Shown here: piece by piece, positions 1-32,971 of the stretch | Numbering within the stretch: the stretch's first letter is position 1 | Layout of the letters: each line of letters begins with the position of its first letter | Virus genome (UHGV): UHGV-0159523 | Reading direction: 5' to 3' (one strand) | DNA length: 32,971 nt | Origin: a virus | Notes under the pieces: generated by a model | Databases searched by the model: none | What the model was told of the DNA's origin: nothing | Seen by the model: the letters and a program-made list of their open reading frames with translations, nothing else | Position numbers and translations under genes: made by a program

Positions 1-1527
<1,527 letters not shown>

Positions 1528-1531
<4 letters not shown>

Positions 1532-2904
1532 TGCACTGGCACCTTCAGAGGGATCACCGGCACAAAGCCGGGATGCGTAATGGCATTACGCCGGATAATG
1601 TCCGCGTCACGCGCCGCGTTATCAAACCAGGTAGCCGCCAGCACCAGCGCGGGTAAAACCTCATCCGGTGTGCGCTGAATGATCCGTGCAGACTGTTCAA
1701 GGCGCGTGTTGATATCCGCATTCAGATCTGCTTTCACCCGGCGCAGCGCCAGAAACAGCGCATCACTGGTTGTACGGGACAACTCCTTATCAATTGCCGT
1801 ATTCAGTGTGTCGCGAATGTCAGTCAGTTCTTCCCACGTCGGCAGGTCAACCGTGTTTTTCACCGCCGGTACATTGTTTAGTGCCGGATGCGTGACGGAA
1901 GGCCAGCCAGTGCTCTGCGCGGGTGTTGTTGCCTGCCCCACTGCGGAATTCTGCATCACCGCGGAAATTGTTGGCGCAGGCAATCGGGTGACGGCATACG
2001 CCGCTTCGCTGATTGCGGTCGTACGAAGGGTGCTGGCAACCACGTTACGCTGCTGCGTCGCCGTGGCGGTGGTTTTACTGTCCGTTTTCCAGACGCCGCG
2101 CGGTTGCAGATCGCTGCCGAGGCTGACACCGGAAAGCGTTTTGATCATGGTGACCAGGTCGCTGGCGTTACCATAAAGGCGTTTCCCGGTCCGCCACATT
2201 TTCTGCACCTGCTCAACGAAATTTTTGCCTGACGATGGCGGCGGCAGAAGTACCGAGATATCCCCCTGCAACAGCCTGGCGGCATCCGATACGGCAGAAT
2301 CCACCACTTTCATCGCATCAGAAACATACCCCAGCATCATGCTGGCATTACCGATAACGTCGTTCTGCACGAAATCCGCCACACCATCGATACTGAAACC
2401 GCTGAAGCTGTCACTGATGCAGTCATCCAGTGCAGAACAGGATGACATCAGCGTCTGCGCCGTCGCCGCACCTGATGTGGGGTAAGAGAGTTCTCCTGCT
2501 TCGACAAACTTCAGGTCAAAGCGGACAATACGCCCTTCACTTTTCGATGTGCTGACCCGAACTTCCCCGTCAACACAGACTTTCAGCTCACCATATGTCG
2601 GGTGGACAAGCGTGCCGGGACCGGGTTTATTCAGCGCTTCAATCAGGCGATCGCGCTGGTCAAAGCAGTCATCTCCCACCACATAAGCTGTGATGGACGG
2701 GCGGAAAGTGACTTTTCCCAGATCTTCGGTATAGGGCTTGTCGCGGTTCGGGTATTCATGTGTTTCCACACGGCGACCAGTTCCCGCACTTTCTTCTTCA
2801 ACCTTAAACGGCACGCTGCGAAATGACGCATCCTGAAGCCTGTCTTTCCACGTCATATAAGTCCCATATTTATTATCAGTAGTAATATTTACTGGTAATG
2901 CCAT
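1528..2904 (-). CDS. Mu gpN-like DNA circulation protein (tail module); alternative start at 2856
   Basis: N-terminal motif WKDRLQDASFRSVPFKVEEESAGTGRR typical of the DNA-circulation N-terminal family; the first 16 codons lie in the AT-rich island, so ATG at 2854-2856 (MTWKDRL) may be the true start. Confidence 0.7.
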
Positions 2905-2966
2905 AATTTGTAGTGGTAGCCATTACCATTTGTAACTATATAAATTATTAGCATTAAGGTGATAAC

Positions 2967-3413
2967 ATGAAGAAATTATTAAAATGGATTTTATATATTT
3001 TCATCGGGTTGGTGATTATTGGATATTTTGCAGGCAATAACGATAAAGGCTCTAATTCTTCATACTCATCCGATACGGAAGCTGCGGCACCGCAAAAAGA
3101 AATCTACAACACTACTGCTCGACAGCTGTTTAAAGAGTATGAAGAAAATGAAGTCGCTACCGATGAACAGTTAAAAGGTAAATTAATCGCCGTTAGAGGT
3201 ATCGTACAATCCATTGATAAGGACTTTACTGACTCTATAATTATTAAATTCAGAACTGAAAATGAATTCATGCCAGCAAGAATGGAGATGCAAGACTCTG
3301 AAAAATCAACAGCTGCTGCTCTTAAAAAAGGAGAACAAGTAACTGTTATTTGCGAAAAAATGTCCAGAATTGTCGGCTCCCCATCAGGCCGAAATTGCGT
3401 GTTCGCACAGTAA
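2967..3413 (+). CDS. Moron: N-terminally anchored or secreted small protein with OB-fold-like domain (tRNA_anti-like pattern), 148 aa
   Basis: AT-rich island on the opposite strand inside the tail operon; SD AAGGTGA 4 nt before ATG; N-terminal hydrophobic segment LLKWILYIFIGLVIIGYFA; C-terminal KGKLIAVRGIV...KKGEQVTVICE pattern. Confidence 0.55.
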   Translation: MKKLLKWILYIFIGLVIIGYFAGNNDKGSNSSYSSDTEAAAPQKEIYNTTARQLFKEYEENEVATDEQLKGKLIAVRGIVQSIDKDFTDSIIIKFRTENEFMPARMEMQDSEKSTAAALKKGEQVTVICEKMSRIVGSPSGRNCVFAQ

Positions 3414-3416
3414 GTT

Positions 3417-3447
3417 CAGGGGGGGGCGGCCCTCCCTGTTCGTCTTT
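3417..3447 (+). terminator. GC-rich hairpin between convergent moron and tape-measure genes (likely terminator)
   Basis: cagggggggg-cggc-cctccctg stem (about 9 bp, one G-U) followed by ttcgtcttt; lies between stop codons at 3413 and 3446. Confidence 0.3.
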
Positions 3448-5278
3448 ACCTAAATCTGGTGTACCCAACATCGTGATTAATATCAATGCCACTGGAACGT
3501 GTTTCCGTAACCCGCATACCTGGTGGCATATTCATAAATGAAACCTTGATCTCGCCATCAACTTTTGGCGCGATAGCTTTGTTAATCATAAAGGGATTCG
3601 AGCCTGTGGCATCGGAGGCGTTGTTTGCCTGAGCCGGATCCACCACCGGATAAGGAGTGTATCCCCGTGGCGGTATTCCCGTCCCATAAGCATCATAAGC
3701 ACCCGCGCCCCACTGCGCCGAGTTAATGGCATCGACCGTGTCACCGGAACTGTCGGTAAACCATTCAATAATCGGCTTCAGCTTATCCCACATATCCTGA
3801 AACCACTTAACAACCGGTCCCCAGTTATTGATCACCATCCCCAGCGGCGACCAGGCAAAAACCTTCTTCAGAAGTTCCCAACCTGCCTCAAAATAAGGAC
3901 CAATGGTTTCCCAGAGCTTCTTGAAATAAGGTCCGACAACATCCCAGTTAGTGATAATTAATCCCGCAGCCAGAGCAATCGCCGTCGCAATCATGCCAAT
4001 CGGCGTCATCGACATAATCCTGCTGACAATACTGATGGCACTGCCCACGCCCATCAATCCCAGTTTCAGAATCGCAAGACCGGCAGCAAGCCCGACGACG
4101 CCGCGAATAACCCGGGGATTTTCATCCGCAAACTTCGTGAATTTCTCCCCCAACTCCCCCAGCCATTGTGTGATATTTTTAGCGTCACCAGAAAATGCGC
4201 CGCCAATAGCCGCAAGGCCGTTAGTTGCGGTCCCTGTCATTGCCTCCCACAGGTTGGACAGCGTACCAAGCTGTGCCTGAACACGTTTATTCAGGCTGGC
4301 CTGTTTATTCATCTTCTGCTGGATCTGATCGTAGCCATCCTTTCCTTTATCGATTAGTGCATTGACCACCTGAAGGGTTTCGGCATCATCACCAAATATT
4401 GCCTTAAGTACACCTGTTCGCTTAACGTCGGTCAGTTTTCGCAGCTTTGCCAGTTGCCTGAACATGTTATCAAGACCGCCAAAACTTCCTTTGCCGTCAG
4501 TAAAATCGAGCTGTATCCCGAGTTTCTGGCGGGCCATAACTTTATTAACGTCCCTGATTTTCTTAACGCTTAATCCGGACTGGATAACTTTTCGCAGGGC
4601 ATTACCTGCCGACTCCCCGTTCATCCCCATCTGATCCATCATGACGCTGATGGGGGCAAGGCTCTGTGCAGCCTGAAGACCATCCTTGTTCACCATCTTC
4701 AGAACAGAACTGGTTTTAGTGAAGAAGGACAACATGTTGGTATCGTCAACGCCCAGATAAAACGCCTTCTGGATAGTGTCGAACAGCCCCATCATGTCTT
4801 CTGACGCCGTTCCGGTAGCATCCTGCATCTTTGCAGCAAACTCAGCAGCCGCTTCCGGTGTTTTTTTCAGTTGTACCGCAAGATAAGCTGTCGCTTTACC
4901 CACACCACCCAGAATGTTTTCTGCCGGGATCCCCTGACGCACCAGCATCTGCATCATGTTCTGGAAATCAGCCGTTGTACCAGGTAGCTGGTTACCCAGG
5001 CCAATAGCCAGTTTATTGATGTCCTGAAAGCTCTTTCCAACCTCGCCGTTCGCATCCATCATGGCGACTTTCAGCCCGGTGGCGGCGTTTTCCTGATCGG
5101 CATAAGATTTCAGGGAAAGCGTCAGACCCGCTGCCAGTCCGCCACCAAGCGCCAGCCCACCCTGTGACGCTTCTTCCGCCTGGCGTTTAAATCCCCGGAT
5201 TTTCTTTTGCATTTTCGACAGCGCGGGAGAAAGCCTGTCGACACCGGTGATCAACGCCTTAAGCTCAAATTCAGCCAT
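3446..5278 (-). CDS. Tail tape measure protein, 610 aa
   Basis: Long Ala/Gly/Leu-rich low-complexity protein with hydrophobic central segments, located directly downstream of tail assembly chaperone and frameshift ORFs. Confidence 0.8.
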   Translation of the reverse strand: MAEFELKALITGVDRLSPALSKMQKKIRGFKRQAEEASQGGLALGGGLAAGLTLSLKSYADQENAATGLKVAMMDANGEVGKSFQDINKLAIGLGNQLPGTTADFQNMMQMLVRQGIPAENILGGVGKATAYLAVQLKKTPEAAAEFAAKMQDATGTASEDMMGLFDTIQKAFYLGVDDTNMLSFFTKTSSVLKMVNKDGLQAAQSLAPISVMMDQMGMNGESAGNALRKVIQSGLSVKKIRDVNKVMARQKLGIQLDFTDGKGSFGGLDNMFRQLAKLRKLTDVKRTGVLKAIFGDDAETLQVVNALIDKGKDGYDQIQQKMNKQASLNKRVQAQLGTLSNLWEAMTGTATNGLAAIGGAFSGDAKNITQWLGELGEKFTKFADENPRVIRGVVGLAAGLAILKLGLMGVGSAISIVSRIMSMTPIGMIATAIALAAGLIITNWDVVGPYFKKLWETIGPYFEAGWELLKKVFAWSPLGMVINNWGPVVKWFQDMWDKLKPIIEWFTDSSGDTVDAINSAQWGAGAYDAYGTGIPPRGYTPYPVVDPAQANNASDATGSNPFMINKAIAPKVDGEIKVSFMNMPPGMRVTETRSSGIDINHDVGYTRFR

Positions 5279-5453
5279 GTGTGCGTTTCTCCTGCTCTAT
5301 CCTGTTTGCCTGACTGACCAGTAAGGGAATTTCACTGATCGGCATATTCAGCAATTCGAAAGGATTAATGCGCCAGTAGCTGGCGCAGTCAAAGAAGCGA
5401 TCAGTGAGGTATTCAGCCGTCAGGCCTGGAGGAAAAAACCAGCCACAAGCCAC
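5271..5453 (-). CDS. -1 frame extension of tail assembly chaperone (G-T-like fusion product)
   Basis: ORF in -1 frame relative to 5420..5689, overlapping its 3' end; slippery heptamer T-TTT-TTC in correct register 6 codons before the chaperone stop. Confidence 0.45.
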   Translation of the reverse strand: MACGWFFPPGLTAEYLTDRFFDCASYWRINPFELLNMPISEIPLLVSQANRIEQEKRTHG

Positions 5454-5689
5454 GCCGCTGCATTCAGGTCTGCCGGAGACATCTGGTCGACAGAGCTTTG
5501 CGGCACTTTCGCCAGCCGCACAATGTATTTCGACACCACATGCGCCAGAAGTTTGACTGACTCATCCTGATTCATCTGGTAGGGATACCCCAGCTCGCGG
5601 ACATCCTTCCCGGTGGGCTCATCAAACTCCAGTACGGAGAGTGTCTCGCCATGAGCAGTAATCGGTTTCTTTAACTCAAGCTCTTTCAT
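5420..5689 (-). CDS. Tail assembly chaperone, 89 aa
   Basis: Small ORF between tail tube and tape measure with overlapping -1 ORF, the conserved chaperone position. Confidence 0.55.
   Translation of the reverse strand: MKELELKKPITAHGETLSVLEFDEPTGKDVRELGYPYQMNQDESVKLLAHVVSKYIVRLAKVPQSSVDQMSPADLNAAAWLVAGFFLQA
5432..5438 (-). other. Candidate -1 programmed ribosomal frameshift slippery site (T TTT TTC on the minus strand)
   Basis: Plus-strand gaaaaaa at 5432-5438; on the coding strand codons GGT TTT TTC give X XXY YYZ in register with the chaperone frame, and the -1 frame is open to 5271. Confidence 0.45.
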
Positions 5690-6045
5690 TACTGGTAATC
5701 CCCTTCTTCACCGTGGAACTCAAGATCAACCGTACCTTCTTCGGCATTATGGTTCGCTTCGCCGTGCAGCCAGGCAGACGACAGTACATAGACCTGACCG
5801 TTCGCCAGCTCGGCAGTGATGGTCATCTCATCAGACGAGGTGATTTTGTTCACCGGAAAATTCTTCGGCACCTTGAAAGTCCCTTTGACATAAGGCGCAC
5901 GGTGAGTTTCCTTGCGGTCCACTGAACCGTCCAGGCCGATGATGTCATCATTGACCGTCCTGTTCATGGGCACCTCAATGCCGCCGGTCAGCGATAGCTG
6001 TTGACCGTCAATTTTGAAATAACAGGTTCCCCCGATACGGGCCAT
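5689..6045 (-). CDS. Tail tube protein (Mu gpM-like), 118 aa
   Basis: Size and position immediately after sheath gene; start overlaps sheath stop. Confidence 0.7.
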   Translation of the reverse strand: MARIGGTCYFKIDGQQLSLTGGIEVPMNRTVNDDIIGLDGSVDRKETHRAPYVKGTFKVPKNFPVNKITSSDEMTITAELANGQVYVLSSAWLHGEANHNAEEGTVDLEFHGEEGDYQ

Positions 6046-7541
6046 TATGCAGACTCCTCTGAATACTGAAGACGGAACTGGTTAACCACGGCAAAGACAC
6101 GCAACTGGTTAACATAGTCAGGCGGGAACAGCGTGTTCAGGCGGTTCGGATCGCTGGCATCACGCTCCACAACCAGGTACTGCTTAAACAGTTCGTAGTT
6201 TTCCACGATCCCCGCACGCTCAAGCTGACGGTAGGTTGCCAGCAGTTCCCCTTTGATCACCGCCGGGGTGACAATCGCCTGACCGGGACCAAAGCGGGTA
6301 CCGTCACTGGCAAGCTTGTGACGCCCGTACTTACTGGTAATGACGGATTTCAGTTTGCGCAGTACATACGCGCTGGTATGCAGAGTCTCACTGTCTAGGT
6401 AGCTGTTATCCGCAACCCCGTAAGCGTTTTTCCTGTACGTGGTGACATCACGCTGAATGCGCAGTACCCCGCTTTCGACATACGCCGTTGCCACGCCATG
6501 AGACAGCAGGGTCTGTTGTTCGGTCATCGTGAACCGTTTCCCCTTCGGCGCAGGCAGCATATCCACCAGCTCACCGGTCTGCGTGGGACGTGCCGGATCG
6601 TTGCGAATAAACACCGCTGCGCGGGCGGTACGGCTTGCCGCCAGTTCGTCGGCAGGCGTCTGGGTCTCTTTTTCGTACCCCGCCAGGGTAATGTGCTGCT
6701 GGTTAAACTGGTCACCTGCGGTCACCAGTTCTGACAGCGTGCCGATCTTTGCCGTATACACATGACCATACAGCTGACGCGCATAGCTCCAGCGACCGCT
6801 GGTATCGTTCATCTCGGTCACCAGCGTGTTAACGGAGGCCGTGTCGTTGAACGGCAGACCGATATAATCAAACGGCTCATCCGCCATTGCAGCCACCGCG
6901 CCGGTGAGAACCGGAGCACCCGTTCCGGCGGTACCCGTCGCCACGGCAATCTGTACGCCCGCTGGCAGCACTTCGCCCCCACCAAAGCCGTAGTAATTGA
7001 GGCTGACAGGAATTTCATTCCCGCAAAGCCCCTTATGACGCGCGGTCAGTGTGACCACGCCTGCCGAAGATGAAGCCGTAAACGGCAGGGCCGGAACGGC
7101 ATTGATGGCATCTTTGATACTGCTGGCAATCGTCGTGACGTTATCGCCGTTGGTCACCGGAGCCTGCACGCGGGTACGTCCCACATAGACATTCACCGTG
7201 CCGGTTTCGGTTGCCGCCCCGGTCACCGTCAGCGTAACCGTTGCCGCCGCGCCTGTGGATTCAGGAACGGCAATCACATACAGCTCGCCAAACGGGTCGG
7301 TCTGGCGATAAGCCTCGACCATACGCGCCAGCTGACTTCCCGCACCACAAATCTGGCGTGCATAGTCTGCCGACGACATCAGTACCAGACTGTTGGCAAC
7401 AATCTCTGCACCGTTATTGGCATGACCAATCAGCAGCGATGCTCCGCTGTCCTGTGCAGTATTCGCCGCCTGGTTATCCATTTCCGCATAAAACAGCGGA
7501 ACCAGCGTATTCGACGGAATGGTGTTAAAGCTTATCGTCAT
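6045..7541 (-). CDS. Contractile tail sheath protein (Mu gpL-like), 498 aa
   Basis: 498-aa protein upstream of tube, chaperone and tape measure; composition and length typical of myovirus sheath. Confidence 0.85.
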   Translation of the reverse strand: MTISFNTIPSNTLVPLFYAEMDNQAANTAQDSGASLLIGHANNGAEIVANSLVLMSSADYARQICGAGSQLARMVEAYRQTDPFGELYVIAVPESTGAAATVTLTVTGAATETGTVNVYVGRTRVQAPVTNGDNVTTIASSIKDAINAVPALPFTASSSAGVVTLTARHKGLCGNEIPVSLNYYGFGGGEVLPAGVQIAVATGTAGTGAPVLTGAVAAMADEPFDYIGLPFNDTASVNTLVTEMNDTSGRWSYARQLYGHVYTAKIGTLSELVTAGDQFNQQHITLAGYEKETQTPADELAASRTARAAVFIRNDPARPTQTGELVDMLPAPKGKRFTMTEQQTLLSHGVATAYVESGVLRIQRDVTTYRKNAYGVADNSYLDSETLHTSAYVLRKLKSVITSKYGRHKLASDGTRFGPGQAIVTPAVIKGELLATYRQLERAGIVENYELFKQYLVVERDASDPNRLNTLFPPDYVNQLRVFAVVNQFRLQYSEESA

Positions 7542-7695
7542 CGGTGTTCACCTTTTTATTCACGCGCCGGATATCACCCGCTGCTTCACGGCGCAGCCAG
7601 TAGTTGTTCTCGTCAACATTTCGCCCTTCGGCGGGCAAAAGGTCGCCGCGGGCAGGATCAGGAACTGACCGCCCTTTAACAGGTTTGACAAACAT
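7525..7695 (-). CDS. Small hypothetical protein, 56 aa (below ORF-track cutoff)
   Basis: Hand-translated minus-strand ORF MFVKPVKGRSVPDPARGDLLPAEG...; GAGGA-like SD upstream; fills the gap between 7704 and 7541. Confidence 0.25.
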   Translation of the reverse strand: MFVKPVKGRSVPDPARGDLLPAEGRNVDENNYWLRREAAGDIRRVNKKVNTDDDKL

Positions 7696-7703
7696 GAGGA
7701 TCC

Positions 7704-8264
7704 TCAGGAAGGAAGGGTTATTTCGGTGTGATGTTCGATATCGCCGTCAGGCCCGTTACCGGGCTCGAGATAATCAACATCAATCGCCAGCGTTTGCAGT
7801 TCATCCAGACTGTTCAGATCATCCTGCTGGCGGGTATCGTCTTCAGTCAGCTCGCTGATGACCGAAAAATCGAACTGATAAATCAGCTCATGACGATTCA
7901 GATCCAGCAGCGTGCCGCCGTCATAGGTAATCGGGTTACCGCACGCCTCCGGGTTCCAGCCCAGCAGAGCCTTAAAGAGCATCTGCCGGACATCGTCCAC
8001 CACATCATACGAGGCAAACTGACCGCGCTCATCACGCCCGTTACTCAGTATGACAACCACGGAGAAGCCCTCTTTCAGCTCCTGCCAGTAGTCGGTCTGG
8101 CTTTTGTTTTCTCCCGGAGAGTCATCACCCGGTACCACATACGCCGCCGGGAGTCTCAGCTTTCCGACCTCCGGCAGATTTTTGAACTGGGCCGCGCCTG
8201 CCACCCGGTTTTCAAAATACGGACAGCGGGCACGCAGTGCAGCAATAACAGGCGTCAGTTTCAT
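7704..8264 (-). CDS. Tail completion/terminator-like protein (Mu gp37 / DUF1834-like), 186 aa
   Basis: Position immediately upstream of sheath in a Mu-type tail module; ORF track. Confidence 0.5.
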   Translation of the reverse strand: MKLTPVIAALRARCPYFENRVAGAAQFKNLPEVGKLRLPAAYVVPGDDSPGENKSQTDYWQELKEGFSVVVILSNGRDERGQFASYDVVDDVRQMLFKALLGWNPEACGNPITYDGGTLLDLNRHELIYQFDFSVISELTEDDTRQQDDLNSLDELQTLAIDVDYLEPGNGPDGDIEHHTEITLPS

Positions 8265-8767
8265 CTGTGTCGTCGCTCCGGCTTCAGTGATTTACGCAAT
8301 TCCCGCGCCAGAAAATAGCGTGTCCAGCTGCGGTTCTTTTCAAGCGTTTCCACCATGAAGTTATTACGTGGAGCCAGTCGCCAGCCGCTGCCACCGGATG
8401 CACCACGATGATGACTACGACGACGTTTTGCTCCTCCCCGGACACCAAAAAACAGAAACGCCGGATAGAAGTCACCAGAGATCATCCGGTTCCCCTTCCC
8501 GTTGCGCTGGTTAGGGGCAATGCGTGTCATAAAACCGGCTCGCTTTTTACTGGCTCTCGGCACCATGTAACCAATCGAACGAGCCAGGCGTCCGGTCTGA
8601 TAACCGGGGTTTTCACCCGGTGCCGACCGCGCACGGCGCATCACCAGCCGACGGGCATCACGCATATGACGCTGACCAATCGTGACAAACGCCCGCCGGA
8701 CACGGGCGCGGTTAAAGCGCATCTCCGCGGGCTGCTGAAAATCAACGTGCAAAAAGGAAGTCGTCAT
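8261..8767 (-). CDS. Virion neck/tail component (HK97 gp10-like), 168 aa
   Basis: Arg-rich protein in the head-tail joining gene block; 4-nt overlap with downstream gene. Confidence 0.45.
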   Translation of the reverse strand: MTTSFLHVDFQQPAEMRFNRARVRRAFVTIGQRHMRDARRLVMRRARSAPGENPGYQTGRLARSIGYMVPRASKKRAGFMTRIAPNQRNGKGNRMISGDFYPAFLFFGVRGGAKRRRSHHRGASGGSGWRLAPRNNFMVETLEKNRSWTRYFLARELRKSLKPERRHR

Positions 8768-9152
8768 TGTTGCCTCCGTGACTCTGCCTACATTCGCCCA
8801 GCTCCGTACACTCCAGCAGCAGAAAGCGACGCGCCCCGTTCAGATCGCGCTGACGTTTCACCCGGTACACACTGTCACCGCAGACCACCTCATAATCAGC
8901 GGTGATCCCCCGGCGGTAACGAATGGTGATGTAATGGGTGATGGCGTCCCCGGTCTGCGCGGTTTCCTGCCAGGTGGTGGCACTGGTCTGGATAACCTTC
9001 GCCCATGTCCGGAACGTAACCGGGTATTGAGGCTCCACGCCAAAGTTATCCGCGGGCATATCCACCCGCAGGCGGATCAGGACGCGTTTATTCAGTTCAC
9101 CGGGGTCCGGCAGAATGTAGGTTGCGCTGGTCTGCGCCTGACGAATTTTCAT
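8742..9152 (-). CDS. Head-tail adaptor / head closure protein, 136 aa
   Basis: Position and size in head-tail joining block; coupled to the gene at 9149..9472. Confidence 0.5.
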   Translation of the reverse strand: MKIRQAQTSATYILPDPGELNKRVLIRLRVDMPADNFGVEPQYPVTFRTWAKVIQTSATTWQETAQTGDAITHYITIRYRRGITADYEVVCGDSVYRVKRQRDLNGARRFLLLECTELGECRQSHGGNNDDFLFAR

Positions 9153-9472
9153 TGCGGAAAGTACCTGTACGGGCCGACAAGCCAGCCAAAACTCTGCGGC
9201 ATGTCGAGTTTCTCCACTTCCGTAACCGACGAGCGGTTTTCGTAAAAATGGCTGATAAGCATCAGCATCCCCAGACGAATATCATCCGGCAGGTGCAGCC
9301 CGTCCGGATCGCTGTCCGGAATGGTTTCATCCGGTGCATAGAGCTTCCGGTTCAGATACGTTTCCGTCCGCTTTTGTGCCGCACATGCCAGCAGTTGCAG
9401 ATGGCGGTCATCAGTATCGAAATCCTCATCCAGCCGGAGTTGGGCTTTAATCTCTTCCATTGTCAGAAGCAT
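9149..9472 (-). CDS. Head-tail connector protein (gp6-like), 107 aa
   Basis: Acidic approximately 100-aa protein directly after capsid genes; conserved position. Confidence 0.55.
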   Translation of the reverse strand: MLLTMEEIKAQLRLDEDFDTDDRHLQLLACAAQKRTETYLNRKLYAPDETIPDSDPDGLHLPDDIRLGMLMLISHFYENRSSVTEVEKLDMPQSFGWLVGPYRYFPQ

Positions 9473-9474
9473 AC

Positions 9475-9675
9475 TCAGCCCTCTTTACTGGTCGTGGCTT
9501 TTTTCTCTTTTGCCGCTTTACTGCTTTTTGCACTGATTCCGCGCTCTGCTAACCCGGCCTGAAGTGCAATCTCCTGCACCCGGGCAGGAAGCGCCCCGTC
9601 GTCATACTCACCGGCCTGAATGACCTCAACACGCATACCGTCCGGTGACCATTTCAGATCTTGTTTCAGGATCAT
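9475..9675 (-). CDS. Small hypothetical protein, 66 aa
   Basis: ORF track; fills the gap between major capsid gene and connector; Lys/Ala-rich C-terminus. Confidence 0.3.
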   Translation of the reverse strand: MILKQDLKWSPDGMRVEVIQAGEYDDGALPARVQEIALQAGLAERGISAKSSKAAKEKKATTSKEG

Positions 9676-9724
9676 GATTCTTCACCCGTCAGAACAGGGG
9701 GCGCGGTTCCGCGCCCCTGAGTGA

Positions 9725-10930
9725 TTACGCCGCTGCAATCTTCAGCAGTTTGATGGCCTGCGAATCGACCAGCATCCCGCCGGTGCGCTTGGTGGTATAA
9801 AAACCGACAAACGGTTTATTGGTGTACGGGTCACGCAGAATGCGGGTGCCGATACGGTCAACGATGGTGTAACCCCGTTTGAAGTTACCAAATGCAATGG
9901 CTTTCGCATCAGCGGCGATATCCGGCATCTGTTCGTTTTCAGCGATACCGTAACCCGCCAGAGAGGACGGCTGCCCCAGCTCCAGCCCCGGACGCCACAG
10001 ATAGTTACCCTCGCTGTCTTTCAGCAGACGGATGGCAAACAGGCTGTTGTTGTTCATCATGAACTTCGCGCCAGTGCGGTGTGCCTTACGCAGCGTGTAA
10101 ATCAGTTTGATAATGGCGTCTGCGGTCACCGCAGTCGCTTCGCCGGATACAATATGCTGAAGTTTGCCGAACGCCCGGACCTTATCGGTTTCATCAGTGG
10201 ATTCATACGCCAGGAACCCTTTCGGCTTCTTGGTGCCATCGCCTGAGGTAAAGGCAATTTCTTCCTGTTCGGCAAATTCGGTTGCCAGCTCGCTGTTGAT
10301 CCAGGCCTCCACGTTGAAGAAGGCATCGTCCAGCATTTTCTGGGTAGCCTGCGGGTTGCCGTAGATTTCCCCCATGAGAGGTTCAATCAGCTCCAGTCTG
10401 GAGGTGGCAGTCTGGGATCGCGTATCCGTTTCCCCCACCCATCCGGAAGCCGTACCGCCCAGATTCACCAGTTTTTTGTAGTCGGAACCGCCAACGGTGA
10501 TCACCGTGGCTTCCTGACGCATCACCACTTCATCTTTCAGCAGGGTCAGAATGTTGCGATCCAGCGCTTCCGGCACGGCATAGCCACCGTCTTCATCGGT
10601 GCCCACCTGTAATGCCTTGCGCTCCAGATCGCGCAGACCATCTTCACGGCCTTTACGCAGGAAGCCCACAAACGCTTCTTTATGCTCGGTGGCCAGTTTA
10701 TTTTGCGCACCACCTGCCGGACGTTTCAGCTCAAGCAGCTCTTTTTCAAGGTCGCTTTTGAGATTTTCCAGCTCGCTGAGTTTTCCGTTCAGGGTTTCCA
10801 CCTGCCCGGCAAGCTTGCCTTTTTCCTGCTCAATCGCATCCACGCGCTTGTCGTTCTTTGCTTTGAAGTCGTCAAACTTCTGCTGCAGCTCCTGCGCGAC
10901 CTGTTCGACATCTTTAATATCTACCGCCAT
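9725..10930 (-). CDS. Major capsid protein (HK97 fold), 401 aa
   Basis: N-terminal coiled-coil delta-domain-like region (KLAGQVETLNGKLSELENLKSDLEKELLELK) followed by capsid body; directly follows prohead protease. Confidence 0.85.
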   Translation of the reverse strand: MAVDIKDVEQVAQELQQKFDDFKAKNDKRVDAIEQEKGKLAGQVETLNGKLSELENLKSDLEKELLELKRPAGGAQNKLATEHKEAFVGFLRKGREDGLRDLERKALQVGTDEDGGYAVPEALDRNILTLLKDEVVMRQEATVITVGGSDYKKLVNLGGTASGWVGETDTRSQTATSRLELIEPLMGEIYGNPQATQKMLDDAFFNVEAWINSELATEFAEQEEIAFTSGDGTKKPKGFLAYESTDETDKVRAFGKLQHIVSGEATAVTADAIIKLIYTLRKAHRTGAKFMMNNNSLFAIRLLKDSEGNYLWRPGLELGQPSSLAGYGIAENEQMPDIAADAKAIAFGNFKRGYTIVDRIGTRILRDPYTNKPFVGFYTTKRTGGMLVDSQAIKLLKIAAA

Positions 10931-10944
10931 CGTATTTCTCCTGA

Positions 10945-11631
10945 TTAGAAGTTCAGATTTTTCAGTGCATTCAGTGCAGAGCCCACATCCTCAGCGTCGC
11001 GCAGGGACAGTGCGCCATAGCCCCCGGCCATGAATGCTTTGGCCTGGGTACGGGAGAGTCCGACATCACGCAGGACTCTTTCGATTTTTTTCTGTTCGGG
11101 GATTTCCCCGCGGGCCAGCGCGTTCTTGACGTCGCTGATCCGCGCCTCGTCGTTAGACGGAAACGTCACCAGACTGACTTCCCAGAGGTCGATTTCTTTC
11201 AGCAGAAAGGCTTCTTTCGTCCGGTCGTATTCCCAGTCCTTCAGGACGTACCCAATAGAAAGGCCGGTTAACGAACCGGCCTTCATGTGTGCATGTGCGC
11301 GTTTTGCCAGGGGATCATCATCAATGAGCAACCGCCCCCTGACGTAAAGCCCGACATCGTCTTCCTTCATTTCGGTGTAAACACCGATGGGCTCATCCAT
11401 GCGGTGCTGCCAGAGCAGCGCAGGTAACGCTTTTCTGTCACTCCACGCCCGCAGGGAAGCAGCAAATGCCCCGGACATCACCACATCATCGTGACTGTCC
11501 TTTACACCAAAGACGGAGCCATACCCTTCAAACTCACCGGAGTCACTGACAGATTTCAGACTCAGCGGTACATCAAGACGTTGTTTCGTCTGCATTGGCG
11601 TTATCCTTCTGCTTACCGGCTTTACTGCCAT
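10945..11631 (-). CDS. Prohead maturation protease (HK97 family), 228 aa
   Basis: Position between portal and capsid; motif GYGSVFGVKDSHDDVV typical of HK97-type prohead proteases. Confidence 0.8.
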   Translation of the reverse strand: MAVKPVSRRITPMQTKQRLDVPLSLKSVSDSGEFEGYGSVFGVKDSHDDVVMSGAFAASLRAWSDRKALPALLWQHRMDEPIGVYTEMKEDDVGLYVRGRLLIDDDPLAKRAHAHMKAGSLTGLSIGYVLKDWEYDRTKEAFLLKEIDLWEVSLVTFPSNDEARISDVKNALARGEIPEQKKIERVLRDVGLSRTQAKAFMAGGYGALSLRDAEDVGSALNALKNLNF

Positions 11632-12814
11632 CGGAGGGTTTCGTGGTCATGTTCATCGGTGTGAGATAGACATCACCACCGGGACGCGGATTCATATCTT
11701 CCAGGTCGCGGCATTCATTGGGAGAGTAAATTCCCCAGTTGATCCCGGTGGCGTAGGCTTCAAAACGGGACTTCATATCCCCGCGCAGTAACGCCCCGGC
11801 GTTAAATTTGGCGTAATAAACGCCCTGCTTACTTTTTCGTACCAGTCCGGTGTTGATCCGCTGTTCGATGCGGGTCAGATACGGCACCAGTGAATAGTTG
11901 ATAAATCCCAGCCCCAGCTCTTCGATATTGTTGAAGGTGGCGCGATCGGTGTTCTGCACCATGTGCAACGGCACCCGGAACAGACGACAGATTTCTTCAA
12001 GCTGAAACTTGCGGGTTTCCAGGAACTGGCTGTCCTCGGCGTTCAGCGCCATCGACTTCCAGTCCAGCCCCATCTCAAGGATCATCGGGCGGTGAGCATT
12101 GCCAAGCCCGGTGTGACGCTCCTCAAAATCTTTCTTCAGGCGCTCATAAGCCTGATCTGACAGCGTCTGCTCTGTACGCAACACACCCGACGTCACCGCG
12201 CCATTGCTGAACAGTCTGGCCCCGTGTTCTTCGGTCGCTGCCGCCAGCGATATTGCCTCGCGGGCATAGGCGATGGGATTCAGCCCCACCAGTCCGTCCA
12301 GCGTCAGCGTGCGCACATGCCAGATATCCTCCTGGCTCAGTACATCCGTGGAGCCATCCGGGAATGTGACCTGATAGATCGGCTCCCAGCTACTGTTAAG
12401 CTTCGGTACCACACAGCCGGGATCGACGGGCAGCAGTTCAGCCACTTCGCCAAATGCTTTCACTTTGTAGGCGTAAAAGTTTCCCCTCAGGCACAGACAG
12501 GTGACCACCAGCTCCCAGAACTCCTGCGGCGTCATATAGCCATTGGGATGCGTGGAGATCAGCTTATGCAGACGTTCACCAGTGGCTCTCTGTTTCAGGC
12601 TGCCGTTCAGGTGATACAGATTGCAGGGCAACATCCCGACCGACTCTGCCAGCACCCTGACGCAGGAAAAAACCGCCGTCAGTCGCATGGCCCGCTGGCT
12701 GCTGATCTGCTTTCCGGTATAGGTGTCATATGACAGCCCGATAGCATCCGCCAGCTCTGCTGGCGTAGTCACCGGTGCGTCACTTTTTCGTTGAAATAAT
12801 CCCGAAAAGAACAC
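11573..12814 (-). CDS. Portal protein (HK97 family), 413 aa
   Basis: Size, position after terminase large subunit, and conserved portal-like sequence. Confidence 0.85.
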   Translation of the reverse strand: MFFSGLFQRKSDAPVTTPAELADAIGLSYDTYTGKQISSQRAMRLTAVFSCVRVLAESVGMLPCNLYHLNGSLKQRATGERLHKLISTHPNGYMTPQEFWELVVTCLCLRGNFYAYKVKAFGEVAELLPVDPGCVVPKLNSSWEPIYQVTFPDGSTDVLSQEDIWHVRTLTLDGLVGLNPIAYAREAISLAAATEEHGARLFSNGAVTSGVLRTEQTLSDQAYERLKKDFEERHTGLGNAHRPMILEMGLDWKSMALNAEDSQFLETRKFQLEEICRLFRVPLHMVQNTDRATFNNIEELGLGFINYSLVPYLTRIEQRINTGLVRKSKQGVYYAKFNAGALLRGDMKSRFEAYATGINWGIYSPNECRDLEDMNPRPGGDVYLTPMNMTTKPSDGSKAGKQKDNANADETTS

Positions 12815-12996
12815 TATTTACCTCCGCCGACAGACGGCTGTGTACGGTCGAGATATCGCGCCACCAGCCACGACCAGAACAGGCACAACGCCCCGGCAAC
12901 AACAAACCCCGCCGGGGGATAAATCAGCCAGGCACCATACGCCAGCAAAAGCGCCCCCAGCACGCCCACCAGAGGCGCGAGAATCAGCATGATCAT
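12814..12996 (-). CDS. Small putative membrane protein, 60 aa
   Basis: Hydrophobic ORF between TerL and portal; stop overlaps portal start. Confidence 0.3.
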
Positions 12997-13007
12997 AATT
13001 ACCTCAG

Positions 13008-14741
13008 TTAAAGCGAGCGGATCCCATAGGACTCAATGTGGTCAGACAGCGTGTCTTCTTTCTCGTACAGCATGGCTCTGCCAACCGCCATAATCAGCGC
13101 CACTGCACCATCGATTTTGTTTTCCGCCTGCTCTTTGACGGGCTTCACCACATCATCGTTACCCGGAATGGTTTTGCCGACCACGTTGCCGATACACCAG
13201 GTCATGATGGGATTGCCATCATGATGAAAGCGCCCCGATTCAATTGCCGCTTCCAGCTCTTTCATCGGGTCGGACATGTTGGTGTAGTTCTGAATGATAG
13301 TGATGGGGTTCAGGTCTTCATCAGCAAGGTCATGTGAGAGCCCGGTCGCCCCGAAGGGGTCGATGGGTGACTCGCTGACCGGGCTGATTTTGTTCGCCGC
13401 TTTGGCCTCTTCGAGGATGTAGCGATAATCCACCTCCGCACCATCGGTAACGGTCAGAACGCCCATTTCCACCCATTTCTGAAAGCGTTCGGCTGTCCGT
13501 CGATCTTCATTTTTCTCGACGCTGTACACCGTGTCATACGGTACCCAGAAACGCGGGGCCACACTGTAGTAATGCGTTTTACCGTCAATCTCGCGGGTAT
13601 AAAGTCGCGCCATGCTGTTCATATCCAGCTTACGCGCCAGGTCAAAGGCCAGAATGCACGGCTGCCCCTCGAACTGCTCAAGGGTCAGTGATTTATCCTC
13701 GCAGCTCTGCCAGCTCACCAGATTGAAATACGCCGAACGCGCCGACACCCAGATATTGAGGTGTTTTGTTTTAAAGACGTTTGCCAGACGGGCGTTATTT
13801 TTCGCACGCTGCTGCTGACTTAACAAAAATTCGCGATAAACCGACACGCCAATATTTGGATTGGCTTTTTCCAGCACCTGCGGGGCGGTCCAGTCGTCAC
13901 CTTCATCAACGGTATAGATGATCCCGAACAGTTCATCGTTAGGCACCGAGCCGTTGAGCATCTCGATGACTTCCCGCCGTTTGTCGTAGCACGGCCCCTC
14001 AATGTTGTACCCGGCGGTAGTGATAGCCCACATCAGTGGCTGACGTCGCGCCCCCATCCCGGTAAGCATCGTGGTGTAAAGCGCATCTGTGGCGTGCTCG
14101 TGATATTCATCCACCACCGCACAGTGGGGTGATGAACCATCACCGGGGTTACCGATCAGCGGTTCAAAACGCGCACCATCCTCCGGACGGTTCATGTTTG
14201 AGGCGTTAACCTCAATCCCGAACGCTTCCGTCAGCATGGGTGTGCGTTTACACATCAGTCTTGCCGGACGAAAGACTTCCCATGCCTGTTTCTCTGTCGT
14301 GGCACCGGAATACACTTCCGCGCCGAACTCGTTATCACAGGCAAAACAATACAGGGCGACACCGGCAGAGATTGCCGATTTGCCGTTCTTACGGGGGATT
14401 TCGGTATACACCTCACGGAAGCGGCGCAGCCGGGAGCCTTTATTGACCCAGCCAAACGCGCAGCAGATCACAAAGAGCTGCCACGGCTCCAGCGTGATGG
14501 GCATCCTCTTAAATGCCCACTCACCCTTGGTGTGCGGCAACAGCTGAATAAATTTGGCGGCCCGTTCAGCCAGGTCCTTGTCGAAGCGGTAACGAAACGA
14601 CTTACTTTTTTCCGCCATCAGGTCATCAAGATGGCGCTGGCAGGCCTGAATCACAAACTGGCAGGCCACAATCTTTCCGCGCACGACATCACGGGCATAC
14701 TGATTGGCAGCATTTACGTTGGGGTAAGATTTCCGGCTCAT
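13008..14741 (-). CDS. Terminase large subunit, 577 aa
   Basis: Walker-A-like PRKNGKS, size, and position after TerS with 4-nt overlap. Confidence 0.9.
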
Positions 14742-15241
14742 GATTCGATGATTTTCAGAAACGGGTTAGTGGCTTTCTTCTTCCCCGCCAGGCCAATCAG
14801 ACGCTGGCGGCTGCTGGGGTCGAGTCCGAGCATTGCCCCCGTACTGCTCATCTCGGACTCCTGTTCTTTTTTGGCGGTCAGCTCCGGATTTTTGACCATA
14901 CCGCCCATTGCACCGGTGATGGTGTTGCCCTGTCTGGCAATATTTTTCACGGCACGTCGCCAGAACTCGTAGGCCACGCACCACCGCTCAAGCACCGCGA
15001 GGTCAGTCACGCACAGCAGGCCCTGACCGCAGAGTTCTTTGGTTGTCAGCTGCCACATGATCGTGGCGAGAGGGAGATTTTCTTCTGCGAACCACTCCGG
15101 TGGCTCAACACCTTTGATGGGCGTAAAAACAGGTTCATCTTTGTTCAGGGCTCGCTTGCCGGGGTTTCCGGCCAGCGCCTTGCGCGCCGTTGGCTTGGGG
15201 CGACGCCCGGAACGCCCCGCCGTTCCAGCCATATGCGGCAC
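14738..15241 (-). CDS. Terminase small subunit (P27 family), 167 aa
   Basis: GNPGKRALN motif characteristic of P27-family small terminase; adjacent HNH endonuclease. Confidence 0.7.
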
Positions 15242-15357
15242 TCCTGGTTAAATTTCATTTTTCGCGGGTATAAAAAAACGATGGGGCGGGCAGTCCGGAA
15301 GACGTCAGGTCACAGGGATTTGACCCGCCCCTCCCCTCTGGCAGTGGGAACTGGTTC

Positions 15358-15708
15358 TTACTTCAGCCGTTCACGGGCCGTCTTCGCCTTATGACACGGC
15401 CAGCACAGGCTCTGCAGATTACTGTCGGCATCAGAGCCGCCATGCGCTTTAGGGATGATGTGATCAACGGTTTTCGCTTCACGCACCACACCGGCACGCA
15501 GACATAACTGACATAAACCTTTGTCACGTTTCAGCGCACGCGCGCGGATAACGTCCCACTTCGAACCGTAGCCGCGCTGATGACGGGATTGTCCAGGTTT
15601 GTATTGCTTCCAGCCTTCGCTTTTGTGGCTTTCGCAATAACCTGACGGGTCTGTGGTTATAGAGCGGCAGCCGCGAACACGGCAGGCCTTTGGGATTCGT
15701 GGTGGCAT
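15358..15708 (-). CDS. HNH endonuclease (terminase-associated), 116 aa
   Basis: Cys pairs and DHIIPKAHGG...N...LCWPCH motif; location immediately upstream of TerS as in HK97-like cos phages. Confidence 0.8.
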   Translation of the reverse strand: MPPRIPKACRVRGCRSITTDPSGYCESHKSEGWKQYKPGQSRHQRGYGSKWDVIRARALKRDKGLCQLCLRAGVVREAKTVDHIIPKAHGGSDADSNLQSLCWPCHKAKTARERLK

Positions 15709-15919
15709 GGGTGTTCCAAAATAAATAAACGCTAGCGAATTCTAGTAGCTTGAATTGAGTGTGATGGCCAGTACTGAACTTGAATCCGATTCGGTGTCAG
15801 CTTGGTTTTAGGCGATTACGCACAATTTGTTTTCCCTCATCAGACCAGGTTTTTAACCCATCATTATATATATACCCATCACCAAACTACGGCTTCCAGT
15901 AGGTTACTGTGTTTAGCAT

Positions 15920-15947
15920 GAGTATTTTGTGGTATAAGAAAATACTC
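15920..15947 (+). promoter_or_regulatory. Inverted repeat (9-bp arms gagtatttt / aaaatactc) bracketing an extended -10 (TGgTATAAG): candidate promoter/operator of the moron gene
   Basis: Perfect 9-bp arms separated by gtggtataag; TATAAG at 15933-15938 preceded by TGg; about 30 nt upstream of SD GGGAGA and ATG 15968. Confidence 0.4.
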
Positions 15948-15967
15948 AATTCTTGGGAGAAGAAAAC

Positions 15968-16249
15968 ATGCCAAAAATTCAATTTGATGCAAAAAGTGGT
16001 GAAATGAAGGTTGAGGAAGAAATTTCCAAGATCACCATTGATGATAAAGGCTTAGTTAAAGCTGAAGAGTCTGTAGTTAATGGAAATACCGTTAAGTACT
16101 TTGAGTATGAAAATGGTAGCCATATCACTATTACCCAAAAAAACGGATCCTCTGAGATTTCATCTCATAATATCCAGACAACAATAAGCGCTGACCCTGA
16201 AAAGCCTGGTTTTGTGACTATGACTTACAGAATGGGGTCAGGTAGCTAA
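15968..16249 (+). CDS. Moron: small hydrophilic protein of unknown function, 93 aa
   Basis: AT-rich island on the opposite strand between lysis and packaging genes; SD GGGAGA 7 nt upstream of ATG; own promoter-like and terminator-like elements. Confidence 0.5.
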   Translation: MPKIQFDAKSGEMKVEEEISKITIDDKGLVKAEESVVNGNTVKYFEYENGSHITITQKNGSSEISSHNIQTTISADPEKPGFVTMTYRMGSGS

Positions 16250-16278
16250 CTTTCATTTCAACAAGAGCGGAAAATCAA

Positions 16279-16312
16279 AGCGGCTCATATTGAGCTGCTT
16301 TTCATTATTTTC
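16279..16312 (+). terminator. Rho-independent terminator-like hairpin after moron gene
   Basis: agcggctca-tat-tgagctgct stem (one G-U) followed by tttcattattttct. Confidence 0.4.
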
Positions 16313-16519
16313 TGCATCCACACTTTCGCAATGGCCGCGATCATGCCCTTGAGACCATGTGTCAGGGGTATCTCGTGAATCCCTCATAACTAACCGGAAG
16401 CTGACTGGCTATCAGCCTAGAGCACCGGTGCGCTTCTTCCCGTTAACCCTCACCAGTGCGCTCTCAGCTTTTTACCTGAAACTGGCTACCAGCAACTTTG
16501 AGTATTCGGGGCAGCGTCA

Positions 16520-16825
16520 TTACTGCTGCATTGACACTACTTGCTGCGGTCTTTCCGCTTTACAGCTTAATGGCCAGCTCCTCTCTGCCTCAATTTTACG
16601 AATATCAGCTTTATCACTATTACAGGCAGCCAGAGCCGACAACAGACTCACATTCAAATCCAAGCTTCCACCGTAGGTCAATGGATCAGGAATAACCGGT
16701 TGCGGGGTTTCAGCGGTCAGGTTCGCCGGTAGTGGTATCACCGGAACTGGCACGTAAACTGTCCGCGTACCGGCGCAACCGGTCAGCAGCGGCAGCAGGC
16801 ACAGGGCGTAGAGCACAATCATCAT
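16520..16825 (-). CDS. Rz1-like o-spanin (lipoprotein), overlapped architecture
   Basis: ORF in an alternate frame inside and extending beyond Rz; MM start at 16825/16822, lipobox LLTGC, Pro-rich mature region VPVPVIPLP...PQPVIPDP. Confidence 0.45.
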   Translation of the reverse strand: MMIVLYALCLLPLLTGCAGTRTVYVPVPVIPLPANLTAETPQPVIPDPLTYGGSLDLNVSLLSALAACNSDKADIRKIEAERSWPLSCKAERPQQVVSMQQ

Positions 16826-17102
16826 CCGCAACAGCCACTTTGATATCTTCCTGGGTTCTCTGTGACTCCAGTGCGATCTGCTGTTTTGCATGTTGATTCG
16901 CCTCCTGAATGATGTTCGTTATTGCCATAGTACGCAGAACATTCGCGGTGATAGCCTCAGTAGAATCAGCTCGCTGTTCCGCAGCGTCAGCACGCTTCTG
17001 CTCCTCCAGAAACTTTCCGTGGTAGTGATTCGCTGACCAGACAAGACCACCAGCAATACAAGCAATAAACGCTAAAATGAGCGCCCAATAACTCATCTTC
17101 AT
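16710..17102 (-). CDS. Rz-like i-spanin, 130 aa
   Basis: N-terminal TM (YWALILAFIACIAGGLVW), charged coiled-coil periplasmic domain; start overlaps endolysin stop. Confidence 0.65.
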   Translation of the reverse strand: MKMSYWALILAFIACIAGGLVWSANHYHGKFLEEQKRADAAEQRADSTEAITANVLRTMAITNIIQEANQHAKQQIALESQRTQEDIKVAVADDDCALRPVPAAAADRLRRYADSLRASSGDTTTGEPDR

Positions 17103-17713
17103 ACCAGCAGCGCCGCCCGCGCCTTGTTGTATCGAACCTTACGATCCTCAATACCGTTCAGACCGCCGTTAATGATGCGCGTAACACGATTAATATCGGC
17201 ACCGTAGACCATGCAACCTTTAGAGGTGTAGAACCATGCAGCTGAGCGCGCGGCCTGTAGCTCCTGTTCCAGTTGTTCAGGTGAAGTCACCAGATCTAAC
17301 TTCAGCGCCGCGCCACAGATGCGATAATTATGGAGGCCAGTGATTTGAATTAATCCTCTACCACGATATTTCCAGCCATCACCTGGTGCTTTGTTACCCA
17401 GTCGGTTGCTATACACCAGATTGGCAATAGCATCCTGACGAGCTGCATGTCCGGATGTTCTGCCAAGGGCATCAGCCTGCTGCTGTGTGATCCTCTTTCC
17501 GAACGTCGCCACAAGCGCAGATGGTGTGTAGTTAAAATTTTCAACTACGGCGCTAAACCCCATCGACTCATGGCCTACCTGAGCGATAAACATTGCCTGA
17601 TCCGCTGGTGCTGTAATGCCGAATTCCTTCATCGCCGCATCAATGTGCGGAAACCAGCGCGCAGCCAGCCCGGCGCTAATACCAGCCGCCTTTTGAAATA
17701 ATTGTTGGTTCAT
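17099..17713 (-). CDS. Endolysin, glycoside hydrolase family 19 (chitinase-like), 204 aa
   Basis: GH19 motifs FIAQVGHES...GNKAPGDGWKYRGRGLIQITG...NY; located between holin and spanin genes. Confidence 0.85.
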   Translation of the reverse strand: MNQQLFQKAAGISAGLAARWFPHIDAAMKEFGITAPADQAMFIAQVGHESMGFSAVVENFNYTPSALVATFGKRITQQQADALGRTSGHAARQDAIANLVYSNRLGNKAPGDGWKYRGRGLIQITGLHNYRICGAALKLDLVTSPEQLEQELQAARSAAWFYTSKGCMVYGADINRVTRIINGGLNGIEDRKVRYNKARAALLV

Positions 17714-17994
17714 TAGTGCCTCAGATGATCAACCAGACGTGCAACGTTGCCTCTGACAGCCACCAGCACGGAAAGAAAAATAGTGTTCGCCACGATAATG
17801 GGCCATGAGGAATGGGGATAAATCCCACAGAGATAGGCCAACGGAACAGCACTGTATGTAACAGTAATCAGCCAGGCTAAACGTGAAACCCACGGACGAT
17901 GCCGCGAATCACCACGACGATAAAACATCAGAGTAATAACAACACAAGCACATAACAGCGCATTAATAGTTGCTGTCGGGTCATTTAGCTCCAC
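17713..17994 (-). CDS. Small membrane protein in lysis cassette (second holin/antiholin candidate), 93 aa
   Basis: Two to three hydrophobic helices; between holin and endolysin. Confidence 0.45.
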   Translation of the reverse strand: MELNDPTATINALLCACVVITLMFYRRGDSRHRPWVSRLAWLITVTYSAVPLAYLCGIYPHSSWPIIVANTIFLSVLVAVRGNVARLVDHLRH

Positions 17995-18367
17995 CTGAAC
18001 CTCCCCGGCGCGTTATGAGCGCCACCAGCGAGCCGATATCCTGATTATTCAGGAACGTCAGGATTTTAACGGCTAAAGCAGAGACGATTACGGCACCAAT
18101 AGCATCCAGAGGTTTATCACTGTATCCGGTCAAGTTTGCCAGCTTGGAGCCAACCAATCCAGAGCAAAGGATCCCAGCAATATATGACACGATAAAATAT
18201 GCCAGTCGGCGCGATGCACTCAGATCTGCTGCTGTTGCTATATAGAATACAGCCCCTGCAAATGCGCCAAAAACAACGCCGTAATCAGTTCCGGTCAGCA
18301 GTCCATAAATACTAGCGCCCGTTAGGGCTCCACCAGCTAACCCTGTGCCGGAAATCGGATCGGACAT
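17981..18367 (-). CDS. Holin-like membrane protein, 128 aa from ATG 18367
   Basis: Strong SD AGAGGTG 4 nt upstream of ATG at 18365-18367; Gly/Ala-rich TM helices; first gene of lysis cassette. The ORF track's upstream start at 18433 lacks an SD. Confidence 0.55.
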   Translation of the reverse strand: MSDPISGTGLAGGALTGASIYGLLTGTDYGVVFGAFAGAVFYIATAADLSASRRLAYFIVSYIAGILCSGLVGSKLANLTGYSDKPLDAIGAVIVSALAVKILTFLNNQDIGSLVALITRRGGSGGAK

Positions 18368-18415
18368 TAGCCACCTCTTATTGCAGTGAGTCCTCTCAGA
18401 AATAGAAATGAGAGG

Positions 18416-18442
18416 AATAAAAAAGGCCACCATTTGGCAGCC
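18416..18442 (-). terminator. Rho-independent terminator at end of AT-rich cassette (before holin)
   Basis: Minus strand ggctgcc-aaat-ggtggcc hairpin (with G-U pairs) followed by TTTTTTATT. Confidence 0.4.
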
Positions 18443-18475
18443 ATAGAATTGATGTAATTATAACTAATTCATTAA

Positions 18476-19282
18476 CTATTTCTTAATGATGCTATTTAAC
18501 ATTTCTAATGCAAAAAGCAACATGGAGCTAATAAAATACAATATAACCGCACTGGCAATCGCTCCAATTATAGCCTGAACACTCCAGTGAAAGTAATTTT
18601 TACCATTAATAACAAACTTAACACTAGGAAACAAAAAGTCGATAAGCTTAATTATTAATGGAATAGCAAAGCTCCATAAGTTCGAAAACAAAATAAAGAT
18701 ACAAATAAATGATAAAGCAAATGCACCATCGATTGATAGTTTTGGCGCCAGTTTTGAGGCTGTCCATAAGCTAAGCAAAAAGCCAACTGTCACACCTGAA
18801 ATCTGGATACTTAACATAGTCCAAGCTGTTCTAAAAAATCTAAATTTATTTTTGCACTTGTTAAGTAAATCCTGAATCGTAATCCATAACGAGTCAACCC
18901 ACTCATTATCTTCCGATGCTACAATCATTGTGCTGCTATTTGAATTCCTCTCATCAATTCGTAGCTCCATCCAAGATCCATTCATCCTGTTAGACTGTCG
19001 ACTTTGATAAGTTTCAATAGTAAAAATTATTTGATCAATCCTAGTGGCCTGTCTAAAGTATTTCACAAGCTCACCGATAGAATCAACTTTATACCCCTTA
19101 CCATCGAACAAAATAAAAAAAACACATTGAGCACAAACTTCCCTACTTTCCTTTTGAGCTTGCTCATTCATTTTAACGCAGCGTTCGACAATTGCCGTGC
19201 TTAAGCTAATCAAGCTATCTTCATTTATAGAAACACCTGAAATATTCTTGCTTCTGTAAAAATATGACACTTTCGATTCCAC
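18476..19282 (-). CDS. Moron: membrane protein with about 155-aa N-terminal soluble domain and three C-terminal TM helices, 268 aa (GTG start)
   Basis: Long ORF in strongly AT-rich DNA; hydrophobic segments near residues 160-185, 195-227, 240-265; no in-frame upstream ATG before a stop, so GTG at 19282. Confidence 0.55.
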   Translation of the reverse strand: MESKVSYFYRSKNISGVSINEDSLISLSTAIVERCVKMNEQAQKESREVCAQCVFFILFDGKGYKVDSIGELVKYFRQATRIDQIIFTIETYQSRQSNRMNGSWMELRIDERNSNSSTMIVASEDNEWVDSLWITIQDLLNKCKNKFRFFRTAWTMLSIQISGVTVGFLLSLWTASKLAPKLSIDGAFALSFICIFILFSNLWSFAIPLIIKLIDFLFPSVKFVINGKNYFHWSVQAIIGAIASAVILYFISSMLLFALEMLNSIIKK

Positions 19283-19447
19283 TCCGCACCAGTCTCGATT
19301 TGGCGCAGGTTAACATAACCACTTCATTGGTAGAAGAAAAGAACTCTTCTTGTCAGAAAGCTACTGTGATATCCCTAAACCTGCAGATGATACAGAACAA
19401 AATTTAAGCATCAATTGTAGGCGATTTTAAATTCACTTTACAGTTTA

Positions 19448-19465
19448 GGCTGCCAATTGGCAGCC
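19448..19465. repeat. Perfect 18-bp palindrome ggctgccaattggcagcc between the two cassette genes
   Basis: Exact reverse-complement symmetry read directly; 15 bp downstream of the 89-aa gene stop; its right half recurs in the cassette terminator at 18425-18442. Confidence 0.6.
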
Positions 19466-19479
19466 GATTGAAGCAGAAA

Positions 19480-19749
19480 TCAATGAGTGCTCATCGATGA
19501 ATTTTTTTCAGCGCCAATCTCACTCAAAAAAGCAAAACCTTTTGACGTTATCTCATTAGCAATCAATCCACCTTCGGCAGATTTGCTTCGTATAACATCG
19601 ATAAAACCTATATCAGCAAGATCTGAAATAGCAAAATTAACCTCTTTTGCTGAGAGATGAGGTAATGATGTAGCCTGAATTCTAGAATCCTTTGGCTGCA
19701 ATTCATTCACTCGACGTAGTATTTCAAGATGGATAGAGGTCAGTTTCAT
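19480..19749 (-). CDS. Moron: small protein with winged-helix-like C-terminus, 89 aa (candidate regulator)
   Basis: Perfect SD AGGAGA 5 nt before ATG; own extended -10 promoter; pattern DLADIGFIDVIRSKSAEGGLIANEITSKGFAFL resembles wHTH wings. Confidence 0.5.
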   Translation of the reverse strand: MKLTSIHLEILRRVNELQPKDSRIQATSLPHLSAKEVNFAISDLADIGFIDVIRSKSAEGGLIANEITSKGFAFLSEIGAEKNSSMSTH

Positions 19750-19785
19750 AATGTTCTCCTGTCTTTAATGTTGTTTTACAGAAAA

Positions 19786-19795
19786 CATTATAACA
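19786..19795 (-). promoter_or_regulatory. Extended -10 promoter element (TGtTATAAT) for the AT-rich cassette
   Basis: Minus-strand TGTTATAATG about 35 nt upstream of the 89-aa gene ATG, just downstream of the tR'-like terminator. Confidence 0.4.
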
Positions 19796-19830
19796 CATTG
19801 ATTTTGATGTAGATTGAATAGAAAAAAACC

Positions 19831-19856
19831 ATAAAAAAACCTCGCAATAGCGAGGT
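19831..19856 (-). terminator. tR'-like rho-independent terminator in the late leader downstream of Q
   Basis: Minus strand acctcgc-tatt-gcgaggt perfect 7-bp stem followed by TTTTTTAT and a second T-run. Confidence 0.5.
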
Positions 19857-19963
19857 CGTAAAAATTGTTCAACGATAGATACACAAGCCCCATCGTTGAG
19901 AAAATCTTATCCATATTTTTTGAGAAACACAAGTATTATGTCGTTATCTTCGGCGAAAATCGC

Positions 19964-20716
19964 TTATCTCGTCACCCTTCTCAATTGTGCTTCAGCGTAA
20001 GCTTCCTCCTGCCAGCACTTTGTAACCAGTTTATCAATGACATCTGCATATCCTTTGTACCACTGATAATCCGTCAGGTCTGGTACCAGCTTCTGGACAT
20101 GAAGCCGCGCCAGTGTGGTTGGTAAACGGCTAAACCGGTTTCCATTGCAACGCCCACAAATCTTATAAACAGGCGTGCCATGAAGCCGGGTCCTTTTTTC
20201 ATCCAGGACAATACCTTTACCCTTACACCCTCTGCACGCGGTGCTGACTTCTCCCTTACCATGGCAATGCTGACATAGTTCCTTCACCCACTCTTCCTTG
20301 ATAACAGATTCCCCGCTTCTGGAGTGTTTCACCACTTCGCGCAATACATTATGAAATCCAGTACCAGCACAATGCTCACAGCGAGCCTTACTTGCCGCAG
20401 ACCTGGAATAATCAGCAAAGGCAAAATTCACAAGGTAAGGGATGATCTGTAACCGGGTTTCTTCACTCAATTTGTTCAATGTCGGGTTATCCAGTGCCAT
20501 CGCGTAATTGAACAGACCTTCAATCGCAAACTGAGGATCCTGAACACCAACTTTTGCCAGGAATAAGGCAAACCCAAGCGGTGCTTTCGACTGCACCATC
20601 CCCTGCGCAGCCATCACATCCGTAATCGTTAAACCACCTGAGCCTGTCGCCGGTGCGTCATCGCTCAATTTTGGAGATTTTGGGGAGTAATATTTTGGTA
20701 AGGCTTCAAGGTTCAT
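19964..20716 (-). CDS. Late-gene antiterminator Q-like protein, 250 aa from ATG 20716
   Basis: Cys-rich zinc-binding motifs (CEHCAGTG, CQHCHGKG, CRGCKGKG, CGRCNG); position immediately upstream of late leader/terminator and lysis genes; SD GGAGA before ATG 20714-20716. Confidence 0.7.
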   Translation of the reverse strand: MNLEALPKYYSPKSPKLSDDAPATGSGGLTITDVMAAQGMVQSKAPLGFALFLAKVGVQDPQFAIEGLFNYAMALDNPTLNKLSEETRLQIIPYLVNFAFADYSRSAASKARCEHCAGTGFHNVLREVVKHSRSGESVIKEEWVKELCQHCHGKGEVSTACRGCKGKGIVLDEKRTRLHGTPVYKICGRCNGNRFSRLPTTLARLHVQKLVPDLTDYQWYKGYADVIDKLVTKCWQEEAYAEAQLRRVTR

Positions 20717-20729
20717 GCTCGTTCTCCAC

Positions 20730-21701
20730 TTACGCCAGCACGCCAATTGCCTGCGCACGATCGATAAAACGAAATATCAGCTCCAGCTGGGAGCCATACT
20801 TCTCTTCAAATGCCACGGTATCCGCATGCAGCTCGTCGTGATGCTTTCTGCACAAAGGCAACACAAAGAGGTCATGCGCTTTTGTACCCATTCCACCCTG
20901 ACCGTGACCTATCAGGTGGTGGGGATCATCAGCAGGCTTTCCACAACATGCACACGGCTGTGTCTTAACCCAGCGGCGACGTTTTGGGCGTAACATAAAA
21001 GACTCCGGCGACTCCGGATCCACTTTCAGCGCCAGCACCTTTTTCGCCTTATCATGGATGATGCTGGTGGCAGGAATCGAAGGCACAAGGTCACTTTCCC
21101 GGGTGACAGACGGCACAACAGGCTTCGGTAATCTCAGTGCCTTACGGGCTGCACTTTCCGGTAAGGCATCCGCCAGGTCATTACGAATCAGCCACCAGCA
21201 CAGTTCCGGCATTGTCACAACGTGACTGTCATCAAAACCGAGATCCCGACGCACAACAGACAACACCCAGCGGGCACAGTTATCCGTTGCCATTGATTCC
21301 AGCCGTTCCGTGAACTGATCGCGCAGCTGGTTATCGCAGTGCCAGCACAGACGGATCGCGCCCGGCGCGTGTCGCATTGTGGTCATGTTCTCGCTGTGCC
21401 AGTCGGAATGAGGCCACTGACAGCCCTTTTCACGAAGTAACCAGCTTTCAAGACATTCCACGCCACCAGCACGACGGATCACTGCCTCATTGCAGAACAC
21501 GGCCCGAACGGCAGGATCATCCGCCAGCGGTTGTGATGCCGCGGGAACGGCACCACTGGCGAAAGATGAATAACGTTCCGGCTCAGGCTCCAGCAGGACA
21601 CGCCCCTGCATAAACAGGGGCATCAGCTCTGAACCGGGTCTGAACAATACGATCCCCATACGCGGGGCTATTTCAGTGGTCAGTAGTGCTCTCACGGTCA
21701 C
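20730..21701 (-). CDS. DUF968-family phage protein, 323 aa
   Basis: C-terminal Cys/His-rich segment CACCGKPADDPHHLIGHGQGG...CRKHHDELH; common lambdoid early-region gene. Confidence 0.55.
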   Translation of the reverse strand: MTVRALLTTEIAPRMGIVLFRPGSELMPLFMQGRVLLEPEPERYSSFASGAVPAASQPLADDPAVRAVFCNEAVIRRAGGVECLESWLLREKGCQWPHSDWHSENMTTMRHAPGAIRLCWHCDNQLRDQFTERLESMATDNCARWVLSVVRRDLGFDDSHVVTMPELCWWLIRNDLADALPESAARKALRLPKPVVPSVTRESDLVPSIPATSIIHDKAKKVLALKVDPESPESFMLRPKRRRWVKTQPCACCGKPADDPHHLIGHGQGGMGTKAHDLFVLPLCRKHHDELHADTVAFEEKYGSQLELIFRFIDRAQAIGVLA

Positions 21702-21702
21702 C

Positions 21703-22512
21703 TCAATGAACGGTATCGAGCAGCTTTAACAGCTCAGGGAATCGGGATTCGAAGAAATGCGGCTGCGTCTCACGCGGATTTGCGGGACTGGTGATGTTCT
21801 TGCCGAACATGCAGCCTTTCGCCGTCAGCGACCAGAATTTTTTGATGTTGTTAATCGCGGTACGGCTGTATCGTTCGCGCTGCTCGACGATCCCCAGCTT
21901 CGCCATCTGGTGATATGCCTGATTAGCCGTAAGGCGGATACCATACTGTTTCAGCAGTGCACTCAGCGACAGTGTCGGGCGGCTTGAGCCATCAGGCGCG
22001 TCAGCAGGAGCATCAATGGCATAGCGCGGTGCCAGATTCGGTAAGCCAACAGCCTCCTGGAGTTTCTGACAGGCCCCAAGCACTGAAGAGTTAGACAGGT
22101 TTAACTCCCTGCGCATAAAGTCCAGCAGAATCACTCCAGCCTGCATCTTGTCAGCAGCCTGCCCGGATAATTTTTCCGGTACGCTGGTTACCATATCGAA
22201 AGTACGGATCACCTTCAGATGGAATGACGGGCTGATCCACATTGCATAGGCATACACCAGTTCCTTGCAGACATAAGTTCCCCGTTCATTTCCCCCATGA
22301 ATCACACTCACCGGGTCAACACCCAAATTCTGGGTGTTGGTCAATTCATGAACAAGTTCAACACTTTGTTGGCTGGAAAGAAACTTTCCTGGCTCCTTGG
22401 TTCTGGCATTTGCACCAGATGCTACTGCTGCGCGATGCAGATCGTTCAGGCTGTAACGCCCATAAGCATCACGACGAACTTCAATACCATCAATGACCAT
22501 CAGATTATTCAT
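21703..22512 (-). CDS. KilA-N domain protein (antirepressor-like), 269 aa from ATG 22512
   Basis: N-terminal MNNLMVIDGIEVRRDAYGRYSLNDLHRAA motif typical of KilA-N; SD AAGGAG 9 nt upstream of ATG 22512. Confidence 0.7.
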   Translation of the reverse strand: MNNLMVIDGIEVRRDAYGRYSLNDLHRAAVASGANARTKEPGKFLSSQQSVELVHELTNTQNLGVDPVSVIHGGNERGTYVCKELVYAYAMWISPSFHLKVIRTFDMVTSVPEKLSGQAADKMQAGVILLDFMRRELNLSNSSVLGACQKLQEAVGLPNLAPRYAIDAPADAPDGSSRPTLSLSALLKQYGIRLTANQAYHQMAKLGIVEQRERYSRTAINNIKKFWSLTAKGCMFGKNITSPANPRETQPHFFESRFPELLKLLDTVH

Positions 22513-22531
22513 ACTTCGTTTCTCCTTTTGC

Positions 22532-22921
22532 TCAGGCGTCTGCACCCGCCGTTTTCTCGTACTTACTGATAGTGATCTCGACCTTCCCTTCCGGGATAAC
22601 CGGTCCCCACTCCACCAGCATTCTTTTCACCTGGCTGTCGTCTTCCCACACACCCGCGTGGGTCAGAACGTCAAACAGCGCCTTGTTATAGTTGTCCAGA
22701 TCGCGGATCCTGTTATCCGGAGGAAACAACACAATCTCTACTGAAGCAGGTGCCGACGTTGGTTTCGGCAGACGACGTAACTGCTCAACTATTGCTGCGC
22801 ACGCCGCGCTCTGGAATTTTCGCCCCGCCGCGCTTATCAGGCTCTTACCAGCAAACGCCCCTTTGTTGGGGTGTCGCCAGTACGTGTTCACGCTGGGCGG
22901 AAAAGGCAGGATCAGCTTCAT
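22532..22921 (-). CDS. rusA: Holliday junction resolvase RusA, 129 aa
   Basis: LPFPPSVNTYWRH...RDLDNYNKALFDVLTHAGVWEDDSQV matches RusA conserved core; ATGA overlap with upstream gene. Confidence 0.8.
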   Translation of the reverse strand: MKLILPFPPSVNTYWRHPNKGAFAGKSLISAAGRKFQSAACAAIVEQLRRLPKPTSAPASVEIVLFPPDNRIRDLDNYNKALFDVLTHAGVWEDDSQVKRMLVEWGPVIPEGKVEITISKYEKTAGADA

Positions 22922-23244
22922 ACTTTCAGGCCCCTCTCATGTAACCAGTGGGTTGCACGCAGCCTTGCGTTTTCCTCACCGGCAAGCAGTGAGCGGATAA
23001 TCCCGACCGCCTCGCTGTCGTCGTCCTTCACCGCGGTATGAAGCGTGATGCCCCGGGCCACGCCACGCTTTATCGTGATGACGCCTTTTTTCTCCAGTGC
23101 GCGAAGATGCTCCACCGCTGCATTCACTGAACGGTATCCCAGCATGGTTGCCACCTCCTGATTGGTTGGCGGGAAGCCACGTTCTTTCTGATAAGAAATC
23201 AGCATATCCAGCACCTGCTGCTGACACTGAGTTAACGTCGTCAT
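22918..23244 (-). CDS. LexA N-terminal DNA-binding domain paralog lacking the S24 peptidase domain, 108 aa
   Basis: MTTLTQCQQQVLDMLISYQKERGFPPTNQEVATMLGYRSVNAAVEHLRALEKKGVI aligns colinearly with the E. coli LexA N-terminus as I recall it; no Ser/Lys dyad region; TAATG coupling to upstream gene. Confidence 0.65.
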   Translation of the reverse strand: MTTLTQCQQQVLDMLISYQKERGFPPTNQEVATMLGYRSVNAAVEHLRALEKKGVITIKRGVARGITLHTAVKDDDSEAVGIIRSLLAGEENARLRATHWLHERGLKV

Positions 23245-23738
23245 TAAGCCCCCACGTAATTCCCTGACAGATACCATTCATCACCCGATACAGCGCGCTT
23301 GCTGCTTTTCCGTAAGCACCGCTCTCGACGCGCCAGAAAGTTGTTTCGTTCTGGCTGGGAGTGACTTTCACGGAATGCCGCCATCCACACCGTTGCAGCA
23401 CGACGGTATAAGCCCCTGGACTCCAGCTCTTCAGCCTGGCGGGTCAGGCACAAAATCACCCGGGGATCGTTAGTGCCGACATAGAAATTGCGCACAGGTC
23501 TGGTTTCACGAACAGATTGTGGTTCCGGCTCCTGCGCTCTCTCAGTCAGGCGCGGGAAATGTCTGCGTGTATCTCCTTCACAACGGTGAGCCACACGCCC
23601 ACTCTGACGTAACTTGCTTGCTGACTGCAGAACGCGCTGCCGTGAGTAACCAGCAAAAGCATCTGCAATGTCTCCGGAAGTACAGCCCGGATGGGCTTCA
23701 ATGAATTTCTGAACGTCATTCAAAAGACTCATGATCAC
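23244..23738 (-). CDS. Hypothetical early protein with PerC-like C-terminal motif, 164 aa
   Basis: ORF track; C-terminal LYRRAATVWMAAFRESH...RRERC resembles the PerC-family pattern; assignment tentative. Confidence 0.4.
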   Translation of the reverse strand: MIMSLLNDVQKFIEAHPGCTSGDIADAFAGYSRQRVLQSASKLRQSGRVAHRCEGDTRRHFPRLTERAQEPEPQSVRETRPVRNFYVGTNDPRVILCLTRQAEELESRGLYRRAATVWMAAFRESHSQPERNNFLARRERCLRKSSKRAVSGDEWYLSGNYVGA

Positions 23739-24676
23739 CCCCTGAATCCTGCCGGGATCTGGCTGTAGTCCACGTTGCCGTAACTGGCTTTGAAGTACGG
23801 GTCTTCACGTTTTTCTGTGTGCGTGCTGACGGACGGCGATAAGCGCAGGGAAAGCTCATCCCATTTTTCCCGCAACTTCGACGGGCTGAGCACGTTACGG
23901 CACCAGAACGGATCGCGGCTGACGCGGCTGTACATCTCGCAGATTTGTTTGTGAGTACGACCATCCTGCACACACATCAGGCGAATTTCGTTTGCCCATG
24001 CTGTCCAGTTCGGTTCTTTGGGACGAACCACCTCGCCGTCACATTCGGCGGCCTGCTCGTACAGGGCAATGATTTTTTTCCAGAGCCACTGTGCGCAGGT
24101 CAAATCATCCTGCGTTCCCCACTGGCGCTTTTTAGGGCTGAATACAACCGCATCAGGATGGCGAGTTAAAAAATCCTGTTCAGCCGTCTGCGTGTCCGGT
24201 TGCGAAGCGTCCGGACGAGAAGGTTTTTTATCTGACGGATCATGTTTTGATTTTACTGACGGATCCCCGCCAGATTCTGACGGGTGAAAACCCGCTTTTT
24301 TGCCAGATTTCGACGCATCAAATTTTGACGGGTCAGATTTTGATGCGTCAGATTTTGACGGGTCAGAATCTGACAGTTGAGAAAATGCCGCTGCCTGAAG
24401 CTTCGCAACGTTAAGCTGATAAACATTCGACGCATTGCGGTTACCCTGGCGACGCGCCTTACGCGTTAACCAGCCTTCTGCTTCCAGCCGTGCGATAGCC
24501 GTTCTGACGGTACTCATCCCCGCGCCAATCTGGCGGGCAATGGTTTCAATTGATGGCCAGCACACACCTTCGTCATTACTGAAATCAGCCAAGCGGGCCA
24601 TAATTGCCACGCTGGATAATTTCATGCCTGACGCTGCGCAACCATCCCATACATAGCCGGTTAATTTAGTGCTCAT
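23735..24676 (-). CDS. Replication initiator, O-like (N-terminal wHTH, repeat linker, C-terminal domain), 313 aa
   Basis: N-terminal HTH (SIETIARQIGAGMSTVRTAIARLEAEGWL); internal peptide repeats SKSDASKSDPSKFDASKSG encoded by a DNA iteron array; SD AGAGG before ATG. Confidence 0.65.
   Translation of the reverse strand: MSTKLTGYVWDGCAASGMKLSSVAIMARLADFSNDEGVCWPSIETIARQIGAGMSTVRTAIARLEAEGWLTRKARRQGNRNASNVYQLNVAKLQAAAFSQLSDSDPSKSDASKSDPSKFDASKSGKKAGFHPSESGGDPSVKSKHDPSDKKPSRPDASQPDTQTAEQDFLTRHPDAVVFSPKKRQWGTQDDLTCAQWLWKKIIALYEQAAECDGEVVRPKEPNWTAWANEIRLMCVQDGRTHKQICEMYSRVSRDPFWCRNVLSPSKLREKWDELSLRLSPSVSTHTEKREDPYFKASYGNVDYSQIPAGFRG
24226..24379. repeat. Iteron array (putative origin of replication) inside the O-like gene
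   Basis: About eight copies of a 15-bp repeat (consensus agattttgacgggtc); four perfectly tandem between 24320 and 24379. Confidence 0.6.
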
Positions 24677-24685
24677 GACCGACCT

Positions 24686-25024
24686 CTATTTCCCTGAATT
24701 TACGACGAAACTGTTCGAGCGGGCTGAAGCACTCATGCTCATAGCCTTCACGGAGGTAGATAACCCGTTGTGTTTCCGGCTCCCAACGAATGACTCTGAC
24801 GGGCACTCCGTAGTGATCTTTGAACCAGCGGTTAACTTGTCGCAAAGGACTGTCTCCTTCTGCCGGTTGAAATCACCCACAGCCCACTCTGCAAAGCTGT
24901 GGGTTACAATTTCCCTGTCACCTGGTACATTTACTGCATAGCAATACTCCACCTTCGCTTTTCCACCCGGTACAGGAAGCGCAATCAGTTGCGAGCGACG
25001 GTAGTGTGTTGTTAAACTGTTCAT
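24686..25024 (-). CDS. Hypothetical early protein, 112 aa, translationally coupled to the upstream gene
   Basis: ATGA stop/start overlap at 25021-25024; the SD of the downstream O-like gene lies in its 3' end. Confidence 0.4.
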
Positions 25025-25572
25025 GCGTTAGTTTCTCCACAGTCACGACACGCCACGGCGCCCGGAGCTGCACACTCGCGGGCGTCACTCTTTTCTGGAG
25101 CGCAAAAGATTTTGTAGACCAGTGCTGCATGCTCCTGGAGCTTCGAAATTGACAGATACAACTCATCATTAATTGCTGTCTGCTCGTGTGGCTCCACTAC
25201 CCCATCTTCGATTGCCGAACGAATCTGCTTTGAGTAACTCCCGATCTGTTCGATGACTTCCAGCAGGCGCTGGTTTATATCGGCGTTCTCTACTTCCTCA
25301 ATTTCAGGAAGCGATACGAACACCCCACCAGCAGACTGTGCGACAGCATCCGCAATGTAGTGAGTGCCAGCTGCGCGCTGTAAAACCATTGCCCATCCCA
25401 GCGGGAAAATCTGATCGCCATCGGCACGAAGGCGGTTAAATAATGCGTTCTCTGTTACATCCAGCCAGTCAGCAGCTTCAGCGTAACCACCCGGCAACGC
25501 CGCGATAGTTTTTCTGACAGCTTTCACGTACCACTCAGGCTGTTTTTCTACTTTCCAGTGATGCTTACCCAC
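25021..25572 (-). CDS. Early regulatory protein candidate (CII-position), about 183 aa from GTG 25572; alternative ATG starts at 25650/25683
   Basis: GTG at 25570-25572 has strong SD GAGGAG 6 nt upstream and avoids overlap with Cro-like stop at 25601. Confidence 0.4.
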
Positions 25573-25600
25573 GGTTAACTCCTCGTTTCTGTGGTTACGT

Positions 25601-25864
25601 TTACGCAACTGAACCGCTAACTTTTGAATAGCACTCTGGTAATCCATCATTTGGATTTGGATAAATATCAGGACGCAGCTCATGGGGGGTTACGGACCAG
25701 TTCCCCAGCTCACAAAGTTGTAAAACTCGTTCCGACGGGACTTGATTGTTAATTACCCAATTAGCGACAGATTGAGTAGATTTAAAACCAAAGCGACGAG
25801 CTACTTCAGATAAAGACTTTCCCGCAGCCTTTACTGCTTTCTCGGTGTAGTTTTGAGATGACAT
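25601..25864 (-). CDS. Cro-like HTH repressor, 87 aa
   Basis: HTH KSLSEVARRFGFKSTQSVANWV; SD AGGAG; divergent from CI across a short operator region. Confidence 0.65.
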   Translation of the reverse strand: MSSQNYTEKAVKAAGKSLSEVARRFGFKSTQSVANWVINNQVPSERVLQLCELGNWSVTPHELRPDIYPNPNDGLPECYSKVSGSVA

Positions 25865-25896
25865 ATCTTTCTCCTCTGAAATCCAGAGGGGATAAT

Positions 25897-25934
25897 GCTA
25901 CTTAAAGTAGCGAATTGCAACTACTTAAAATAGA
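25897..25934. promoter_or_regulatory. OR-like operators: two copies of a 15-bp palindrome (gctacttaaagtagc and actacttaaaataga)
   Basis: First copy is a perfect odd-length palindrome; second is a near copy 23 bp away centre to centre; both lie in the 71-bp gap between divergent cro-like and cI starts. Confidence 0.55.
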
Positions 25935-25935
25935 A

Positions 25936-26676
25936 ATGACGAGCGTATGTGATGTGAGTAATCTTCTACCTATGGTAGAAGAACAGAAGTATCCAGATTT
26001 CGCCAAGAGACTAAACGAGTTAATGACAAACAAGGGAATTTCTGTCACCCAACTCAAAAGTCTTGTTGGCGTTACATATGAAATGGCGCGGCGATACACA
26101 ATCGGCGCAGCGAAGCCTCGTGCCTCTGTCATGAATAAACTTGCGTTGGCTCTGGGGGTATCGGCTTCATATTTAGAATATGGTGTTGGCGAGAGAGAAG
26201 GATGTAAGGAAATGGCAAGCATCCCCAATCCAACAAAACCCGACGTATACAGGATAGAAGTTTTAGATCTTAGCGTTAGCGCAGGACCTGGAACCTATAT
26301 GCTTTCAGACTATGTTGATGTGCTCTACGCCATTGAGTTCACAACAGAACATGCCCGTTCTCTTTTCGGTAACCGTTCTCAGGATGATATTAAGGTTATG
26401 ACTGTAAATGGCGATAGTATGTCCCCTACTCTCGTTTCCGGAGATCGACTGTTTGTCGACATTTCTGTTCGTCACTTCCAGACTGATGGAATTTACTCTT
26501 TCGTTTACGGTAAGACTTTTCATGTTAAACGTCTTCAAATGCAAGGTGACAAGCTAGCCGTTCTTTCGGATAACCCTGCCTATGAGAAATGGTACATCGA
26601 TGAAAAATCGCAGGATCAGCTTTATGTAATGGGCAAGGCGTTGATTCATGAGTCAATAAAATACAATCGGTTATAG
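25936..26676 (+). CDS. CI-like prophage repressor with C-terminal S24 (LexA-like) peptidase domain
   Basis: N-terminal HTH (FAKRLNELMTNKGISVTQLKSLVGVTYEMARRY); C-terminal VNGDSMSPTL and FHVKRL Ser/Lys dyad; ATG at 25936 may be leaderless, TTG at 25915 is the track start. Confidence 0.85.
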   Translation: MTSVCDVSNLLPMVEEQKYPDFAKRLNELMTNKGISVTQLKSLVGVTYEMARRYTIGAAKPRASVMNKLALALGVSASYLEYGVGEREGCKEMASIPNPTKPDVYRIEVLDLSVSAGPGTYMLSDYVDVLYAIEFTTEHARSLFGNRSQDDIKVMTVNGDSMSPTLVSGDRLFVDISVRHFQTDGIYSFVYGKTFHVKRLQMQGDKLAVLSDNPAYEKWYIDEKSQDQLYVMGKALIHESIKYNRL

Positions 26677-26691
26677 TTCTAAGGGCATATA

Positions 26692-27039
26692 ATGGCTAGT
26701 GAGCAGGGATTCGAAAAGATTAACATGGATATGTTGGTCTCTTATTTCTCAGAAAAGAATATATATCTAAAATGTACACTATGTGGACACGACAGATTGA
26801 CTGTGCCTCAAGTCAGCGCGAATGTGGGCATGCCATGTACTATGAAACTTGGTAGTTATGTGAATGTTTTTACTGAAAAAAGCATTTATTCTGATACTGC
26901 TAACCAGTATTACTTTTCACTAATATGCAACAATTGTGGAAATGAAATTCATATAAATGCGTTTTCAGTTTTGAACTGGGTAAATGAAAAGTTCCCAGCA
27001 AAAACGGAAGATGAAAAAAATGCCGACGCCGCAAAATAA
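26692..27039 (+). CDS. Small protein with two CxxC pairs (zinc-ribbon-like), 115 aa
   Basis: CTLCGH and CNNCGN about 50 residues apart; AT-rich; immediately downstream of cI on the same strand (rexA position). Confidence 0.5.
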   Translation: MASEQGFEKINMDMLVSYFSEKNIYLKCTLCGHDRLTVPQVSANVGMPCTMKLGSYVNVFTEKSIYSDTANQYYFSLICNNCGNEIHINAFSVLNWVNEKFPAKTEDEKNADAAK

Positions 27040-27391
27040 TGTAGTACCATTTAATAGTGAACTTCCCACAATTAGAAGACACGGTGGAGATGGCGGAGGT
27101 GATGACATGCTTGAAGCCCGAGTCGCTAAGTTAGAAGCGAATGTTGAGGATATAAAAACAAATCTCGCAGAGATGAGAGCTGACATTCGTGATTTGCGAA
27201 ACGCTCTCTCCGACACCCGACGCGATGTCGCTGTTATCCTTCAAAAACAAATAGATATAGATGAAAAGTTGTCAAAAAAACCTAGCCTAAGTGAAGTCAA
27301 CAGCGCTATTTCATCAGCCGTAAATAAACAGATCGCATGGACTGTTGCAACAGGCTTGGCGATTTTAGGTCTCGCCAAATTTATGTTTTGA
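27011..27391 (+). CDS. Coiled-coil protein with single C-terminal TM anchor (XhlA-like architecture); start 27011 or 27020
   Basis: Heptad-like charged region EARVAKLEANVEDIKTNLAEMRADIRDLRNAL followed by IAWTVATGLAILGLAKFMF at the extreme C-terminus; overlaps upstream gene end. Confidence 0.5.
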   Translation: MKKMPTPQNNVVPFNSELPTIRRHGGDGGGDDMLEARVAKLEANVEDIKTNLAEMRADIRDLRNALSDTRRDVAVILQKQIDIDEKLSKKPSLSEVNSAISSAVNKQIAWTVATGLAILGLAKFMF

Positions 27392-27696
27392 TAAGTTTTT
27401 GACTATGACCTGCCCTAGTTTTCTTACTATCGAGGCTAAATCACACAATCCATTGAGTAGTAAATTCCCTACCGTTTTACACTTAGCCTCCAAAAACTCA
27501 ACAATACTCTCATGATTGACTTCTCCCCACTTGATGATTAACTAGATCACATACTGATCTCAGCCACAATGAAACAATCCATCACGTTCTACAACTCAGC
27601 TAACTTCACAATATAATTTTTTGATCATAGCCCCAAAATATTTTACCTGTAAATTCAATGAATTAATTTCAAAATGCGTTTTTATGCCCTTAACTT

Positions 27697-27733
27697 CTAC
27701 TTTTTGTAGTTGATTTTTGCAACTTTAAGTAGC
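27697..27733. promoter_or_regulatory. OL-like operators: two copies related to the OR palindrome (ctactttttgtag, gcaactttaagtagc)
   Basis: Second site matches OR 15-mer at 13/15; first shares CTACTT...GTAG arms; 23-bp spacing as at OR; additional half-site aagtagc at 27774-27780. Confidence 0.45.
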
Positions 27734-27861
27734 AATATCATTTTACCGACAACGAACAGGCAGGACGCCCACGAAGTAGCCGCCTGGGGCATATGAAGTC
27801 CAGGATGATTCGTTGAGTCATGTTGTGCCACTAGGCACTCATGTTAAAGCAGGTGTATGAA

Positions 27862-28137
27862 ATGAAAGTCCAGATTTTAAACAATAACTGTGAAGTCGTT
27901 TGGTCATACGACATAGCCGCCCCTGTAGATCAGAGCGGCGATAGCTGGACCAATGGGAAACATCAGATTATGGCTGGAGTTGTGTTCTCTTTACGCCGTG
28001 CTTTGGAACAGGCTGAAGTATTTCCATCAGACCCTGAATGGAAATGGCCTTTTTCTATTTGTCCAAATTCGGAGAGCACATTTCAGAAAATTGGTCAGAA
28101 AGTCGCACTCGAAGAGCATCAGCCAACTGTTTCCTGA
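27862..28137 (+). CDS. Hypothetical early-left protein, 92 aa from ATG 27862
   Basis: SD AGGTG 7 nt upstream of ATG 27862; first ORF downstream of OL-like region; 3' end overlaps a convergent ORF. Confidence 0.35.
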   Translation: MKVQILNNNCEVVWSYDIAAPVDQSGDSWTNGKHQIMAGVVFSLRRALEQAEVFPSDPEWKWPFSICPNSESTFQKIGQKVALEEHQPTVS

Positions 28138-28300
28138 TTTTTTCAGGTAACTCGTCGGCATCGCAGAAACAACAACGCTCGATCATGTTGAAAGCCGATT
28201 CGTAGAACTGTTTCTGCTGAGTGTCGCTGAGACAGGAAAAGAGCGACGTTACGATGATTTTATTAATTGCATTATCAAGTTCTTTTTCATCAAAAGTCAT
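28055..28300 (-). CDS. Hypothetical small protein, 81 aa, antisense to the early-left operon
   Basis: SD AAGGA 7 nt upstream of ATG 28298-28300; Cys cluster ERCCFCDADE; overlaps the 3' end of 27862..28137 by 83 nt. Confidence 0.4.
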   Translation of the reverse strand: MTFDEKELDNAINKIIVTSLFSCLSDTQQKQFYESAFNMIERCCFCDADELPEKIRKQLADALRVRLSDQFSEMCSPNLDK

Positions 28301-28505
28301 TTGATTTTCCTTTTATGTATACGGGCTTAAAAGGATACCACCGAGCCTGAAGTGGTGAAAAGACAGGCACATAACAGCTAAGTATTTTCAACCAAAGAGA
28401 ATCCTTAGCGTTGTGGTGAATGCGGCTCAGCGCACGCGGGTTAAGGTTGAGGCTGACAGTCGACCTTCTGTGGATACCCACCCGTCTGGTGTGCAACCTT
28501 CGCCA

Positions 28506-28543
28506 GGCACCGGGAGGCACCCGGCACCCGGCACCCGGCACCA
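28506..28543. repeat. Tandem heptamer repeat GGCACC(C/G/A), five copies
   Basis: Read directly: ggcaccg gga ggcaccc ggcaccc ggcaccc ggcacca; within a GC-rich region lacking a convincing gene. Confidence 0.7.
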
Positions 28544-28751
28544 CAACTTTATGCTGTGTGTAGTCCTGGCGGTACCAGTTTGTACCCTTGCTTCCGGCTG
28601 GTACCGTCCTTTTTACAAAACAGAGAAGAGCATCACCGGACGACGGGCTCATAACCCAATCCAACCGGGCGGCTGCCACCGCAGGTGTTCTTCTCTGTTT
28701 TGTGGAGAAACTAATCGGCCTTGCAGGGTCGATATGATGAGGAGCAGCAAA

Positions 28752-29114
28752 ATGGCTAGCGAACGCAGTACTGATGTGCAGGCATTTATCGGGGAGCTGG
28801 ACGGCGGCGTATTTGAAACCAAAATCGGCGCAGTTCTCAGTGAAGTCGCTTCCGGTGTGATGAACACGAAAACCAAAGGTAAGGTCTCACTCAACCTGGA
28901 AATCGAACCATTTGATGAGAACCGTGTGAAAATCAAACACAAACTCTCATATGTTCGCCCGACTAACCGCGGGAAAATTTCCGAAGAAGACACCACCGAA
29001 ACGCCGATGTATGTCAATCGCGGTGGTCGCCTGACTATTCTGCAGGAAGACCAGGGACAATTACTGACTCTTGCCGGTGAACCTGACGGAAAACTCCGCG
29101 CAGCAGGTCATTAA
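28752..29114 (+). CDS. Hypothetical protein, 120 aa from ATG 28752 (size and position match CPS-53 YfdP as recalled)
   Basis: Strong SD GAGGAG 7 nt upstream of ATG 28752; the 113 in-frame upstream codons are Pro/Arg/Gly-rich and judged non-coding. Confidence 0.5.
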   Translation: MASERSTDVQAFIGELDGGVFETKIGAVLSEVASGVMNTKTKGKVSLNLEIEPFDENRVKIKHKLSYVRPTNRGKISEEDTTETPMYVNRGGRLTILQEDQGQLLTLAGEPDGKLRAAGH

Positions 29115-29179
29115 TATCGTTCTTAATTAACTGATTATTTATCTCATCACTGAATATCTTTATATAGTGAGGACTTATT

Positions 29180-30004
29180 ATGTCTCAGAACTTAGACGCA
29201 ACCGCAATTAATCAAATCCATGCCCTTATTTCTGCTCAGGGTGTTAATGAAATTATCAGTAAGATTGGTGCCGATGCTGTGGCATTGCCTGAGAATTTCC
29301 GCATTCATGATCTGGAAAAATTTAATTTAAATCGCTTCCGTTTCCGTGGTGCGCTTTCCACTGCCAGCATCGATGACTTTACCCGTTATTCTAAAGATCT
29401 TGCAGATGAAGGCACCCGCTGCTTTATCGATGCTGATAATATGCGTGCCGTCAGTGTGCTTAACCTGGGTACTATTGATGAACCAGGTCACGCAGATAAC
29501 ACCGCCACTCTCAAACTGAAAAAGACAGCACCGTTCTCTGCTCTGTTGTCTGTTAATGGCGAGCGTAACTCCCAGAAATCACTGGCAGAATGGATTGAAG
29601 ACTGGGCCGACTACCTTGTGGGCTTTGATGCTAATGGTGACACCATTCAGGCAACAAAAGCGGCTGCGGCGGTCCGTAAAATCACGATTGAAGCAAACCA
29701 GACCGCTGATTTTGAAGATAATGACTTCAGCGGCAAACGCTCCCTGATGGAGTCTGTCGAAGCGAAGACCAAAGACATTATGCCAGTGGCATTTGAATTT
29801 AAATGCATTCCGTTTGAAGGTCTGAAAGAACGTCCGTTTAAATTACGCCTCAGCATTATCACTGGCGATCGTCCGGTACTGGTTCTGCGCATTATTCAGC
29901 TGGAGGCGGTGCAGGAAGAAATGGCTAACGAATTTCGTGATCTGCTTGTTGAGAAATTCAAGGACAGCAAAGTAGAAACCTTTATTGGTACTTTCACCGC
30001 CTGA
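29180..30004 (+). CDS. yfdQ: DUF2303-type protein, 274 aa (YfdQ-like as recalled)
   Basis: 274-aa ORF followed by 178-, 120- and 101-aa ORFs, the size series I recall for CPS-53 yfdQ-R-S-T; recognition from memory, not a search. Confidence 0.6.
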
Positions 30005-30016
30005 TTTCATTACTGC

Positions 30017-30040
30017 AAATGCCCCTGCGGGGGCATTTAT
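30017..30040 (+). terminator. Perfect 9-bp stem hairpin between yfdQ-like and yfdR-like genes (attenuator/terminator-like)
   Basis: aaatgcccc-tgcg-ggggcattt perfect stem read directly; followed by at. Confidence 0.3.
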
Positions 30041-30131
30041 GGAAACGTAATTTACTCAATAATCGCCGGATGGTGAGGGATTCTTTTTACCAGAATTCAG
30101 CGCGGTGCAGCGCATATACGTGGAGAACAAA

Positions 30132-30668
30132 ATGTCATTTATTAAAACTTTTTCCGGGAAGCATTTTTATTATGACAGGATAAATAAAGATGACATCGAT
30201 ATTAACGATATTGCGGTTTCCCTTTCAAATATCTGTCGCTTTGCCGGTCATCTTTCGCACTTCTACAGCGTCGCCCAACATGCGGTTCTTTGCAGCCAGC
30301 TGGTGCCGCAGGAATTTGCTTTTGAAGCGTTAATGCATGATGCAACAGAAGCGTATTGCCAGGACATTCCCGCACCACTGAAACGCCTTCTTCCTGACTA
30401 TAAACAAATGGAAGAAAAAATAGACGCCGTAATCCGTGAGAAATACGGGTTACCCCCAGTTATGAGTACGCCCGTGAAATATGCCGATCTCATCATGCTG
30501 GCAACCGAACGCCGCGATCTCGGGCTTGATGATGGCTCTTTCTGGCCTGTACTGGAAGGTATCCCGGCAACAGAGATGTTCAACGTGATTCCACTGGCAC
30601 CGGGCCATGCCTACGGGATGTTTATGGAACGCTTTAACGAGTTATCGGAGTTACGCAAATGCGCATGA
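30132..30668 (+). CDS. yfdR: HD-domain phosphohydrolase-like protein, 178 aa (YfdR-like)
   Basis: SD GGAGA 5 nt before ATG 30132; His and HD motifs (RFAGHLSH, ALMHDATEAY); size matches YfdR as recalled. Confidence 0.65.
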   Translation: MSFIKTFSGKHFYYDRINKDDIDINDIAVSLSNICRFAGHLSHFYSVAQHAVLCSQLVPQEFAFEALMHDATEAYCQDIPAPLKRLLPDYKQMEEKIDAVIREKYGLPPVMSTPVKYADLIMLATERRDLGLDDGSFWPVLEGIPATEMFNVIPLAPGHAYGMFMERFNELSELRKCA

Positions 30669-31021
30669 ATGTTTTCGAAATGGAAGGGTTTCTTCGTGGG
30701 AGATGTGTACCGCGAGATCTGAAAGTAAATGAAACAGATGCTGAATACCTGGTGCGTAAATTCGATGCGCTTGAAGCTAAATGTGCAGCACAGGAAAACA
30801 AAGTAATACCAGTGTCAACTGAACTGCCACCAGCAAATGAAAGTGTTTTGTTATTCGATGCTAACGGAGAAGGCTGGCTAATTGGCTGGCGTTCTCTCTG
30901 GTACACCTGGGGACAAAAAGAAACCGGAGAATGGCAGTGGACATTTCAGGTCGGGGACCTTGAAAACGTCAATATCACTCACTGGGCAGTAATGCCAAAA
31001 GCACAGGAGGCTGGAGCATAA
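30659..31021 (+). CDS. yfdS: Trp-rich DUF551-type protein, 120 aa (YfdS-like)
   Basis: Overlaps upstream stop; motif GEGWLIGWRSLWYTWGQKETGEWQW; size and order match. Confidence 0.5.
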   Translation: MRMNVFEMEGFLRGRCVPRDLKVNETDAEYLVRKFDALEAKCAAQENKVIPVSTELPPANESVLLFDANGEGWLIGWRSLWYTWGQKETGEWQWTFQVGDLENVNITHWAVMPKAQEAGA

Positions 31022-31326
31022 TGACCACTTTTACCGACAAAGAACTGATTAAAGAAATTAAAGAGCGTATCAGCAGCCTTGACGTGCGAGACGATATTGA
31101 GCGCCGTGCTTATGAAATCGCACTCCTATCTCTGGAAGTAGAACCAGATGAACGCGAAGCTTATGAATTATTCATGGAAAAGCGTTTCGGTGACTTAGTA
31201 GATCGTCGGAGAGCAAAAAACGACGATAACGAATACATGGCATGGGATATGACTCTCGGTTGGATCGTCTGGCAGCAACGAGCTGGTATCCATTTTTCAA
31301 CAATGTCACAGCAAGAGGTGAAATAA
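31021..31326 (+). CDS. yfdT: Small acidic protein, 101 aa (YfdT-like)
   Basis: ATG overlaps upstream stop; size and order match the recalled CPS-53 cluster. Confidence 0.5.
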   Translation: MTTFTDKELIKEIKERISSLDVRDDIERRAYEIALLSLEVEPDEREAYELFMEKRFGDLVDRRRAKNDDNEYMAWDMTLGWIVWQQRAGIHFSTMSQQEVK

Positions 31327-31676
31327 TGGAGCCATACAGCCTCACACTCGATGAGGCCTGTCATTTTCTCAAGATATCCAGACCGACTGCCATTAACTGG
31401 ATACGCACAGGGCGTCTTCAGGCAACACGCAAAGATCCCACTAAGAATAAATCTCCTTACCTCACAACACGACAAGCCTGCATTGCGGCTCTTCAGTCTC
31501 CGCTGCATACTGTCCAGGTGAGCGCGGGTGATGGCATAACAGAGGAAAGAAAATGTCACTCTTCCGCAGAGGTGAAATATGGTACGCCAGTTTCACATTG
31601 CCGAACGGTAAAAGATTTAAACAGTCTCTTGGAACAAAGGACAAAAGGCAGGCGACAGAACTCCATGACAAGCTAA
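31326..31676 (+). CDS. xis: Excisionase (AlpA/MerR-type HTH), 116 aa
   Basis: SD AGAGGTG; N-terminal [35 protein letters not shown]-binding motif; immediately upstream of and overlapping int. Confidence 0.7.
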
Positions 31677-32716
31677 AGGCTGAAGCATGGCGGGTCAGCA
31701 AACTTGGTGAAATACCTGATATAACGTTCGAGGAAGCGTGTGTCAGGTGGCTTGAAGAGAAAGCACATAAAAAATCACTGGACGATGACAAAAGCCGGAT
31801 CGGATTCTGGCTTCAACATTTCGCAGGAATGCAACTAAGAGACATTACTGAATCAAAAATTTATTCAGCAATGCAGAAAATGACGAACCGGCGTCATGAG
31901 GAAAACTGGAAACTCAGGGCAGAAGCATGCAGAAAAAAAGGGAAACCTGTTCCAGAATACACGCCAAAACCAGCGTCCGTTGCAACGAAGGCTACGCATC
32001 TTTCATTTATAAAGGCCCTACTAAGAGCCGCAGAGCGTGAATGGAAAATGCTGGATAAGGCACCAATTATTAAAGTGCCCCAATCAAAGAATAAACGGAT
32101 CCGCTGGCTGGAGCCCCATGAAGCACAAAGGCTGATTGATGAATGTCCGGAACCATTAAAGTCTGTTGTTGAATTTGCACTGGCAACAGGCCTAAGACGC
32201 TCGAACATCATCAACCTTGAATGGCAACAAATAGATATGCAGCGCCGGGTGGCATGGATAAACCCGGAAGAGAGTAAATCAAACCGCGCAATTGGCGTTG
32301 CGCTGAATGATACTGCATGTCGCGTATTGAAAAAACAAATCGGGAATCATCACCGTTGGGTATTTGTGTACAAGGAAAGCTGTACCAAACCAGACGGAAC
32401 GAAAGCGCCAACAGTCAGGAAGATGCGGTATGACGCAAACACAGCCTGGAAAGCGGCGCTGAGACGGGCTGGTATTGATGATTTTAGATTTCACGACTTG
32501 AGACACACCTGGGCAAGTTGGCTGGTTCAAGCCGGAGTCCCGTTGTCAGTGTTACAGGAAATGGGAGGCTGGGAGTCTATCGAAATGGTTCGTCGATATG
32601 CTCACCTTGCACCTAATCACCTTACCGAACACGCACGGCAAATAGACTCGATCCTAAACCCATCGGTCCCAAATTTGTCCCAGTCAAAAAATAAGGAAGG
32701 TACTAATGATGTGTAA
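31553..32716 (+). CDS. int: Tyrosine integrase (phage-type site-specific recombinase), 387 aa
   Basis: N-terminal [21 protein letters not shown] typical of enterobacterial phage integrases; catalytic HDLRHTW box and RRYAHL tyrosine motif; ends 15 bp from the tRNA 3' end. Confidence 0.9.
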
Positions 32717-32730
32717 CTTATTGATTTAAA

Positions 32731-32806
32731 TGGTGCCGATAATAGGAGTCGAACCTACGACCTTCGCATTACGAATGCGCTGCTCTACCAACTGAGCTAT
32801 ATCGGC
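32731..32806 (-). tRNA. thrW: tRNA-Thr (anticodon CGU), thrW-type; prophage attachment site at its 3' end
   Basis: Reverse complement folds as a 76-nt tRNA ending in CCA with anticodon loop TT-CGT-AA; sequence matches E. coli tRNA-Thr(CGU) as I recall it. Confidence 0.9.
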
Positions 32807-32971
32807 CCTGAAAGGACATGTTCACGAACGTGAATCACGGTGGACAAGGTTAAAACTAACCGGGCGATGCGTCAATGGCCTTGTGAATCAAATGGCTACT
32901 TTTGCATCACCCGGTTTTATTTACGCACGAATGGTGTAATCACCAATGCCGATCCACTTGTAAGTGGTCAG

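What the first reader, a model, noticed from the sequence alone, without database searches (positions are those of the whole stretch)
2894..3447. Opposite-strand AT-rich insertion inside the tail operon encoding a membrane-anchored OB-fold-like protein
Seen in sequence: between the Mu gpN-like gene and the tape-measure gene lies an AT-rich island with a plus-strand gene (SD AAGGTGA). It encodes an N-terminal signal/anchor and a domain with the KGK...V.G.V...KKG..V pattern I associate with secreted OB-fold (tRNA_anti-like) proteins, followed by a G8-containing GC hairpin. Inference: a lysogenic-conversion or surface-exclusion moron whose envelope localisation suits blocking DNA entry or receptor access.
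Basis: partly seen in the sequence, partly recalled or inferred. Interest (0 to 1): 0.45.

Follow-up and report, generated by a model that had tools for sequence, protein, structure and literature searches.

The report
Prophage moron encoding Sie2009-like periplasmic protein

Summary
Window 2861-3446 is a 586-bp AT-rich cassette (GC 0.37; window 0.51). It lies between the Mu-N-like DNA-circulation/baseplate-hub gene (real start 2856) and the tape-measure gene (stop 3446), and carries one plus-strand gene (2967-3413, 148 aa).

It matches PHROG 8545. I showed that this family contains the experimentally characterised Sie2009 of Lactococcus phage Tuc2009 (hhalign probability 97.8%, same architecture).

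An invariant Cys pair, lipoprotein-anchored homologues and the positive-inside rule place the OB domain in the periplasm.

SfV, SfI and SfII have an empty slot, so the gene is not needed for virions. Other E. coli prophages carry different AT-rich genes there.

In other prophage lineages, homologues sit directly downstream of the repressor (like sie2009) or next to Gabija.

Best explanation: a prophage-expressed block to genome entry (confidence about 0.55). The function is inferred, not shown. This is a new member of a known kind, of moderate interest.

The parts
2861..3446 (.). AT-rich cassette (moron) that fills the variable slot between the N-like gene and the tape-measure gene
   Evidence: Homology to other SfV-like prophages stops at 2859/2860 and resumes at 3447-3459. 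GC is 0.374 against 0.506 for the window. The slot is empty (about 72 bp with a terminator hairpin) in L002 and in phages SfV, SfI and SfII.
2899..2907 (+). Candidate extended -10 promoter TGcCATAAT with no good -35; the predicted start site is a few bases downstream
   Evidence: It aligns with TGCTATAAAT in the 71-73% divergent alleles of the same slot, while the surrounding upstream sequence is poorly conserved. The consensus -35/-10 scan found nothing upstream of the gene. This is a prediction only.
2956..2962 (+). Shine-Dalgarno sequence AAGGTGA, 4 nt before the ATG
   Evidence: Read directly from the sequence. AGGTGAT(A/T)ACATG is conserved in the divergent alleles.
2967..3413 (+). Gene for the 148-aa membrane-anchored OB-fold protein (PF12869 / PHROG 8545, Sie2009-like)
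   Evidence: ORF. Pfam 2.9e-19. PHROG 8545 1.5e-49. RefSeq WP_000734912.1, 'OB-fold protein'. Under purifying selection.
2976..3035 (+). Signal-anchor / transmembrane helix (residues about 4-23), preceded by the basic stretch MKK..K
   Evidence: Kyte-Doolittle mean 2.16 for residues 4-22; N-terminus charge +3. AF2 helix at residues 2-22. There is no lipobox cysteine and no AXA cleavage site (read from the sequence).
3036..3098 (+). Disordered Ser/Thr/Asn-rich linker (residues 24-44), variable in length among homologues
   Evidence: pLDDT below 50 for residues 27-35. Length and sequence are variable in alignment A1.
3099..3410 (+). Periplasmic OB-fold domain (residues 45-148) with the motifs YxxNEVAxD and QSIDKD and an invariant Cys129/Cys144 pair
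3417..3438 (+). GC-rich hairpin followed by TTCGTCTTT: a one-directional terminator for the moron gene, 8 nt from the tape-measure stop codon
   Evidence: Terminator scan hit on the + strand only. -19.5 kcal/mol on +, against -13.3 with no U-tract on -. The GGGAGGG/CCCTCCC stem is conserved in all alleles. The G8 form is a minority variant.
1528..2856 (-). Left flank: Mu-N-like DNA-circulation / baseplate-hub gene (442 aa)
   Evidence: Pfam DNA_circ_N 5.5e-33. PHROG 184 baseplate hub 2.3e-144. Start position as annotated in RefSeq.
3446..5278 (-). Right flank: tail tape-measure gene (610 aa)
   Evidence: Pfam PhageMin_Tail 6.2e-27. PHROG tape-measure families.

Best explanation
The cassette is a self-contained moron carried by an SfV-like temperate phage that has lambdoid regulation, an HK97-type head and a Mu-like contractile tail.

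Proposed expression: in the lysogen the gene is transcribed from its own weak extended -10 promoter, against the direction of the silent late operon, and stops at its own hairpin.

Proposed product: a bitopic inner-membrane protein. It has a short basic N-terminus in the cytoplasm and one transmembrane helix. A flexible linker of about 20 residues follows, ending in a disulfide-stabilised OB-fold domain in the periplasm.

Proposed function: by homology with Sie2009 of Lactococcus phage Tuc2009, the periplasmic domain interferes with a step after adsorption. It would either bind a distal tail, tape-measure or ejection component of an incoming phage, or mask the inner-membrane/periplasmic factor that triggers genome translocation. 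Foreign phage DNA would then fail to enter the cytoplasm and the lysogen would survive.

Shown here:
- the cassette boundaries and its dispensability for the phage;
- the protein architecture and fold;
- family membership;
- purifying selection;
- the genomic contexts of homologues.

Inferred:
- promoter use and expression in lysogens;
- periplasmic location and the disulfide;
- the exclusion function and its target.
For: 1. Homology.
- PHROG 8545 'superinfection exclusion Sie-like', 1.5e-49 over the full length.
- Tuc2009 orf2 (Sie2009) scores 1.7e-79 against the same PHROG and 3.5e-11 against PF12869.
- The family profile against Sie2009 gives hhalign probability 97.8%, E 1.3e-12, 26% identity over 130 columns. 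The order TM, Ser/Thr linker, OB domain is the same.
- Sie2009 is a membrane-associated protein that prevents DNA injection (PMC7693887; PMC10883804).

2. Topology.
- Positive-inside N-terminus and a single TM helix.
- Two Cys residues invariant in 38 proteobacterial homologues.
- Some homologues replace the TM helix with a lipobox (P0067 ISGC, P0077 LTAC), and others add a cytoplasmic zinc ribbon before the TM helix.
- The OB domain is acidic, pI 5.2, which argues against nucleic-acid binding.

3. Moron status.
- The slot is empty in the sequenced phages SfV, SfI and SfII and in most of about 1,090 E. coli genomes with these flanks. The gene is present in 79 of 5,426 genomes.
- The slot also holds other AT-rich cargo. 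These are a 176-aa N-terminally anchored protein, a 225-aa lipoprotein and a bPH_1 protein.

4. Context of homologues.
- 17-30 bp downstream of 186-type CI repressors, on the same strand, in at least 15 loci.
- Downstream of, or overlapping, S24 cI-like repressors (L062, L087, L108).
- Third gene of the immunity-repressor operon in Burkholderia phage Carl1.
- Next to Gabija GajA/GajB or an AriA-like ATPase.

5. Selection. pN/pS is about 0.13-0.16 in the OB domain among the same-slot alleles, and up to 0.26 against more distant homologues.

6. Regulatory signals. The extended -10 and the terminator stem are conserved between alleles whose synonymous sites are saturated.
Against: - There is no experimental data for any Gram-negative member. 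Literature searches found none.
- The link to Sie2009 is remote (26% identity), and an OB fold can bind many kinds of ligand. The Sie2009 mechanism is itself unknown.
- PADLOC and NCBIfam have no model that matches.
- The promoter is only a weak consensus match. AT-rich DNA in E. coli is often silenced by H-NS (background knowledge).
- Roughly one fifth of carriers are damaged. They have a 142-bp deletion removing the promoter, Shine-Dalgarno sequence and TM helix. A C-terminal frameshift allele also exists, so selection in E. coli is not uniformly strong.
- In this window the gene is in the tail module, not the lysogeny module where sie2009 sits.
- I could not measure the Cys-Cys distance in the model.
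Confidence: 0.55

Rival explanations
1. It is a lysogenic-conversion envelope factor unrelated to phage exclusion. A periplasmic OB-fold protein could alter envelope physiology, for example tolerance to antimicrobial peptides, stress or serum. That would resemble the periplasmic BOF-family OB proteins YdeI/YgiW or lambda Bor.
For: The extracytoplasmic OB domain is acidic and its ligand is unknown. PF12869 is very large, with 7,794 clusters at 50% identity at E<=1e-3, and is mostly chromosomal 'putative lipoproteins' without a known role. The closest solved structure, 3F1Z, is an uncharacterised Klebsiella lipoprotein. The roles of YdeI/YgiW and Bor are from my own background knowledge.
Against: The specific subfamily is found overwhelmingly in prophages. 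It lies in repressor operons or beside defence systems. It also shares a PHROG with a proven exclusion protein.
Confidence: 0.15
2. It is a membrane-anchored abortive-infection or sensor protein whose OB domain faces the cytoplasm and binds phage nucleic acid. That is the model proposed for lactococcal AbiP, staphylococcal PdpSau and, originally, C. difficile TcdC.
For: AbiP and PdpSau are described as an N-terminal TM helix plus an OB-like domain that act after DNA entry (PMC10127798). TcdC matches PF12869 by HHpred and binds G-quadruplex DNA in vitro (PMC3575817). The fold neighbours are nucleic-acid-binding OB domains.
Against: A basic N-terminus followed by a single TM helix predicts an outward-facing C-terminus. 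Other points against are the invariant Cys pair and the lipoprotein-anchored homologues, the acidic domain and the absence of any PADLOC Abi hit.
Confidence: 0.1
3. It is a passenger gene with no current function in E. coli: horizontally acquired DNA that persists by hitch-hiking in a recombination-prone slot and is slowly decaying.
For: A 142-bp deletion allele lacks the promoter, Shine-Dalgarno sequence and TM helix in about 14-20 of 79 carrier genomes, and there is a frameshift allele. The gene is in only 1.5% of complete E. coli genomes. The promoter match is weak.
Against: There is strong long-term purifying selection with saturated synonymous sites. The Shine-Dalgarno sequence, -10 element and terminator are conserved across divergent alleles. 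The same gene sits in the same slot in prophages whose tail genes are only 67-81% identical, including a Scandinavium prophage.
Confidence: 0.12
4. It serves the phage's own cycle. It could be a tail-assembly or ejection accessory, or a factor acting with the neighbouring tape-measure protein. In that case its position next to the tape-measure gene would be functional, not accidental.
For: Homologues lie beside tape-measure or baseplate genes in three unrelated myovirus backgrounds. These are the SfV-like slot, L058 (between the chaperone and tape-measure genes) and Klebsiella phage ST405-OXA48phi1.2.
Against: It is on the opposite strand to the late operon, with its own terminator. It is absent from the viable phages SfV, SfI and SfII, whose flanks are 93-94% identical. 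Most homologues are in lysogeny modules, not tail modules. The tape-measure C-terminus is essentially the same with or without the cassette.
Confidence: 0.05

Closest known systems
Sie2009 (orf2) of Lactococcus phage Tuc2009 and its lactococcal P335-phage relatives
   Same: Same PHROG (8545) and the same Pfam family (PF12869). Same architecture: basic N-terminus, one TM helix, Ser/Thr-rich linker, OB domain. Both are small and prophage-encoded. Many homologues of the window protein sit just downstream of the repressor, as sie2009 does.
   Different: Only about 26% identity. The host is Gram-positive, so there is no periplasm and Sie2009 has no cysteines. The proteobacterial subfamily has an invariant Cys pair and the NEVATDE / QSIDKD motifs. 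In this window the gene is in the tail module on the opposite strand, not between the repressor and integrase genes. Exclusion has been shown for Sie2009 but not here.
PDB 3F1Z, 'putative nucleic acid-binding lipoprotein' of Klebsiella pneumoniae (structural genomics)
   Different: 16-17% identity. It is lipid-anchored rather than TM-anchored. Neither phmmer nor the family profile detects it by sequence. Its function is unknown.
HK97 gp15, P22 SieA, T4 Imm and Streptococcus TP-J34 Ltp (injection-blocking exclusion proteins)
   Same: The proposed mode of action is the same: a prophage-expressed membrane or lipoprotein that stops genome entry after adsorption. Escape from several of them maps to tape-measure or ejection proteins (PMC10883804). 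HK97 gp15 is also a moron inside a structural operon (title of the reference cited in PMC11364771).
   Different: No sequence or fold relationship was found. SieA has three TM helices, and Ltp is a lipoprotein with a different fold. This is analogy, not membership.
C. difficile TcdC, and the Abi proteins AbiP / PdpSau
   Same: An N-terminal membrane anchor followed by an OB-like domain. TcdC hits PF12869 by HHpred, and its homologues lie between cI and int in Lactobacillus and Leuconostoc phages (PMC3575817).
   Different: TcdC has an added coiled-coil dimerisation region and is discussed as a regulator of toxin genes. AbiP and PdpSau act after DNA entry and are reported to bind nucleic acid (PMC10127798). 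I could not compare their sequences directly here.
E. coli CcmE (haem chaperone)
   Different: The sequence is unrelated and it has a housekeeping role in cytochrome c maturation.

Membership tests
Pfam PF12869 tRNA_anti-like (OB-fold, mostly extracytoplasmic 'putative lipoproteins') | Score above the curated gathering threshold of the family HMM | tested here: met
   69.5 bits against a cut-off of 23.5, E 2.9e-19, residues 2-130 on profile positions 5-131 of 146.
Pfam PF12869 tRNA_anti-like (OB-fold, mostly extracytoplasmic 'putative lipoproteins') | OB-fold beta-barrel tertiary structure | tested here: met
   AF2 model with pLDDT 90-98 over residues 45-148. Top fold hits are 3F1Z, then the anticodon-binding domains of AspRS/LysRS/AsnRS, RPA and Stn1. 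The model is predicted, not solved.
Sie2009-like superinfection-exclusion proteins (PHROG 8545) | Sequence homology to the characterised member | tested here: met
   PHROG 8545 1.5e-49. Sie2009 itself scores 1.7e-79 against that PHROG. hhalign probability 97.8%, E 1.3e-12.
Sie2009-like superinfection-exclusion proteins (PHROG 8545) | Small protein with a hydrophobic N-terminal membrane anchor | tested here: met
   148 aa; Kyte-Doolittle mean 2.16 over residues 4-22 after MKKLLK; AF2 helix at residues 2-22. This is a prediction only, with no fractionation data.
Sie2009-like superinfection-exclusion proteins (PHROG 8545) | Encoded in the lysogeny module next to the repressor and expressed from the prophage | tested here: not met
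   In this window the gene lies in the tail module, and the repressor is at 25915-26676. The feature is met by many homologues: 186-type CI or S24 cI directly upstream, and the phage Carl1 repressor operon. Expression itself cannot be tested here.
Sie2009-like superinfection-exclusion proteins (PHROG 8545) | Blocks DNA injection of heterologous phages without affecting adsorption | not testable with these tools
   This needs plating-efficiency, adsorption and injection assays. No published test of a proteobacterial member was found.
Moron (Hendrix-type independent transcription unit inserted in a phage operon) | Lies between two genes that are adjacent in related phages | tested here: met
   SfV, SfI, SfII and most E. 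coli relatives have only about 60-72 bp between the two tail genes.
Moron (Hendrix-type independent transcription unit inserted in a phage operon) | Nucleotide composition different from the surrounding genome | tested here: met
   GC 0.374 against 0.506; lowest 4% of equal-length windows.
Moron (Hendrix-type independent transcription unit inserted in a phage operon) | Own promoter and terminator | tested here: inconclusive
   A terminator is predicted on the + strand and conserved. The only promoter candidate is an extended -10 conserved among alleles. The standard -35/-10 scan found none upstream.
Bacterial lipoprotein | Lipobox L-[AS]-[GA]-C at the end of the signal peptide | tested here: not met
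   The first 128 residues contain no cysteine, and the anchor ends ...IIGYFAGNND. Some homologues do have a lipobox (P0067, P0077). The RefSeq name 'OB-fold putative lipoprotein', used for relatives, therefore does not apply to this protein.

The most novel reading that the evidence does not exclude
PF12869 / PHROG 8545 could be a single ancient family of extracytoplasmic OB-fold injection blockers shared by phages of Gram-positive and Gram-negative bacteria. This E. coli protein would be its first proteobacterial representative.

In that reading, its repeated placement beside tape-measure and baseplate genes reflects a direct, allele-specific interaction of the periplasmic OB domain with the tape-measure or ejection conduit of incoming phages. 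Those placements are the SfV-like slot, L058 and Klebsiella phage ST405-OXA48phi1.2. The slot would then be a specificity cassette that is exchanged by recombination.
Probability: 0.15. Interest if true: 0.6.

Novelty: new member of a known kind. Interest (0 to 1): 0.35.

Why it matters
If the protein does block genome entry, it would extend the Sie2009 type of exclusion from lactic-acid bacteria to Enterobacterales. It would also provide a small, soluble, well-folded periplasmic domain as a handle on how tailed phages cross the periplasm and inner membrane, which is poorly understood.

It also identifies the junction between the tape-measure and N-like genes of SfV-like prophages as a cargo hotspot. 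This prophage type is present in about 20% of complete E. coli genomes. The hotspot carries at least four alternative AT-rich genes, three of them envelope proteins, and could be mined for further exclusion factors.

In practice, such genes affect phage-therapy host range and Shigella/E. coli phage typing. The work here is only a computational assignment; none of this has been tested.

Tried and rejected
- megablast of the island against the phage collection: no match. tblastn found only two distant phage homologues.
- phmmer and a family-profile search against PDB sequences: nothing meaningful, only chance hits to spike S2 and a NEAT domain. The relation to 3F1Z is visible only by fold.
- NCBIfam and PADLOC: no family.
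- The standard sigma-70 scan found no promoter upstream. Its one strong hit (3214-3241) is inside the ORF and I disregard it.
- The afdb50 fold library was not available.
- Literature searches found no study of a proteobacterial member. The terms were tRNA_anti-like + superinfection exclusion, PF12869, OB-fold + prophage, TcdC + superinfection exclusion, and SfV + moron.
- Tai and Tab tail-assembly-interference systems were considered and dropped. Tai proteins were shown not to act at entry and sit mainly upstream of the packaging module, and no TM was mentioned.
- I first assumed that NZ_CP161809.1 was the source genome, because it is 100% identical over 2400-3900. Its early region differs from the window, so its annotation cannot be transferred beyond the tail module.
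- The G8 run as a phase-variation tract was rejected. It is outside the coding region and is a minority A-to-G variant of a perfect stem.
- The idea that cassette presence is linked to a special tape-measure C-terminus found no support.
Full report
**1. What is there**

The window carries most of a temperate prophage.
- Mu-like contractile-tail and baseplate genes, an HK97-type head, and a terminase.
- A lysis cassette and a lambda-type Q antiterminator (19964-20758).
- An S24 cI-like repressor (25915-26676) and a tyrosine integrase (31553-32716).

By DNA similarity the tail module belongs to the SfV/SfI/SfII group of Shigella/E. coli phages. A closely related prophage sits at thrW next to proA.

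Two minus-strand tail genes flank a 586-bp stretch that is much more AT-rich than its surroundings. They are the Mu-N-like DNA-circulation/baseplate-hub gene and the tape-measure gene. GC is 0.374 against 0.506, which only 4% of equal-sized windows reach.

The stretch holds one plus-strand ORF, 2967-3413 (148 aa). A Shine-Dalgarno sequence AAGGTGA lies 4 nt upstream. A 9-bp GC hairpin with a T-rich tail (3417-3438) follows.

**2. Boundaries and dispensability**

blastn against five related E. coli prophages shows shared sequence stopping at window 2859/2860 and resuming at 3447-3459.
- The N-like gene therefore starts at 2856 (442 aa, as annotated in RefSeq). The longer 458-aa ORF is an over-extension into the island.
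- The cassette fills the whole intergenic space, from just upstream of that start codon to the tape-measure stop codon.

Among 5,426 complete E. coli genomes, 1,093 carry these flanks but only 79 carry the island.

Most relatives, including the sequenced phages SfV, SfI and SfII, have only about 60-72 bp with a terminator-like hairpin there. The gene is therefore not needed to build or run the phage.

The same slot holds other AT-rich cargo in other prophages:
- a 176-aa protein with an N-terminal hydrophobic anchor;
- a 225-aa lipoprotein with an LLGGC lipobox;
- a 125-aa bPH_1 protein.

Those genes run with the tail operon. Among the cargo types examined, only the OB gene runs against it.

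**3. The gene is real and constrained**

Alleles 69-73% identical in protein occupy the same slot in three kinds of prophage:
- other E. coli prophages (L007/L041, flanks 90-97% identical);
- a more distant SfV-like group (L038-40, flanks 67-72% identical);
- a Scandinavium prophage (L096).

Against these, non-synonymous differences in the OB domain are 0.11-0.13 per site while synonymous sites are saturated at 0.81-0.87.

The Shine-Dalgarno/start region, a TG-n-(C/T)ATAA(A/T) extended -10 element (window 2899-2907) and the GGGAGGG/CCCTCCC terminator stem are conserved across these alleles. The rest of the upstream region is not.

The hairpin is strong on the plus strand (-19.5 kcal/mol with a U-rich tail). 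It is weaker, with no U-tract, on the minus strand. So it should stop the moron transcript without stopping late transcription.

The phage's Q antiterminator would in any case make late RNA polymerase terminator-resistant. This last point comes from established lambdoid biology and is an inference here.

**4. The protein**

- Residues 1-6 (MKKLLK) are basic.
- Residues 4-23 form a strongly hydrophobic helix (Kyte-Doolittle mean 2.16).
- Residues 24-44 are Ser/Asn/Thr-rich and are predicted disordered.
- Residues 45-148 form a confident OB barrel (AF2 mean pLDDT 88.6, 90-98 in the domain).

Pfam places it in PF12869 tRNA_anti-like, well above threshold.

Four observations put the OB domain outside the cytoplasm:
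- the positive-inside N-terminus with a single TM helix;
- two cysteines (129 and 144) invariant in all 38 aligned homologues;
- homologues in which the helix is replaced by a lipoprotein signal (P0067, P0077);
- homologues that add a zinc ribbon on the cytoplasmic side of the helix.

The domain is acidic (pI 5.2), so the 'nucleic-acid-binding' label is unlikely to describe its role. E. coli CcmE shows the same anchor-plus-periplasmic-OB design.

**5. Link to a characterised protein**

The whole protein matches PHROG 8545, 'superinfection exclusion Sie-like', at 1.5e-49.

To see what that name rests on, I fetched Lactococcus phage Tuc2009. Its orf2, between the integrase and repressor genes, is Sie2009.
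- Sie2009 scores 1.7e-79 against PHROG 8545.
- It also passes PF12869, at 3.5e-11.
- A profile of the enterobacterial family aligns to it with 97.8% probability (E 1.3e-12, 26% identity over 130 columns).
- The order of TM helix, Ser/Thr linker and OB domain is the same.

Sie2009 is described as a small membrane-associated protein that prevents DNA injection by heterologous phages. Its mechanism is unknown. It is thought either to contact distal tail components or to mask the injection trigger (PMC7693887; PMC10883804). This is remote homology, so it is a strong lead rather than proof of function.

**6. Where homologues sit**

Scans of IMG/VR and of one genome per GTDB species returned 80 and 43 loci. 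They come from Enterobacterales, Burkholderiales, Xanthomonadales, Rhodocyclales and others. After annotating neighbours and classifying by tblastn, several recurrent contexts emerged:
- (a) the SfV-like tail slot;
- (b) 17-30 bp downstream of a 186-type CI repressor on the same strand, with CII divergent, in at least 15 Pantoea/Serratia-type loci;
- (c) downstream of, or overlapping, an S24 cI-like repressor (L062, L087, L108);
- (d) P2-like Burkholderia/Ralstonia prophages. There it ends the lysogenic operon and converges on tail gene D. In the isolated phage Carl1 the order is immunity repressor, hypothetical gene, OB homologue, terminator;
- (e) beside Gabija GajA/GajB (PADLOC 2.7e-263 and 1.1e-231) or an AriA-like ATPase;
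- (f) on the opposite strand inside other tail or baseplate clusters (L058; Klebsiella phage ST405-OXA48phi1.2).

Contexts b-d are the positions of sie2009 and of lambda rexAB. They argue for expression in the lysogen. Context e argues for a role in defence.

**7. Best explanation and rivals**

I conclude that this is a prophage-expressed, inner-membrane-anchored periplasmic protein that blocks genome entry of superinfecting phages (confidence about 0.55).

The alternatives are:
- an envelope conversion factor unrelated to phages (0.15);
- an AbiP/PdpSau/TcdC-like cytoplasm-facing Abi or regulator (0.10, disfavoured by topology);
- a decaying passenger (0.12). About 14-20 of 79 carriers have a 142-bp deletion (window 2899-3040) that removes the -10 element, the Shine-Dalgarno sequence and the anchor. 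A frameshift allele also exists;
- a role in the phage's own tail function (0.05, disfavoured by dispensability and orientation).

No PADLOC or NCBIfam model covers the protein. I found no paper that tests a proteobacterial member.

**8. Novelty and verdict**

Pfam and PHROGs already classify the protein, and RefSeq calls it 'OB-fold protein'. Morons in tail operons and membrane-bound exclusion proteins are both well known. It is therefore a new member of a known kind.

Three things are modestly new:
- the explicit bridge from the characterised Gram-positive Sie2009 to a periplasmic, disulfide-bearing proteobacterial subfamily;
- the comparative evidence that this subfamily lives in immunity operons and defence neighbourhoods;
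- recognition of the junction between the tape-measure and N-like genes of SfV-like prophages as a cargo hotspot.

Interest: 0.35.

Noticed in passing
window 26692-27391 (+): Two small AT-rich ORFs lie directly downstream of the S24 cI-like repressor (25915-26676) on the same strand. One is 115 aa with two CxxC pairs (GC 0.36). The other is 135 aa, with a coiled coil and a C-terminal TM helix (IAWTVATGLAILGLAKFMF). Neither has a Pfam hit. This is the classic immunity-operon position for exclusion or Abi genes such as rexAB or sie.
   Followed up: partly
window 18476-19282 (-): A 268-aa ORF lies between the Q antiterminator (19964-20758) and the holin (17981-18433). It is very AT-rich (GC 0.34), has several C-terminal hydrophobic helices and has no Pfam hit. 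It is another likely moron, at the Q-downstream position.
   Followed up: partly
slot equivalent to window 2861-3446 in L003, L004/L006 and L005 (E. coli prophages): The junction between the tape-measure and N-like genes is a cargo hotspot. Alternative AT-rich genes there are a 176-aa N-terminally anchored protein (also in phage SKA5), a 225-aa lipoprotein (LLGGC) and a 125-aa bPH_1 protein. All are on the tail-operon strand, each is followed by a terminator, and none is known to PADLOC.
   Followed up: partly
window 2899-3040, as deleted in L033-L037 and in E. coli hits H106-H114: A recurrent 142-bp deletion between TAA microhomologies removes the -10 element, Shine-Dalgarno sequence, start codon and membrane anchor of the OB gene. 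RefSeq still annotates the remnant as 'OB-fold protein'. A separate allele (P0002) is frameshifted after residue 131.
   Followed up: yes
L081 5483-9081 (IMG/VR prophage); also L071, L074 and L076: A complete Gabija pair (GajA, GajB) or an AriA-like ATPase lies convergent to, and about 50 bp from, the OB-fold homologue. This suggests a prophage defence hotspot.
   Followed up: partly
window 14000-32971: No complete E. coli genome matches the early and regulatory half of this prophage over more than 82% of its length, although the tail region is 100% identical to strains YF-1 and T16R. The prophage is a mosaic, so annotation cannot be copied from those records.
   Followed up: partly
L015 906-2795 and 26851-29222 (E. 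coli YF-1 prophage, outside or different from the window): The YF-1 relative carries a DUF262 (GmrSD-like) gene beyond the tail fibres. It also has an opposite-strand pair, 'nucleoid-associated protein' plus a hypothetical gene, between its methyltransferase and Q genes. Both may be defence cargo, and both are absent from the window.
   Followed up: no
literature: PMC3575817 compared: C. difficile TcdC was reported to hit PF12869 and to have homologues between cI and int in Lactobacillus and Leuconostoc phages. That is the same family and the same genomic position as Sie2009. TcdC may therefore descend from a phage Sie-like protein. My one search combining the two terms returned only two listed papers, neither evidently about such a link.
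   Followed up: no

What the first reader, a model, noticed from the sequence alone, without database searches (positions are those of the whole stretch)
5271..5689. Canonical -1 frameshift site in the tail assembly chaperone
Seen in sequence: the chaperone frame reads GGT TTT TTC six codons before its stop, giving the slippery heptamer T-TTT-TTC in the required register. The -1 frame is then open for 57 more codons into the start of the tape-measure gene. Established knowledge: G/GT-type frameshifting is conserved in long-tailed phages. This supports the tail-module annotation and shows the tail operon is probably intact at this point.
Basis: partly seen in the sequence, partly recalled or inferred. 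Interest (0 to 1): 0.4.

Follow-up and report, generated by a model that had tools for sequence, protein, structure and literature searches.

The report
Tail chaperone −1 frameshift site
This is the ordinary programmed −1 ribosomal frameshift by which an SfV-like E. coli/Shigella prophage makes a short and a long form of its tail assembly chaperone; it is real and strongly conserved, but it is a textbook phage feature that the database records simply fail to annotate.

Summary
The genes lie on the minus strand. An 89-codon Phage_TAC_7 chaperone gene (5689-5420) sits between the tail tube gene and the tape-measure gene. It reads GGT TTT TTC CTC CAG GCC TGA, so T_TTT_TTC (5438-5432) is in the X_XXY_YYZ register. 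After a −1 slip, 53 codons (not 57) stay open to a TGA at 5273-5271, which overlaps the tape-measure ATG (ATGGCTGA). The predicted fusion is 139 aa.

The window is about 99% identical to phage SfV. All 26 more diverged relatives examined (40-93% protein identity, from Aeromonas to Burkholderia phage) keep T_TTT_TTY at the homologous codon. In each, the −1 extension is 50-55 codons and ends at the tape-measure start.

- The heptamer's Gly and first Phe codons are the only 2 of 24 invariant-residue codons with no synonymous variation.
- The extension evolves as protein in the −1 frame only (pN/pS 0.40 versus 1.2-1.3).
- Half of the loci have no start codon for it.
- No conserved stimulatory RNA structure or upstream Shine-Dalgarno sequence was found.

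The closest analogue is P2 E/E+E′ (GGT TTT TTG, 91/142 aa). This is a known kind of site and of low interest. The practical gain is better annotation.

The parts
5689..6045 (-). Tail tube gene (118 aa); its TAA stop overlaps the chaperone ATG (TAATG)
   Evidence: Pfam Tail_tube PF10618, E=3.3e-33. Annotated as tail tube protein in SfV and in E. coli RefSeq. The overlap is seen.
5420..5689 (-). Chaperone gene 'G' in the 0 frame (89 aa plus TGA); counterpart of P2 gpE and SfV orf13
   Evidence: Pfam Phage_TAC_7 PF10109, E=2.9e-16, residues 4-86 on profile positions 2-78 of 79. Translation.
5432..5438 (-). Slippery heptamer T_TTT_TTC (0 frame GGT TTT TTC; codons Gly84-Phe85-Phe86)
   Evidence: GGTTTTTTY is invariant in 22 of 22 loci. 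Its Gly and first Phe codons are the only two codon-invariant columns among 24 invariant-residue columns.
5271..5432 (-). 'T' extension in the −1 frame: 53 codons (PPGLTAEYLTDRFFDCASYWRINPFELLNMPISEIPLLVSQANRIEQEKRTHG) plus TGA
   Evidence: pN/pS is 0.40 in this frame against 1.23 and 1.32 in the other two frames. Matches phrog_32181 'unknown function', E=4e-40. No start codon is available in 11 of 22 loci.
5271..5689 (-). Predicted G-T fusion product, 139 aa (residues 1-86 from the 0 frame, 87-139 from the −1 frame)
   Evidence: tblastn of the fusion finds two pieces in two frames covering 98-100% of it in 23 phage records, down to 40% identity.
3446..5278 (-). Tape-measure gene (610 aa); its ATG overlaps the T stop (ATGGCTGA), and its AGGAG Shine-Dalgarno sequence lies inside the last T codons
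   Evidence: Pfam PhageMin_Tail, E=6.2e-27. The T stop lies within −29 to +6 nt of the tape-measure start in 22 of 22 loci. Sequence context.
5369..5387 (-). GC-rich hairpin TGCGCCAG-CTA-CTGGCGCA inside the T ORF, 44 nt 3′ of the heptamer. Probably not part of the frameshift signal; listed because it was tested.
   Evidence: 86% of cells are paired across 18 relatives, but only 2 of 8 pairs show any double change. RNAalifold finds no consensus structure.

Best explanation
This is a programmed −1 ribosomal frameshift of the phage G/GT (P2 E/E+E′) type. Most ribosomes translate the 89-aa chaperone and stop at TGA 5422-5420. A minority, with tRNA-Phe on UUU in the P site and on UUC in the A site, slip back one base on U_UUU_UUC and re-pair on UUU UUU. 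They then read 53 more codons in the −1 frame and terminate on the TGA that overlaps the tape-measure start, giving a 139-aa G-T fusion. Shown here: the signal, its register, its conservation at the nucleotide level, and the coding nature of the extension, which can be reached only by frameshifting. Inferred by analogy with lambda gpG/gpGT and P2 gpE/gpE+E′: the shared G domain coats the 610-aa tape-measure protein, the T domain recruits the 118-aa tube protein, the two forms are needed in a fixed ratio for tail assembly, and neither stays in the virion. The efficiency is unknown.
For: - Anatomy.
- Gene identity and position (sheath-tube-TAC_7-tape measure). The window is 99.1% identical to SfV over this region.
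- Conservation: GGTTTTTTY sits in the same register in all 21 genome loci at 48-99% protein identity. Each has a −1 extension of 50-55 codons ending at the tape-measure start. T_TTT_TTT or T_TTT_TTC sits at the homologous codon in SfIV, ST64B, phiP27, Burkholderia phage BgVeeders33 and Pantoea phage AH07, with extensions of 52-54 codons. The first T is kept even where that codon changes amino acid (GGT, AAT, CGT).
- Nucleotide-level selection: of 24 invariant-residue degenerate codons in G across 19 sequences, 22 vary synonymously. Only Gly (GGT ×19) and Phe (TTT ×19) of the heptamer do not. The preceding Ala uses all four codons.
- The extension is coding in the −1 frame only: pN/pS is 0.40 against 1.23 and 1.32.
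- There is no ATG, GTG or TTG in that frame upstream of the conserved part in 11 of 22 loci.
- Fusion length is constant at 136-141 aa.
- P2's experimentally established site is GGT TTT TTG at the same Phage_TAC_7 profile position, with products of 91 and 142 aa and an E′ stop next to the T-gene start (PMC3091744).
- U_UU.U_UU.C is among the efficient −1 motifs in E. coli (PMC4066793).
Against: - No protein evidence is available here.
- In reporter assays the bare UUUUUUC heptamer gives only 0.12% frameshifting without a stimulator (7.6% with the IS3 pseudoknot; PMC4066793 supplement). No conserved downstream structure or upstream Shine-Dalgarno-like element was found, so the level reached in the native context is unexplained.
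- Four of 80 near-identical viral contigs carry GGG TTT TTC or GGG TTT TTT and so lack the first T. Either those elements are decaying or the strict heptamer is not essential.
- A run of six T leaves transcriptional slippage formally possible.
Confidence: 0.9

Rival explanations
1. The G-T fusion is made by transcriptional slippage. RNA polymerase adds one extra U in the U6 run, so a fraction of mRNAs carry G and T in one frame and ribosomes translate them normally.
For: The site is a homopolymer run: T6 here, T7 in the ST64B/phiP27/SfIV group. The first T is conserved whatever the amino acid, which lengthens the run and would also favour slippage. PMC4066793 notes that U7 and A7 runs are avoided in genes, partly because of transcriptional slippage.
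Against: From my own knowledge, not tested here: efficient slippage by E. coli RNA polymerase needs runs of about 8-9 or more A/T. The run always sits in the X_XXY_YYZ register in all 27 loci and never in another phase. The homologous P2 site (TTTTTTG) is documented as a translational frameshift (record annotation; PMC3091744).
Confidence: 0.05
2. The −1-frame ORF (5453-5271) is a separate small gene translated from its own GTG start, as annotated in phage vB_EcoM-689R6 and some E. coli genomes.
For: the ORF listing returns a 60-aa GTG-initiated ORF at 5271-5453. It is annotated as a stand-alone hypothetical protein in ON470584 and in NZ_CP075462. PHROGs holds it as its own family, phrog_32181.
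Against: 11 of 22 loci have no ATG, GTG or TTG between the upstream −1-frame stop and the conserved part of T. Where a candidate start exists, it is the nTG formed across the conserved Trp codon of G, with no Shine-Dalgarno sequence in front. The heptamer's synonymous sites are frozen, which independent initiation would not require.
Confidence: 0.02
3. The heptamer is a by-product of a conserved Gly-Phe-Phe peptide, and the −1 ORF is a non-functional relic, so no biologically used recoding occurs.
For: In-frame X_XXY_YYZ heptamers are common, 31 in the window's ORFs. G-F-F is conserved at the protein level. Four of 80 close relatives have lost the first T.
Against: Amino-acid conservation does not explain the exclusive use of GGT and TTT when every other conserved residue varies synonymously. 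The −1 ORF is under purifying selection. It keeps its length and its end point at the tape-measure start down to 40% identity.
Confidence: 0.02

Closest known systems
Phage P2 gpE / gpE+E′ programmed −1 frameshift (Christie et al. 2002; Xu, Hendrix & Duda 2004, as cited in PMC3091744)
   Same: Both are contractile-tail phages with the gene order tube, chaperone, tape measure. Both chaperones are Pfam Phage_TAC_7, and the slip falls at the same profile position, 78 of 79. The nucleotide motif is nearly identical: GGT TTT TTG in P2 and GGT TTT TTC here. Product sizes are 91/142 aa against 89/139 aa. In both, the −1 stop lies next to or overlaps the tape-measure start. No downstream hairpin is found in either (PMC3091744).
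   Different: Pairwise sequence similarity is not significant (BLASTP E=1.9). The profile comparison is weak but collinear over 118 columns (hhalign E=7e-4). The extension here does not match Pfam Phage_P2_GpE in any of the 19 family members. Z is C rather than G. The rest of the tail module is Mu-like (498-aa sheath, 118-aa tube, DNA-circulation and gp44/P-like hub), not P2-like.
Phage lambda gpG / gpGT (Levin, Hendrix & Casjens 1993; Xu et al. 2013, 2014, as summarised in PMC5009743)
   Same: [quoted passage not shown] The inferred functions are G binding the tape-measure protein and T binding the tube protein.
   Different: Lambda has a non-contractile tail, an unrelated sequence family, and the heptamer G_GGA_AAG (tRNA-Lys in the A site) instead of U_UUU_UUC (tRNA-Phe). 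The lambda ratio of about 30:1 is measured; the ratio here is unknown.
Phage Mu gp41 tail assembly chaperone
   Same: The surrounding tail genes here are Mu-like (SfV record notes; Pfam). Mu gp41 lies at the same position, between M (tube) and gp42 (tape measure), and weakly matches Phage_TAC_7 (E=2.5e-5).
   Different: Mu gp41 is 144 aa, belongs mainly to Pfam Gp41_Mu, has no T_TTT_TTY site, and is reported to use a −2 frameshift (PMC5009743). The SfV-type module therefore has a Mu-like tail with a P2-like recoding site.

Membership tests
G/GT-type tail assembly chaperone frameshift of long-tailed phages (Xu, Hendrix & Duda 2004) | Two overlapping ORFs located between the major tail (tube) gene and the tape-measure gene | tested here: met
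   Tube 6045-5689, G 5689-5420, T frame 5432-5271, tape measure 5278-3446.
G/GT-type tail assembly chaperone frameshift of long-tailed phages (Xu, Hendrix & Duda 2004) | [quoted passage not shown] | tested here: met
   T_TTT_TTC at 5438-5432, three codons before the G stop.
G/GT-type tail assembly chaperone frameshift of long-tailed phages (Xu, Hendrix & Duda 2004) | The downstream ORF has no initiation signal of its own and is conserved as coding sequence | tested here: met
   No start codon in 11 of 22 loci. pN/pS is 0.40 in the −1 frame against about 1.2-1.3 in the other frames.
G/GT-type tail assembly chaperone frameshift of long-tailed phages (Xu, Hendrix & Duda 2004) | The site and the two-frame arrangement are conserved among relatives despite sequence divergence | tested here: met
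   26 of 26 diverged loci. Codon-level invariance. 76 of 80 near-identical contigs.
G/GT-type tail assembly chaperone frameshift of long-tailed phages (Xu, Hendrix & Duda 2004) | Both the short and the frameshifted product are made, in a fixed ratio, and both are required for tail assembly | not testable with these tools
   This needs proteomics, a reporter assay and genetics. No published test on SfV-type phages was found in the held library.
Pfam PF10109 Phage_TAC_7 (P2 E, Mu gp41 family) | HMM match above the gathering score (25 bits) | tested here: met
   59.7 bits, E=2.9e-16, residues 4-86. All 19 family members match.
Pfam PF06528 Phage_P2_GpE (the E′ extension of P2) | HMM match of the −1 extension above the gathering score (23 bits) | tested here: not met
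   No hit at E≤10 for the extension, and none at E≤1 in any of 19 fusions. P2 E+E′ itself scores 76 bits. hhalign of the T profile against P2 E′ gives only E=0.039 over 31 columns, so homology is suggested but not shown.
Canonical −1 PRF cassette (heptamer plus spacer plus stimulatory element, as in IS3/IS911, dnaX and coronaviruses) | X_XXY_YYZ heptamer that allows both tRNAs to re-pair | tested here: met
   U_UUU_UUC. tRNA-Phe re-pairs on UUU UUU. The motif is listed among efficient E. coli motifs.
Canonical −1 PRF cassette (heptamer plus spacer plus stimulatory element, as in IS3/IS911, dnaX and coronaviruses) | A conserved hairpin or pseudoknot 5-9 nt downstream, or a Shine-Dalgarno-like element upstream | tested here: not met
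   The first 50 nt downstream fold no better than shuffles (z=+0.71). The RNAalifold consensus is empty (−0.62 kcal/mol). The only strong hairpin is 44 nt away with almost no covariation. The upstream 30 nt are variable and hold no conserved Shine-Dalgarno-like element.

The most novel reading that the evidence does not exclude
The SfV/ST64B/P2-type U_UUU_UUY sites may reach a biologically useful frameshift level without any RNA stimulator. The bare heptamer gives only about 0.1% in reporters, so an unrecognised enhancer could be at work. Candidates are the invariant GG-U6-Y-CU context, the hydrophobic nascent peptide ...W-L-V-A-G-F-F in the exit tunnel, or the conserved GC hairpin 44 nt downstream acting at long range. 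Alternatively, a ratio of roughly 1:1000 may be enough for contractile tails.
Probability: 0.07. Interest if true: 0.4.

Novelty: already known. Interest (0 to 1): 0.12.

Why it matters
The main value is for annotation.

- The same chaperone region occurs, at ≥80% coverage of the query, in 895 of 5,426 complete E. coli genomes.
- None of the records inspected joins the two frames. This covers SfV, SfI, SfII, SfIV, ST64B, phiP27, AH07, BgVeeders33 and the PGAP-annotated E. coli genomes.
- The extension is either left as an unannotated 140-nt 'gap' or called a separate hypothetical protein. It also sits in PHROGs as an 'unknown function' family, phrog_32181.
- Recognising the site gives that family a name (the T domain of a G-T chaperone). 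It closes an apparent intergenic gap and supports the view that the tail module of this prophage is intact.

It does not change what is known about frameshifting or tail assembly.

Tried and rejected
- **Structure of the fusion.** The single-sequence AlphaFold2 model was too poor to use (mean pLDDT 45). No fold search was therefore run.
- **Solved structures.** The G profile found nothing in the PDB at E≤1.
- **Downstream stimulator.** The weak hairpin GGCC-UGAC-GGCU, 5 nt after the heptamer, is no better than shuffles and is not conserved. A 100-nt fold scores z=−3.75, but its stems start 25 and 44 nt downstream. The outer stem is only 62% paired in relatives. The inner stem is conserved mainly because it encodes the invariant C-A-S-Y-W-R motif. 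I rejected it as a canonical stimulator.
- **Upstream Shine-Dalgarno-like stimulator.** None is conserved.
- **NCBIfam.** No model matches G, T or the fusion.
- **Literature.** No open-access paper in the library describes the SfV-type site. The SfV genome paper (PMC134923) is not held, and the PRFect supplement does not list SfV. I could not check whether Xu et al. 2004 listed SfV.
- **Apparent single-frame 'fused' proteins.** P0001-P0004 carry several local frame disruptions. I read them as assembly or sequencing indels, not as natural fusions.
Full report
**What is in the sequence**

All genes of this part of the window are on the minus strand. Reading that strand, the order is:
- a 498-aa tail sheath gene (7541-6045)
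- a 118-aa tail tube gene (6045-5689)
- an 89-codon ORF (5689-5420)
- a 610-aa tape-measure gene (5278-3446)

The 89-codon ORF ends ...GCT GGT TTT TTC CTC CAG GCC TGA. The heptamer T_TTT_TTC (5438-5432) is therefore in the X_XXY_YYZ register, with three sense codons between it and the stop. After a tandem −1 slip the ribosome would read CCT CCA GGC CTG ACG... for 53 codons. It would stop at TGA 5273-5271, which overlaps the tape-measure start as ATGGCTGA.

The predicted products are 89 aa (G) and 139 aa (G-T). Its '57 more codons' counts four −1-frame codons that overlap the site; the true extension is 53.

**Identity of the genes**

Pfam assigns the 89-aa protein to Phage_TAC_7, 'tail assembly chaperone proteins E, or 41 or 14' (E=2.9e-16). 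The neighbours match Tail_tube, Phage_sheath, PhageMin_Tail, DNA_circ_N and Mu GpP/gp44-like hub domains.

The region is 99.1% identical in DNA to Shigella phage SfV and 98-99% identical to SfI, SfII and two E. coli phages. The window as a whole is an SfV-like prophage next to tRNA-Thr and proA.

None of the inspected records joins the two frames:
- SfV annotates only orf13 and leaves a 141-nt gap before the tape-measure gene.
- vB_EcoM-689R6 calls the −1 ORF a separate hypothetical protein.
- PGAP-annotated E. coli genomes list only a 'phage tail assembly protein'.

**Is it more than chance?**

In-frame X_XXY_YYZ heptamers are common: 31 in the 10,056 codons of the window's 47 long ORFs. The heptamer alone therefore proves nothing.

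Only this one lies within ten codons of a gene's end, opens a −1 frame of 50 or more codons, and ends at the next gene's start. My rough estimate is about 0.1 such coincidence per window. That makes the single sequence suggestive only, so I turned to relatives.

**Conservation**

A scan of one genome per species gave 21 loci at 48-99% protein identity, from Shigella, Edwardsiella, Buttiauxella, Citrobacter, Erwinia and Pantoea to Aeromonas.
- All 21 have GGTTTTTTY in the same register.
- Each has a −1 extension of 50-55 codons.
- The extension's stop lies within −29 to +6 nt of the tape-measure start, usually as the same ATGGCTGA overlap.

tblastn of the 139-aa fusion against phage genomes found it as two pieces in two frames. 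These covered 98-100% of the query in 23 records, down to 40% identity. In SfIV, ST64B and phiP27 (T_TTT_TTT), and in Burkholderia phage BgVeeders33 and Pantoea phage AH07 (T_TTT_TTC), the heptamer sits at the homologous codon. The extensions there are 52-54 codons and end at the tape-measure start. In these phages the codon that supplies the first T encodes Asn, Arg or Gly (AAT, CGT, GGT), yet its third base is always T.

Three quantitative tests point the same way:
- **Frozen codons.** Among 24 alignment columns of G with an invariant residue and a degenerate codon, 22 vary synonymously across 19 sequences. The only two that use a single codon throughout are Gly GGT and Phe TTT of the heptamer. 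The next Phe is TTC in 18 sequences and TTT in 1.
- **Coding frame.** The extension beyond any overlap with G has pN/pS 0.40 in the −1 frame and 1.23 and 1.32 in the other two. Third-position entropy is the highest of the three positions.
- **No start codon.** In 11 of 22 loci there is no ATG, GTG or TTG in the −1 frame between the upstream stop and the conserved part of T. Where one exists, it is the nTG formed across the conserved Trp codon of G, with no Shine-Dalgarno sequence before it.

The extension is thus a real coding region that can be reached only from the G frame. Fusion length is held at 136-141 aa across the whole family.

**Population-level exceptions**

Among 80 near-identical IMG/VR contigs, 76 keep TTTTTTC. 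Three read GGG TTT TTC and one reads GGG TTT TTT CTC. All four have an intact T ORF.

These variants keep the A-site U_UUY tetramer, which Sharma et al. rank second among frameshift-prone tetramers in E. coli (PMC4066793). They may still shift at a reduced level, or they may belong to decaying prophages. I could not tell which.

**Stimulatory elements**

- The first 50 nt after the heptamer fold no better than shuffles (z=+0.71).
- A 100-nt window does fold well (z=−3.75), but its stems begin 25 and 44 nt after the heptamer. That is too far for the usual 5-9 nt spacer.
- Across 18 relatives RNAalifold finds no consensus structure (−0.62 kcal/mol).
- The GC hairpin at 5387-5369 is 86% paired, but only 2 of its 8 pairs show any double change. 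It encodes the invariant C-A-S-Y-W-R motif.
- The 30 nt upstream vary freely and hold no conserved Shine-Dalgarno-like element.

So there is no canonical stimulator, as reported for P2 and its relatives (PMC3091744).

This leaves one loose end. In Sharma et al.'s reporter, bare UUUUUUC gives 0.12% frameshifting, 0.89% with the IS911 stimulator and 7.6% with the IS3 pseudoknot. P2's UUUUUUG gives 0.12% bare. The efficiency in the native context is unknown.

**Mechanism**

Shown:
- the signal and its register
- selection on the signal at the nucleotide level
- the coding nature of the extension, and the fact that it can be reached only by a frame change

Inferred from established work on lambda gpG/gpGT and P2 gpE/gpE+E′ (summarised in PMC5009743, and PMC3091744):
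- tRNA-Phe in the P and A sites slips from UUU UUC to UUU UUU
- the common G domain binds the tape-measure protein
- the T domain recruits the tube protein
- both forms are needed in a set ratio
- neither is in the finished particle

Rivals:
- Transcriptional slippage on the U6 run (about 5%). The run is short, and its fixed register suggests a ribosomal event.
- Independent initiation of T (about 2%). Half the loci have no start codon.
- A chance or relic site (about 2%). argue against it.

**Comparison with known systems**

The closest is P2 E/E+E′.
- P2 reads GTC GGT TTT TTG TCG..., giving products of 91 and 142 aa, and the E′ stop lies beside the T-gene start.
- Both chaperones match Phage_TAC_7 up to profile position 78 of 79, so the slip falls at the same place in the domain.
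- Pairwise similarity is insignificant (E=1.9).
- A profile of 19 fusions aligns collinearly with P2 E+E′ over 118 columns at E=7e-4.
- The extension alone aligns weakly with E′ (E=0.039). It matches Pfam Phage_P2_GpE in none of 19 members.

I therefore do not file the T part under that family. Its only family match is phrog_32181, 'unknown function'.

The rest of the tail module is Mu-like. Mu's own gp41 is a 144-aa protein of another Pfam family without this heptamer, and it is reported to use a −2 shift (PMC5009743). The SfV-type module therefore combines a Mu-like tail with a P2-like recoding site.

**Verdict**

The feature is a standard, already known kind of phage recoding site, carried here by a very common prophage: 895 of 5,426 complete E. 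coli genomes hold the chaperone region.

The practical gains are in annotation:
- joining the two frames
- naming phrog_32181
- closing the apparent gap before the tape-measure gene

Interest is low. I could not verify whether SfV itself was listed in Xu et al. 2004, because that paper and the SfV genome paper are not in the held library.

Noticed in passing
window 2967-3413 (+): A 148-aa ORF on the strand opposite to the tail operon sits between the tape-measure gene and the DNA-circulation gene. It matches Pfam tRNA_anti-like (PF12869, E=2.9e-19) and has a hydrophobic N-terminus. SfV has only a 45-nt gap here. The E. coli genome that matches the finding region 100% has unrelated sequence and a different minus-strand ORF in this slot. 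It looks like a variable 'moron' insertion site inside the tail operon.
   Followed up: partly
L031, L092, L098 (GGG TTT TTC) and L061 (GGG TTT TTT CTC), about locus positions 2749-2760; homologous to window 5440-5429: Four of 80 near-identical viral contigs have lost the first T of the heptamer through a synonymous Gly change, while the T ORF stays intact. Either G_UUU_UUY still shifts through the A-site U_UUY tetramer, or these are decaying prophages.
   Followed up: partly
window 5369-5387 (−), inner hairpin; outer stem 5398-5406 with 5333-5341: A GC-rich 8-bp hairpin, TGCGCCAG-CTA-CTGGCGCA, lies 44 nt 3′ of the slippery site inside the T ORF, enclosed by a 9-bp outer stem. The 100-nt fold scores z=−3.75. 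The hairpin is kept in most relatives but with almost no covariation, and it coincides with the invariant C-A-S-Y-W-R peptide. Its function, if any, is unknown.
   Followed up: yes
L003/L109 (SfIV), L106 (ST64B), L107 (phiP27) compared with window 5271-5700: There is a mosaic break at the tube/chaperone junction. SfIV and vB_EcoM-720R4 share about 97% DNA identity with the window through the sheath and tube genes, but carry a chaperone only about 41-44% identical (107-111 aa; the 0 frame runs 20 or more codons past the slip site) and a different tape-measure gene. The chaperone, T extension and tape-measure gene seem to be exchanged as one unit.
   Followed up: partly
L059, from about locus position 2850 onward: In one IMG/VR contig the T frame diverges after ...FELLN and stays open for 508 codons. 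This points to a rearrangement or insertion inside the T extension in that element.
   Followed up: no
window about 15700-20730 and 23800-28300: The lysis, late-regulation and early regions differ from the otherwise closest E. coli prophage. The window has a Phage_holin_8 holin (17981-18433 −), a Glyco_hydro_19-like endolysin (17099-17713 −), a Q-type antiterminator with a DnaJ-type zinc finger (19964-20758 −), and a 268-aa ORF with no Pfam match (18476-19282 −). This is ordinary lambdoid mosaicism and was not examined further.
   Followed up: no
proteins P0001-P0004, P0006, P0007: A few metagenome or Logan assemblies predict single-ORF 'fusions' of G and T (107-139 aa). Their sequences show several local frame disruptions around the T run. 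They are most likely homopolymer sequencing or assembly errors rather than natural in-frame fusions.
   Followed up: partly

Follow-up and report, generated by a model that had tools for sequence, protein, structure and literature searches.

The lysis/packaging junction

The window analysed here is the whole 32,971-nucleotide stretch of the virus genome UHGV-0159523, a prophage whose late genes lie on the minus strand (window annotation). Two holins come first, followed by a GH19 endolysin (17099–17713), Rz (16710–17102), LysC/Rz1 (16520–16891, overlapping Rz), an HNH endonuclease (15358–15708), TerS (14738–15241) and TerL (13008–14741), with HK97-type head genes next. Megablast placed the prophage in the SfV/SfI/SfII/SfIV/ST64B group of SfV-like phages, whose heads are of the HK97 type and whose tails are Mu-like. 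In the same comparison, SfI, SfII and SfIV have their genome ends at approximately 15282–15346 of the window, so the cos site lies between TerS and the HNH gene.

Between HNH and LysC, on the plus strand and thus antisense to the late operon, is an open reading frame (ORF) of 93 aa that runs from an ATG at 15968 to a stop at 16249 (ORF call). Its start codon is preceded by a Shine-Dalgarno sequence read from the DNA (GGGAG, 15955–15959, 8 nt before the ATG), and further expression signals lie on both sides: an extended −10-like element inside a palindrome upstream, and an intrinsic terminator downstream. The island that holds these features (15700–16300) has a GC content of 0.33–0.42 (the lowest value computed was 0.335), versus 0.49–0.59 in the HNH/terminase and lysis flanks. 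A sequence-only reading of this DNA had described a hydrophilic 93-aa protein gene in an AT-rich island, opposite the late operon and between Rz/Rz1 and the HNH/terminase genes, with an extended −10 element before it and an intrinsic terminator at its end. Coordinates, base composition, computed hydropathy (GRAVY −0.63) and the signals set out below confirm that description.

The gene and its signals occupy a cassette of approximately 610 bp (15709–16317, plus strand), which extends from the HNH start codon to a block common to other prophages and is missing from otherwise syntenic relatives. We used BLAST, with 15300–16900 as the query, to compare its edges with phages SKA5 and 118970_sal3, the prophages of strains C3728, a7 and SCU-301, and a Citrobacter-type relative, L017. 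On the left, similarity stopped at the HNH start codon (15708) in every relative compared. On the right, the edge is near 16315: three E. coli prophages match the window again from 16315/16318 onwards, L017 from 16351, and SKA5 and 118970_sal3 from approximately 16600. We also considered the 200-bp conserved block at 16316–16520 as a structured RNA and found no signal (fold z-scores of 0.16 and −1.29), and Rfam gave no RNA family match in 15200–16900.

The slot defined by these edges carries different cargo in different phages: a GrlR-like 106-aa gene in SKA5, an S1 peptidase in strain C3728, a 131-aa plus-strand ORF in strain a7 and three hypothetical genes in strain SCU-301. Between Rz and HNH, the ST64B reference genome has sb54 and sb55, which are on the late strand, unlike the plus-strand 93-aa gene. 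The insertion point in the sister prophages is identical to that of the 93-aa cassette (from the HNH start codon to after LysC/Rz), but their proteins are unrelated to the 93-aa protein, and their genes are mostly on the late strand, without a promoter and terminator of their own. Kinship of the 93-aa protein with the SKA5 GrlR-like gene or the a7 131-aa ORF was rejected (hhalign probability <1%). The 93-aa cassette is carried by only 2 of 5,426 complete E. coli genomes, and no GenBank phage record matches it (tblastn and megablast).

The 93-aa gene and its product

The assembly collection lists the exact 93-aa protein in 527 blocks, and in all eight of the places that were read the ORF lies between HNH and LysC. 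Intergenic DNA is 99.6–100% identical between the window and all close copies compared. Members of the protein's cluster come from E. coli, Salmonella enterica, Citrobacter freundii and Enterobacter, and there is a variant lineage with 91% protein identity which is mostly from Citrobacter freundii (L017 and L143–L146). This variant lineage is distant enough to compare rates: between L017 and the window, the coding sequence has diverged by 5.0%, versus 14.7% for the upstream and 14.1% for the downstream non-coding DNA, i.e., the coding sequence is approximately three times better kept than its flanks. The dN/dS of the same pair is 0.40, and the amino acid replacements are conservative.

One further true homologue was found by a HMMER search of 1.84 billion representatives: P0003, which is 91 aa long and shares 42% identity along its entire length with no internal gaps. 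Its phage is a different lambdoid with a Terminase_3/Mu_F head module, a GH24 lysozyme and a lambda-type Q. At every locus read except one rearranged contig (L151), the 91-aa gene lies opposite the late strand, between the lysis region and PhageMetallopep/DUF2280/TerL. Synonymous sites are saturated between the window and L014, a member of the 91-aa lineage (pS 0.89, with pN 0.38). Each of the three lineages has a Shine-Dalgarno sequence of its own, the equivalents of GGGAG being AGGAG in L017 and AAGGGA in L014, and the predicted 5′ leader in the window is unstructured (fold z = +1.6).

The remaining HMMER hits were rejected: they are long repeat proteins (FN3, Big_5, Flg_new and similar) in which one beta-hairpin motif, YxYENGxxxTI, occurs many times, so the similarity is local or compositional. 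A word-indexed search of 5.8 billion proteins returned near-identical clusters only, and there was no protein relative among the GTDB species representatives.

The lack of a database family match and the very small number of distinct sequence clusters would suit an ORF that is a chance open frame in AT-rich junk, with the island being non-coding filler or the remnant of a gene. We consider this extremely improbable. The dN/dS of 0.40 and the threefold better conservation of the coding sequence effectively refute it, full-length alignment with the 42%-identical homologue needs no indels, that homologue has a Shine-Dalgarno sequence of its own, and the structure model described below is confident. 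The substitution pattern indicates that the 93-aa ORF is a real protein-coding gene under purifying selection, because its coding sequence diverges less than its flanks, its dN/dS is 0.40 and a 42%-identical homologue occupies an equivalent position and orientation in an unrelated phage. The sequence-only reading was to be abandoned if the OR​F proved not to be conserved; it is conserved.

The encoded protein is acidic and hydrophilic (approximately 10.2 kDa, pI 5.1). Its sequence contains no Cys or Trp, no signal peptide and no membrane or hydrophobic segment. AlphaFold (AF2), given an alignment of three sequences, produced a model with nine consecutive beta strands (pLDDT 85, pTM 0.67). The product is therefore predicted to be a cytoplasmic, soluble, all-beta protein, and it has no known family: there was no match above threshold in Pfam, no match in NCBIfam, and sub-threshold best hits in PHROGs (E = 0.059) and PADLOC (E = 0.018). 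A sequence profile search of the PDB likewise gave no match (best E = 1), and Foldseek, for which a weaker first model served as the query, found nothing with E <0.001 in the PDB or BFVD. A literature search for WP_033866617 found no paper. The earlier statement that the function is not recognisable stands after these family, profile and fold searches.

Candidate promoter, palindrome and terminator

The promoter candidate is an extended −10-like element, TGgTATAAG (15930–15938, plus strand), in which the TG is at 15930–15931 and the hexamer TATAAG at 15933–15938. The final base of the hexamer is G, not the near-invariant T. A candidate weak −35, TGTTTA (15910–15915, plus strand), was read from the sequence 17 bp upstream of the −10 and scored with our own position weight matrix (PWM), and it agrees with the −35 consensus at two of six positions; the corresponding hexamer in L017, TTTTTA, is also poor. 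A consensus scan did not call this promoter, and it scored weakly with our PWM, which is a rough one.

Conservation is what makes the element stand out. Three versions of the upstream region exist (E. coli type, Citrobacter type and 91-aa type), and they have the core [A/G]TG[G/C]TATAAGAAAA in common. The window and L017 have identical copies of the 15-nt TGGTATAAGAAAATA, in surroundings that have diverged by 14.7%. Between the window and the 91-aa lineage, GTGsTATAAGAAAA matches at 13 of 14 positions in surroundings that cannot otherwise be aligned, and it does so at the same offset, with 29–31 nt separating the −10 from the start codon (p ~0.0005, 0.05% of shuffles). The 91-aa lineage has a better −35 than the window (TTCACT), a 17-bp spacer and a TATAAG preceded by TG, and this stretch is invariant among its members; the only rival −10 there, TAGCTT, has lost its final T in most members. 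An exact 15-mer scan of the genome collection with TGGTATAAGAAAATA gave chance matches only, in unrelated phyla. On the opposite strand, a promoter-like site at 16331–16304 was rejected, as its 9 of 12 matching positions are within chance expectation and it is not kept in L017.

We infer from this pattern that TGnTATAAG is the best promoter candidate, of the extended −10 type, with transcription starting near 15945, a position placed solely from the usual spacing of approximately 7 nt after the −10. Because the hexamer ends in G and the PWM score is low, the promoter may be weak, silenced or activator-dependent. Taken further, these properties would fit a cassette that is silent in the lysogen, with a weak, H-NS-silenced promoter that fires only under a particular stress or with a phage or host activator, so that the gene would have a lytic or condition-specific role. 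A non-consensus −10 and a poor −35 are what an activator-dependent or silenced promoter would have, and H-NS targets typically have a GC content like the 33–42% of the island. Strong condition-specificity is, moreover, documented for some accessory genes of prophages (PMC7067206). Nevertheless, we regard a cassette silent in the lysogen as unlikely: its orientation, antisense to the late operon, speaks against a late lytic role, and no activator site was identified. Extended −10 promoters are also able to work without a −35.

At the other end of the gene, the intrinsic terminator (16277–16311, plus strand), predicted to be strong, consists of an 11-pair stem (16277–16301) with a 3-nt loop, followed by a T-rich tail. 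As plus-strand RNA it folds at −23.7 kcal/mol (z = −5.5). The fold is weaker as minus-strand RNA (−15.4 kcal/mol) because a G·U pair becomes an A·C mismatch. In L017 the terminator is conserved with a perfect stem, and the 91-aa lineage has a non-homologous 14-pair hairpin with a T run at the equivalent place.

The −10 hexamer lies within a perfect inverted repeat, of which the left arm is TGAGTATTTT (15919–15928), the spacer is GTGGTATAAG (10 bp between the arms) and the right arm is AAAATACTCA (15939–15948), which would span the predicted transcription start. The sequence-only reading had reported a perfect 9-bp repeat (gagtatttt / aaaatactc) bracketing the −10; the repeat is there and is perfect, but its arms are 10 bp, one more than given. 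When the 612-bp island was dinucleotide-shuffled, 1.8% of the shuffles contained a perfect inverted repeat of at least 10 bp with a 3–25 bp spacer, and when the 259-bp upstream region was shuffled, 0.7% did, so a chance origin of the palindrome is unlikely, though not impossible.

The palindrome is less well kept than the −10 core it surrounds, being 10/10 in the E. coli type versus partial or absent in the other lineages. In the Citrobacter lineage it is 9/10: arm position 4 has changed from G:C to A:T on both arms, which is a compensatory change, and L017 has a one-sided break at arm position 2. In the 91-aa lineage there is no inverted repeat at this place, and a tandem AGAAAAA-N3-CTATAA duplication is found instead. 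Absence of the repeat from otherwise identical relatives had been named beforehand as grounds for rejecting its proposed role. The repeat is intact in the 100%-identical copy of the cassette in strain APEC E19025, which lies at 4272380–4273200 of NZ_CP126931, and it is 9/10 in L005 and L020, near-identical metagenome copies in which T15928C breaks the innermost pair.

That proposed role was an operator. A dimeric repressor bound to both arms would occlude the −10 and the start, and the gene would be off until a signal arrived. The position of the repeat, centred on the −10, and its rarity among shuffles suit this idea, as does the retention of 9/10 in an 84%-identical lineage that includes a symmetry-keeping double change from G:C to A:T. 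By our own estimate, however, three substitutions among 20 arm positions would produce one matched pair approximately 10% of the time by chance, and the one-sided breaks in L017 and in L005/L020, together with the loss in the 91-aa lineage, count against a maintained operator. The half-site shows no enrichment in the prophage, where it matches 7 times versus 6.7 expected, and a distance of 20 bp between half-site centres is not usual for a simple helix-turn-helix dimer.

The identity of a putative repressor is a further difficulty. The CI/Cro intergenic operators of the prophage are CTACTTAAAGTAG-type palindromes, and the promoter palindrome is unlike them, so it is not a CI/Cro-type immunity operator. 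The cassette is identical in the window and E19025, but the CI proteins of the two are only 38% identical, with DNA-binding domains that can barely be aligned, and their operator regions differ. An immunity repressor is therefore excluded as the ligand of the palindrome, since the cassette stays the same where CI and its operators do not. No regulator gene lies inside the cassette and no cognate regulator was found. An informal comparison with consensus sites for LexA, CRP, ArgR, Fis, Lrp, IHF and PhoP gave no convincing fit to the palindrome or the −35 region. The earlier claim of an operator and a repressor-controlled gene is thus not supported, and we consider an operator for a regulator other than the immunity repressor unlikely.

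Alternatively, the inverted repeat could act as an RNA hairpin and not as a DNA site, either as a 5′ stabiliser or attenuator of a transcript started upstream or as structure in the antisense late mRNA. In the window the fold is strong (−11 kcal/mol, z = −4.7), and compensatory substitution is the textbook mark of a helix. This explanation is nonetheless very unlikely, as the L017 fold is only −1.3 kcal/mol (z = +0.3), the hairpin is absent from the 91-aa lineage and the left arm would be untranscribed if the conserved −10 is the promoter; neither the consensus scan nor the PWM found a convincing promoter further upstream.

Judged from its distribution among lineages, the palindrome would be at most a lineage-specific regulatory add-on, read by something other than the immunity repressor, and it may have no function. 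Calling it possibly non-functional may undervalue it, because it is statistically unusual and has undergone one compensatory G:C to A:T change.

The cassette as a moron

A “moron” in this context (the Juhala/Hendrix definition) is DNA that is extra relative to related phages, differs in base composition from the phage genes around it, has its own promoter and terminator and is expressed from the repressed prophage (PMC3594210). The cassette fits this definition at the level of sequence because it lies in a variable slot which holds other cargo in sister phages. It is extra DNA with a deviating base composition, and it has its own terminator, by computational prediction only. For its own promoter, the evidence is the TGnTATAAG kept across lineages, but that −10 has G as its last base, it is paired with a poor −35, and it was not called by the consensus scan. 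An accessory moron cassette with its own expression signals, as the sequence-only reading had proposed, is thus supported at this level by the slot, its alternative cargo, selection on the gene, and the kept −10-like motif and terminator. The comparisons support an ordinary single-gene moron with an uncharacterised orphan gene, whose architecture and location are textbook.

The lambda gene bor lies downstream of Rz/Rz1, before the packaging genes and opposite the late operon. The 93-aa gene resembles it by analogy, being a one-gene accessory unit at an equivalent place and on the equivalent strand, with a product in the range of 90–100 aa, and expression from the prophage would be expected here too. 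The proteins differ: Bor carries a signal peptide and a lipobox and is a lipoprotein of the outer membrane, and the 93-aa protein, which has zero Cys, a GRAVY of −0.63, no hydrophobic segment, no Pfam match and no sequence similarity to Bor, is not a member of the Bor/Iss lipoprotein family. Both bor and lom of lambda are expressed from the repressed prophage (PMC7067206, PMC3594210).

Two other genes are useful comparisons. HK97 gene 15, the original moron and a superinfection exclusion gene, fits the same definition as the cassette (PMC3594210), but it lies in the tail operon and encodes a membrane protein, whereas the 93-aa gene is at the lysis/packaging junction and its product is predicted to be soluble. 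STMMW_20121 of Salmonella prophage ST64B runs antisense to the lytic genes and is transcribed on its own in lysogens (PMC7067206). It is a precedent from within the SfV-like group, to which ST64B and the prophage studied here both belong, although we claim no homology between the two genes.

The reading we favour, with a probability of roughly 0.6, is that of a single-gene moron in the variable slot between the lysis cassette and the HNH–cos–terminase region of an SfV/ST64B-like prophage, working as follows. Sigma-70 RNA polymerase would start near 15945 from the extended −10, with no need for a good −35, and the terminator would halt the plus-strand transcript before it ran antisense into LysC/Rz. 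The cassette and the late operon are convergent, so the 93-aa gene would be expressed in the lysogen, like lambda bor, and during lytic growth Q-antiterminated late transcription would overrun the cassette. The AT-rich island probably puts the promoter under H-NS-type silencing or the control of some host regulator. The product would be an acidic and soluble protein of 10 kDa, folded as a beta-meander and lacking a catalytic signature, that most likely binds a host or phage protein, in a role that would benefit the lysogen (e.g., exclusion, defence or anti-defence). Our guess, made solely from context and by analogy with lambda bor, lom and rex and with what is published on morons (PMC3594210, PMC7067206), is that it binds its host or phage partner stoichiometrically, to the advantage of the lysogen.

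A broader proposal is that the 93-aa and 91-aa proteins are the first members of a new family, confined to prophages of Enterobacteriaceae, whose proteins are small, acidic and all-beta. Such genes would travel with their own extended −10 and settle specifically at the lysis/packaging junction of unrelated lambdoid phages, each product being a hitherto unrecognised exclusion, defence or anti-defence effector that binds a host or phage protein, and the palindrome of the 93-aa version would be read by a host factor. We offer this tentatively, as a possibility that we judge to have well under an even chance of being right.

The finding adds an instance and not a principle, since the architecture and location are already familiar. 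It does narrow the regulatory question: the −10 core is kept in all three lineages, whereas the palindrome is lineage-specific and does not depend on the immunity repressor. Prophages keep in their morons the genes that alter their hosts, including those for virulence, exclusion and defence. A compact, well-delimited cassette made up of a gene, a kept promoter core and a terminator, with no recognisable family or fold, would therefore be a reasonable candidate for a phenotype screen.

Non-coding block and LysC

Directly downstream of LysC, in the part of the window that adjoins the moron cassette, lies a non-coding block of ~200 bp (16316-16520), and similarity runs on from it to ~16600, reaching the 3′ end of LysC. 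Seven further E. coli prophages carry this block at ~90% identity; the cargo in their variable slot (the site between the HNH start codon and LysC/Rz1) differs, and one of them has another lysozyme and terminase type. The block is absent from SKA5 and 118970_sal3, two sister phages with other slot cargo. Rfam has no match for it, and its folding scores (z = 0.16 and -1.29) show no signal. Possibly it is the remnant of a gene or serves as a linker for recombination.

The LysC/Rz1 ORF (16520-16891) begins within Rz (16710-17102) and extends ~190 nt past the Rz stop, which is the same type of overlapped arrangement as that of P2 LysB/LysC. The 3′ part of LysC is a portion of the mosaic block common to other prophages, so LysC C-termini differ among relatives.

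Packaging, immunity and integration

In the Shigella phages SfI, SfII and SfIV, the genome ends correspond to ~15282-15346 of the window, so the cos site falls within the 116 bp that separate TerS from the HNH gene (15242-15357), as it does in HNH endonuclease-dependent packaging systems of the HK97 type.

In the immunity region, a YdaS/Cro-like gene (25601-25864, minus strand) and a Peptidase_S24 CI gene (~26002-26676, plus strand) flank an interval (25865-25960) containing the palindromes GCTACTTAAAGTAGC and ACTACTTAAAATAG, plus TCTACCTATGGTAGA. These are probably the operators, and all of them are unrelated to the moron palindrome (the 10-bp inverted repeat around its TGgTATAAG).

Because a tRNA-Thr(CGT) gene (32731-32806) directly adjoins the integrase ORF (31553-32716), the arrangement suggests a thrW-type integration site like that of the SfV family. 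The prophage of APEC strain E19025, which carries an identical cassette, occupies another chromosomal site, adjoining yjjG/rimI. At the opposite end of the window, positions 1-59 partially match the Hfq-binding sRNA isrC (59.7 bits), the match being cut by the window start.

Other accessory loci

A second AT-rich island (18400-19900, GC 0.31-0.39) is flanked by a Q-like antiterminator and holins, and in Stx phages this is where stx sits. It encodes, on the minus strand, a 268-aa ORF (18476-19282) with no Pfam or PADLOC match and an 89-aa ORF (19480-19749) that weakly matches DUF2513; in some prophages that are otherwise almost identical, an 85-aa ORF is found at this location instead.

In the lineage carrying a 91-aa homologue of the moron protein, the promoter region (9952-9984 in L014; also in L147-L151) contains a tandem duplication, AGAAAAAGTGCTATA / AGAAAAAACCTATAA, which yields a second hexamer, a perfect TATAAT, 8 nt downstream of the conserved TATAAG.

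The slot cargo of SKA5 is a 106-aa protein (2794-3114 of its locus, L018; minus strand). It matches the GrlR family, a negative regulator of the T3SS, with E = 6.6e-6 and 26.7 bits, narrowly below the Pfam cut-off of 26.8 bits, and is possibly a phage-borne LEE regulator.

Follow-up and report, generated by a model that had tools for sequence, protein, structure and literature searches.

Organization of the cargo block and its slot

The analyzed DNA (the window, i.e., the whole stretch of 32,971 nucleotides) contains an AT-rich cargo block on the minus strand, which extends from 18401 to 19829 between Q/tR' and the holin genes and carries a gene for a small winged-helix protein of 89 amino acids (aa) followed by a gene for a membrane protein of 264 aa. 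The host of this block is an e14/P27-like lambdoid prophage. The Q antiterminator belongs to PF03589 (E 8e-53), and the tR'-like intrinsic terminator directly downstream of it (19838..19857, minus strand; 8-bp GC-rich stem plus U-run, -14 kcal/mol, z -5.1) marks the upstream edge of the slot. The downstream edge is the first holin gene (17981..18367, minus strand; Phage_holin_8, Pfam E 1.5e-34, also in RefSeq), which is outside the cassette. GC content drops to 0.30-0.39 over about 18300-19950, compared with about 0.50 to either side; it is 0.343 in the membrane-protein gene, 0.374 in the small gene and 0.513 in the remaining window. The AT-rich island that had been described downstream of tR' and upstream of the holin is thus present, and it has the deviant base composition of a moron (34-37% GC versus 51%).

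Homology to related prophages with other cargo stops at 18400 and at 19830/19879, which indicates that the block is a discrete insert. The earlier note had proposed a comparison with related prophages devoid of the insert, and this revealed different cargo between sharp edges in two of them. L002, which shares the Q and holin backbone with the window, has an unrelated 85-aa gene in the slot, and its homology picks up again at 18400. In L003, whose homology picks up again at 19830, Q is 95% similar, and the genes after it are two hypothetical ones, a methyltransferase gene and those of a different lysis cassette. The block is therefore absent or replaced in phages with shared flanks. Together with the predicted promoter and terminator described below, these swaps support the proposal that the slot is variable and that its AT-rich cargo is transcribed independently.

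The predicted promoter is an extended -10 element, TGTTATAAT (19795-19787), within a conserved block at 19787..19815 on the minus strand. This promoter of the small-gene moron has no -35 element, which is why it was missed by a -35/-10 scan. The block (CAATCTACrTCAAAATCAATrTGTTATAAT) is kept in Citrobacter prophages at 29 of 31 bases, even though the identity of their small protein is no more than 54-58%, and at the position equivalent to TGTTATAAT the phages of Klebsiella show TGGTAAAAT. A Shine-Dalgarno sequence, AGGAG (19756..19760, minus strand), was read six nucleotides 5' of the ATG at 19749. At the other end, the cassette has its own intrinsic terminator (18416..18442, minus strand), which consists of the hairpin GGCUGCCAAAUGGUGGCC (18442-18425) and then UUUUUUAUU, the letters directly after the hairpin being TTTTTTATT. 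The same hairpin is found 3' of the 276-aa homologue of the membrane protein in L004 and of the solitary 79-aa genes in Citrobacter, and it is predicted to insulate the holin genes from the cassette. The promoter, Shine-Dalgarno sequence and terminator that had been claimed for the cassette were all located on the minus strand; the predicted signals for its own transcription are an intrinsic terminator of canonical type and an extended -10 that the versions from Citrobacter, Klebsiella and E. coli have in common. An inverted repeat across the -10 and the start codon (I10) was dismissed as chance, as it is not conserved in Citrobacter.

The small winged-helix protein

The 89-aa open reading frame that had been reported is present on the minus strand (19480..19749, ATG at 19749). 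Its AF2 model has a mean pLDDT of 82, and a Foldseek search of this model against PDB returned members of the MarR, PadR and HxlR families with probability 1.0 and TM about 0.65. Judged by the model, the protein is a minimal winged-helix protein of MarR/PadR-like fold with a degenerate second helix, which bears out the earlier description of a wHTH-like product. At the sequence level, no Pfam or NCBIfam threshold was reached: the similarity to DUF2513 (E 2e-4, 22.1 bits) and HTH_45 (14.4 bits) stayed below the Pfam cut-offs of 29.6 and 25.5, respectively, and NCBIfam Lrs14 gave E 0.11. The protein corresponds to PHROG 32916, a family without annotated function. The gene is under purifying selection (dN/dS about 0.21).

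The fold shared with MarR, PadR, HxlR and DUF2513 comprises helix 1, the recognition helix, the beta-wing and a C-terminal helix. However, the small proteins have just 79-89 aa and do not have the dimerisation helices of MarR, and a proline-containing loop takes the place of the second helix of their helix-turn-helix. In addition, unlike in these families, the predicted recognition helix AKEVNFAISDLADI is acidic and hydrophobic with few basic residues (the pI of the protein is 6.3), and DNA binding is putative. The protein is probably a separate small winged-helix regulator or a protein-binding adaptor.

In prophages of Citrobacter and Klebsiella, relatives of this protein (35-58% identity) are the only product encoded between Q and the holin. 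Such solitary genes were examined in two phages of Klebsiella and at seven sites in prophages of the Citrobacter type, several of these from named Citrobacter assemblies, and none of them has a membrane partner beside it. Several Q families (Phage_antiter_Q and a Q-like protein annotated as DUF1133, versus PF03589 here) and several holin families flank these genes. The solitary units of Citrobacter share both the promoter block and the terminator hairpin with the window; in those of Klebsiella, an extended -10 occupies the equivalent position and the terminator differs.

The membrane protein and its family

The longest reading frame of the membrane-protein gene (19282..18476) has the 268 codons that had been claimed. 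The frame stands, but its length was corrected to 264 aa (18476..19270, minus strand), since distant homologues align from the GTG at 19270 (MxxF/YxR...) and RefSeq agrees. Hydropathy analysis placed hydrophobic segments at residues about 150-171, 183-207 and 230-258, which are preceded by a soluble N-terminal domain of about 145 aa. The AF2 model, in which residues about 8-144 form an alpha+beta domain (pLDDT 88-91) and the transmembrane part is poorly modelled (pLDDT about 50), agrees with this layout of a soluble domain plus three C-terminal transmembrane helices, as first proposed. Five K/R residues stand directly before the first transmembrane helix, and the N terminus is probably cytoplasmic. 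Each transmembrane helix has a conserved amide residue (Q156, N197 and Q232). The family comprises about 230 clusters among 1.8 billion representatives with the full-length architecture conserved, and the gene is under purifying selection (dN/dS about 0.17).

Searches of Pfam, NCBIfam and PADLOC returned no match to the membrane protein, PHROG gave no function, and no PDB sequence was matched by single sequences, by 88 family members or by a profile. This agrees with the earlier remark that the protein was not recognized as a member of a characterized family. Literature searches found nothing on either of the two proteins. Homology to holin, antiholin or lysis families, which had been named as evidence that would speak against a defence role, was looked for in Pfam and PHROG and was not detected. 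The N-terminal domain resembles TBP-like, AdoMetDC-like, KA1 and START-like alpha+beta sandwiches (Z below 8, identity 4-15%) without any sequence signal; this resemblance is one of fold class only and carries no evidence of homology or function. The Gifsy protein GiPD474 was rejected as a relative, being an unrelated ATPase.

Two kinds of genomic context were observed for this family. Closer relatives (52-87% identity) occur in other enterobacterial prophages downstream of a DNA methyltransferase gene (an N6_N4 methyltransferase in L004-6, L008-9 and L043-48); in enterobacterial phage contexts, the membrane gene is always the last gene before the holin and usually follows the methyltransferase. 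This adjacency could hide a functional link. Proteins of 66-73 aa encoded upstream of the homologues in L007 and L008 were considered as relatives of the 89-aa protein and rejected, as they are part of the methyltransferase module. Distant relatives (31-41% identity) are encoded by lone AT-rich genes in chromosomes of environmental bacteria, including Proteobacteria, Nitrospira and Bacteroidota. In all 13 chromosomal loci the homologue is a lone gene and no recurrent adjacent partner was found; a large ABC-type ATPase, encoded within 5 kb in three of the loci, was the one neighbour to recur. Among five chromosomal loci read protein by protein, three have adjoining housekeeping genes (sdhAB; recG and ubiC; glycogen phosphorylase), and the adjoining genes with a family match in these five were housekeeping genes. 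Defence enrichment around the chromosomal homologues is not general, with scattered PADLOC matches among 97 neighbours. The family gene is AT-rich compared with its flanks in 17 of 18 loci, suggesting that it was horizontally acquired and is not a core gene. In L010-12, it lies beside GmrSD/HEPN, TumE, transposase or SocA-Panacea genes. None of the distant members was found on IMG/VR viral contigs, and a set of 50,697 deposited phage genomes yielded neither a tblastn match to the protein nor a megablast match to the cassette.

Possible roles of the membrane protein

The membrane protein may plausibly serve in phage exclusion or abortive infection, but this is less likely than not. Several superinfection-exclusion or abortive-infection proteins of prophages and phages, such as P22 SieA, HK97 gp15, T4 Imm and lambda RexB, are located in the inner membrane. 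The likeness to them is one of description, i.e., small to medium-sized inner-membrane products of prophage accessory genes that are, or are predicted to be, expressed in the lysogen; no sequence, profile or fold similarity was found in family and profile searches, and the 264-aa protein is set apart by its cytoplasmic alpha+beta domain of 145 aa and by relatives in different phyla that are encoded outside phages. A bolder reading, which is possible and on the whole doubtful, is that the protein is the founding member of an undescribed family of anti-phage factors that are encoded by single genes and act at the membrane, with the 89-aa moron as a separate undescribed regulator. The cytoplasmic TBP/KA1-like domain might then sense infection, the three-helix Q/N domain might gate or disrupt the membrane, and the lone AT-rich gene would have spread to chromosomes of several phyla as well as to the enterobacterial Q-to-holin slot.

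It is also conceivable, and in our judgement unlikely, that the protein is a host-physiology factor for membrane homeostasis, stress sensing or small-molecule handling which the prophage carries as lysogenic-conversion cargo. The lone distant homologues in Proteobacteria, Nitrospira and Bacteroidota, some of which adjoin housekeeping genes, and their absence from IMG/VR viral contigs are in line with such a function, but the distribution is sparse and patchy (the about 230 clusters mentioned above), the genes stand out from their flanks by AT content in nearly all loci, toxin-antitoxin, GmrSD or transposase genes adjoin some of the copies, and pseudogenisation has occurred repeatedly.

Sparse distribution, AT-richness, such neighbours and pseudogenisation are typical of accessory or conflict genes and are not exclusive to them.

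Probable origin of the intergenic palindrome and likely independence of the two genes

The perfect 18-bp palindrome that had been noted between the genes, GGCTGCCAATTGGCAGCC, is present at 19448..19465 after correction of its coordinates; as RNA, it would form a 7-bp hairpin without a U-tract. Elsewhere in the window, only the cassette terminator comes close to it, with 15 of 18 bases identical, and two such matches arose in none of 100 shuffles. Its left arm is the same as the left arm of the terminator hairpin after the solitary small gene of Citrobacter; the U-tract is absent at the palindrome hairpin and present at the terminal one. On these sequence comparisons, the palindrome appears better explained as a copy of an ancestral moron terminator than as the operator that had been suspected. 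The spacer between the palindrome and the membrane gene (19271..19447, minus strand; 177 nt) had no match in any other fetched locus as a whole; its last ~55 nt (from about 19330) belong to the membrane-gene module, as homology to L004 begins about 55 nt upstream of the membrane-gene GTG. A weak promoter-like site in the spacer, TTGATG-16-TATCAT (19414-19387), scored 9 of 12, and sites of this type showed no enrichment over shuffles.

The pair is present in 41 of 5426 complete E. coli genomes as a single near-clonal block (at least 99.4% identical), so that its co-occurrence has no independent weight. Across diverged lineages the two genes were not found together: the small gene is always solitary, and homologues of the membrane protein never adjoin an 89-aa relative in the loci examined. 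Disruption of the cassette in relatives, which had been named as evidence against a functional system, affects a minority of the copies (L036 carries an 11-bp deletion, and L043-46 have a nonsense codon); overall, both genes are kept under purifying selection. The two genes are intact together in most of the 41 genomes, as expected from recent common descent.

These data do not support the earlier concept of a single module in which a small partner works with a membrane effector, and we consider it likely, from the sequence comparisons, that the block consists of two evolutionarily independent morons that share one promoter and one terminator. A genuine two-gene system for abortive infection or superinfection exclusion, in which the 89-aa protein would be the regulator, antitoxin or sensor of the 264-aa effector and perhaps bind the palindrome, is improbable. 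The two genes lie side by side in the same orientation, a single promoter and a single terminator probably serve both, and they are retained as a pair in the 41 genomes, but these genomes represent one near-clonal block, and in every further lineage sampled one gene is present and the other missing. That the membrane protein can do without an antitoxin is shown by the lone copies in chromosomes. The MarR-like fold of the small protein and the perfect palindrome between the genes would suit an operator-binding regulator; against this, the recognition helix is acidic and hydrophobic in a protein with a pI of 6.3, and the palindrome appears to derive from the moron terminator hairpin. Moreover, a defence-model search (PADLOC-DB 2.0, E up to 1) matched neither protein. 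An interaction between the two proteins may conceivably have been acquired secondarily.

A model of two stacked morons

Taken as a whole, the explanation that two stacked morons form one lysogen-expressed transcription unit has, in our view, an even chance of being right. On sequence comparison, the ancestral unit is a single-gene moron made up of the extended -10, the small winged-helix gene and the terminator GGCTGCCAwwTGGyGGCC followed by a T-run. In this E. coli lineage, the membrane-protein gene with its own leader of ~55 nt is located between the small gene and the moron terminator, and the palindrome appears to be the leftover copy of the hairpin, with perfect pairing and no T-run. In the lysogen, transcripts from pR' would end at tR', and the moron promoter would produce a bicistronic mRNA. 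Because the intergenic hairpin has no U-tract, transcription would probably not terminate there; this hairpin may make the upstream portion of the mRNA more stable, to the advantage of the small protein, and the terminal hairpin would halt transcription ahead of the holin. After induction, Q-modified RNA polymerase would read through all of these signals, so both genes could also be expressed late. The membrane protein would act alone, its cytoplasmic alpha+beta domain possibly sensing a ligand or protein, most plausibly as a phage-exclusion or abortive-infection factor at the membrane.

It is very improbable that the membrane protein is instead a lysis accessory made from the late transcript (an antiholin, lysis-timing or lysis-inhibition factor), because its position as the last gene before the holin in every phage context, its predicted inner-membrane location and its presumable co-transcription with the holins by Q-modified polymerase are outweighed by the intrinsic terminator that separates it from the holin, the differing holin families (Phage_holin_8 with 3_7 here, Phage_holin_2_1 in L007), the L002 Q and holin backbone that works without the gene, the lack of any tblastn match in the phage genomes, the 13 chromosomal homologues without nearby lysis genes and the absence of a holin or antiholin family match.

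The moron concept for lambdoid phages reportedly goes back to Juhala and Hendrix. A well-known cargo of the Q-to-S slot is stx in Stx phages, whose product, Shiga toxin, is medically important. Like lambdoid morons, the block described here has a deviant GC content and its own predicted promoter and terminator, lies between genes that flank other cargo in relatives, and, to judge from its signals, could be expressed while the prophage is repressed and would also be transcribed by Q-modified polymerase reading through. It differs in that two unrelated morons are nested with one shared promoter and one shared terminator, and in that the products are uncharacterized, being neither toxins nor known conversion factors. 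The stacked arrangement suggests how cargo may build up, i.e., a second gene is nested in an existing moron by re-use of the terminator hairpin, which gives rise to a pseudo-operon that mimics a two-gene system. An inventory of the Q-to-holin slot should also help to predict lysogen phenotypes. The block adds two protein families without assigned function that are absent from Pfam, NCBIfam and PADLOC, and members of both are encoded in thousands of assemblies from E. coli (avian-pathogenic and enterotoxigenic strains among them), Citrobacter and Klebsiella.

Organization of the Region between Q and the Holins

All genes in this region are encoded on the minus strand, in the order of the Q antiterminator (20758..19964; Pfam Antiterm, E 8e-53), a tR'-like intrinsic terminator (19857-19838), the AT-rich block, two overlapping holin genes (Phage_holin_8 and Phage_holin_3_7) and, beyond them, the GH19 endolysin and Rz/Rz1. 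The GC content drops from ~0.50 to 0.30-0.39 across 18300-19950, and the two cassette genes have values of 0.34 and 0.37 versus 0.51 in the remaining window. The elements listed by the earlier note could all be located on this strand: a predicted extended -10 promoter (TGTTATAAT, 19795-19787), AGGAG 6 bases ahead of the ATG at 19749, the 89-aa ORF that this ATG opens, an 18-bp palindrome without mismatches (19448-19465), a long ORF for a membrane protein ending at 18476, and the predicted cassette terminator, a hairpin with a U-run (18442-18416). The length of 268 aa proposed for the long ORF did not hold: judged from sequence comparison, the GTG at 19270 is most likely the start, giving 264 aa, because this codon is where homologues of 39-52% identity start, with a conserved MxxF/YxR motif, and it is also the start given in RefSeq. 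The only near-match to the palindrome in the window lies in the cassette terminator (15/18 bases), and two palindrome matches were obtained in 0/100 shuffles.

The proposal that this site is a cargo hotspot is supported by related prophages, whose homology with the window breaks off at 18400 and 19830/19879. One of them (L002) has the same Q and holins with an unrelated 85-aa gene as cargo, and in another (L003) a 95%-similar Q precedes a pair of hypothetical genes, a DNA methyltransferase and a lysis cassette unlike that of the window. Of 5426 complete E. coli genomes, 41 carry the 1.5-kb block itself with at least 99.4% identity, and its annotation is always that of two hypothetical proteins. 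In some E. coli genomes (L037 and L042, 1-4000), unrelated genes (DUF2303, YfdP) take the place of the Q region ahead of the cassette, along with ~1.4 kb free of called genes; the cassette and lysis genes are still there, and these loci appear to be decayed prophages. The stretch from the cassette terminator to the holin Shine-Dalgarno site (18393-18416) contains a further small hairpin, cctctca-N10-tgagagg, which also precedes the same holin in L002, an unassigned enterobacterial prophage contig (L004) and a Klebsiella phage (L027); it may regulate holin translation.

Separate Occurrence of the Two Genes

The cassette had been interpreted as a two-gene module of a small partner and a membrane effector, a view not supported by the distribution of its genes. 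Among the loci compared by sequence, the two genes stand together in a single near-clonal E. coli block, and in all other cases one is present and the other missing, which argues that they are not a pair; co-occurrence confined to such a block provides no independent evidence of functional coupling.

In profile searches, relatives of the 89-aa protein were restricted to Enterobacteriaceae (54-58% identity in Citrobacter, 35-45% in Klebsiella), all with 79 aa. The small gene stands alone between Q and the holin, with no membrane partner beside it, at seven places in Citrobacter-type prophages and in two phages of Klebsiella. These solitary loci have Phage_antiter_Q or an annotated DUF1133 Q-like protein (PF03589 in the window) and holins of Phage_holin_2_1/2_3, Phage_holin_3_1 or Phage_holin_8. 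The Citrobacter units share with the window a putative promoter block, CAATCTACrTCAAAATCAATrTGTTATAAT (29/31 bases identical, a conservation above that of the coding sequence), and end with the hairpin GGCTGCCATTTGGyGGCC and a T-run, the same hairpin that follows the 264-aa gene in the window; Klebsiella loci carry TGGTAAAAT at the position equivalent to the promoter.

Relatives of the 264-aa protein in enterobacterial prophages (52-87% identity) are encoded directly 5' of the holin and 3' of an N6_N4 DNA methyltransferase (L004-6, L008-9 and L043-48), which in L007 is reduced to a 3' remnant (about 2330-2430). The identities of the two genes are decoupled (L008 versus L047: methyltransferase 93%, membrane protein 52%), and homology between the window and L004 extends from only ~55 nt upstream of the GTG through the common terminator. 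Outside the E. coli lineage, the family gene in enterobacterial prophages always follows the methyltransferase or, in L007, its remnant. Ahead of the methyltransferase there is usually a winged-helix-like gene of 66-73 aa or an unrelated 200-226-aa gene. The 66-73-aa proteins were rejected as relatives of the 89-aa protein, being unrelated and part of the methyltransferase module.

In chromosomes of Methylobacter, Gallionella, Thiobacillus, Methyloversatilis, Nitrospira and Bacteroidota, more distant relatives (31-41% identity) occur as single genes, and no recurrent adjacent partner was found for these chromosomal homologues. Housekeeping genes directly adjoin them in three of five loci checked protein by protein (sdhAB; recG and ubiC; glycogen phosphorylase), and three metagenomic loci have GmrSD/HEPN and TumE, transposase, or SocA-Panacea genes as neighbours. 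In 17 of 18 loci the family gene has a higher AT content than the sequence on either side. Scanning of IMG/VR yielded the E. coli cassette, a single 77% variant and nothing else, and none of the 50,697 deposited phage genomes contained the gene. The only recurring neighbour of the chromosomal genes is a large ABC-type ATPase (573-702 aa; L014, L017 and L018), located within ~0.6 kb, either directly beside the gene or one small ORF off; it is probably a housekeeping ABC-F protein and not a partner.

A Shared Terminator Hairpin and the Probable Assembly of the Cassette

The same terminator hairpin, GGCTGCCAwwTGGyGGCC with a T-run, occurs just ahead of the holin after different cargo in different phages (18425-18442 in the window; about 4277-4294 in L028 and L032; about 5866-5883 in L004). 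Its carriers are E. coli and Citrobacter prophages and the contig L004, and it looks like a shared recombination junction of the slot. The ancestral unit would have comprised a promoter, the small gene and a terminator, and the membrane-gene module now sits between the small gene and the terminator T-run. The hairpin copy left 3' of the small gene would have had two G·U pairs converted to Watson-Crick pairs (TGGTGGCC to TGGCAGCC). This copy, the palindrome, lacks a U-tract and is thus not a canonical terminator; lying between the cistrons, it may stabilise the mRNA upstream of it. Morons of the Q-to-S slot are a well-known kind of element, and two of them nested into one pseudo-operon via a shared terminator hairpin represent a neat, unsurprising variant.

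Predicted Proteins and Possible Functions

Both protein families are undescribed, and purifying selection acts on both genes (dN/dS 0.21 for the 89-aa gene and 0.17 for the 264-aa gene). The AF2 model of the 89-aa protein (pLDDT 82) contains helix 1, a long recognition-type helix, a beta-wing and a C-terminal helix, and Foldseek matched it to MarR, PadR and HxlR regulators (probability 1.0, TM ~0.65); every sequence-family match was below threshold. The helix-turn-helix has a proline-containing loop in place of its second helix. Its recognition helix is acidic and hydrophobic in character, and the protein has a pI of 6.3. DNA binding is possible for this modelled fold, not assured.

The 264-aa family comprises 230 clusters (127 at E <=1e-30) among 1.84 billion representatives in a profile search, nearly all of 255-270 aa and matching over the full length. 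As had been suspected, the membrane protein belongs to no characterised family: none of 88 diverse members matched Pfam, and NCBIfam, PADLOC and PDB sequence searches gave no match. It corresponds to PHROG 30208, which has no function assigned and whose model is based on a 231-aa form; in a Hafnia/Citrobacter lineage (L043-46, about 3980-3995), this form results from a nonsense codon, TAA, at position 33. One E. coli genome (L036) has an 11-bp frameshifting deletion in this gene (equivalent to window about 18976). AF2 predicted a confident N-terminal alpha+beta domain (8-144, pLDDT 88-91) and three long low-confidence helices. The lack of a signal peptide and five K/R residues before the first transmembrane helix suggest that the N-terminal domain is cytoplasmic. 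In the soluble domain D7, R54, D56 and G59 hardly vary across the family, and the same holds for Q156, F188, N197, W199, P215 and F219 in the membrane part.

Both genes would be driven in the lysogen by the extended -10 promoter, predicted to be constitutive, while tR' would insulate the cassette from the upstream pR' and the terminal hairpin would insulate the downstream holins; after induction, Q-modified polymerase would read through the whole region. The 264-aa protein would act alone, and its likeliest role, tentatively proposed, might be in phage exclusion or abortive infection at the level of the membrane, with the cytoplasmic domain as a sensor. A role in host physiology, the main rival, is less likely, and a single system formed by the 89-aa and 264-aa proteins is improbable. 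A lysis role is very unlikely considering the terminator ahead of the holin, the different holin families associated, the absence from deposited phage genomes and the chromosomal copies remote from any lysis genes. Present evidence demonstrates no new mechanism; both families are reasonable, inexpensive candidates for phage-defence screening.

Other Features of the Window

A second AT-rich patch (15750-16350, GC 0.35-0.40) is located between an HNH endonuclease and Rz1 and contains a hypothetical gene of 93-98 aa (15953..16249) on the plus strand, opposite to the late operon, which looks like another moron. At the right end, an integrase-sized ORF of 387 aa (31553-32806) lies beside a tRNA-Thr(CGT) gene, and this site is probably the prophage attachment site.

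Follow-up and report, generated by a model that had tools for sequence, protein, structure and literature searches.

What does a lambdoid phage do with a LexA DNA-binding domain that has been separated from its autocleavage domain? This question is raised by a gene for a 108-residue LexA-type protein in the window, the whole 32,971-nucleotide stretch of viral DNA analyzed here, which is an SfV-like lambdoid prophage. The original prediction was that the protein could be an uncleavable LexA mimic that occupies SOS boxes or, as a fallback, a dedicated phage regulator. Of these two, the fallback is the better supported and the more likely. A 1.4-kb stretch around the gene has a 99.9%-identical copy in Escherichia coli F9792, within a prophage inserted beside tRNA-Thr and proA. 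That prophage carries an integrase, a CI-like S24 repressor (YmfK-like), a Cro-like YmfT, replication genes, a nin-like region, Q, and lysis and terminase genes.

The ORF list places the gene where it was predicted to lie, at 22918-23244 on the minus strand with a product of 108 aa. The gene and its surroundings consist of the following features.

22918..23244, minus strand: LexA-type gene, 108 aa, stop codon included (ORF list, Pfam, PHROG 362, RefSeq)
23244..23738, minus strand: upstream gene for a PerC-family (YfdN-like) regulator (Pfam PerC, E 1.8e-9; RefSeq name)
23242..23246, minus strand: TAATG junction, at which the stop of the PerC-like yfdN homolog overlaps the start of the LexA-type gene (read in sequence)
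22918..22921, minus strand: ATGA junction, at which the stop TGA of the LexA-type gene overlaps the ATG of rusA (read in sequence)
19964..22921, minus strand: downstream operon genes, rusA to Q (Pfam, synteny in other loci)
22532-22921, minus strand: rusA (Pfam, synteny)
21703-22545, minus strand: gene for a KilA-N protein (Pfam, synteny)
20730-21701, minus strand: DUF968/HNH-like gene (Pfam, synteny)
19964-20758, minus strand: antiterminator Q gene (Pfam, synteny)

Five to nine nucleotides (5-9 nt) upstream of the start, a GGGGG run at 23249-23253 forms a G-rich, Shine-Dalgarno-like sequence. Initiation from an upstream ATG, which would give a 119-aa version, was rejected because RefSeq, the alignment to LexA Met1, and the homologs favor the 108-aa start. 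The TAATG and ATGA overlaps bear out the claim of translational coupling beside rusA, inside the rightward early operon. A promoter scan revealed no sigma-70-like promoter adjoining the gene. The putative dam promoter annotated inside SfV orf40 was also considered as a source and set aside as weak, since its -35 element is altered in the window. Based on the start and stop overlaps and the lack of a nearby promoter, the gene belongs to the long rightward early transcript. It would be transcribed and translated there with no promoter of its own, in an operon that runs from the replication genes through the PerC-like gene, the LexA-type gene, rusA, KilA-N, and DUF968 to Q. Such an arrangement suggests that the protein is a delayed-early product, made after infection or induction.

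The gene order is conserved. At 47-100% identity, the order is replication genes, PerC-like gene, a methyltransferase or no gene, LexA-like gene, rusA, KilA-N, DUF968/HNH-like gene, and Q, and it recurs in most of the relatives examined. KilA-N or RusA is absent in a few, KilA-N being missing from mEp390 and from a Cronobacter locus. The orphan methyltransferase slot is filled by varying families or is empty, and the replication modules and Q types vary among relatives as well. At this slot, SfV has dam after the TAATG junction sequence, whereas in the window dam is exactly absent and the same junction is reused. Among the E. coli matches listed, the gene always precedes rusA and follows either a dam-type methyltransferase or a PerC-like gene.

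This neighborhood could also mean that the protein binds DNA in a non-transcriptional, accessory role for the recombination and DNA-processing functions encoded next to it, for instance by targeting or modulating the RusA resolvase, KilA-N, the DUF968/HNH-like nuclease, or the often present orphan methyltransferase on phage DNA. In line with such a role, the order LexA-like, rusA, (KilA-N), DUF968 is stable even at 47-57% identity and next to differing Q and replication modules, and in E. coli the coupling to rusA is present in all of the matches listed. However, synteny in mosaic nin regions may merely reflect shared descent, and rusA is missing from the Klebsiella relatives. Moreover, both of the characterized proteins with a LexA-type winged helix-turn-helix (wHTH) that were compared, LexA and GIL01 gp6, act as transcription factors. 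We therefore regard an accessory role as unlikely.

The homology of the protein to LexA is beyond doubt. The product covers the whole 65-position model of Pfam PF01726 LexA_DNA_bind (positions 1-65, E 2.9e-19, 69 bits, with a cut-off of 23.7 bits) and phmmer aligns it with PDB entry 1lea, the N-terminal domain of E. coli LexA, at E 6.9e-16. A PDB sequence search with the 108-aa protein gave E. coli LexA entries as the top matches (E about 1e-15), and BLASTP against E. coli LexA yielded 39/90 identities (43%, E 8e-22). The TIGR00498 lexA equivalog model aligned over positions 1-91 only, with a score of 70.8 that is below the cut-off of 110.95. No Peptidase_S24 match was detected in the 108-aa protein with Pfam, and the chain ends at residue 108. 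Taken together, the PF01726 match and the missing S24 domain agree with the prediction of a LexA DNA-binding-domain paralog that has no autocleavage domain.

An AlphaFold2 (AF2) model was built from a 28-sequence family alignment and has a mean pLDDT of 82.9. The N-terminal part is predicted to consist of three helices (residues 6-22, 28-35, and 40-52) and a two-stranded wing (56-58 and 66-68), with block pLDDT values of 78-89 across residues 1-60 and 80 across residues 61-70. The best Foldseek match is the E. coli LexA-DNA complex 3jso_B, with an rmsd of 0.9 Å over 68 columns and 50% identity. The parts of the protein map to the window as follows.

23041..23244, minus strand: LexA-type wHTH, residues 1-68 (AF2, Foldseek, phmmer)
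23089..23130, minus strand: recognition helix SVNAAVEHLRALEK, residues 39-52 (alignments, the contact list of PMC3091678, residue counts)
23026..23040, minus strand: short linker, residues 69-73 (low confidence in AF2; variable in length and sequence in the family alignment)
22921..23025, minus strand: C-terminal helical hairpin, residues 74-108 (AF2 and column conservation)

A search of a 5.8-billion-sequence protein collection, together with a full HMMER scan of 1.84 billion representatives, revealed that the homologs form a coherent family of 104-135 aa with the same architecture down to about 40% identity. In neither search did any relative, close or distant, carry an S24 domain. According to their source names, the members are found in Escherichia, Salmonella, Citrobacter, Cronobacter, Klebsiella, Enterobacter, Atlantibacter, Kosakonia, and Hafnia. 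The dN/dS ratio is 0.12 against SfV orf42 and 0.12 against a Salmonella ortholog at a dS of 0.6, values that indicate clear purifying selection. The lengths of the homologs and these ratios rule out a truncated pseudogene of a longer lexA, which had been raised as a way in which the prediction could fail. A functionless remnant of a captured lexA fragment, passively carried, might be expected in a mosaic region that is rich in dispensable genes. Against this reading stand the dN/dS of about 0.12, the conservation of length and tail in many genera down to about 40% identity, and the fact that 2223 of the 2233 matching E. coli genomes have a copy with gene coverage of 80% or more. The remnant reading is already close to refuted, and we give it almost no weight.

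Whether the protein could read SOS boxes depends on its recognition helix and wing. The helix-3 residues by which LexA contacts DNA are given as S39, N41, A42, E44, and E45 (PMC3091678, a secondary source). The phage protein keeps four of these five (S39, N41, A42, and E45) and differs by E44V and P40V; of further LexA residues, H46, K53, R64, G65, and I66 are kept, and the wing tip departs from E. coli LexA by S60R and V59K. The predicted correspondence with LexA at the DNA-contacting residues thus holds for S39, N41, A42, and E45 and breaks down at R28 and E44, which are replaced by Asn28 and Val44. To place these replacements, residues were counted in 21 full-length LexA-type representatives and in the phage family, of which 27 members besides the 108-aa protein were sampled. 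All of the LexA representatives (21/21) and none of these phage-family members (0/27) have Arg28, and for Glu44 the counts are 20/21 and 0/27, respectively; position 45 is variable in both sets. In the family, variability within the domain is highest at positions 28, 40, 44, and 45, with entropies of 2.0-2.95 bits, while Q8, G23, P26, S39, N41, K53, R64, G65, and I66 are the same in all 28 members. This pattern is that of a DNA-binding scaffold that is preserved while its base-reading positions are diversified, as expected for regulators that have their own, differing operators. It is unlike the pattern expected for mimics of a single site such as the SOS box, which enterobacterial hosts should have in common.

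A scan of the window for CTGT-N8-ACAG, the SOS box named with the original prediction, found 0 perfect matches. One-mismatch matches numbered 14 versus 11.4 expected, which is chance level, and CTGT/ACAG pairs at spacings of 0 to 20 were not enriched in the window.

As a mimic, the protein would bind the SOS boxes of the host or of other prophages after induction and would re-repress SOS genes independently of RecA. Several observations fit this role. The wHTH is 50% identical to that of E. coli LexA and retains S39, N41, A42, E45, H46, K53, and R64; S24 is absent, so RecA* could not inactivate the protein; and the protein would be made just as LexA is cleaved. In addition, widespread Klebsiella cryptic prophages encode a 130-aa homolog two genes downstream of a dinI homolog whose promoter has a perfect SOS box, TACTGTTTATTTATACAGTA (L002:5386-5405), which hints at an SOS-related neighborhood. 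However, this Klebsiella homolog has the most diverged recognition helix of the family (SSNAVLLHL). The absence of R28 and E44 from all 27 other family members, the variation of base-facing positions between subfamilies whose hosts should share one SOS box, the altered wing tip, and the lack of an SOS box in the window also argue against mimicry. SOS mimicry is thus weakened by these results, and we consider it improbable. In the E. coli subfamily (helix SVNAAVEHL, with S39/N41/A42/E45 and wing Arg64), four of the five helix-3 contacts are retained, so residual or partial recognition of SOS boxes may remain. There is a small chance that members of this subfamily occupy all or some SOS boxes as a RecA-insensitive dimer and re-repress SOS functions after prophage induction.

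The original prediction also had the protein end where the LexA linker starts. Instead, about 38 more residues follow, with a conserved, family-specific helical hairpin. The model falls to pLDDT <50 at residues 71-74, and the two hairpin helices, residues 74-88 and 93-103, are predicted with a pLDDT of about 87. Tail positions A79, L/I82, L/I83, L86, L87, A93, A97, the aromatic residue at 100, and L101 are among the best conserved of the family, A97 being invariant; R84, R94, R96, and G105 are likewise conserved. A search with the tail alone gave no match in the PDB or Pfam. In LexA, the C-terminal S24 peptidase domain contains the Ser119/Lys156 dyad and is also the dimer interface. Since LexA dimerizes via S24, which is missing here, the simplest reading is that the hairpin supplies dimerization, as a putative module that takes over this role from the S24 domain.

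BlaI/MecI regulators likewise combine an N-terminal wHTH with a small, all-helical C-terminal module, and in those proteins the module forms the dimer. The resemblance to the BlaI/MecI-type structure 1okr is weak and at the level of fold (Foldseek E 0.064), and membership in that family was rejected as no sequence relationship was found. A trans-cleavable, LexA-like site was also considered. The LexA cleavage site is Ala84-Gly85, in a strand-loop region, and BLAST paired the VAAGE of this site with LLAGE, from the first of the two tail helices. The Ala-Gly at residues 88-89 becomes AN, VG, RK, DD, or other pairs in many relatives in the family alignment, and therefore LLAGE is not a conserved cleavage site; the segment is also predicted to be helical, and the candidate (LLAG/EE) was rejected.

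Our current hypothesis, which we hold with roughly even confidence, is that the protein is a RecA-insensitive, tail-dimerized, delayed-early DNA-binding regulator whose operator is not an SOS box. A small sequence-specific DNA-binding protein would have arisen in a lambdoid, SfV-like phage lineage from the N-terminal domain of a proteobacterial LexA, with the S24 autocleavage and dimerization domain replaced by a 35-residue helical hairpin that probably dimerizes. With S24 replaced, the protein would not respond to RecA. Arg28 and Glu44 have been lost and the base-facing positions vary between subfamilies, which makes an operator of its own, distinct from the SOS box, the most likely target. 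The protein would then act as a transcription regulator dedicated to the phage, analogous to GIL01 gp6 and evolved independently of it.

The comparison with E. coli LexA (1lea, 3jso) summarizes what such a derivation would involve. The two share the winged-helix fold and the Pfam domain at 43-50% identity. The phage protein differs in having neither S24 nor a conserved Ala-Gly site, in the loss of R28 and E44, and in possessing a helical C-terminal tail of its own; its gene is part of a phage operon, whereas lexA is an autoregulated SOS gene.

GIL01 gp6 is the only characterized LexA-domain-only phage protein that we found in the literature. This 66-aa protein binds its own palindrome over the -35 element of the late promoter P3 and activates P3, and the palindrome differs from the host LexA box (PMC6182141). 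Like the 108-aa protein, gp6 is a phage-encoded LexA-type DNA-binding domain without a cleavage domain and the product of an early gene of a temperate phage, and it also matches PF01726 (E 7.9e-14). Unlike the 108-aa protein, gp6 lacks a tail, and its phage is a tectivirus that infects Gram-positive hosts. BLASTP of gp6 against the 108-aa protein gave no alignment at E <= 100; gp6 is closest to Bacillus LexA (44%), and the 108-aa protein is closest to E. coli LexA. Because they show no pairwise similarity and each is nearest to a LexA from its own group of hosts, the two seem to have been captured independently. PsrA/PsrB were examined as well and were set aside as irrelevant because they are AraC-type regulators.

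Several points count against a regulator with its own operator, in addition to the residual SOS-box recognition discussed above. GIL01 gp6 activates a late promoter, but the phage of the 108-aa protein already has the antiterminator Q for lambdoid late transcription, so the regulated target is not obvious. A literature search found no functional study of the SfV orf42/PHROG 362 family. Finally, a search for perfect palindromes in the window and seven related loci revealed none that tracks the LexA-type gene. One recurrent sequence, GCCCCTGTTTATGCAGGGGC, was rejected as an operator because it is part of the DUF968 coding sequence, with codons for MPLFMQGR, and erodes as relatives become more distant. 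In SfV and mEp390, the LexA-type gene itself contains an ACAG-N-CTGT palindrome; this was also rejected, as a synonymous change breaks the palindrome in the window.

The outcome of the operator search would suit a protein whose wHTH and tail bind RNA polymerase, RecA, LexA, or a repressor instead of a specific DNA site. The conserved tail, which has no known homolog in the PDB or Pfam, would also fit, and R84, R94, and R96 could form an interaction surface. However, the invariant S39, N41, K53, R64, and G65 are best explained by DNA binding. LexA both dimerizes and binds the RecA filament (PDB 8trg) through its C-terminal domain, and the 108-aa protein is without that domain. We consider a protein-binding modulator quite improbable, and the DNA-binding phage regulator remains the preferred reading.

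Of 5426 complete E. coli genomes, 2233 (∼41%) carry the gene, with up to four copies each and roughly 2800 copies in total, almost always at >=95% identity. Phages that carry it include SfV (as orf42), SfII, SfIV, cdtI, mEp460, and several Stx2a and Stx2c phages. The product is 98% identical to that of SfV orf42 and matches PHROG 362 over its full length, including the tail (E 1.1e-59, with residues 1-108 aligned to all 106 profile positions). Strain F9792 has an identical gene, whose product is RefSeq WP_000210170.1, a "LexA family transcriptional regulator", and other database labels are "LexA DNA binding domain protein", "LexA-like protein", and "transcriptional repressor". SfV orf42, PHROG 362, and WP_000210170.1 represent the same family, at 98-100% identity and in the same place before rusA, with no difference from the gene described here. 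The labels of SfV orf42, PHROG 362, and the RefSeq family are annotation by similarity only. Members are sometimes wrongly labeled 'LexA repressor and protease'.

As matters stand, this means little, given that the gene is an already annotated, very common nin-region gene, and that stand-alone LexA-domain proteins are widespread in phages. A modest interest comes from its wide distribution, which takes in ∼41% of complete E. coli genomes as well as phages that carry Shiga toxin or convert serotype, from the purifying selection on it, and from the fact that we found no published binding test. If the gene regulates phage development, the lambdoid early operon gains one more regulator. If the protein instead touches SOS boxes, prophage carriage would be linked to SOS-dependent mutagenesis, toxin release, and prophage competition, and a gene that about 41% of E. 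coli genomes carry, and that Stx2a and Stx2c phages carry too, would re-repress SOS after prophage induction. Candidate targets in that case would be sulA, umuDC, the lysis genes of colicins, and antirepressors that LexA controls in rival prophages.

In E. coli K-12, the CPS-53 prophage is a deleted relative that retains yfdO, yfdN, and a truncated methyltransferase (yfdM), followed by tail-fiber remnants. The jump from yfdM to the tail-fiber remnants means that the slot for the LexA-type gene is gone, and one may speculate that this loss partly explains why the gene has been little studied. Many further phage proteins of 65-150 aa with a LexA-type fold are found in BFVD, and single chains with two tandem LexA domains exist in the protein library, which shows that the stand-alone LexA-domain kind is common. 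Among the LexA-domain proteins of phages, the SfV orf42/PHROG 362 family is set apart by its helical tail.

One homologue of the LexA-like protein, P0267 (130 aa, from a cluster of 1017 sequences), is found in a Klebsiella cryptic prophage (locus L002, contig QIXV01000008.1). A perfect match to an SOS box, TACTGTTTATTTATACAGTA, is located at L002:5386-5405, overlapping the -10 region that precedes the prophage dinI homologue. This gene opens the following arrangement.

L002:5425-6393, dinI homologue, 96-aa ORF and LexA-domain homologue (P0267), in that order

Because a perfect SOS box precedes dinI and the LexA-domain gene lies downstream, P0267-type homologues in Klebsiella cryptic prophages may be LexA-controlled. 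In Gifsy prophages, a dinI homologue under LexA control is followed by an antirepressor gene, an arrangement that the Klebsiella one resembles.

Other LexA-type proteins depart from the usual architecture or sequence. P0152, P0156, and others of ∼160 to 170 aa carry two tandem LexA_DNA_bind domains in a single chain (Pfam E-values of 1.5e-33 and 3e-41, two stretches each). From this domain layout, the tandem chain is predicted to be a covalent pseudo-dimer, an alternative way to dispense with the S24 dimerization domain. The LexA-type representative P0191 (209 aa) has Val44/Thr45 in the recognition helix as opposed to the near-universal Glu44, and aligns with the other LexA-type representatives through the cleavage site and the S24 region. 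P0191 may be a LexA of non-canonical specificity.

The surroundings of the LexA-like gene vary among relatives. The slot immediately upstream of it is filled by orphan DNA methyltransferases, which belong to unrelated families (Dam, PF05869; D12-class, PF02086; and an 802-aa C5+D12 fusion), at the following related loci.

L006:4351-5004; L014:3583-5991; L015:5111-5992; L005:4826-6004, upstream methyltransferase slot

The window carries nothing in this slot, with the same TAATG junction used again at 23242-23246. This position appears to be a hot spot where methyltransferases are exchanged for one another. A further relative is found in E. coli K-12.

L016, NC_000913.3 2471544-2473246, CPS-53

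Here, yfdO, yfdN, and a truncated methyltransferase, yfdM, are joined straight to tail-fiber remnants, which leaves CPS-53 without the LexA-like gene, rusA, Q, or the structural genes. It is a deleted relative of the window prophage.

Several neighboring genes in the window have additional features.

19964-20758, minus strand, Q antiterminator (PF03589)
23244-23738, minus strand, PerC-family protein (YfdN-like), 164 aa
23735-24676, minus strand, replication-initiator-like protein (HTH_36)

Besides its C-terminal PerC motif, the PerC-family protein has a ∼95-aa N-terminal extension with weak similarity to MarR/BilQ-type winged helices (NCBIfam E 0.003; PHROG 1687 E 6.6e-5). Within the Q antiterminator, Pfam detects a DnaJ-type CXXCXGXG zinc-finger segment (E 3.5e-7). 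The replication-initiator-like protein includes a low-complexity DPSKSDASKSDPSKFDASKS segment, and its coding DNA carries iteron-like inverted repeats, GTCAGATTTTGAC...GTCAGAATCTGAC, at 24347-24374, because of which this region is probably the phage origin.

At 19448-19465, downstream of Q but before the lysis genes, two small ORFs flank GGCTGCCAATTGGCAGCC, a perfect 18-bp palindrome. A GC-rich hairpin, GCCCCTGTTTATGCAGGGGC, is located at 21602-21621, within the 5' part of the DUF968 coding sequence, and recurs in relatives.

L006:6624; L008:4925; L010 near 7618, hairpin GCCCCTGTTTATGCAGGGGC

Only close relatives conserve the hairpin; in Citrobacter and at loci farther removed, it is eroded.

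What the first reader, a model, noticed from the sequence alone, without database searches (positions are those of the whole stretch)
24226..24379. Iteron array inside the O-like replication gene, mirrored as a peptide repeat linker
Seen in sequence: about eight 15-bp repeats (agattttgacgggtc-like), four of them perfectly tandem, lie within the coding sequence and encode the repeated SKSDA/SKSDP/SKFDA linker. Established knowledge: lambdoid origins lie inside the O gene as iterons bound by the O N-terminal domain. This marks the likely ori and the replication specificity of this prophage.
Basis: partly seen in the sequence, partly recalled or inferred. Interest (0 to 1): 0.4.

Follow-up and report, generated by a model that had tools for sequence, protein, structure and literature searches.

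The report
Replication-origin repeats inside prophage initiator gene
The short DNA repeats in the middle of this prophage's replication-initiator gene are very probably the protein's own binding sites at the phage replication origin, the arrangement long known from phage lambda, so this is a well-supported but ordinary finding.

Summary
Five head-to-tail 15-bp units (24303-24378), one more full site (24270-24280) and two degenerate copies lie in the minus-strand initiator gene 23735-24676 and encode its DPSKS/DASKS linker.

Each unit carries an 11-bp palindrome, TCARAWTYTGA. All five matches in the 33-kb window fall within 104 bp.

Comparison with relatives shows selection on the DNA, not the peptide:
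- Serine codons in the linker are 89% TCA/TCT, against 31% elsewhere in these genes.
- Codon identity at conserved residues is 85% in the adjacent block, against 41% in the DNA-binding domain.
- One relative carries a copy of the motif in another reading frame.
- The motif follows the N-terminal winged-helix domain through three different C-terminal domains. A sister N-domain type has a different 15-bp repeat.
- Other initiators that share this C-domain, including phi80 gp15 with its annotated binding sites, each have their own linker repeats. Several of those repeats have periods of 22-23 bp.

A GATC-containing AT-rich block conserved across relatives (24224-24265) follows the repeats and is the candidate unwinding site.

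The gene is O-like in architecture and in its C-domain, but its DNA-binding domain is HTH_36, not the lambda O family. No helicase-loader gene follows it. Origin activity itself is untested. This is a new member of a known kind.

The parts
23735..24676 (-). Replication initiator gene (313 aa), O-like in position and architecture. It is 98.9% identical in DNA to Shigella phage SfIV gp41. E. coli K-12 CPS-53 holds an N-terminally truncated copy.
   Evidence: ORF list. phrog_391 'replication initiation O-like', E 6.5e-136. SfIV match. K-12 copy.
24380..24676 (-). N-terminal winged-helix DNA-binding domain (aa 1-99), the presumed iteron reader
   Evidence: Pfam HTH_36, E 4.3e-11, aa 23-70. AlphaFold2 model has helices and a two-strand wing at pLDDT about 64-89. 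Foldseek gives only weak MarR/ArsR-type winged-helix matches, best E 3e-3.
24303..24378 (.). Five head-to-tail 15-bp units. Each holds the palindrome TCARAWTYTGA at 24363-73, 24348-58, 24333-43, 24318-28 and, degenerate, 24303-13. They encode S102-G125 of the linker.
24281..24302 (.). 22-bp spacer with an A6 tract and a T4 tract (coding strand GGC AAA AAA GCG GGT TTT CAC). On the + strand it reads as a small terminator-like hairpin.
   Evidence: Sequence. Hairpin scan. Function unknown.
24270..24280 (.). Sixth, AT-block-proximal palindromic site (CCAGATTCTGA on the + strand). Its equivalent is kept in every type-A relative scanned, including alleles that have lost the tandem array.
24224..24265 (.). 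AT-rich block with two GATCCGTCAG copies 24 bp apart (two Dam sites). It encodes DPSVKSKHDPSDKK. It overlaps the lowest-GC stretch of the gene and its flanks (GC 0.30) and is conserved as DNA in both type-A and type-B initiator genes. Candidate unwinding element.
   Evidence: GC profile. GATCCGTCAG scan. Codon identity 85% vs 41%. Present in all 20 type-A and type-B genes.
23837..24181 (-). C-terminal helical domain (aa 166-280), homologous to the C-domain of phi80 gp15. Presumed replisome-recruitment domain.
   Evidence: BLASTP 36% identity, E 4e-25. AF2 helices at pLDDT about 65-88. Found in 80 loci joined to at least 5 unrelated N-domains.
23735..23782 (-). C-terminal tail ...NVDYSQIPAGFRG, with P308, G310, F311 and R312 invariant. 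Among relatives this tail type goes with the absence of a lambda-P-like partner gene.

Best explanation
The repeats are the iterons of a lambda-style replication origin that lies inside the initiator's own gene.

Proposed mechanism:
1. The N-terminal winged-helix domain of the 313-aa initiator binds the 11-bp palindromes TCARAWTYTGA, probably as a dimer because the site is palindromic. There are five at 15-bp spacing and a sixth 33 bp further on.
2. The resulting nucleoprotein complex destabilises the adjacent AT-rich, GATC-bearing block (24224-24265).
3. The C-terminal domain and tail then bring in the host helicase. No phage helicase-loader gene sits beside this gene.

Because the period is 15 bp, a multiple of three, and the array sits in a disordered inter-domain linker, the DNA repeat reads out as a pentapeptide repeat. 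That peptide repeat is a by-product rather than the selected feature.

Shown here: the repeats, their clustering, DNA-level conservation, covariation with the N-domain, and position relative to the domains and the AT block. Inferred: binding, unwinding site, helicase recruitment and origin activity.
For: 1. Clustering far above chance.

2. DNA-level selection. In 14 type-A genes from Escherichia, Citrobacter, Klebsiella, Pantoea, Providencia, Yersinia and others, 186 of 209 linker Ser codons are TCA or TCT, against 98 of 317 elsewhere (Fisher 1.8e-42). Amino acids change while the DNA motif stays: TCT/TTT/TGT/TAT give S/F/C/Y, and AAA/GAA/GAT/CAA/AAT give K/E/D/Q/N. At identical residues, codons are identical in 128 of 151 cases in the proximal-site plus AT block, against 299 of 732 in the N-domain (p 3e-24). 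The phiP27 record (NC_003356) has one copy in a different frame, encoding LQNLD.

3. Covariation. Phages phiNP, LLS and YeP2 carry the type-A N-domain, the same motif and the same AT block, but a different C-domain (Phg_2220_C). phiP27 carries them with a third C-domain. The sister type-B N-domain has a different 15-bp repeat (TTGACCCC/GGGGTCAA). The type-A motif scores 0 in 6 type-B genes, and the type-B motif scores 0 in 13 of 14 type-A genes.

4. Generality. Initiators that share this C-domain but have other N-domains each carry their own linker repeats, with periods of 12, 21, 22, 23 or 24 bp. Periods of 22-23 bp cannot be peptide repeats. phi80 gp15 has four annotated gp15-binding sites in the same position.

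5. Anatomy. The linker, aa 103-164, has pLDDT below 50. The GC minimum (0.30) lies just promoter-distal to the repeats, the same polarity as in lambda (lambda layout from PMC7466680).

6. Repeat-poor alleles still keep one or two sites abutting the AT block. This parallels the published lambda minimum of two iterons plus the AT-rich region (PMC7466680, citing Dodson 1986 and Wickner and McKenney 1987).
Against: - There is no experiment on binding or origin activity for this family, and none was found in the searchable literature.
- The AT-rich block is only about 40 bp, and the window contains no DnaA box.
- No lambda-P, DnaC-like or helicase gene lies next to the initiator, so the helicase-loading step is unexplained.
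- Half-site centres are only 6 bp apart within a palindrome, or 9 bp across the spacer, so the binding geometry is unclear.
- The codon statistics pool related sequences and recently duplicated units, so the p-values overstate independence.
- Alleles with only 1-2 sites are widespread. P0032 occurs in 151 blocks of the collection. Most of the tandem array is therefore dispensable, at least for prophage persistence.
Confidence: 0.8

Rival explanations
1. The repeat is only a slippage-prone, low-complexity peptide linker (Ser/Lys/Asp-rich). It is selected, if at all, for flexibility, and its DNA has no binding role.
For: The array lies in a predicted disordered linker. Copy number varies in steps of 15 bp among close relatives, from 1-2 to about 11 units. 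The period is a multiple of three.
Against: Synonymous positions are frozen while amino acids vary. One relative has an out-of-frame copy of the same DNA motif. The motif is a DNA palindrome. In type B, inverted copies of one DNA motif encode unrelated peptides. Related initiators have 22-23 bp repeats in the same place.
Confidence: 0.07
2. The repeats are initiator-binding sites used for control, such as autoregulation, titration, handcuffing or exclusion of related phages. Strand opening and initiation happen elsewhere.
For: Iterons have such control roles in plasmids (PMC4980987, PMC5397158). Only 1-2 sites survive in some widespread alleles. The AT block is short.
Against: The repeats always abut the AT-richest, DNA-conserved block. 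The motif scan gave no other site in the window. Across lambdoid relatives the in-gene repeat cluster is the origin (PMC7466680, PMC8022706; phi80 annotation).
Confidence: 0.08
3. The repeats are bound by a different protein, either a host factor or a neighbouring phage regulator such as the PerC-family protein encoded just downstream.
For: A winged-helix/PerC-family gene directly follows the initiator gene in the window and in several relatives.
Against: phiNP, LLS, YeP2 and phiP27 keep the motif with different upstream and downstream genes. The only constant partner of the motif is the type-A N-domain.
Confidence: 0.04

Closest known systems
Phage lambda origin (ori-lambda) inside gene O
   Same: The origin lies within the initiator gene of the early right operon, between the DNA-binding domain and the recruitment domain. 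It has several direct repeats with internal dyad symmetry, followed promoter-distally by an AT-rich tract. Repeat number varies among relatives: 4 in lambda and 6 in Stx phages (PMC7466680). From my own knowledge, the classical lambda ori- mutations are small in-frame deletions that leave O active in trans.
   Different: The DNA-binding domain here is HTH_36, not Phage_rep_O. The sites are 11-13 bp at 15-bp spacing, not about 19 bp at about 20-24 bp. They are in frame, so they give a clean pentapeptide repeat. No P gene follows.
Phage phi80 gene 15 and its origin
   Same: The C-terminal domain is homologous (36% identity, E 4e-25). Four annotated gp15-binding repeats lie in the inter-domain linker, in frame (21 bp), and are followed by an AT-rich stretch containing a GATC.
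   Different: The phi80 N-domain is Phage_rep_O. Its repeat sequence, TTCCCGAAAACGG, is unrelated. phi80 has a P-like partner, gp14, and a different C-terminal tail.
P22 gene 18 and phage L gene 18 origins
   Same: Distantly related or unrelated initiators each carry their own repeats inside the coding region. Phage L has six 11-bp repeats (PMC8022706).
   Different: The initiator families differ, and those phages encode their own DnaB-type helicase, gp12.
Iteron plasmids (pSC101 RepA, F RepE, R6K pi, RK2 TrfA)
   Same: A winged-helix initiator binds tandem iterons next to an AT-rich unwinding element and relies on the host helicase (PMC4980987).
   Different: No Rep_3-type double winged-helix domain was detected. 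The iterons here are inside the gene, not beside it. No DnaA box is present.

Membership tests
Lambdoid in-gene iteron origin (lambda / phi80 / P22 type) | The initiator gene lies in the early right operon, downstream of the cI-cro-cII region | tested here: met
   Order on the minus strand is repressor (25915-26676, + strand), cro-like, CP76/cII-like, a small ORF, then the initiator.
Lambdoid in-gene iteron origin (lambda / phi80 / P22 type) | Three or more direct repeats inside the initiator coding sequence, between the N- and C-domains | tested here: met
   Six full sites at 24270-24378 fall within aa 102-136, inside or at the start of the low-confidence linker, aa 103-164.
Lambdoid in-gene iteron origin (lambda / phi80 / P22 type) | Repeats covary with the initiator's DNA-binding domain and not with its C-domain | tested here: met
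   Natural domain swaps in phiNP, LLS, YeP2 and phiP27. Type A and type B motifs are mutually exclusive.
Lambdoid in-gene iteron origin (lambda / phi80 / P22 type) | An AT-rich tract adjoins the repeats on the promoter-distal side | tested here: met
   GC is 0.30 at 24220-24259, the minimum of the profiled stretch 23500-24899. The tract is short, about 40 bp.
Lambdoid in-gene iteron origin (lambda / phi80 / P22 type) | The initiator binds the repeats, and the fragment supports initiator-dependent replication | not testable with these tools
   Needs EMSA or footprinting and an origin-cloning assay.
Lambda O protein family (Pfam Phage_rep_O, PF04492) | The N-terminal domain matches PF04492 | tested here: not met
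   No PF04492 hit; HTH_36 is found instead. phi80 gp15 and L073 do match PF04492.
Lambda O protein family (Pfam Phage_rep_O, PF04492) | A lambda-P-like partner gene lies immediately downstream | tested here: not met
   A PerC-family gene follows. No gp14/P-like ORF lies within 2.5 kb downstream.
phi80 gp15-type initiators (shared C-terminal domain) | C-domain homology to gp15 residues about 176-275 | tested here: met
   BLASTP E 4e-25, 36% identity over 112 aligned columns.
Iteron-plasmid Rep proteins (Rep_3 type) | Rep_3 / double winged-helix initiator fold | tested here: not met
   Pfam gives no Rep_3 hit. The only replication-protein hits, DnaD_N and RP-C, fall below their curated cut-offs. 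The model shows one winged helix. Fold matches are generic MarR/ArsR types.

The most novel reading that the evidence does not exclude
The origin module here may be a portable cassette made of a DNA-binding domain, its in-frame iterons and a shared Dam-methylatable AT block. It recombines exactly at the AT block with at least three different C-domains and with separate C-terminal tails.

Two further readings are not excluded:
- The conserved GATC pair, together with the Dam methylase gene that follows the module in many relatives, may put origin firing under methylation or SeqA control.
- The IPxGFRG tail may replace a lambda-P-type loader by recruiting the host helicase machinery directly. 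That would explain a one-gene replication module present in about 39% of complete E. coli genomes.
Probability: 0.2. Interest if true: 0.55.

Novelty: new member of a known kind. Interest (0 to 1): 0.3.

Why it matters
It locates the probable origin and replication specificity of a very common prophage lineage. The SfIV/SfII-type element is found in 2104 of 5426 complete E. coli genomes, and K-12 CPS-53 holds a remnant.

It also gives a concrete motif, TCARAWTYTGA, to test. It is a clean example of one DNA stretch serving as both binding-site array and protein linker.

Practical uses:
- predicting replication incompatibility or exclusion between co-resident prophages;
- annotating HTH_36 'helix-turn-helix domain-containing proteins' as initiators;
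- designing origin-cloning experiments.

The principle itself has been textbook since lambda and phi80.

Tried and rejected
- Fold search of the AF2 model against the PDB gave only generic winged-helix regulators (best E 3e-3). It does not link the protein to any specific initiator structure.
- NCBIfam gave nothing useful.
- Literature searches for this motif or for an origin in SfIV, SfII or SfV found no description. The SfV genome paper is not held.
- A DnaA-box scan found none, so I dropped a DnaA-assisted, plasmid-like model as a positive claim.
- The position-weight matrix of the units was anchored on the motif itself and is circular. I do not use it as evidence. I rely on the Ser-codon test, the codon-identity test, the out-of-frame copy and the covariation.
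- The 30-bp super-period seen by TRF (alternating Pro and Ala codons) is not kept in relatives such as LLS, so I treat 15 bp as the unit.
- The 'repeats, then AT minimum' order does not hold strictly in types C and E, where the GC minimum can precede the repeats. I claim that order only for types A and B and for a few others.
- The resemblance of the GATC block to the oriC 13-mers is loose, about 7 of 11 specified positions by eye. I do not claim it.

Full report
**What is there**

The window is an SfIV/SfII-type lambdoid prophage. The gene at 23735-24676 on the minus strand is 98.9% identical in DNA to Shigella phage SfIV gp41, and 14 phage records cover it in full. It encodes 313 aa. The N-terminus matches Pfam HTH_36 (E 4.3e-11), and the whole protein matches phrog_391 'replication initiation O-like' (E 6.5e-136). 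It follows a repressor / cro-like / cII-like (CP76) block and is followed by a PerC-family gene, a LexA-DNA-binding-domain gene and RusA.

Tandem Repeats Finder reports 24304-24367, period 15, 4.3 copies, 81% matches. The repeat finder shows five copies at 15-bp spacing plus dispersed copies. Read on the coding strand, the units are GAC CCG TCA AAA TCT and variants of it. They encode LSDS-DPSKS-DASKS-DPSKF-DASKS. The one correction is that the units are head-to-tail but not identical.

**The motif and chance**

Each unit contains an 11-bp palindrome, TCARAWTYTGA. Scans of either strand hit the same places one base apart. With up to one mismatch it occurs five times in the 33-kb window, all within 24270-24373. 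The 13-mer GTCAGATTTTGAC with up to two mismatches gives 7 hits there and 1 elsewhere, against 1.0 expected. I count six full sites: five at 15-bp spacing (24303-24378) and one at 24270-24280. Downstream in the gene's direction lie two GATCCGTCAG copies 24 bp apart (24232-24241 and 24256-24265). They sit in the lowest-GC 40 bp of the gene and its flanks (GC 0.30).

**DNA signal or peptide signal?**

I collected relatives from species genomes (80 loci) and from isolated phages. The evidence below shows selection on the DNA, not the peptide.

1. *Codon choice.* In 14 genes with the same N-domain type ('type A'; Escherichia, Citrobacter, Klebsiella, Pantoea, Providencia, Yersinia and others) the linker keeps TCA-RAW-TNT-G while the encoded residues change. 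S, F, C and Y alternate at TNT; K, E, D, Q and N alternate at RAW. Linker serine codons are TCA or TCT in 186 of 209 cases, against 98 of 317 in the rest of the genes (Fisher 1.8e-42).
2. *Synonymous sites.* At residues identical to the window protein, the codon is also identical in 128 of 151 cases within the block FHPSESGGDPSVKSKHDPS, which covers the proximal site and the GATC/AT block. The figure is 299 of 732 in the N-domain (p 3e-24). These tests pool related sequences, so the p-values are generous, but the effect is large.
3. *Reading frame.* The phiP27 record (NC_003356) carries one copy of TCAGAATCTGG in a different frame, where it encodes LQNLD.

**Covariation**

Phages phiNP, LLS and YeP2 combine the type-A N-domain, the same motif and the same GATC/AT block with a different C-domain (Phg_2220_C). 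phiP27 combines them with a third C-domain and is followed by DnaC-like and DnaB-like genes.

A sister N-domain type ('type B') has a different 15-bp repeat built from TTGACCCC and its inverse GGGGTCAA. Its two orientations encode unrelated peptides, IDPP and VEGL/VEGS. The type-A motif count is 1-10 per type-A gene and 0 in six type-B genes. The type-B motif count is 4-15 per type-B gene and 0 in 13 of 14 type-A genes. Both types share the GATCCG...GATCC block.

So the tandem repeats track the specificity of the DNA-binding domain, while the AT block is common to both types. The recombination joint lies just after the AT block.

**Generality**

The C-terminal domain (aa about 166-280) is homologous to that of phi80 gp15 (36% identity, E 4e-25). 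In the phi80 record, four gp15-binding sites are annotated in the same inter-domain position. They have a 21-bp period, are in frame, and are followed by an AT-rich stretch with a GATC.

The same C-domain is joined to at least five unrelated N-domains, and each has its own repeat family in the linker:
- 23 bp in L021 and L015;
- 22 bp in L025;
- 21/24 bp in L024 and mEp460;
- 21 bp in L042;
- 12 bp in L073.

Periods of 22-23 bp cannot be peptide repeats. The general rule is therefore a DNA repeat array placed in a tolerant linker, and the window's 15-bp period happens to be in frame.

The AlphaFold2 model agrees. It shows a winged helix at aa 1-99, pLDDT below 50 for aa 103-164, and a helical C-domain. 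The fold search gave only generic winged-helix regulators.

**Copy number**

Protein relatives differ in steps of five residues, from about ten units (P0047) down to almost none (P0015-17, P0032, P0069). The window's 301-bp region occurs in 2104 of 5426 complete E. coli genomes, mostly at identical length. Occasional +15 and +45 bp alleles occur. K-12 CPS-53 keeps an N-terminally truncated copy.

Repeat-poor alleles sit in prophages with intact-looking early regions. They retain exactly one or two palindromic sites directly abutting the GATC/AT block. No relative examined lacks sites altogether. This mirrors published lambda data, where two iterons plus the AT-rich region suffice for unwinding and in vitro replication, and where Stx phages carry six iterons against lambda's four (PMC7466680). 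The full array is, however, probably not essential.

**Mechanism and limits**

The most likely mechanism follows the lambda model:
1. The winged-helix domain binds the palindromes.
2. The array organises a nucleoprotein complex.
3. The adjacent AT/GATC block opens.
4. The C-terminal part recruits the helicase.

Only the anatomy and the evolutionary signatures are shown here. Binding, opening and firing are inferred.

Open points:
- No DnaA box occurs in the window.
- No lambda-P, DnaC-like or helicase gene lies beside the initiator.
- The half-site geometry is ambiguous, at 6 bp or 9 bp centre to centre.

I found no published description of this motif or of an origin in SfIV, SfII or related phages in the searchable library. 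The SfIV paper only names a 'replication module', orf41-45.

**Classification**

The element works like a lambdoid in-gene iteron origin and meets the features of that kind that can be tested here. It is not a member of the lambda O protein family, because PF04492 is not matched. It also lacks the P partner. It shares its C-domain with phi80 gp15. I rate it a new member of a known kind, of modest interest.

**Side observations**

Among initiators with this C-domain, the last 12-16 residues sort with the partner gene.
- A W-x4-5-W-type tail goes with a phi80 gp14 / lambda-P-like ORF immediately downstream. Twelve loci show this. L009 and phi80 itself also have the ORF, with other tails.
- The ...IPxGFRG tail (the window and about 20 loci) and a third, longer tail go with none, apart from a short fragment in L036.
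- The GFRG/GFRS tail also ends initiators with other C-domains: phiNP, LLS and mEp460.
- Many relatives carry a Dam methylase just after the module, which fits the conserved GATC pair. SfIV, and this window between the initiator gene and RusA, lack it.

Noticed in passing
window 23735-23782 (tail of the initiator); loci L002-L091: The C-terminal tail of initiators that share this C-domain correlates with the neighbouring gene. A W-x4-5-W-type tail goes with a phi80 gp14 / lambda-P-like ORF directly downstream in twelve loci; L009 and phi80 also have the ORF, with other tails. The ...IPxGFRG tail (the window and about 20 loci) and a third, longer tail go with none, apart from a short fragment in L036. 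The GFRG/GFRS tail also ends initiators with other C-domains (phiNP, LLS, mEp460). It may be a recruitment peptide that replaces a P-type loader.
   Followed up: partly
window 23244-23738 (minus strand): The gene immediately after the initiator is a 164-aa protein with a PerC domain (aa 100-153) and an N-terminal part that weakly matches a MarR-type winged-helix phage family. No helicase loader is present. Similar PerC-family or small helix-turn-helix-like ORFs follow the initiator in L002, L015, L006 and L035 and in K-12 (yfdN).
   Followed up: partly
window 24238-24241 and 24262-24265; loci L083, L084, L085, L087, L090, L091: Two GATC (Dam) sites 24 bp apart lie in the conserved AT block. 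Many relatives encode a Dam-type adenine methyltransferase within one or two genes after the initiator gene. No such gene lies between the initiator gene and RusA in this window, and SfIV also lacks it. This suggests possible methylation or SeqA control of the origin.
   Followed up: partly
window 24666-24845 and 24686-25024 (both minus strand): Two overlapping same-strand ORFs in different frames lie just upstream of the initiator gene. Both have phage family support: 59 aa, phrog_1343 (E 2e-34), called as DUF4222 in L090 and L091; and 112 aa, phrog_1170 (E 3e-70), annotated as SfIV gp40. This is either a real overlapping pair or an annotation conflict.
   Followed up: no
window 24281-24302 (+ strand): A terminator-like hairpin, CGGGTGAAAACCCG followed by CTTTTTTG, lies antisense to the initiator gene, between the tandem array and the proximal site. 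By eye, the A-tract and T-tract are kept in relatives more clearly than the stem.
   Followed up: no
L089 2556-3263 (E. coli K-12 MG1655, CPS-53 prophage): K-12 carries an N-terminally truncated pseudogene copy of this initiator gene, 98.9% identical over 264 bp and including the repeats. The PerC-family gene yfdN and a methyltransferase fragment, yfdM, follow it. The 301-bp region occurs in 2104 of 5426 complete E. coli genomes.
   Followed up: yes
L086 (phiP27, NC_003356) versus paper PMC7466680: The paper treats Stx phage 'P27' as having a lambda-like O protein and six lambda-type iterons. In the phiP27 record fetched here, the initiator (L17) is an HTH_36 protein with the TCARAWTYTGA-type repeats, followed by DnaC-like and DnaB-like genes. 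I did not resolve whether these are the same phage or whether the genome has a second replication region.
   Followed up: no
window 28516-28542: A perfect 7-bp tandem repeat, GGCACCC x 3.9, was reported by Tandem Repeats Finder. I did not examine it.
   Followed up: no

What the first reader, a model, noticed from the sequence alone, without database searches (positions are those of the whole stretch)
25865..25935. Compact OR region with two 15-bp palindromic operators and a probable leaderless cI
Seen in sequence: only 71 bp separate the divergent cro-like and cI start codons. They contain a perfect palindrome gctacttaaagtagc and a near copy 23 bp away. The cI ATG at 25936 has essentially no ribosome-binding site, consistent with a leaderless maintenance transcript as in lambda. 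The operator sequence defines the immunity specificity.
Basis: partly seen in the sequence, partly recalled or inferred. Interest (0 to 1): 0.4.

Follow-up and report, generated by a model that had tools for sequence, protein, structure and literature searches.

The report
HK022-like prophage immunity switch operators
This is the ordinary on/off control region of an E. coli prophage. The two repeated palindromes are real repressor-binding sites, but there are five of them, and the repressor gene most likely starts 36 bases further right, inside a third site.

Summary
The two palindromes are real: OR1 at 25897-25911 and OR2 at 25920-25934, 23 bp apart. They are part of a set of five related CTAC-N5-GTAG sites. 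The third (OR3, 25965-79; 21-bp perfect palindrome 25962-82) is centred on the A of ATG 25972. A second pair (OL2 27696-710, OL1 27719-33, also 23 bp apart) lies over a PL-like promoter.

The motif occurs nowhere else in the 33-kb window. Its positions relative to ATG 25972 are kept in relatives whose CI is 70-100% identical, and in two sequenced phages with the same DNA-binding domain.

The cI start is most likely ATG 25972, as annotated in 5 of 6 genomes, not 25936. Homology to phage HK022 CI begins exactly there. HK022-type and a Citrobacter-type relative also place the cI ATG at the centre of their OR3.

A -10-like TAATCT sits 17 bp downstream of it and 7 nt before ATG 25972.

So a leaderless cI mRNA is plausible, but at 25972. 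No transcript or binding data exist.

This is a new immunity specificity of a known (HK022-like lambdoid) design.

The parts
25601..25864 (-). cro-like gene (87 aa, YdaS/HTH family), first gene of the PR operon. It is followed by a CII-like YmfL/CP76 gene (PGAP start 25572).
   Evidence: Pfam PF15943 4.6e-11; PHROG 35 transcriptional repressor; strong SD GAGGAG, -9.1 kcal/mol; PGAP annotation.
25892..25920 (-). Predicted PR. The -35 TTGCAA is at 25920->25915, the spacer is 17 bp, and the -10 CATTAT is at 25897->25892. The predicted transcript start is about 25885.
   Evidence: Best minus-strand hexamer pair in the region, 8/12. The TTG of the -35 and the A2/A5/T6 of the -10 are kept in all relatives. 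PL has the same layout. This is a prediction only.
25897..25911 (.). OR1: GCTACTTAAAGTAGC. It fills the PR spacer and abuts the -10.
   Evidence: Its centre is at -68/-67 from ATG 25972 in 19 distinct relatives. The outer CTAC/GTAG is kept while the central bases vary.
25920..25934 (.). OR2: ACTACTTAAAATAGA, 23 bp from OR1. It lies between the two -35 elements.
   Evidence: Its centre is at -45 in the 18 of 19 distinct relatives where the scan scored it; in the nineteenth (L054) a more degenerate copy lies in the same alignment columns. Its right half AAAATAG is invariant.
25936..25964 (+). Predicted maintenance promoter (PRM). The -35 ATGACG is at 25936-41, the spacer is 17 bp, and the -10 TAATCT is at 25959-64. 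The predicted start is 25971-25972.
   Evidence: Footprint: ATGAC is invariant, 25941-57 is variable, GTAA (25958-61) is invariant, and the -10 keeps T1 A2 T6 (TAATCT/TAAGCT/TAACCT, and TAGACT in the Providencia phage). The -35 is ATGACA (5/6) in two phages. A -10-like hexamer occupies the same slot in HK022 (TATAGT), Enterobacter (TATAAT) and Citrobacter-type relatives (CTGACA-17-GATATT). A 'PM-10' label lies within 21 nt of the HK022 cI ATG (PMC8053113 supplement). No transcript start has been mapped.
25962..25982 (.). OR3: 15-mer TCTACCTATGGTAGA (25965-79) within the perfect 21-bp palindrome TCTTCTACC-TAT-GGTAGAAGA. It is centred on the A of ATG 25972.
   Evidence: One of 3 perfect palindromes with arms of at least 9 bp and a loop of at most 3 nt, against 0.52 expected. 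The non-coding left arm CTTCTACCT is invariant in relatives. HK022/HK75 oR3 (TGAACTTATGGTTCA) is also centred on the cI ATG in the GenBank records.
25972..26676 (+). cI repressor, 234 aa. It has an HTH_3 N-terminal domain (recognition helix TYEMARRY) and a Peptidase_S24 C-terminal domain with Ala104-Gly105, Ser149 and Lys186.
   Evidence: Pfam. 42% identity to HK022 CI, E 1e-66, with the alignment starting at M1. Invariant SAGPG, GDSM and KRL. PGAP start in 5 of 6 genomes.
27696..27710 (.). OL2: TCTACTTTTTGTAGT. It abuts the -35 of PL.
   Evidence: It is kept 23 bp from OL1 in relatives.
27719..27733 (.). OL1: GCAACTTTAAGTAGC. It sits in the PL spacer.
   Evidence: 1 mismatch. It is conserved in relatives although the DNA and genes between cI and OL differ.
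27710..27738 (+). Predicted PL: -35 TTGATT (27710-15), 17-bp spacer, -10 CAATAT (27733-38). It drives the early-left operon towards the integrase.
   Evidence: TTGATT is invariant in the four aligned sequences, and the -10 keeps CAnnAT in them. It mirrors the PR layout. This is a prediction only.

Best explanation
The region is the OR half of a lambdoid, HK022-like lysis/lysogeny switch in an E. coli prophage integrated next to tRNA-Thr.

The CI repressor is a LexA-like protein with an HTH domain and a self-cleaving S24 domain. It recognises 15-bp sites with the core CTAC-N5-GTAG.

Inferred mechanism:
1. CI dimers bind cooperatively to OR1 (in the PR spacer) and OR2 (23 bp away, overlapping the -35 of PR). 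This shuts off cro and the early-right operon.
2. An identical pair, OL1/OL2, shuts off PL.
3. OR2 lies just upstream of the -35 (ATGACG) of a weak maintenance promoter. The -10 of that promoter (TAATCT) ends 7 nt before ATG 25972.
4. The cI mRNA therefore starts at, or one base before, its own start codon. It is leaderless and has no Shine-Dalgarno sequence.
5. OR3 is centred on that start point. CI at high concentration, or Cro, bound there would block cI transcription.
6. SOS-induced self-cleavage at Ala104-Gly105 would lift repression.

Shown here: the sites, their statistics, their conservation and co-variation with the CI DNA-binding domain, and the homology-based start codon.

Inferred: binding, cooperativity, promoter positions, the leaderless transcript and autoregulation.
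For: - Motif statistics: 5 matches against 0.35 expected; CTAC-N5-GTAG occurs 3 times against 0.17 expected, and only at OR1, OR3 and OL2.
- Site positions: in 19 distinct IMG/VR relatives (CI 70-100% identical) the centres stay at -68/-67, -45 and 0 from the ATG. An OL site lies at a variable distance (+1463 to +2661) where the contig reaches that far, and its partner 23 bp upstream is seen in about half of them at the scan threshold. There are no other hits in about 5.7 kb.
- Phylogenetic footprint of the operators, -35 and -10, with a variable spacer.
- The recognition helix TYEM(A/V)RRY travels with CTAC sites, including in phage Phi06_2987 S and Providencia phage PSTRCR_117lys, whose C-terminal domains differ. 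TPKA(I/V)SKW travels with TGAAC sites (HK022, Enterobacter). TTPGVWKW travels with TTAAC sites (Citrobacter-type).
- Start codon: the HK022 CI alignment starts at M(25972). OR3 is centred on the cI ATG in the HK022/HK75 GenBank features. The homologous ATG is the only possible start in Citrobacter-type and Enterobacter relatives.
- No candidate start has an SD.
- A -10-like hexamer lies 6-7 nt upstream of the ATG in four operator-specificity groups, including a perfect TATAAT. A 'PM-10' label lies next to the HK022 cI ATG (PMC8053113 supplement).
- HK022 CI binds adjacent operators cooperatively and loops OL to OR (PMC8053113).
Against: - No binding, transcript or protein data exist for this element.
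- The proposed PRM is a weak consensus match (7/12), and the tool's own promoter scan did not list it.
- A better -10-like hexamer (TAAAAT) lies inside OR2.
- The frame from ATG 25936 stays open, at a constant 36 nt, in all 16 aligned relatives and both phages. The A of that ATG is invariant although T would fit a -35 better.
- One phage record annotates the upstream ATG as the start.
- OR2 lies at -45 from the proposed start, not at -42 as in lambda, so activation is a guess.
- Only two OL sites were found, so OR3 has no obvious looping partner.
Confidence: 0.65

Rival explanations
1. There are only two operators. cI starts at ATG 25936 (246 aa) on a leaderless transcript made from a promoter whose -10 lies in OR2.
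For: - ATG 25936 is in frame and invariant, and the 36-nt frame stays open in all relatives.
- It has no SD.
- TTAAAG-18-TAAAAT scores 8/12.
- The GenBank record of Providencia phage PSTRCR_117lys starts the gene at the equivalent ATG.
Against: - TAAAAT ends 4 nt before the A, so the predicted start is about 25938, which would cut the ATG.
- The 12-codon extension has no homolog in HK022, Enterobacter or Citrobacter CI, and in the last two no upstream start is possible.
- Variable columns are spread evenly over codon positions (5/11, 5/11, 7/11), against 4/7, 0/7, 4/7 in the true coding part.
- This promoter would be shut by the same OR1/OR2 occupancy that represses PR, leaving no maintenance expression.
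- The model ignores the third site, which is statistically supported.
Confidence: 0.07
2. A leadered maintenance transcript. The promoter is TTAAAG/TAAAAT within OR1/OR2, with a start near 25938 and a 34-nt leader without SD. Translation starts at ATG 25972. The 21-bp palindrome acts as an RNA hairpin over the AUG.
For: - It is the best plus-strand consensus match.
- The A at 25930 that makes TAAAAT is invariant in OR2, while OR1 varies G/A at the same place.
- The hairpin is stable: -11.6 kcal/mol, z = -3.8.
Against: - The conserved blocks ATGAC (25936-40) and GTAA (25958-61) outside any operator would be unexplained.
- A hairpin burying an SD-less AUG would give very poor translation.
- The promoter would be fully repressed whenever PR is repressed.
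- HK022-type, Enterobacter and Citrobacter-type relatives have their best -10 hexamer 6-7 nt from the ATG.
Confidence: 0.12
3. Two starts. Leaderless PRM transcripts use ATG 25972. Leadered establishment or read-through transcripts have AUG 25972 locked in the hairpin, so they start at the A/U-rich, unstructured ATG 25936 and make a CI that is 12 residues longer.
For: - The upstream ATG is invariant and in frame, and the frame is open in every relative examined with CTAC-type operators.
- The hairpin covers only AUG 25972.
- A CII-like activator gene is present, so a leadered establishment transcript is expected.
Against: - The in-frame relation follows from promoter geometry (6+17+6+7 = 36).
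- Only about 6 codons are free to vary, so staying open is roughly a 1-in-10 chance event over the lineages seen (my estimate).
- The variable codons are not conserved at the protein level.
- The Citrobacter-type relatives have a stop codon two codons upstream of their ATG.
Confidence: 0.08

Closest known systems
Phage HK022 / HK75 immunity region (cI, cro, oR1-3, oL1-3; GenBank X16093, HM173637)
   Same: - CI is homologous over its full length (42% identity, E 1e-66), with the same N-terminus MV(E/Q).
- cro and cI are divergent.
- The operators are 15-bp palindromes of the form N5-N5-N5.
- One operator sits in the PR spacer.
- OR3 is centred on the A of the cI ATG, with a -10-like hexamer 7 nt upstream.
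- HK022 CI binds cooperatively and loops OL to OR (PMC8053113).
   Different: - The operator sequence differs (CTAC-N5-GTAG against TGAAC-N5-GTTCA), and so does the recognition helix, so the two are predicted to be heteroimmune.
- The operator slots are shifted. HK022 has oR1 downstream of the PR -10 and oR2 in the spacer, 33 bp from oR3. Here the sites are in the spacer and upstream of the -35, 68 and 45 bp from OR3.
- In HK022 the candidate PRM -35 lies inside oR2; here it lies outside OR2.
- Only two OL sites were found here, against three in HK022.
- OL is about 1.8 kb away here, against about 0.7 kb.
- No distal OFR-like site was found.
Phage lambda OR/OL switch with leaderless cI mRNA from PRM
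   Same: - PR and PRM are divergent and back to back, with OR2 between the two -35 elements.
- OR1-OR2 spacing is 23 bp here, against 24 in lambda.
- The predicted start-to-start distance is about 87 bp, against 82 in lambda (from my own knowledge).
- cI has no SD, and the -10 is placed so that the transcript starts at the AUG.
- The repressor is of the LexA-like S24 type.
   Different: - OR3 sits on the transcript start and start codon rather than over the PRM -35/-10.
- OR2 is at -45, not -42.
- Operators are 15 bp, not 17 bp.
- Cro is of the YdaS family.
- CII is of the CP76/YmfL family.
- Nothing has been tested experimentally.
Escherichia phage Phi06_2987 S (KM389288, unverified record) and Providencia phage PSTRCR_117lys (MW358929)
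   Same: - The operator type, the 23-bp OR1-OR2 spacing and the OR2/-35/-10/OR3/ATG layout are the same (ATGACA-17-TAATCT or TAGACT-7-ATG).
- The CI recognition helix is the same (GV(T/S)YEMARRYTLG).
- They probably belong to the same immunity group.
   Different: - CI is only 41-45% identical overall, because the C-terminal domains differ.
- The DNA is about 67% identical.
- The control regions are not described in those records. One record has no annotation, and the other starts cI at the upstream ATG.
Escherichia phage HK639 cI (closest CI among sequenced phages, 58% identity)
   Same: The gene order is the same (cII, cro, cI, cargo genes, PL and a structured PL leader), and it has three OR palindromes.
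   Different: - The operators are ATAACC-N2-4-GGTTAT.
- OR3 ends 11 nt upstream of the ATG rather than being centred on it.
- The N-terminus is shorter.

Membership tests
Lambdoid CI / LexA-like self-cleaving repressor | N-terminal HTH DNA-binding domain plus C-terminal Peptidase_S24 domain | tested here: met
   PF01381 1.9e-5 and PF00717 7.8e-17; PHROG 4 6.4e-50.
Lambdoid CI / LexA-like self-cleaving repressor | Ala-Gly cleavage site and Ser/Lys catalytic dyad | tested here: met
   Invariant S103-A104-G105-P106-G107, S149 (GDSM) and K186 (KRL) in the alignment with HK022, HK639 and other CIs. Assignment of roles is by homology, from established knowledge of LexA and lambda CI.
Lambdoid CI / LexA-like self-cleaving repressor | RecA-stimulated self-cleavage and prophage induction | not testable with these tools
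   This needs an experiment.
Lambdoid OR/OL operator system | Divergent cro-like and cI genes with several related palindromic sites overlapping the lytic promoter | tested here: met
Lambdoid OR/OL operator system | A second set of the same sites over a PL promoter on the far side of cI | tested here: met
   OL2/OL1 at 27696-27733, 23 bp apart. The OL region is conserved in relatives with different intervening genes.
Lambdoid OR/OL operator system | Three sites at each of OR and OL | tested here: not met
   Three sites at OR, but only two found at OL with up to 3 mismatches. A very degenerate third site cannot be excluded.
Lambdoid OR/OL operator system | Sites bound by CI (and Cro) | not testable with these tools
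   Indirect support only: the operator type co-varies with the CI recognition helix.
HK022-type immunity region | CI homologous to HK022 CI from the first residue | tested here: met
   BLASTP 42% identity, E 1e-66, M1 aligned to M1.
HK022-type immunity region | OR3 palindrome centred on the cI start codon | tested here: met
   The centre of the 25962-82 palindrome is the A of ATG 25972. HK022/HK75 oR3 features overlap the cI start in the same register.
HK022-type immunity region | HK022 operator sequence (same immunity) | tested here: not met
   CTAC-N5-GTAG here against TGAAC-N5-GTTCA in HK022. The recognition helices differ. It works like HK022 but is not homoimmune.
HK022-type immunity region | An operator between the PR -10 and the cro ribosome-binding site (oR1 position) | tested here: not met
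   That slot (25873-89) holds an unrelated inverted repeat, CCTCTG-N5-CAGAGG. The CTAC sites are in the spacer and upstream of the -35.
Leaderless cI mRNA (lambda PRM type) | No Shine-Dalgarno sequence upstream of the start codon | tested here: met
   Anti-SD duplex -2.2 kcal/mol for ATG 25972 and +1.7 for 25936, against -9.1 for cro.
Leaderless cI mRNA (lambda PRM type) | A -10 element placed so that transcription starts at the A of the AUG | tested here: inconclusive
   TAATCT ends 7 nt before ATG 25972. T1/A2/T6 and the 17-bp distance to ATGAC are conserved. The match is only 3/6, and a rival -10 exists in OR2.
Leaderless cI mRNA (lambda PRM type) | Mapped 5' end at the AUG | not testable with these tools
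   No transcript data are available.

The most novel reading that the evidence does not exclude
The palindrome centred on the start codon may do two jobs. As DNA it is OR3. As RNA it is a -11.6 kcal/mol hairpin that exists only in leadered transcripts and buries AUG 25972. If so, leaderless PRM transcripts make the 234-aa CI. Establishment or read-through transcripts would instead initiate at the invariant, in-frame, A/U-rich ATG 25936 and make a CI that is 12 residues longer. The phage would then make promoter-specific repressor isoforms.
Probability: 0.08. Interest if true: 0.55.

Novelty: new member of a known kind. Interest (0 to 1): 0.28.

Why it matters
- It fixes the gene start and the control-site map of an immunity region carried by 206 of 5,426 complete E. 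coli genomes. Current annotations give three different cI starts for this region.
- It defines an immunity group (CTAC-N5-GTAG sites with the recognition helix TYEMxRRY) that also includes a Providencia phage. This can be used to predict superinfection immunity.
- At least three operator specificities keep the cI start codon at the exact centre of OR3. This makes the family a convenient natural series for studying how operator specificity changes while the switch layout, and a probably leaderless mRNA, are preserved.
- None of this is surprising for lambdoid phages.

Tried and rejected
- Megablast of the region against 50,697 phage records found nothing. Only the 'distant' and protein modes found relatives.
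- The Rfam scan of the whole window found only a tRNA and an isrC fragment, and nothing in the control regions.
- The tool's promoter scan listed no site in 25865-25975 at its threshold, so I enumerated weaker hexamer pairs myself.
- A literature search for the operator strings returned only irrelevant hits.
- Searches on HK022 with 'OR3' or 'leaderless' gave no primary description of its PRM. Carlson & Little 1993 (PMC206910) is not held. The experimental status of HK022 oR3 and PM therefore rests on GenBank features and on a label in the PMC8053113 supplement.
- The genome-contig scan gave only 2 loci.
- I considered TTG 25915 and GTG 25954 as starts. Neither has an SD. TTG 25915 is a TAG in some relatives.
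- I considered a cryptic operator at the HK022-equivalent -33 slot (25932-46). It shows no CTAC/GTAG similarity in the window.
- I looked for a second copy of the PL-leader element and found none.
- PADLOC and Pfam gave nothing convincing for the two small genes between cI and OL.

Full report
**What is at the coordinates**

- A cro-like gene (YdaS/HTH family, 87 aa) runs leftwards from ATG 25864. It has a strong Shine-Dalgarno sequence.
- A CI-type repressor gene (HTH_3 plus Peptidase_S24) runs rightwards.
The near copy ACTACTTAAAATAGA is at 25920-25934, exactly 23 bp away.
- ATG 25936 exists, is in frame with the repressor, and has no ribosome-binding site. The literal observation is correct.

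**Is it more than chance?**

A single perfect 7+1+7 palindrome is not unusual in this 33-kb window: 7 are seen and 4.3 are expected. The signal is the repetition.

- The 15-mer has 5 matches with up to 3 mismatches, against 0.35 expected. None of 100 shuffles reaches 5.
- The stripped core CTAC-N5-GTAG occurs exactly three times, against 0.17 expected.
- All copies fall in two intergenic regions.
  - At OR the cores start at 25898, 25921 and 25966.
  - A second pair starts at 27697 and 27720, again 23 bp apart. It lies upstream of the rightward early operon that ends with the integrase next to tRNA-Thr.

**The third OR site and the start codon**

- TCTACCTATGGTAGA (25965-79) lies inside a perfect 21-bp palindrome (25962-82). 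Its centre is the A of ATG 25972.
- The window is 100% identical to prophages in several E. coli genomes. Related copies (at least 80% identity) occur in 206 of 5,426 complete genomes.
- PGAP starts the repressor at the equivalent of 25972 (234 aa) in five of six genomes examined, and at TTG 25915 in the sixth.
- The repressor is 42% identical over its full length to phage HK022 CI. When 19 upstream codons are offered, the BLASTP alignment still begins at M(25972) aligned to M1 of HK022 CI.
- In the GenBank records of HK022 and HK75, oR3 (TGAACTTATGGTTCA) overlaps the cI start in the same register, with the A of the ATG at the centre.
- The same design recurs with other operator sequences.
  - An Enterobacter prophage has TGAACCTATGGTACA.
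  - A Citrobacter prophage and IMG/VR relatives have TTAAC-TAATG-GTTAA.
- In the Citrobacter type, a TAA lies two codons upstream of this ATG. In the Enterobacter locus, no start codon lies between the upstream stop and this ATG. In both, the operator-centred ATG is the only possible start.

I conclude that cI most likely starts at 25972 and that the cro-cI gap is 107 bp.

**Comparative evidence that the palindromes are CI operators**

- An IMG/VR scan gave 80 loci. Nineteen distinct relatives have CI 70-100% identical.
  - In these, the site centres stay at -68/-67, -45 and 0 relative to the ATG.
  - An OL site lies at distances from +1463 to +2661 where the contig reaches that far, with its partner 23 bp upstream detected in about half of them. 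No other hits occur in about 5.7 kb per locus.
  - The outer CTAC/GTAG is kept, while the central five bases of OR1 vary: TTAAA, TTTAA, CTAAA, TTCTA, TATTG and CCAAA.
- The genes between cI and OL differ among relatives: two small ORFs here, and a ParA-family gene in APEC O18. The OL sites and the TTGATT -35 are nevertheless conserved where the flanks are not.
- The operator type travels with the recognition helix of the CI N-terminal domain.
  - TYEM(A/V)RRY goes with CTAC sites. This includes Escherichia phage Phi06_2987 S and Providencia phage PSTRCR_117lys, whose CIs are only 41-45% identical overall.
  - TPKA(I/V)SKW goes with TGAAC sites.
  - TTPGVWKW goes with TTAAC sites.

**Promoters (predicted only)**

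| Promoter | Strand | -35 | Spacer | -10 | Predicted start |
|---|---|---|---|---|---|
| PR | - | TTGCAA (25920->25915) | 17 bp, containing OR1 | CATTAT (25897->25892) | about 25885 |
| PL | + | TTGATT (27710-15) | 17 bp, containing OL1 | CAATAT (27733-38) | not estimated |
| PRM (proposed) | + | ATGACG (25936-41) | 17 bp | TAATCT (25959-64) | 25971-25972 |

PR and PL share one layout. For cI, the alignment of 16 relatives gives a clear footprint:

- AAAATAGAAATGAC (25927-40) is invariant.
- 25941-57 is highly variable.
- GTAA (25958-61) is invariant.
- 25962 is variable.
- CTTCTACCTATG (25963-74) is invariant.

This fits a -35 ATGACG, a 17-bp spacer and a -10 TAATCT that ends 7 nt before the A of ATG 25972.

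- The -10 keeps T1, A2 and T6 in every relative: TAATCT, TAAGCT, TAACCT, and TAGACT in the Providencia phage. The -35 is ATGACA (5/6) in the two phages.
- The same slot holds TATAGT in HK022, a perfect TATAAT in the Enterobacter locus, and CTGACA-17-GATATT in the Citrobacter type.
- The supplement of PMC8053113 labels a 'PM-10' within the 21 nt upstream of the HK022 cI ATG.
- No candidate start has a Shine-Dalgarno sequence.

A leaderless or one-nucleotide-leader cI mRNA is therefore the best reading, at 25972.

**Why not ATG 25936?**

- The only -10-like hexamer upstream of it (TAAAAT, 25926-31, inside OR2) ends 4 nt before it. That predicts a start near 25938.
- That promoter would be occluded by the same OR1/OR2 occupancy that represses PR.
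- Variable columns in 25939-71 are spread evenly over codon positions (5/11, 5/11, 7/11). In the adjacent true coding sequence the second codon position never varies.

Against my reading, the 36-nt frame from ATG 25936 stays open in all relatives and in both phages, and its A is invariant. The in-frame relation follows from promoter geometry (6+17+6+7 = 36), and only about six codons are free to vary, so this is weak evidence. It keeps alive a two-start model. In that model, leadered transcripts have AUG 25972 buried in a -11.6 kcal/mol hairpin and use the upstream ATG.

**How it most likely works (inferred)**

1. CI dimers bind OR1+OR2 and OL1+OL2 cooperatively and repress PR and PL.
2. OR2, at -45 from the PRM start and abutting its -35, may stimulate the weak PRM as in lambda.
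3. OR3, centred on +1, gives negative autoregulation or is the preferred Cro site.
4. OL-OR looping is likely, as shown for HK022 CI (PMC8053113).
5. Ala104-Gly105, Ser149 and Lys186 predict SOS-inducible self-cleavage.

**Comparison and novelty**

- The closest described system is the HK022/HK75 immunity region. It shares a homologous CI and an OR3 centred on the cI ATG.
- The differences are the operator sequence, the shifted positions of the two lytic-promoter operators, a -35 outside OR2, and two rather than three OL sites.
- No phage in the INPHARED copy is more than 85% identical in DNA. The operator strings do not appear in the searchable literature.
- Two sequenced phages carry the same DNA-binding domain and operators without any description of them.

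This is a new member (a new immunity specificity) of a known kind. It is useful mainly for annotation and immunity-group assignment, so I score its interest as modest.

Noticed in passing
window 27752-27815 (PL leader, + strand): This untranslated stretch downstream of PL is strongly conserved. It folds into an outer stem (ACGAAC/GATTCGT) plus a hairpin, CCTGG-GGCATATGAAGT-CCAGG. Relatives show compensatory changes in the hairpin (CCGGT..ACCGG, CCCCA..TGGGG) and in the outer stem (A-U to G-C): 4 of 15 pairs covary. In relative L063 the same slot holds a sequence resembling the HK639 putL-like antiterminator RNA. There is no Rfam hit and no second copy in the window. It is possibly a cis-acting antitermination or nut-type element.
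   Followed up: partly
window 25870-25892 (between the PR -10 and the cro start): The inverted repeat TCTCCTCTG-N5-CAGAGGGGA pairs the cro Shine-Dalgarno sequence (GAGGAG) with an upstream CCUCU. All relatives keep it, with changing loops and G:C to A:T swaps at the stem end (about -8 to -10 kcal/mol). With the predicted PR start (about 25885) the 5' arm would not be transcribed. It may therefore be a DNA site at PR +1, which is the slot of oR1 in HK022, or the true PR start may lie further upstream.
   Followed up: partly
window 26692-27391, compared with L002/L003/L004: The cargo between cI and OL is variable. This window has two small overlapping ORFs (115 and 135 aa; PHROGs of unknown function; weak CpXC and coiled-coil hits). 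APEC O18 and strain 789 carry a ParA-family gene there, and GPEC1240 has other hypothetical genes. This is the position of rexAB-like lysogen-expressed genes.
   Followed up: partly
window 25800-25806 (inside cro): There is an isolated perfect left half-site, GCTACTT, 97 bp from OR1 (direct repeat D2). It has no matching right half and is probably chance. HK022 has a distal CI site about 300 bp downstream of OR (PMC8053113), but nothing comparable was found here.
   Followed up: no
window 32731-32806 and 31553-32716; window 1-59: tRNA-Thr(CGT) lies next to a 387-aa ORF at 31553-32716 that I take, from its position only, to be the integrase; it was not checked against any family library. This marks the right prophage end and the probable attachment site. 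A 59-nt 5' fragment of the isrC Hfq-binding sRNA family lies at the left edge of the window.
   Followed up: no
L005 (CX12), L096 (Providencia phage PSTRCR_117lys), compared with L001-L004 and L006: Public annotations disagree on this cI start. PGAP uses the 25972 equivalent in five genomes and the 25915 equivalent in one. The Providencia phage record uses the 25936 equivalent.
   Followed up: yes
L006 (E. coli O157:H7 146N4) 345-1558: In this relative an IS3-family element has inserted into the cro-like gene and left cI and OR intact. This would be a prophage locked in the repressed state.
   Followed up: no

What the first reader, a model, noticed from the sequence alone, without database searches (positions are those of the whole stretch)
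26692..27391. rexAB-position module downstream of cI: zinc-ribbon protein plus coiled-coil tail-anchored membrane protein
Seen in sequence: two overlapping plus-strand ORFs follow cI in AT-rich DNA. The first has two CxxC pairs; the second has a charged heptad coiled coil and a single extreme C-terminal TM helix. Established knowledge: in lambda the genes co-transcribed with cI (rexA/rexB) mediate exclusion of other phages, and lysogeny-expressed genes at this position in other lambdoid phages are commonly exclusion or defence functions. Inference: a compact sensor-plus-membrane-effector pair analogous in logic to RexAB but unrelated in sequence.
Basis: partly seen in the sequence, partly recalled or inferred. 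Interest (0 to 1): 0.7.

Follow-up and report, generated by a model that had tools for sequence, protein, structure and literature searches.

The report
Unstudied two-gene prophage module beside cI
Right after the repressor gene of this E. coli prophage, in the slot where phage lambda keeps its rexAB exclusion genes, sit a small zinc-binding protein and a membrane-anchored coiled-coil protein; they belong to a widespread, heavily reshuffled and so far unstudied prophage gene pair that most likely protects the lysogen against other phages.

Summary
cI (25972-26676) is followed after 15 nt by ORF1 (26692-27039, 115 aa). ORF2 (27011 or 27020 to 27391) overlaps it. Both lie in 39% GC DNA.

The repressor's operators occur only left of cI and at 27697-27732. 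The pair therefore sits inside the immunity region, in the rexAB position.

ORF1 is a Cys4 zinc ribbon. Its four cysteines are the only invariant residues across the family. ORF2 has a disordered N-terminal peptide, a glycine linker, a coiled coil opening with an invariant R-hxxh-E trimerisation motif, and a C-terminal membrane helix.

The pair is close to obligatory: 57 of 61 ORF1-family loci have an ORF2 relative next door. ORF2 relatives always have a small upstream partner, from at least three unrelated families, and ORF2's N-terminal peptide changes with the partner family. Relatives replace rexAB behind lambda cI in phage HK544 and lie behind cI in the Stx1 prophage of O157:H7, where they are strongly expressed without induction. 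They also fill the sieA slot in a P22-like phage.

No Pfam, NCBIfam, PADLOC or literature match gives a function. A lysogen-expressed sensor plus membrane effector is the best reading, but it is untested.

The parts
25601..25864 (-). cro-like gene, divergent from cI
   Evidence: Matches YdaS_toxin/Cro-type HTH at E 4.6e-11 and phrog_35.
25891..25947 (.). OR region with two operators, CTACTTAAAGTAG (25898-25910) and CTACTTAAAATAG (25921-25933). By eye, PR on the minus strand reads TTGCAA-17-CATTAT with an operator in its spacer.
   Evidence: The pattern CWACTTWWWRTAG occurs at only four sites in the window (five strand-matches, because the 25898 site is palindromic), against 0.01 expected. This region is a 57-nt inverted repeat of 27683-27739.
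25972..26676 (+). cI-type maintenance repressor (HTH plus S24 autopeptidase)
   Evidence: Peptidase_S24 E 8.4e-17, HTH_3 E 2e-5, phrog_4. The RefSeq start is used.
26692..27039 (+). ORF1, a 115-aa cytoplasmic Cys4 zinc-ribbon protein (phrog_4293). Proposed specificity or sensor subunit.
   Evidence: Invariant C28, C31, C79, C82. AlphaFold2 pLDDT 80.6. No signal peptide. No Pfam or NCBIfam family.
27011..27391 (+). ORF2, 126 aa (123 aa from the alternative start at 27020; the longest frame starts at 26984), phrog_3556. A tail-anchored coiled-coil membrane protein.
27011..27082 (+). ORF2 residues 1-24: a disordered N-terminal peptide containing NNVVPFNSELP. Proposed docking site for ORF1.
   Evidence: pLDDT below 50. 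The peptide type co-varies with the partner family. It is inherited together with ORF1 when the rest of ORF2 is replaced.
27083..27106 (+). ORF2 residues 25-32: the glycine-rich linker GGDGGGDD
   Evidence: Present in essentially all family members.
27107..27331 (+). ORF2 residues 33-107: the coiled coil. It opens with MLEARVAKLE, and R37-V-A-K-L-E42 (27119-27136) matches the R-hxxh-E trimerisation motif in the g-a-x-x-d-e register.
   Evidence: R37 and E42 are the only invariant columns among 25 divergent members. Heptad register. Motif definition from PMC3653964. The nearest solved sequences are mostly proteins known as trimeric coiled coils.
27332..27388 (+). ORF2 residues 108-126: the C-terminal membrane helix IAWTVATGLAILGLAKFMF
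   Evidence: Kyte-Doolittle mean 1.7 over 19 residues, the only hydrophobic segment. Helical in the model.
27115..27420 (+). Exchangeable coiled-coil and membrane-helix cassette. Homology to loci L111-L113 stops at 27114-27123 and resumes at about 27420.
   Evidence: blastn of the window against L111, L112 and L113.
27392..27682 (.). AT-rich non-coding spacer between ORF2 and OL. No intrinsic terminator was detected.
   Evidence: GC 0.344. Terminator scan and RNA fold were negative.
27683..27740 (+). OL/PL region with operators CTACTTTTTGTAG (27697-27709) and CAACTTTAAGTAG (27720-27732). By eye, PL reads TTGATT-17-CAATAT (27712-27740) and points rightward.
   Evidence: The operator spacing of 23 nt matches that in OR.

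Best explanation
ORF1 and ORF2 form a two-protein accessory ('moron') module that is read through from cI in the lysogen and acts against superinfecting phages by an abortive-infection type of mechanism.

Proposed mechanism:
- ORF2 is inserted tail-first into the inner membrane. It forms a parallel trimeric coiled-coil stalk of roughly 9 nm pointing into the cytoplasm.
- A flexible glycine linker at the membrane-distal end of the stalk carries a short peptide that docks ORF1.
- ORF1 is a cytoplasmic Cys4 zinc-ribbon protein. It is the exchangeable specificity subunit. It either holds ORF2 inactive or reports a phage-derived cue.
- On infection, the ORF1-ORF2 contact changes. The membrane helices of ORF2 then assemble into a XhlA/holin-like lesion that collapses the membrane potential before the invading phage matures.

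Shown here: the genes, their position inside the immunity region, the domain architecture, the near-obligate pairing, the modular exchange, and lysogenic expression of a relative.

Inferred: co-transcription from PRM in this prophage, ORF1 docking on the N-terminal peptide, trimerisation, N-in topology, membrane damage, and any anti-phage role.
For: Position.
- There is a 15-nt gap after cI, a Shine-Dalgarno sequence, and no terminator.
- The repressor's operators flank cI-ORF1-ORF2 on both sides.
- HK544 has lambda cI, then a two-gene relative, then Timm, then oL/pL and N.
- VT1-Sakai has the same layout, with an annotated pRM terminator after the relative.
- In the P22-like phage UPF_BP1, the pair follows mnt where P22 has orf59a and sieA.
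- A Rac-like Klebsiella prophage has it behind a short HTH repressor gene placed opposite ydaS/ydaT.

Expression.
- Its partner ECs2991 was detected by mass spectrometry (PMC3936929).

Pairing.
- 57 of 61 ORF1-family loci have an ORF2-family gene immediately downstream. At least two of the four exceptions show the same architecture.
- Every complete ORF2-family locus has a small upstream partner.

Conflict-like modularity.
- The partners fall into at least three unrelated families.
- The ORF2 N-terminal peptide tracks the partner family, while the membrane-helix types shuffle independently.
- Recombination breakpoints fall at the MLEARV motif and just after the stop codon.
- The same cI carries a different allele of the module in strain 181.1. 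A 92-94% identical cI carries a ParA-family gene in the three relatives inspected.

Effector hints.
- XhlA (PF10779) is the commonest Pfam hit in the family: 6 of 25 members, best E 1.1e-6.
- PHROG 'hemolysin' and 'holin' families give weak hits.
- The R-hxxh-E motif is invariant.
Against: - No phenotype exists for any family member.
- There is no hit to PADLOC 2023 models beyond coiled-coil noise, and none to Pfam or NCBIfam above threshold.
- The window's own ORF2 does not hit XhlA even at E of 1 or less.
- The membrane helix is only moderately hydrophobic (1.7). In many relatives it ends in KK(P), which by the positive-inside rule argues against a simple N-in tail anchor.
- Three single-pass helices cannot form a pore on their own.
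- No intrinsic terminator was found after ORF2 here.
- Expression data come from a relative only 37% identical, with a different partner family.
- Position in a variable slot does not prove defence.
Confidence: 0.4

Rival explanations
1. Superinfection exclusion without cell death. The membrane-anchored complex sits under the inner membrane and blocks DNA translocation or ejection-protein function of incoming phages, as P22 SieA does. ORF1 recognises the incoming machinery.
For: Relatives occupy the orf59a/sieA slot in a P22-like phage. The protein is membrane-anchored. The stalk length varies from 63 to 257 residues, which might tune its reach. A relative is expressed in the lysogen.
Against: Almost nothing of ORF2 is exposed on the periplasmic side. 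The partners are cytoplasmic and have no signal peptide. No sequence similarity to any protein annotated as an exclusion function was found.
Confidence: 0.17
2. An addiction or toxin-antitoxin-like pair that stabilises the prophage. ORF2 is a membrane toxin, and ORF1 is a labile antidote made just upstream.
For: The gene order (small cytoplasmic protein first), the overlapping and probably coupled translation, and the strict pairing all fit. ORF2 has weak XhlA/holin-like similarity.
Against: Unrelated partner families pair with the same effector cassette. The docking peptide is separated from the effector by a flexible linker. Both fit exchangeable sensors better than dedicated antidotes. A prophage under cI control has little need of plasmid-style addiction.
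Confidence: 0.12
3. A function for the phage itself: a XhlA-like lysis accessory or antiholin, or a membrane-tethered regulator that couples envelope state to induction or lysis timing.
For: Weak XhlA, holin and hemolysin similarity. The module is adjacent to the genetic switch in all the contexts examined.
Against: It lies in the immunity region, not the lysis cassette. The relative is highly expressed without induction. Prophages with the same or a 92-94% identical cI manage without it or with a different allele, so it is not a core function.
Confidence: 0.1
4. Lysogenic conversion unrelated to phages: a change in host envelope physiology or stress tolerance, as proposed for lambda bor and lom.
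For: It is a lysogen-expressed membrane protein in AT-rich accessory DNA. ECs2991 was seen in rumen-fluid-grown O157:H7.
Against: The rapid exchange of partner and effector cassettes, and the co-varying docking peptide, are hard to explain by a host-physiology role.
Confidence: 0.08

Closest known systems
Lambda RexA/RexB
   Same: Same slot: inside the immunity region, downstream of cI and before OL/PL. Both are two genes, with a cytoplasmic protein first and a membrane protein second. Both are presumed to be expressed from the repressor's transcript.
   Different: No sequence relationship was found. From knowledge, RexB has four membrane helices and RexA is about 279 aa. Here the membrane protein has one C-terminal helix on a long coiled coil, and the soluble protein is a 115-aa zinc ribbon.
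XhlA family (PF10779; PBSX lysis-associated membrane protein)
   Same: Both are short proteins with an N-terminal coiled coil followed by a single C-terminal membrane helix. XhlA is the commonest Pfam match in the family: 6 of 25 members, best E 1.1e-6. Two individual relatives scored 21.9 and 19.3 bits.
   Different: The bit scores seen are below the gathering threshold of 34.7. The window protein itself does not match. XhlA genes sit in lysis cassettes of Gram-positive phages and lack the docking peptide, the glycine linker and an obligate upstream partner (from knowledge).
P22 SieA and orf59a
   Same: In the P22-like phage UPF_BP1 the related pair lies between mnt and gene 16, where P22 carries orf59a and sieA. 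SieA is annotated as superinfection exclusion in the P22 record; that it is a membrane protein is from knowledge.
   Different: No similarity to any family annotated as an exclusion function was detected (PHROG scan). The architecture is different.
Mycobacteriophage prophage defence pairs (Sbash gp30/31, Butters gp30/31)
   Same: Both are prophage-expressed pairs of a cytoplasmic protein and a membrane protein near the repressor, with RexAB-like logic. The papers were surfaced. Their content was not read here and is cited from knowledge.
   Different: The hosts and the sequences are unrelated. No comparison was run.
BstA (prophage BTP1)
   Same: Both occupy the variable slot next to a prophage repressor gene. 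This comes from knowledge of PMC8585504, which was listed but not read here.
   Different: BstA is a single cytoplasmic DNA-associated protein. No similarity to any PADLOC model was found for the window proteins.

Membership tests
RexAB | Homology to RexA and RexB | tested here: not met
   No Rex family appeared among Pfam hits (E up to 1) or PADLOC hits.
RexAB | A membrane component with four membrane helices | tested here: not met
   ORF2 has one hydrophobic segment, residues 108-126. The RexB topology is from knowledge.
RexAB | Location between cI and OL/PL, on the cI strand | tested here: met
   Operators occur only at 25898 and 25921 and at 27697 and 27720. HK544 shows direct replacement of rexAB behind lambda cI.
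RexAB | Exclusion of superinfecting phages with loss of membrane potential | not testable with these tools
   This needs phage challenge and depolarisation assays.
XhlA (PF10779) | Score at or above the Pfam gathering threshold of 34.7 bits | tested here: not met
   The window ORF2 gave no hit at E up to 1. Relatives reached a best E of 1.1e-6, and the two with reported bit scores gave 21.9 and 19.3 bits.
XhlA (PF10779) | Coiled coil followed by a single C-terminal membrane helix in a short protein | tested here: met
XhlA (PF10779) | Encoded in a lysis cassette next to a holin and an endolysin | tested here: not met
   The neighbours here are cI and OL/PL.
Cys4 zinc ribbon (ORF1) | Two CxxC knuckles, each leading into a beta-hairpin, with conserved cysteines | tested here: met
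Cys4 zinc ribbon (ORF1) | Bound zinc | not testable with these tools
   This needs metal analysis of purified protein.
Parallel trimeric coiled coil (ORF2) | An Arg(g)-h(a)-x-x-h(d)-Glu(e) motif in register with the heptads | tested here: met
   R37-V38-A39-K40-L41-E42 fits. V38 and L41 fall on a and d of the best heptad phase. R37 and E42 are invariant in the family. The motif is defined in PMC3653964, which also notes it is not fully specific for trimers.
Parallel trimeric coiled coil (ORF2) | A measured trimeric state | not testable with these tools
   This needs SEC-MALS or ultracentrifugation.
Known anti-phage systems (PADLOC-DB 2.0) | A significant match to any component model | tested here: not met
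   Only coiled-coil noise appeared: LmuB, JetC and DruC at E 1e-4 to 2e-2. The partner variants were also negative.

The most novel reading that the evidence does not exclude
This is the founding example of an undescribed class of modular prophage immunity. A trimeric, tail-anchored coiled-coil membrane effector carries a short N-terminal docking peptide on a glycine tether. Unrelated small sensor proteins (zinc ribbon, beta-rich and others) plug into that peptide. Sensor-plus-peptide units and effector cassettes recombine independently at a conserved MLEARV junction. This gives lambdoid, P22-like, Rac-like and Stx prophages a mix-and-match exclusion system that stands in for RexAB and SieA.
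Probability: 0.35. Interest if true: 0.8.

Novelty: new variant of a known kind. Interest (0 to 1): 0.64.

Why it matters
RexAB has been the textbook prophage exclusion system for decades, yet what fills its slot in other lambdoid phages is largely uncharted. This pair belongs to a family found behind lambda cI itself (HK544), in the Stx1 prophage of E. coli O157:H7, and in P22-like, Rac-like and SfV-like prophages of many enterobacteria. Every member seen is annotated as hypothetical.

If it is a defence system, three things follow:
- It adds a compact new system of about 700 bp with an unusual plug-in architecture.
- It may help explain differences in phage susceptibility between lysogens, including pathogens.
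- It offers a simple model for how sensors and membrane effectors are recombined.

The hypothesis can be tested directly with two small genes in E. coli K-12.

Tried and rejected
Searches that found no function:
- Pfam, NCBIfam, PHROGs and PADLOC gave none. The PHROG families 4293 and 3556 are 'unknown function'.
- PDB sequence searches gave only Fur-type zinc sites for ORF1 and generic coiled coils, mostly from trimeric proteins, for ORF2.
- Rfam found no RNA family in 25500-28500.

Readings rejected:
- Spanin, tape-measure or tail-fibre: the PHROG hits had E above 0.04 and the location is wrong.
- P0198, a 711-aa hit to the ORF1 profile: it is a repeated treble-clef/CapR protein, so the match is cysteine spacing only.
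- Spurious ORFs: the paired homologues rule this out.
- An internal promoter or terminator: the scans were at chance level.

Full report
**1. What is there**

The window is an E. coli prophage with an SfV/CPS-53-like early-left gene set (yfdP, yfdQ, yfdR, yfdT). In strain GB089 its integrase lies next to tRNA-Thr and proA. On the + strand, a cI-type repressor occupies 25972-26676. It has HTH_3 and Peptidase_S24 domains and faces a cro-like gene and a cII/YmfL-like gene.

ORF1 (26692-27039, 115 aa) starts 15 nt after the cI stop, behind an AAGGG Shine-Dalgarno sequence. ORF2 overlaps its end. The longest ORF2 frame begins at 26984. RefSeq starts it at 27011 (126 aa). The ATG at 27020 has the best Shine-Dalgarno spacing.

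GC content is 0.356 for ORF1 and 0.391 for the pair, against 0.506 for the window.

**2. Position inside the immunity region**

The 13-mer CWACTTWWWRTAG occurs at only four sites in 33 kb, against 0.01 expected. Two sites lie between cro and cI (25898 and 25921). Two lie 300 nt downstream of ORF2 (27697 and 27720). The spacing is 23 nt in both places.

The two regions form a 57-nt inverted repeat and align base for base when one is reverse-complemented. By eye, each has a sigma-70 promoter with an operator in its spacer:
- PR on the minus strand, TTGCAA-17-CATTAT.
- PL on the plus strand, TTGATT-17-CAATAT at 27712-27740.

The order is therefore OR/PR/PRM, cI, ORF1, ORF2, OL/PL. This is the lambda order with ORF1 and ORF2 in place of rexA and rexB.

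No terminator-like site separates cI from ORF1, so read-through from the cI promoter is very likely, though not shown. No intrinsic terminator was found after ORF2.

**3. ORF1**

The family is larger than the first search suggested. That search found 4 clusters. A profile search found 29. An exhaustive profile search found 313 clusters at 50% identity, 79 of them below E 1e-10, nearly all standalone proteins of about 90-180 aa.

Across 16, 30 and 45 divergent members, the only invariant residues besides the initiator Met and, in the 30-member set, V93 are C28, C31, C79 and C82.

ORF1 has no signal peptide. A Cys4 site also points to the cytoplasm (inference).

**4. ORF2**

The architecture of the 126-aa form is:
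- Residues 1-24: a disordered peptide, MKKMPTPQNNVVPFNSELPTIRRH.
- Residues 25-32: the linker GGDGGGDD.
- Residues 30-88: a confident helix, then a break at KKPS.
- Residues 93-125: a second helix, whose last 19 residues are the only hydrophobic segment.

The coil begins with MLEARVAKLE. In an alignment of 25 divergent relatives, R37 and E42 are the only invariant columns. R37-V-A-K-L-E42 is an exact Arg(g)-h(a)-x-x-h(d)-Glu(e) trimerisation motif, in register with the best heptad phase.

The nearest solved sequences are Lpp, fibritin, the P22 tail needle, reovirus sigma-1 and trimeric autotransporter stalks. From knowledge, all of these are trimers. A parallel trimer is therefore the most likely state (inference).

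**5. The pair is a conserved unit**

A survey of 100 loci encoding ORF2 relatives showed a small gene immediately upstream in every complete locus. It usually overlaps ORF2 by 1-32 nt. These partners fall into unrelated families:
- A beta-rich protein of about 145 aa, phrog_5893 (54 loci).
- The ORF1 zinc ribbon (32 loci, counting two divergent singletons).
- A protein of about 95 aa with a 'FGYSSFG' motif, phrog_4231 (9 loci).
- A few others.

In the reverse direction, 57 of 61 loci found with the ORF1 profile have an ORF2-family gene directly downstream. At least two of the other four carry the same glycine-linker, coiled-coil and membrane-helix architecture below the HMM threshold (L145, L151). 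One contig ends too soon.

**6. Modular exchange**

The ORF2 N-terminal peptide tracks the partner family. Zinc-ribbon partners go with a ..NV(V/I)PF..(D/E)LP or (F/Y)P motif. 'FGYSSFG' partners go with YYE.P.L.E.L. At least five membrane-helix types occur with several partner families each.

At the DNA level, homology between the window and L111-L113 runs from cI through ORF1 and the first 35-38 codons of ORF2. It stops at 27114-27123, exactly at MLEARV, and resumes just past the stop codon near 27420. ORF1 and the N-terminal peptide therefore travel together, while the coil and membrane helix form a separate cassette. This is the main evidence that ORF1 docks on the peptide (inference).

One level up, strain 181.1 has a 96.8% identical cI followed by a different allele: a 105-aa protein of the same phrog_4293, then a 210-aa coiled-coil and membrane-helix protein. 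Homology resumes only at OL.

Of 206 E. coli genomes with this cI type, 17 carry the window's module. The three genomes inspected whose cI is 92-94% identical carry a ParA-family gene in the slot instead. The slot is a cargo hotspot.

**7. Relatives in named phages, and expression**

- HK544 carries a lambda-type cI protein, then c104 (93 aa), then c103 (183 aa, an ORF2 relative), then Timm, oL/pL and N. Its depositors annotated it this way.
- The P22-like phage UPF_BP1 has Mnt, a 94-aa protein and a 149-aa protein between mnt and gene 16. P22 carries orf59a and sieA there.
- A Rac-like Klebsiella prophage has the pair behind a short HTH repressor gene placed opposite ydaS/ydaT.
- A Buttiauxella element has it convergent with cI.
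- A metagenomic element has it beside an M78-peptidase gene and a PyocinActivator-type gene.

**8. What it most likely does**

The evidence points to a function in inter-phage conflict:
- The module sits behind four kinds of maintenance repressor.
- A relative is expressed in lysogens.
- It sits where a relative replaces RexAB, and where P22 carries SieA.
- Its DNA is AT-rich, like other accessory genes.
- Its parts turn over quickly by recombination.

Within that, the architecture suggests a cytoplasmic specificity subunit tethered to a membrane effector. The only recurrent family similarity is to XhlA, a coiled-coil and membrane-helix protein linked to lysis. Six of 25 members match, with a best E of 1.1e-6, and the two bit scores reported are well below threshold. 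An abortive, membrane-damaging mechanism is my best guess at 0.4.

The rivals are SieA-like blocking of DNA entry, an addiction pair, a role in the phage's own lysis or induction, and host conversion. None is excluded.

Three points weigh against the favoured model:
- The membrane helix is modestly hydrophobic.
- Many relatives end in KK(P), which is awkward for an N-in tail anchor.
- There is no phenotype at all.

**9. Comparison and novelty**

The module works like RexAB in position and in its two-part layout. It fails RexAB membership on homology and on membrane topology. It resembles XhlA in architecture but fails the Pfam threshold and the genomic context. It matches no PADLOC 2023 model, and no functional paper was found in the library searched.

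I rate it a new variant of a known kind: a prophage-encoded exclusion module next to the repressor. The plug-in sensor and effector organisation has not, to my knowledge, been described.

Noticed in passing
window 27749-27915: About 65-150 nt just downstream of PL are 84-100% identical in SfV, SfII, SfIV, ST64B and phages of Klebsiella, Citrobacter, Yersinia and Pantoea. Most of those records have no feature annotated there. The non-coding part (27749-27840) contains a GC-rich hairpin and could be a nutL-like or leader element. Rfam found nothing.
   Followed up: partly
window 24304-24367: There are 4.3 tandem copies of a 15-nt unit (CAGATTTTGACGGGT) inside the replication-initiator-like gene 23735-24676 (minus strand). 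They look like origin iterons within an O-type gene, as in lambda.
   Followed up: partly
window 27841-28137 (+) and 28055-28300 (-): Two convergent ORFs overlap by 83 nt, and both match PHROG families strongly (phrog_3195 at E 6e-70, phrog_3311 at E 1e-55). RefSeq annotates only the plus-strand one in GB089.
   Followed up: no
L167 3376-4452; L168 3376-4452; L169 3440-4525: In the three inspected E. coli prophages whose cI is 92-94% identical to this one, the slot after cI holds a single ParA-family ATPase gene of about 360 aa (phrog_164). One of the two alleles tested gives a P-loop-only hit to the PADLOC candidate PDC-M28B. It may be another lysogen-expressed cargo.
   Followed up: partly
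window 27588-27617 (+) and 27653-27624 (-): Two facing promoter-like sites, each matching 10 of 12 consensus positions, lie in the ORF2-OL spacer. The minus-strand one would produce RNA antisense to the module. The overall count of promoter-like sites is at chance level.
   Followed up: no
L008 3890-4777; L012 3932-4564: Photorhabdus relatives of ORF2 carry tandem sequence repeats that lengthen the coiled-coil stalk to 166-257 residues. The N-terminal motif and the membrane helix are kept.
   Followed up: no
L015 3552-4291; L016 3622-4318; L080: In Pantoea and Erwinia, two ORF2-like genes lie in tandem with no soluble partner, downstream of a roughly 290-aa protein that looks like an AraC-type regulator by eye. 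This may be a non-prophage context.
   Followed up: no
L001 2667-3779: The GB089 copy of this prophage carries an IS421 (IS4-like) insertion among the late-early genes. It also has several frameshifted or partial genes, so at least that copy may be defective.
   Followed up: no
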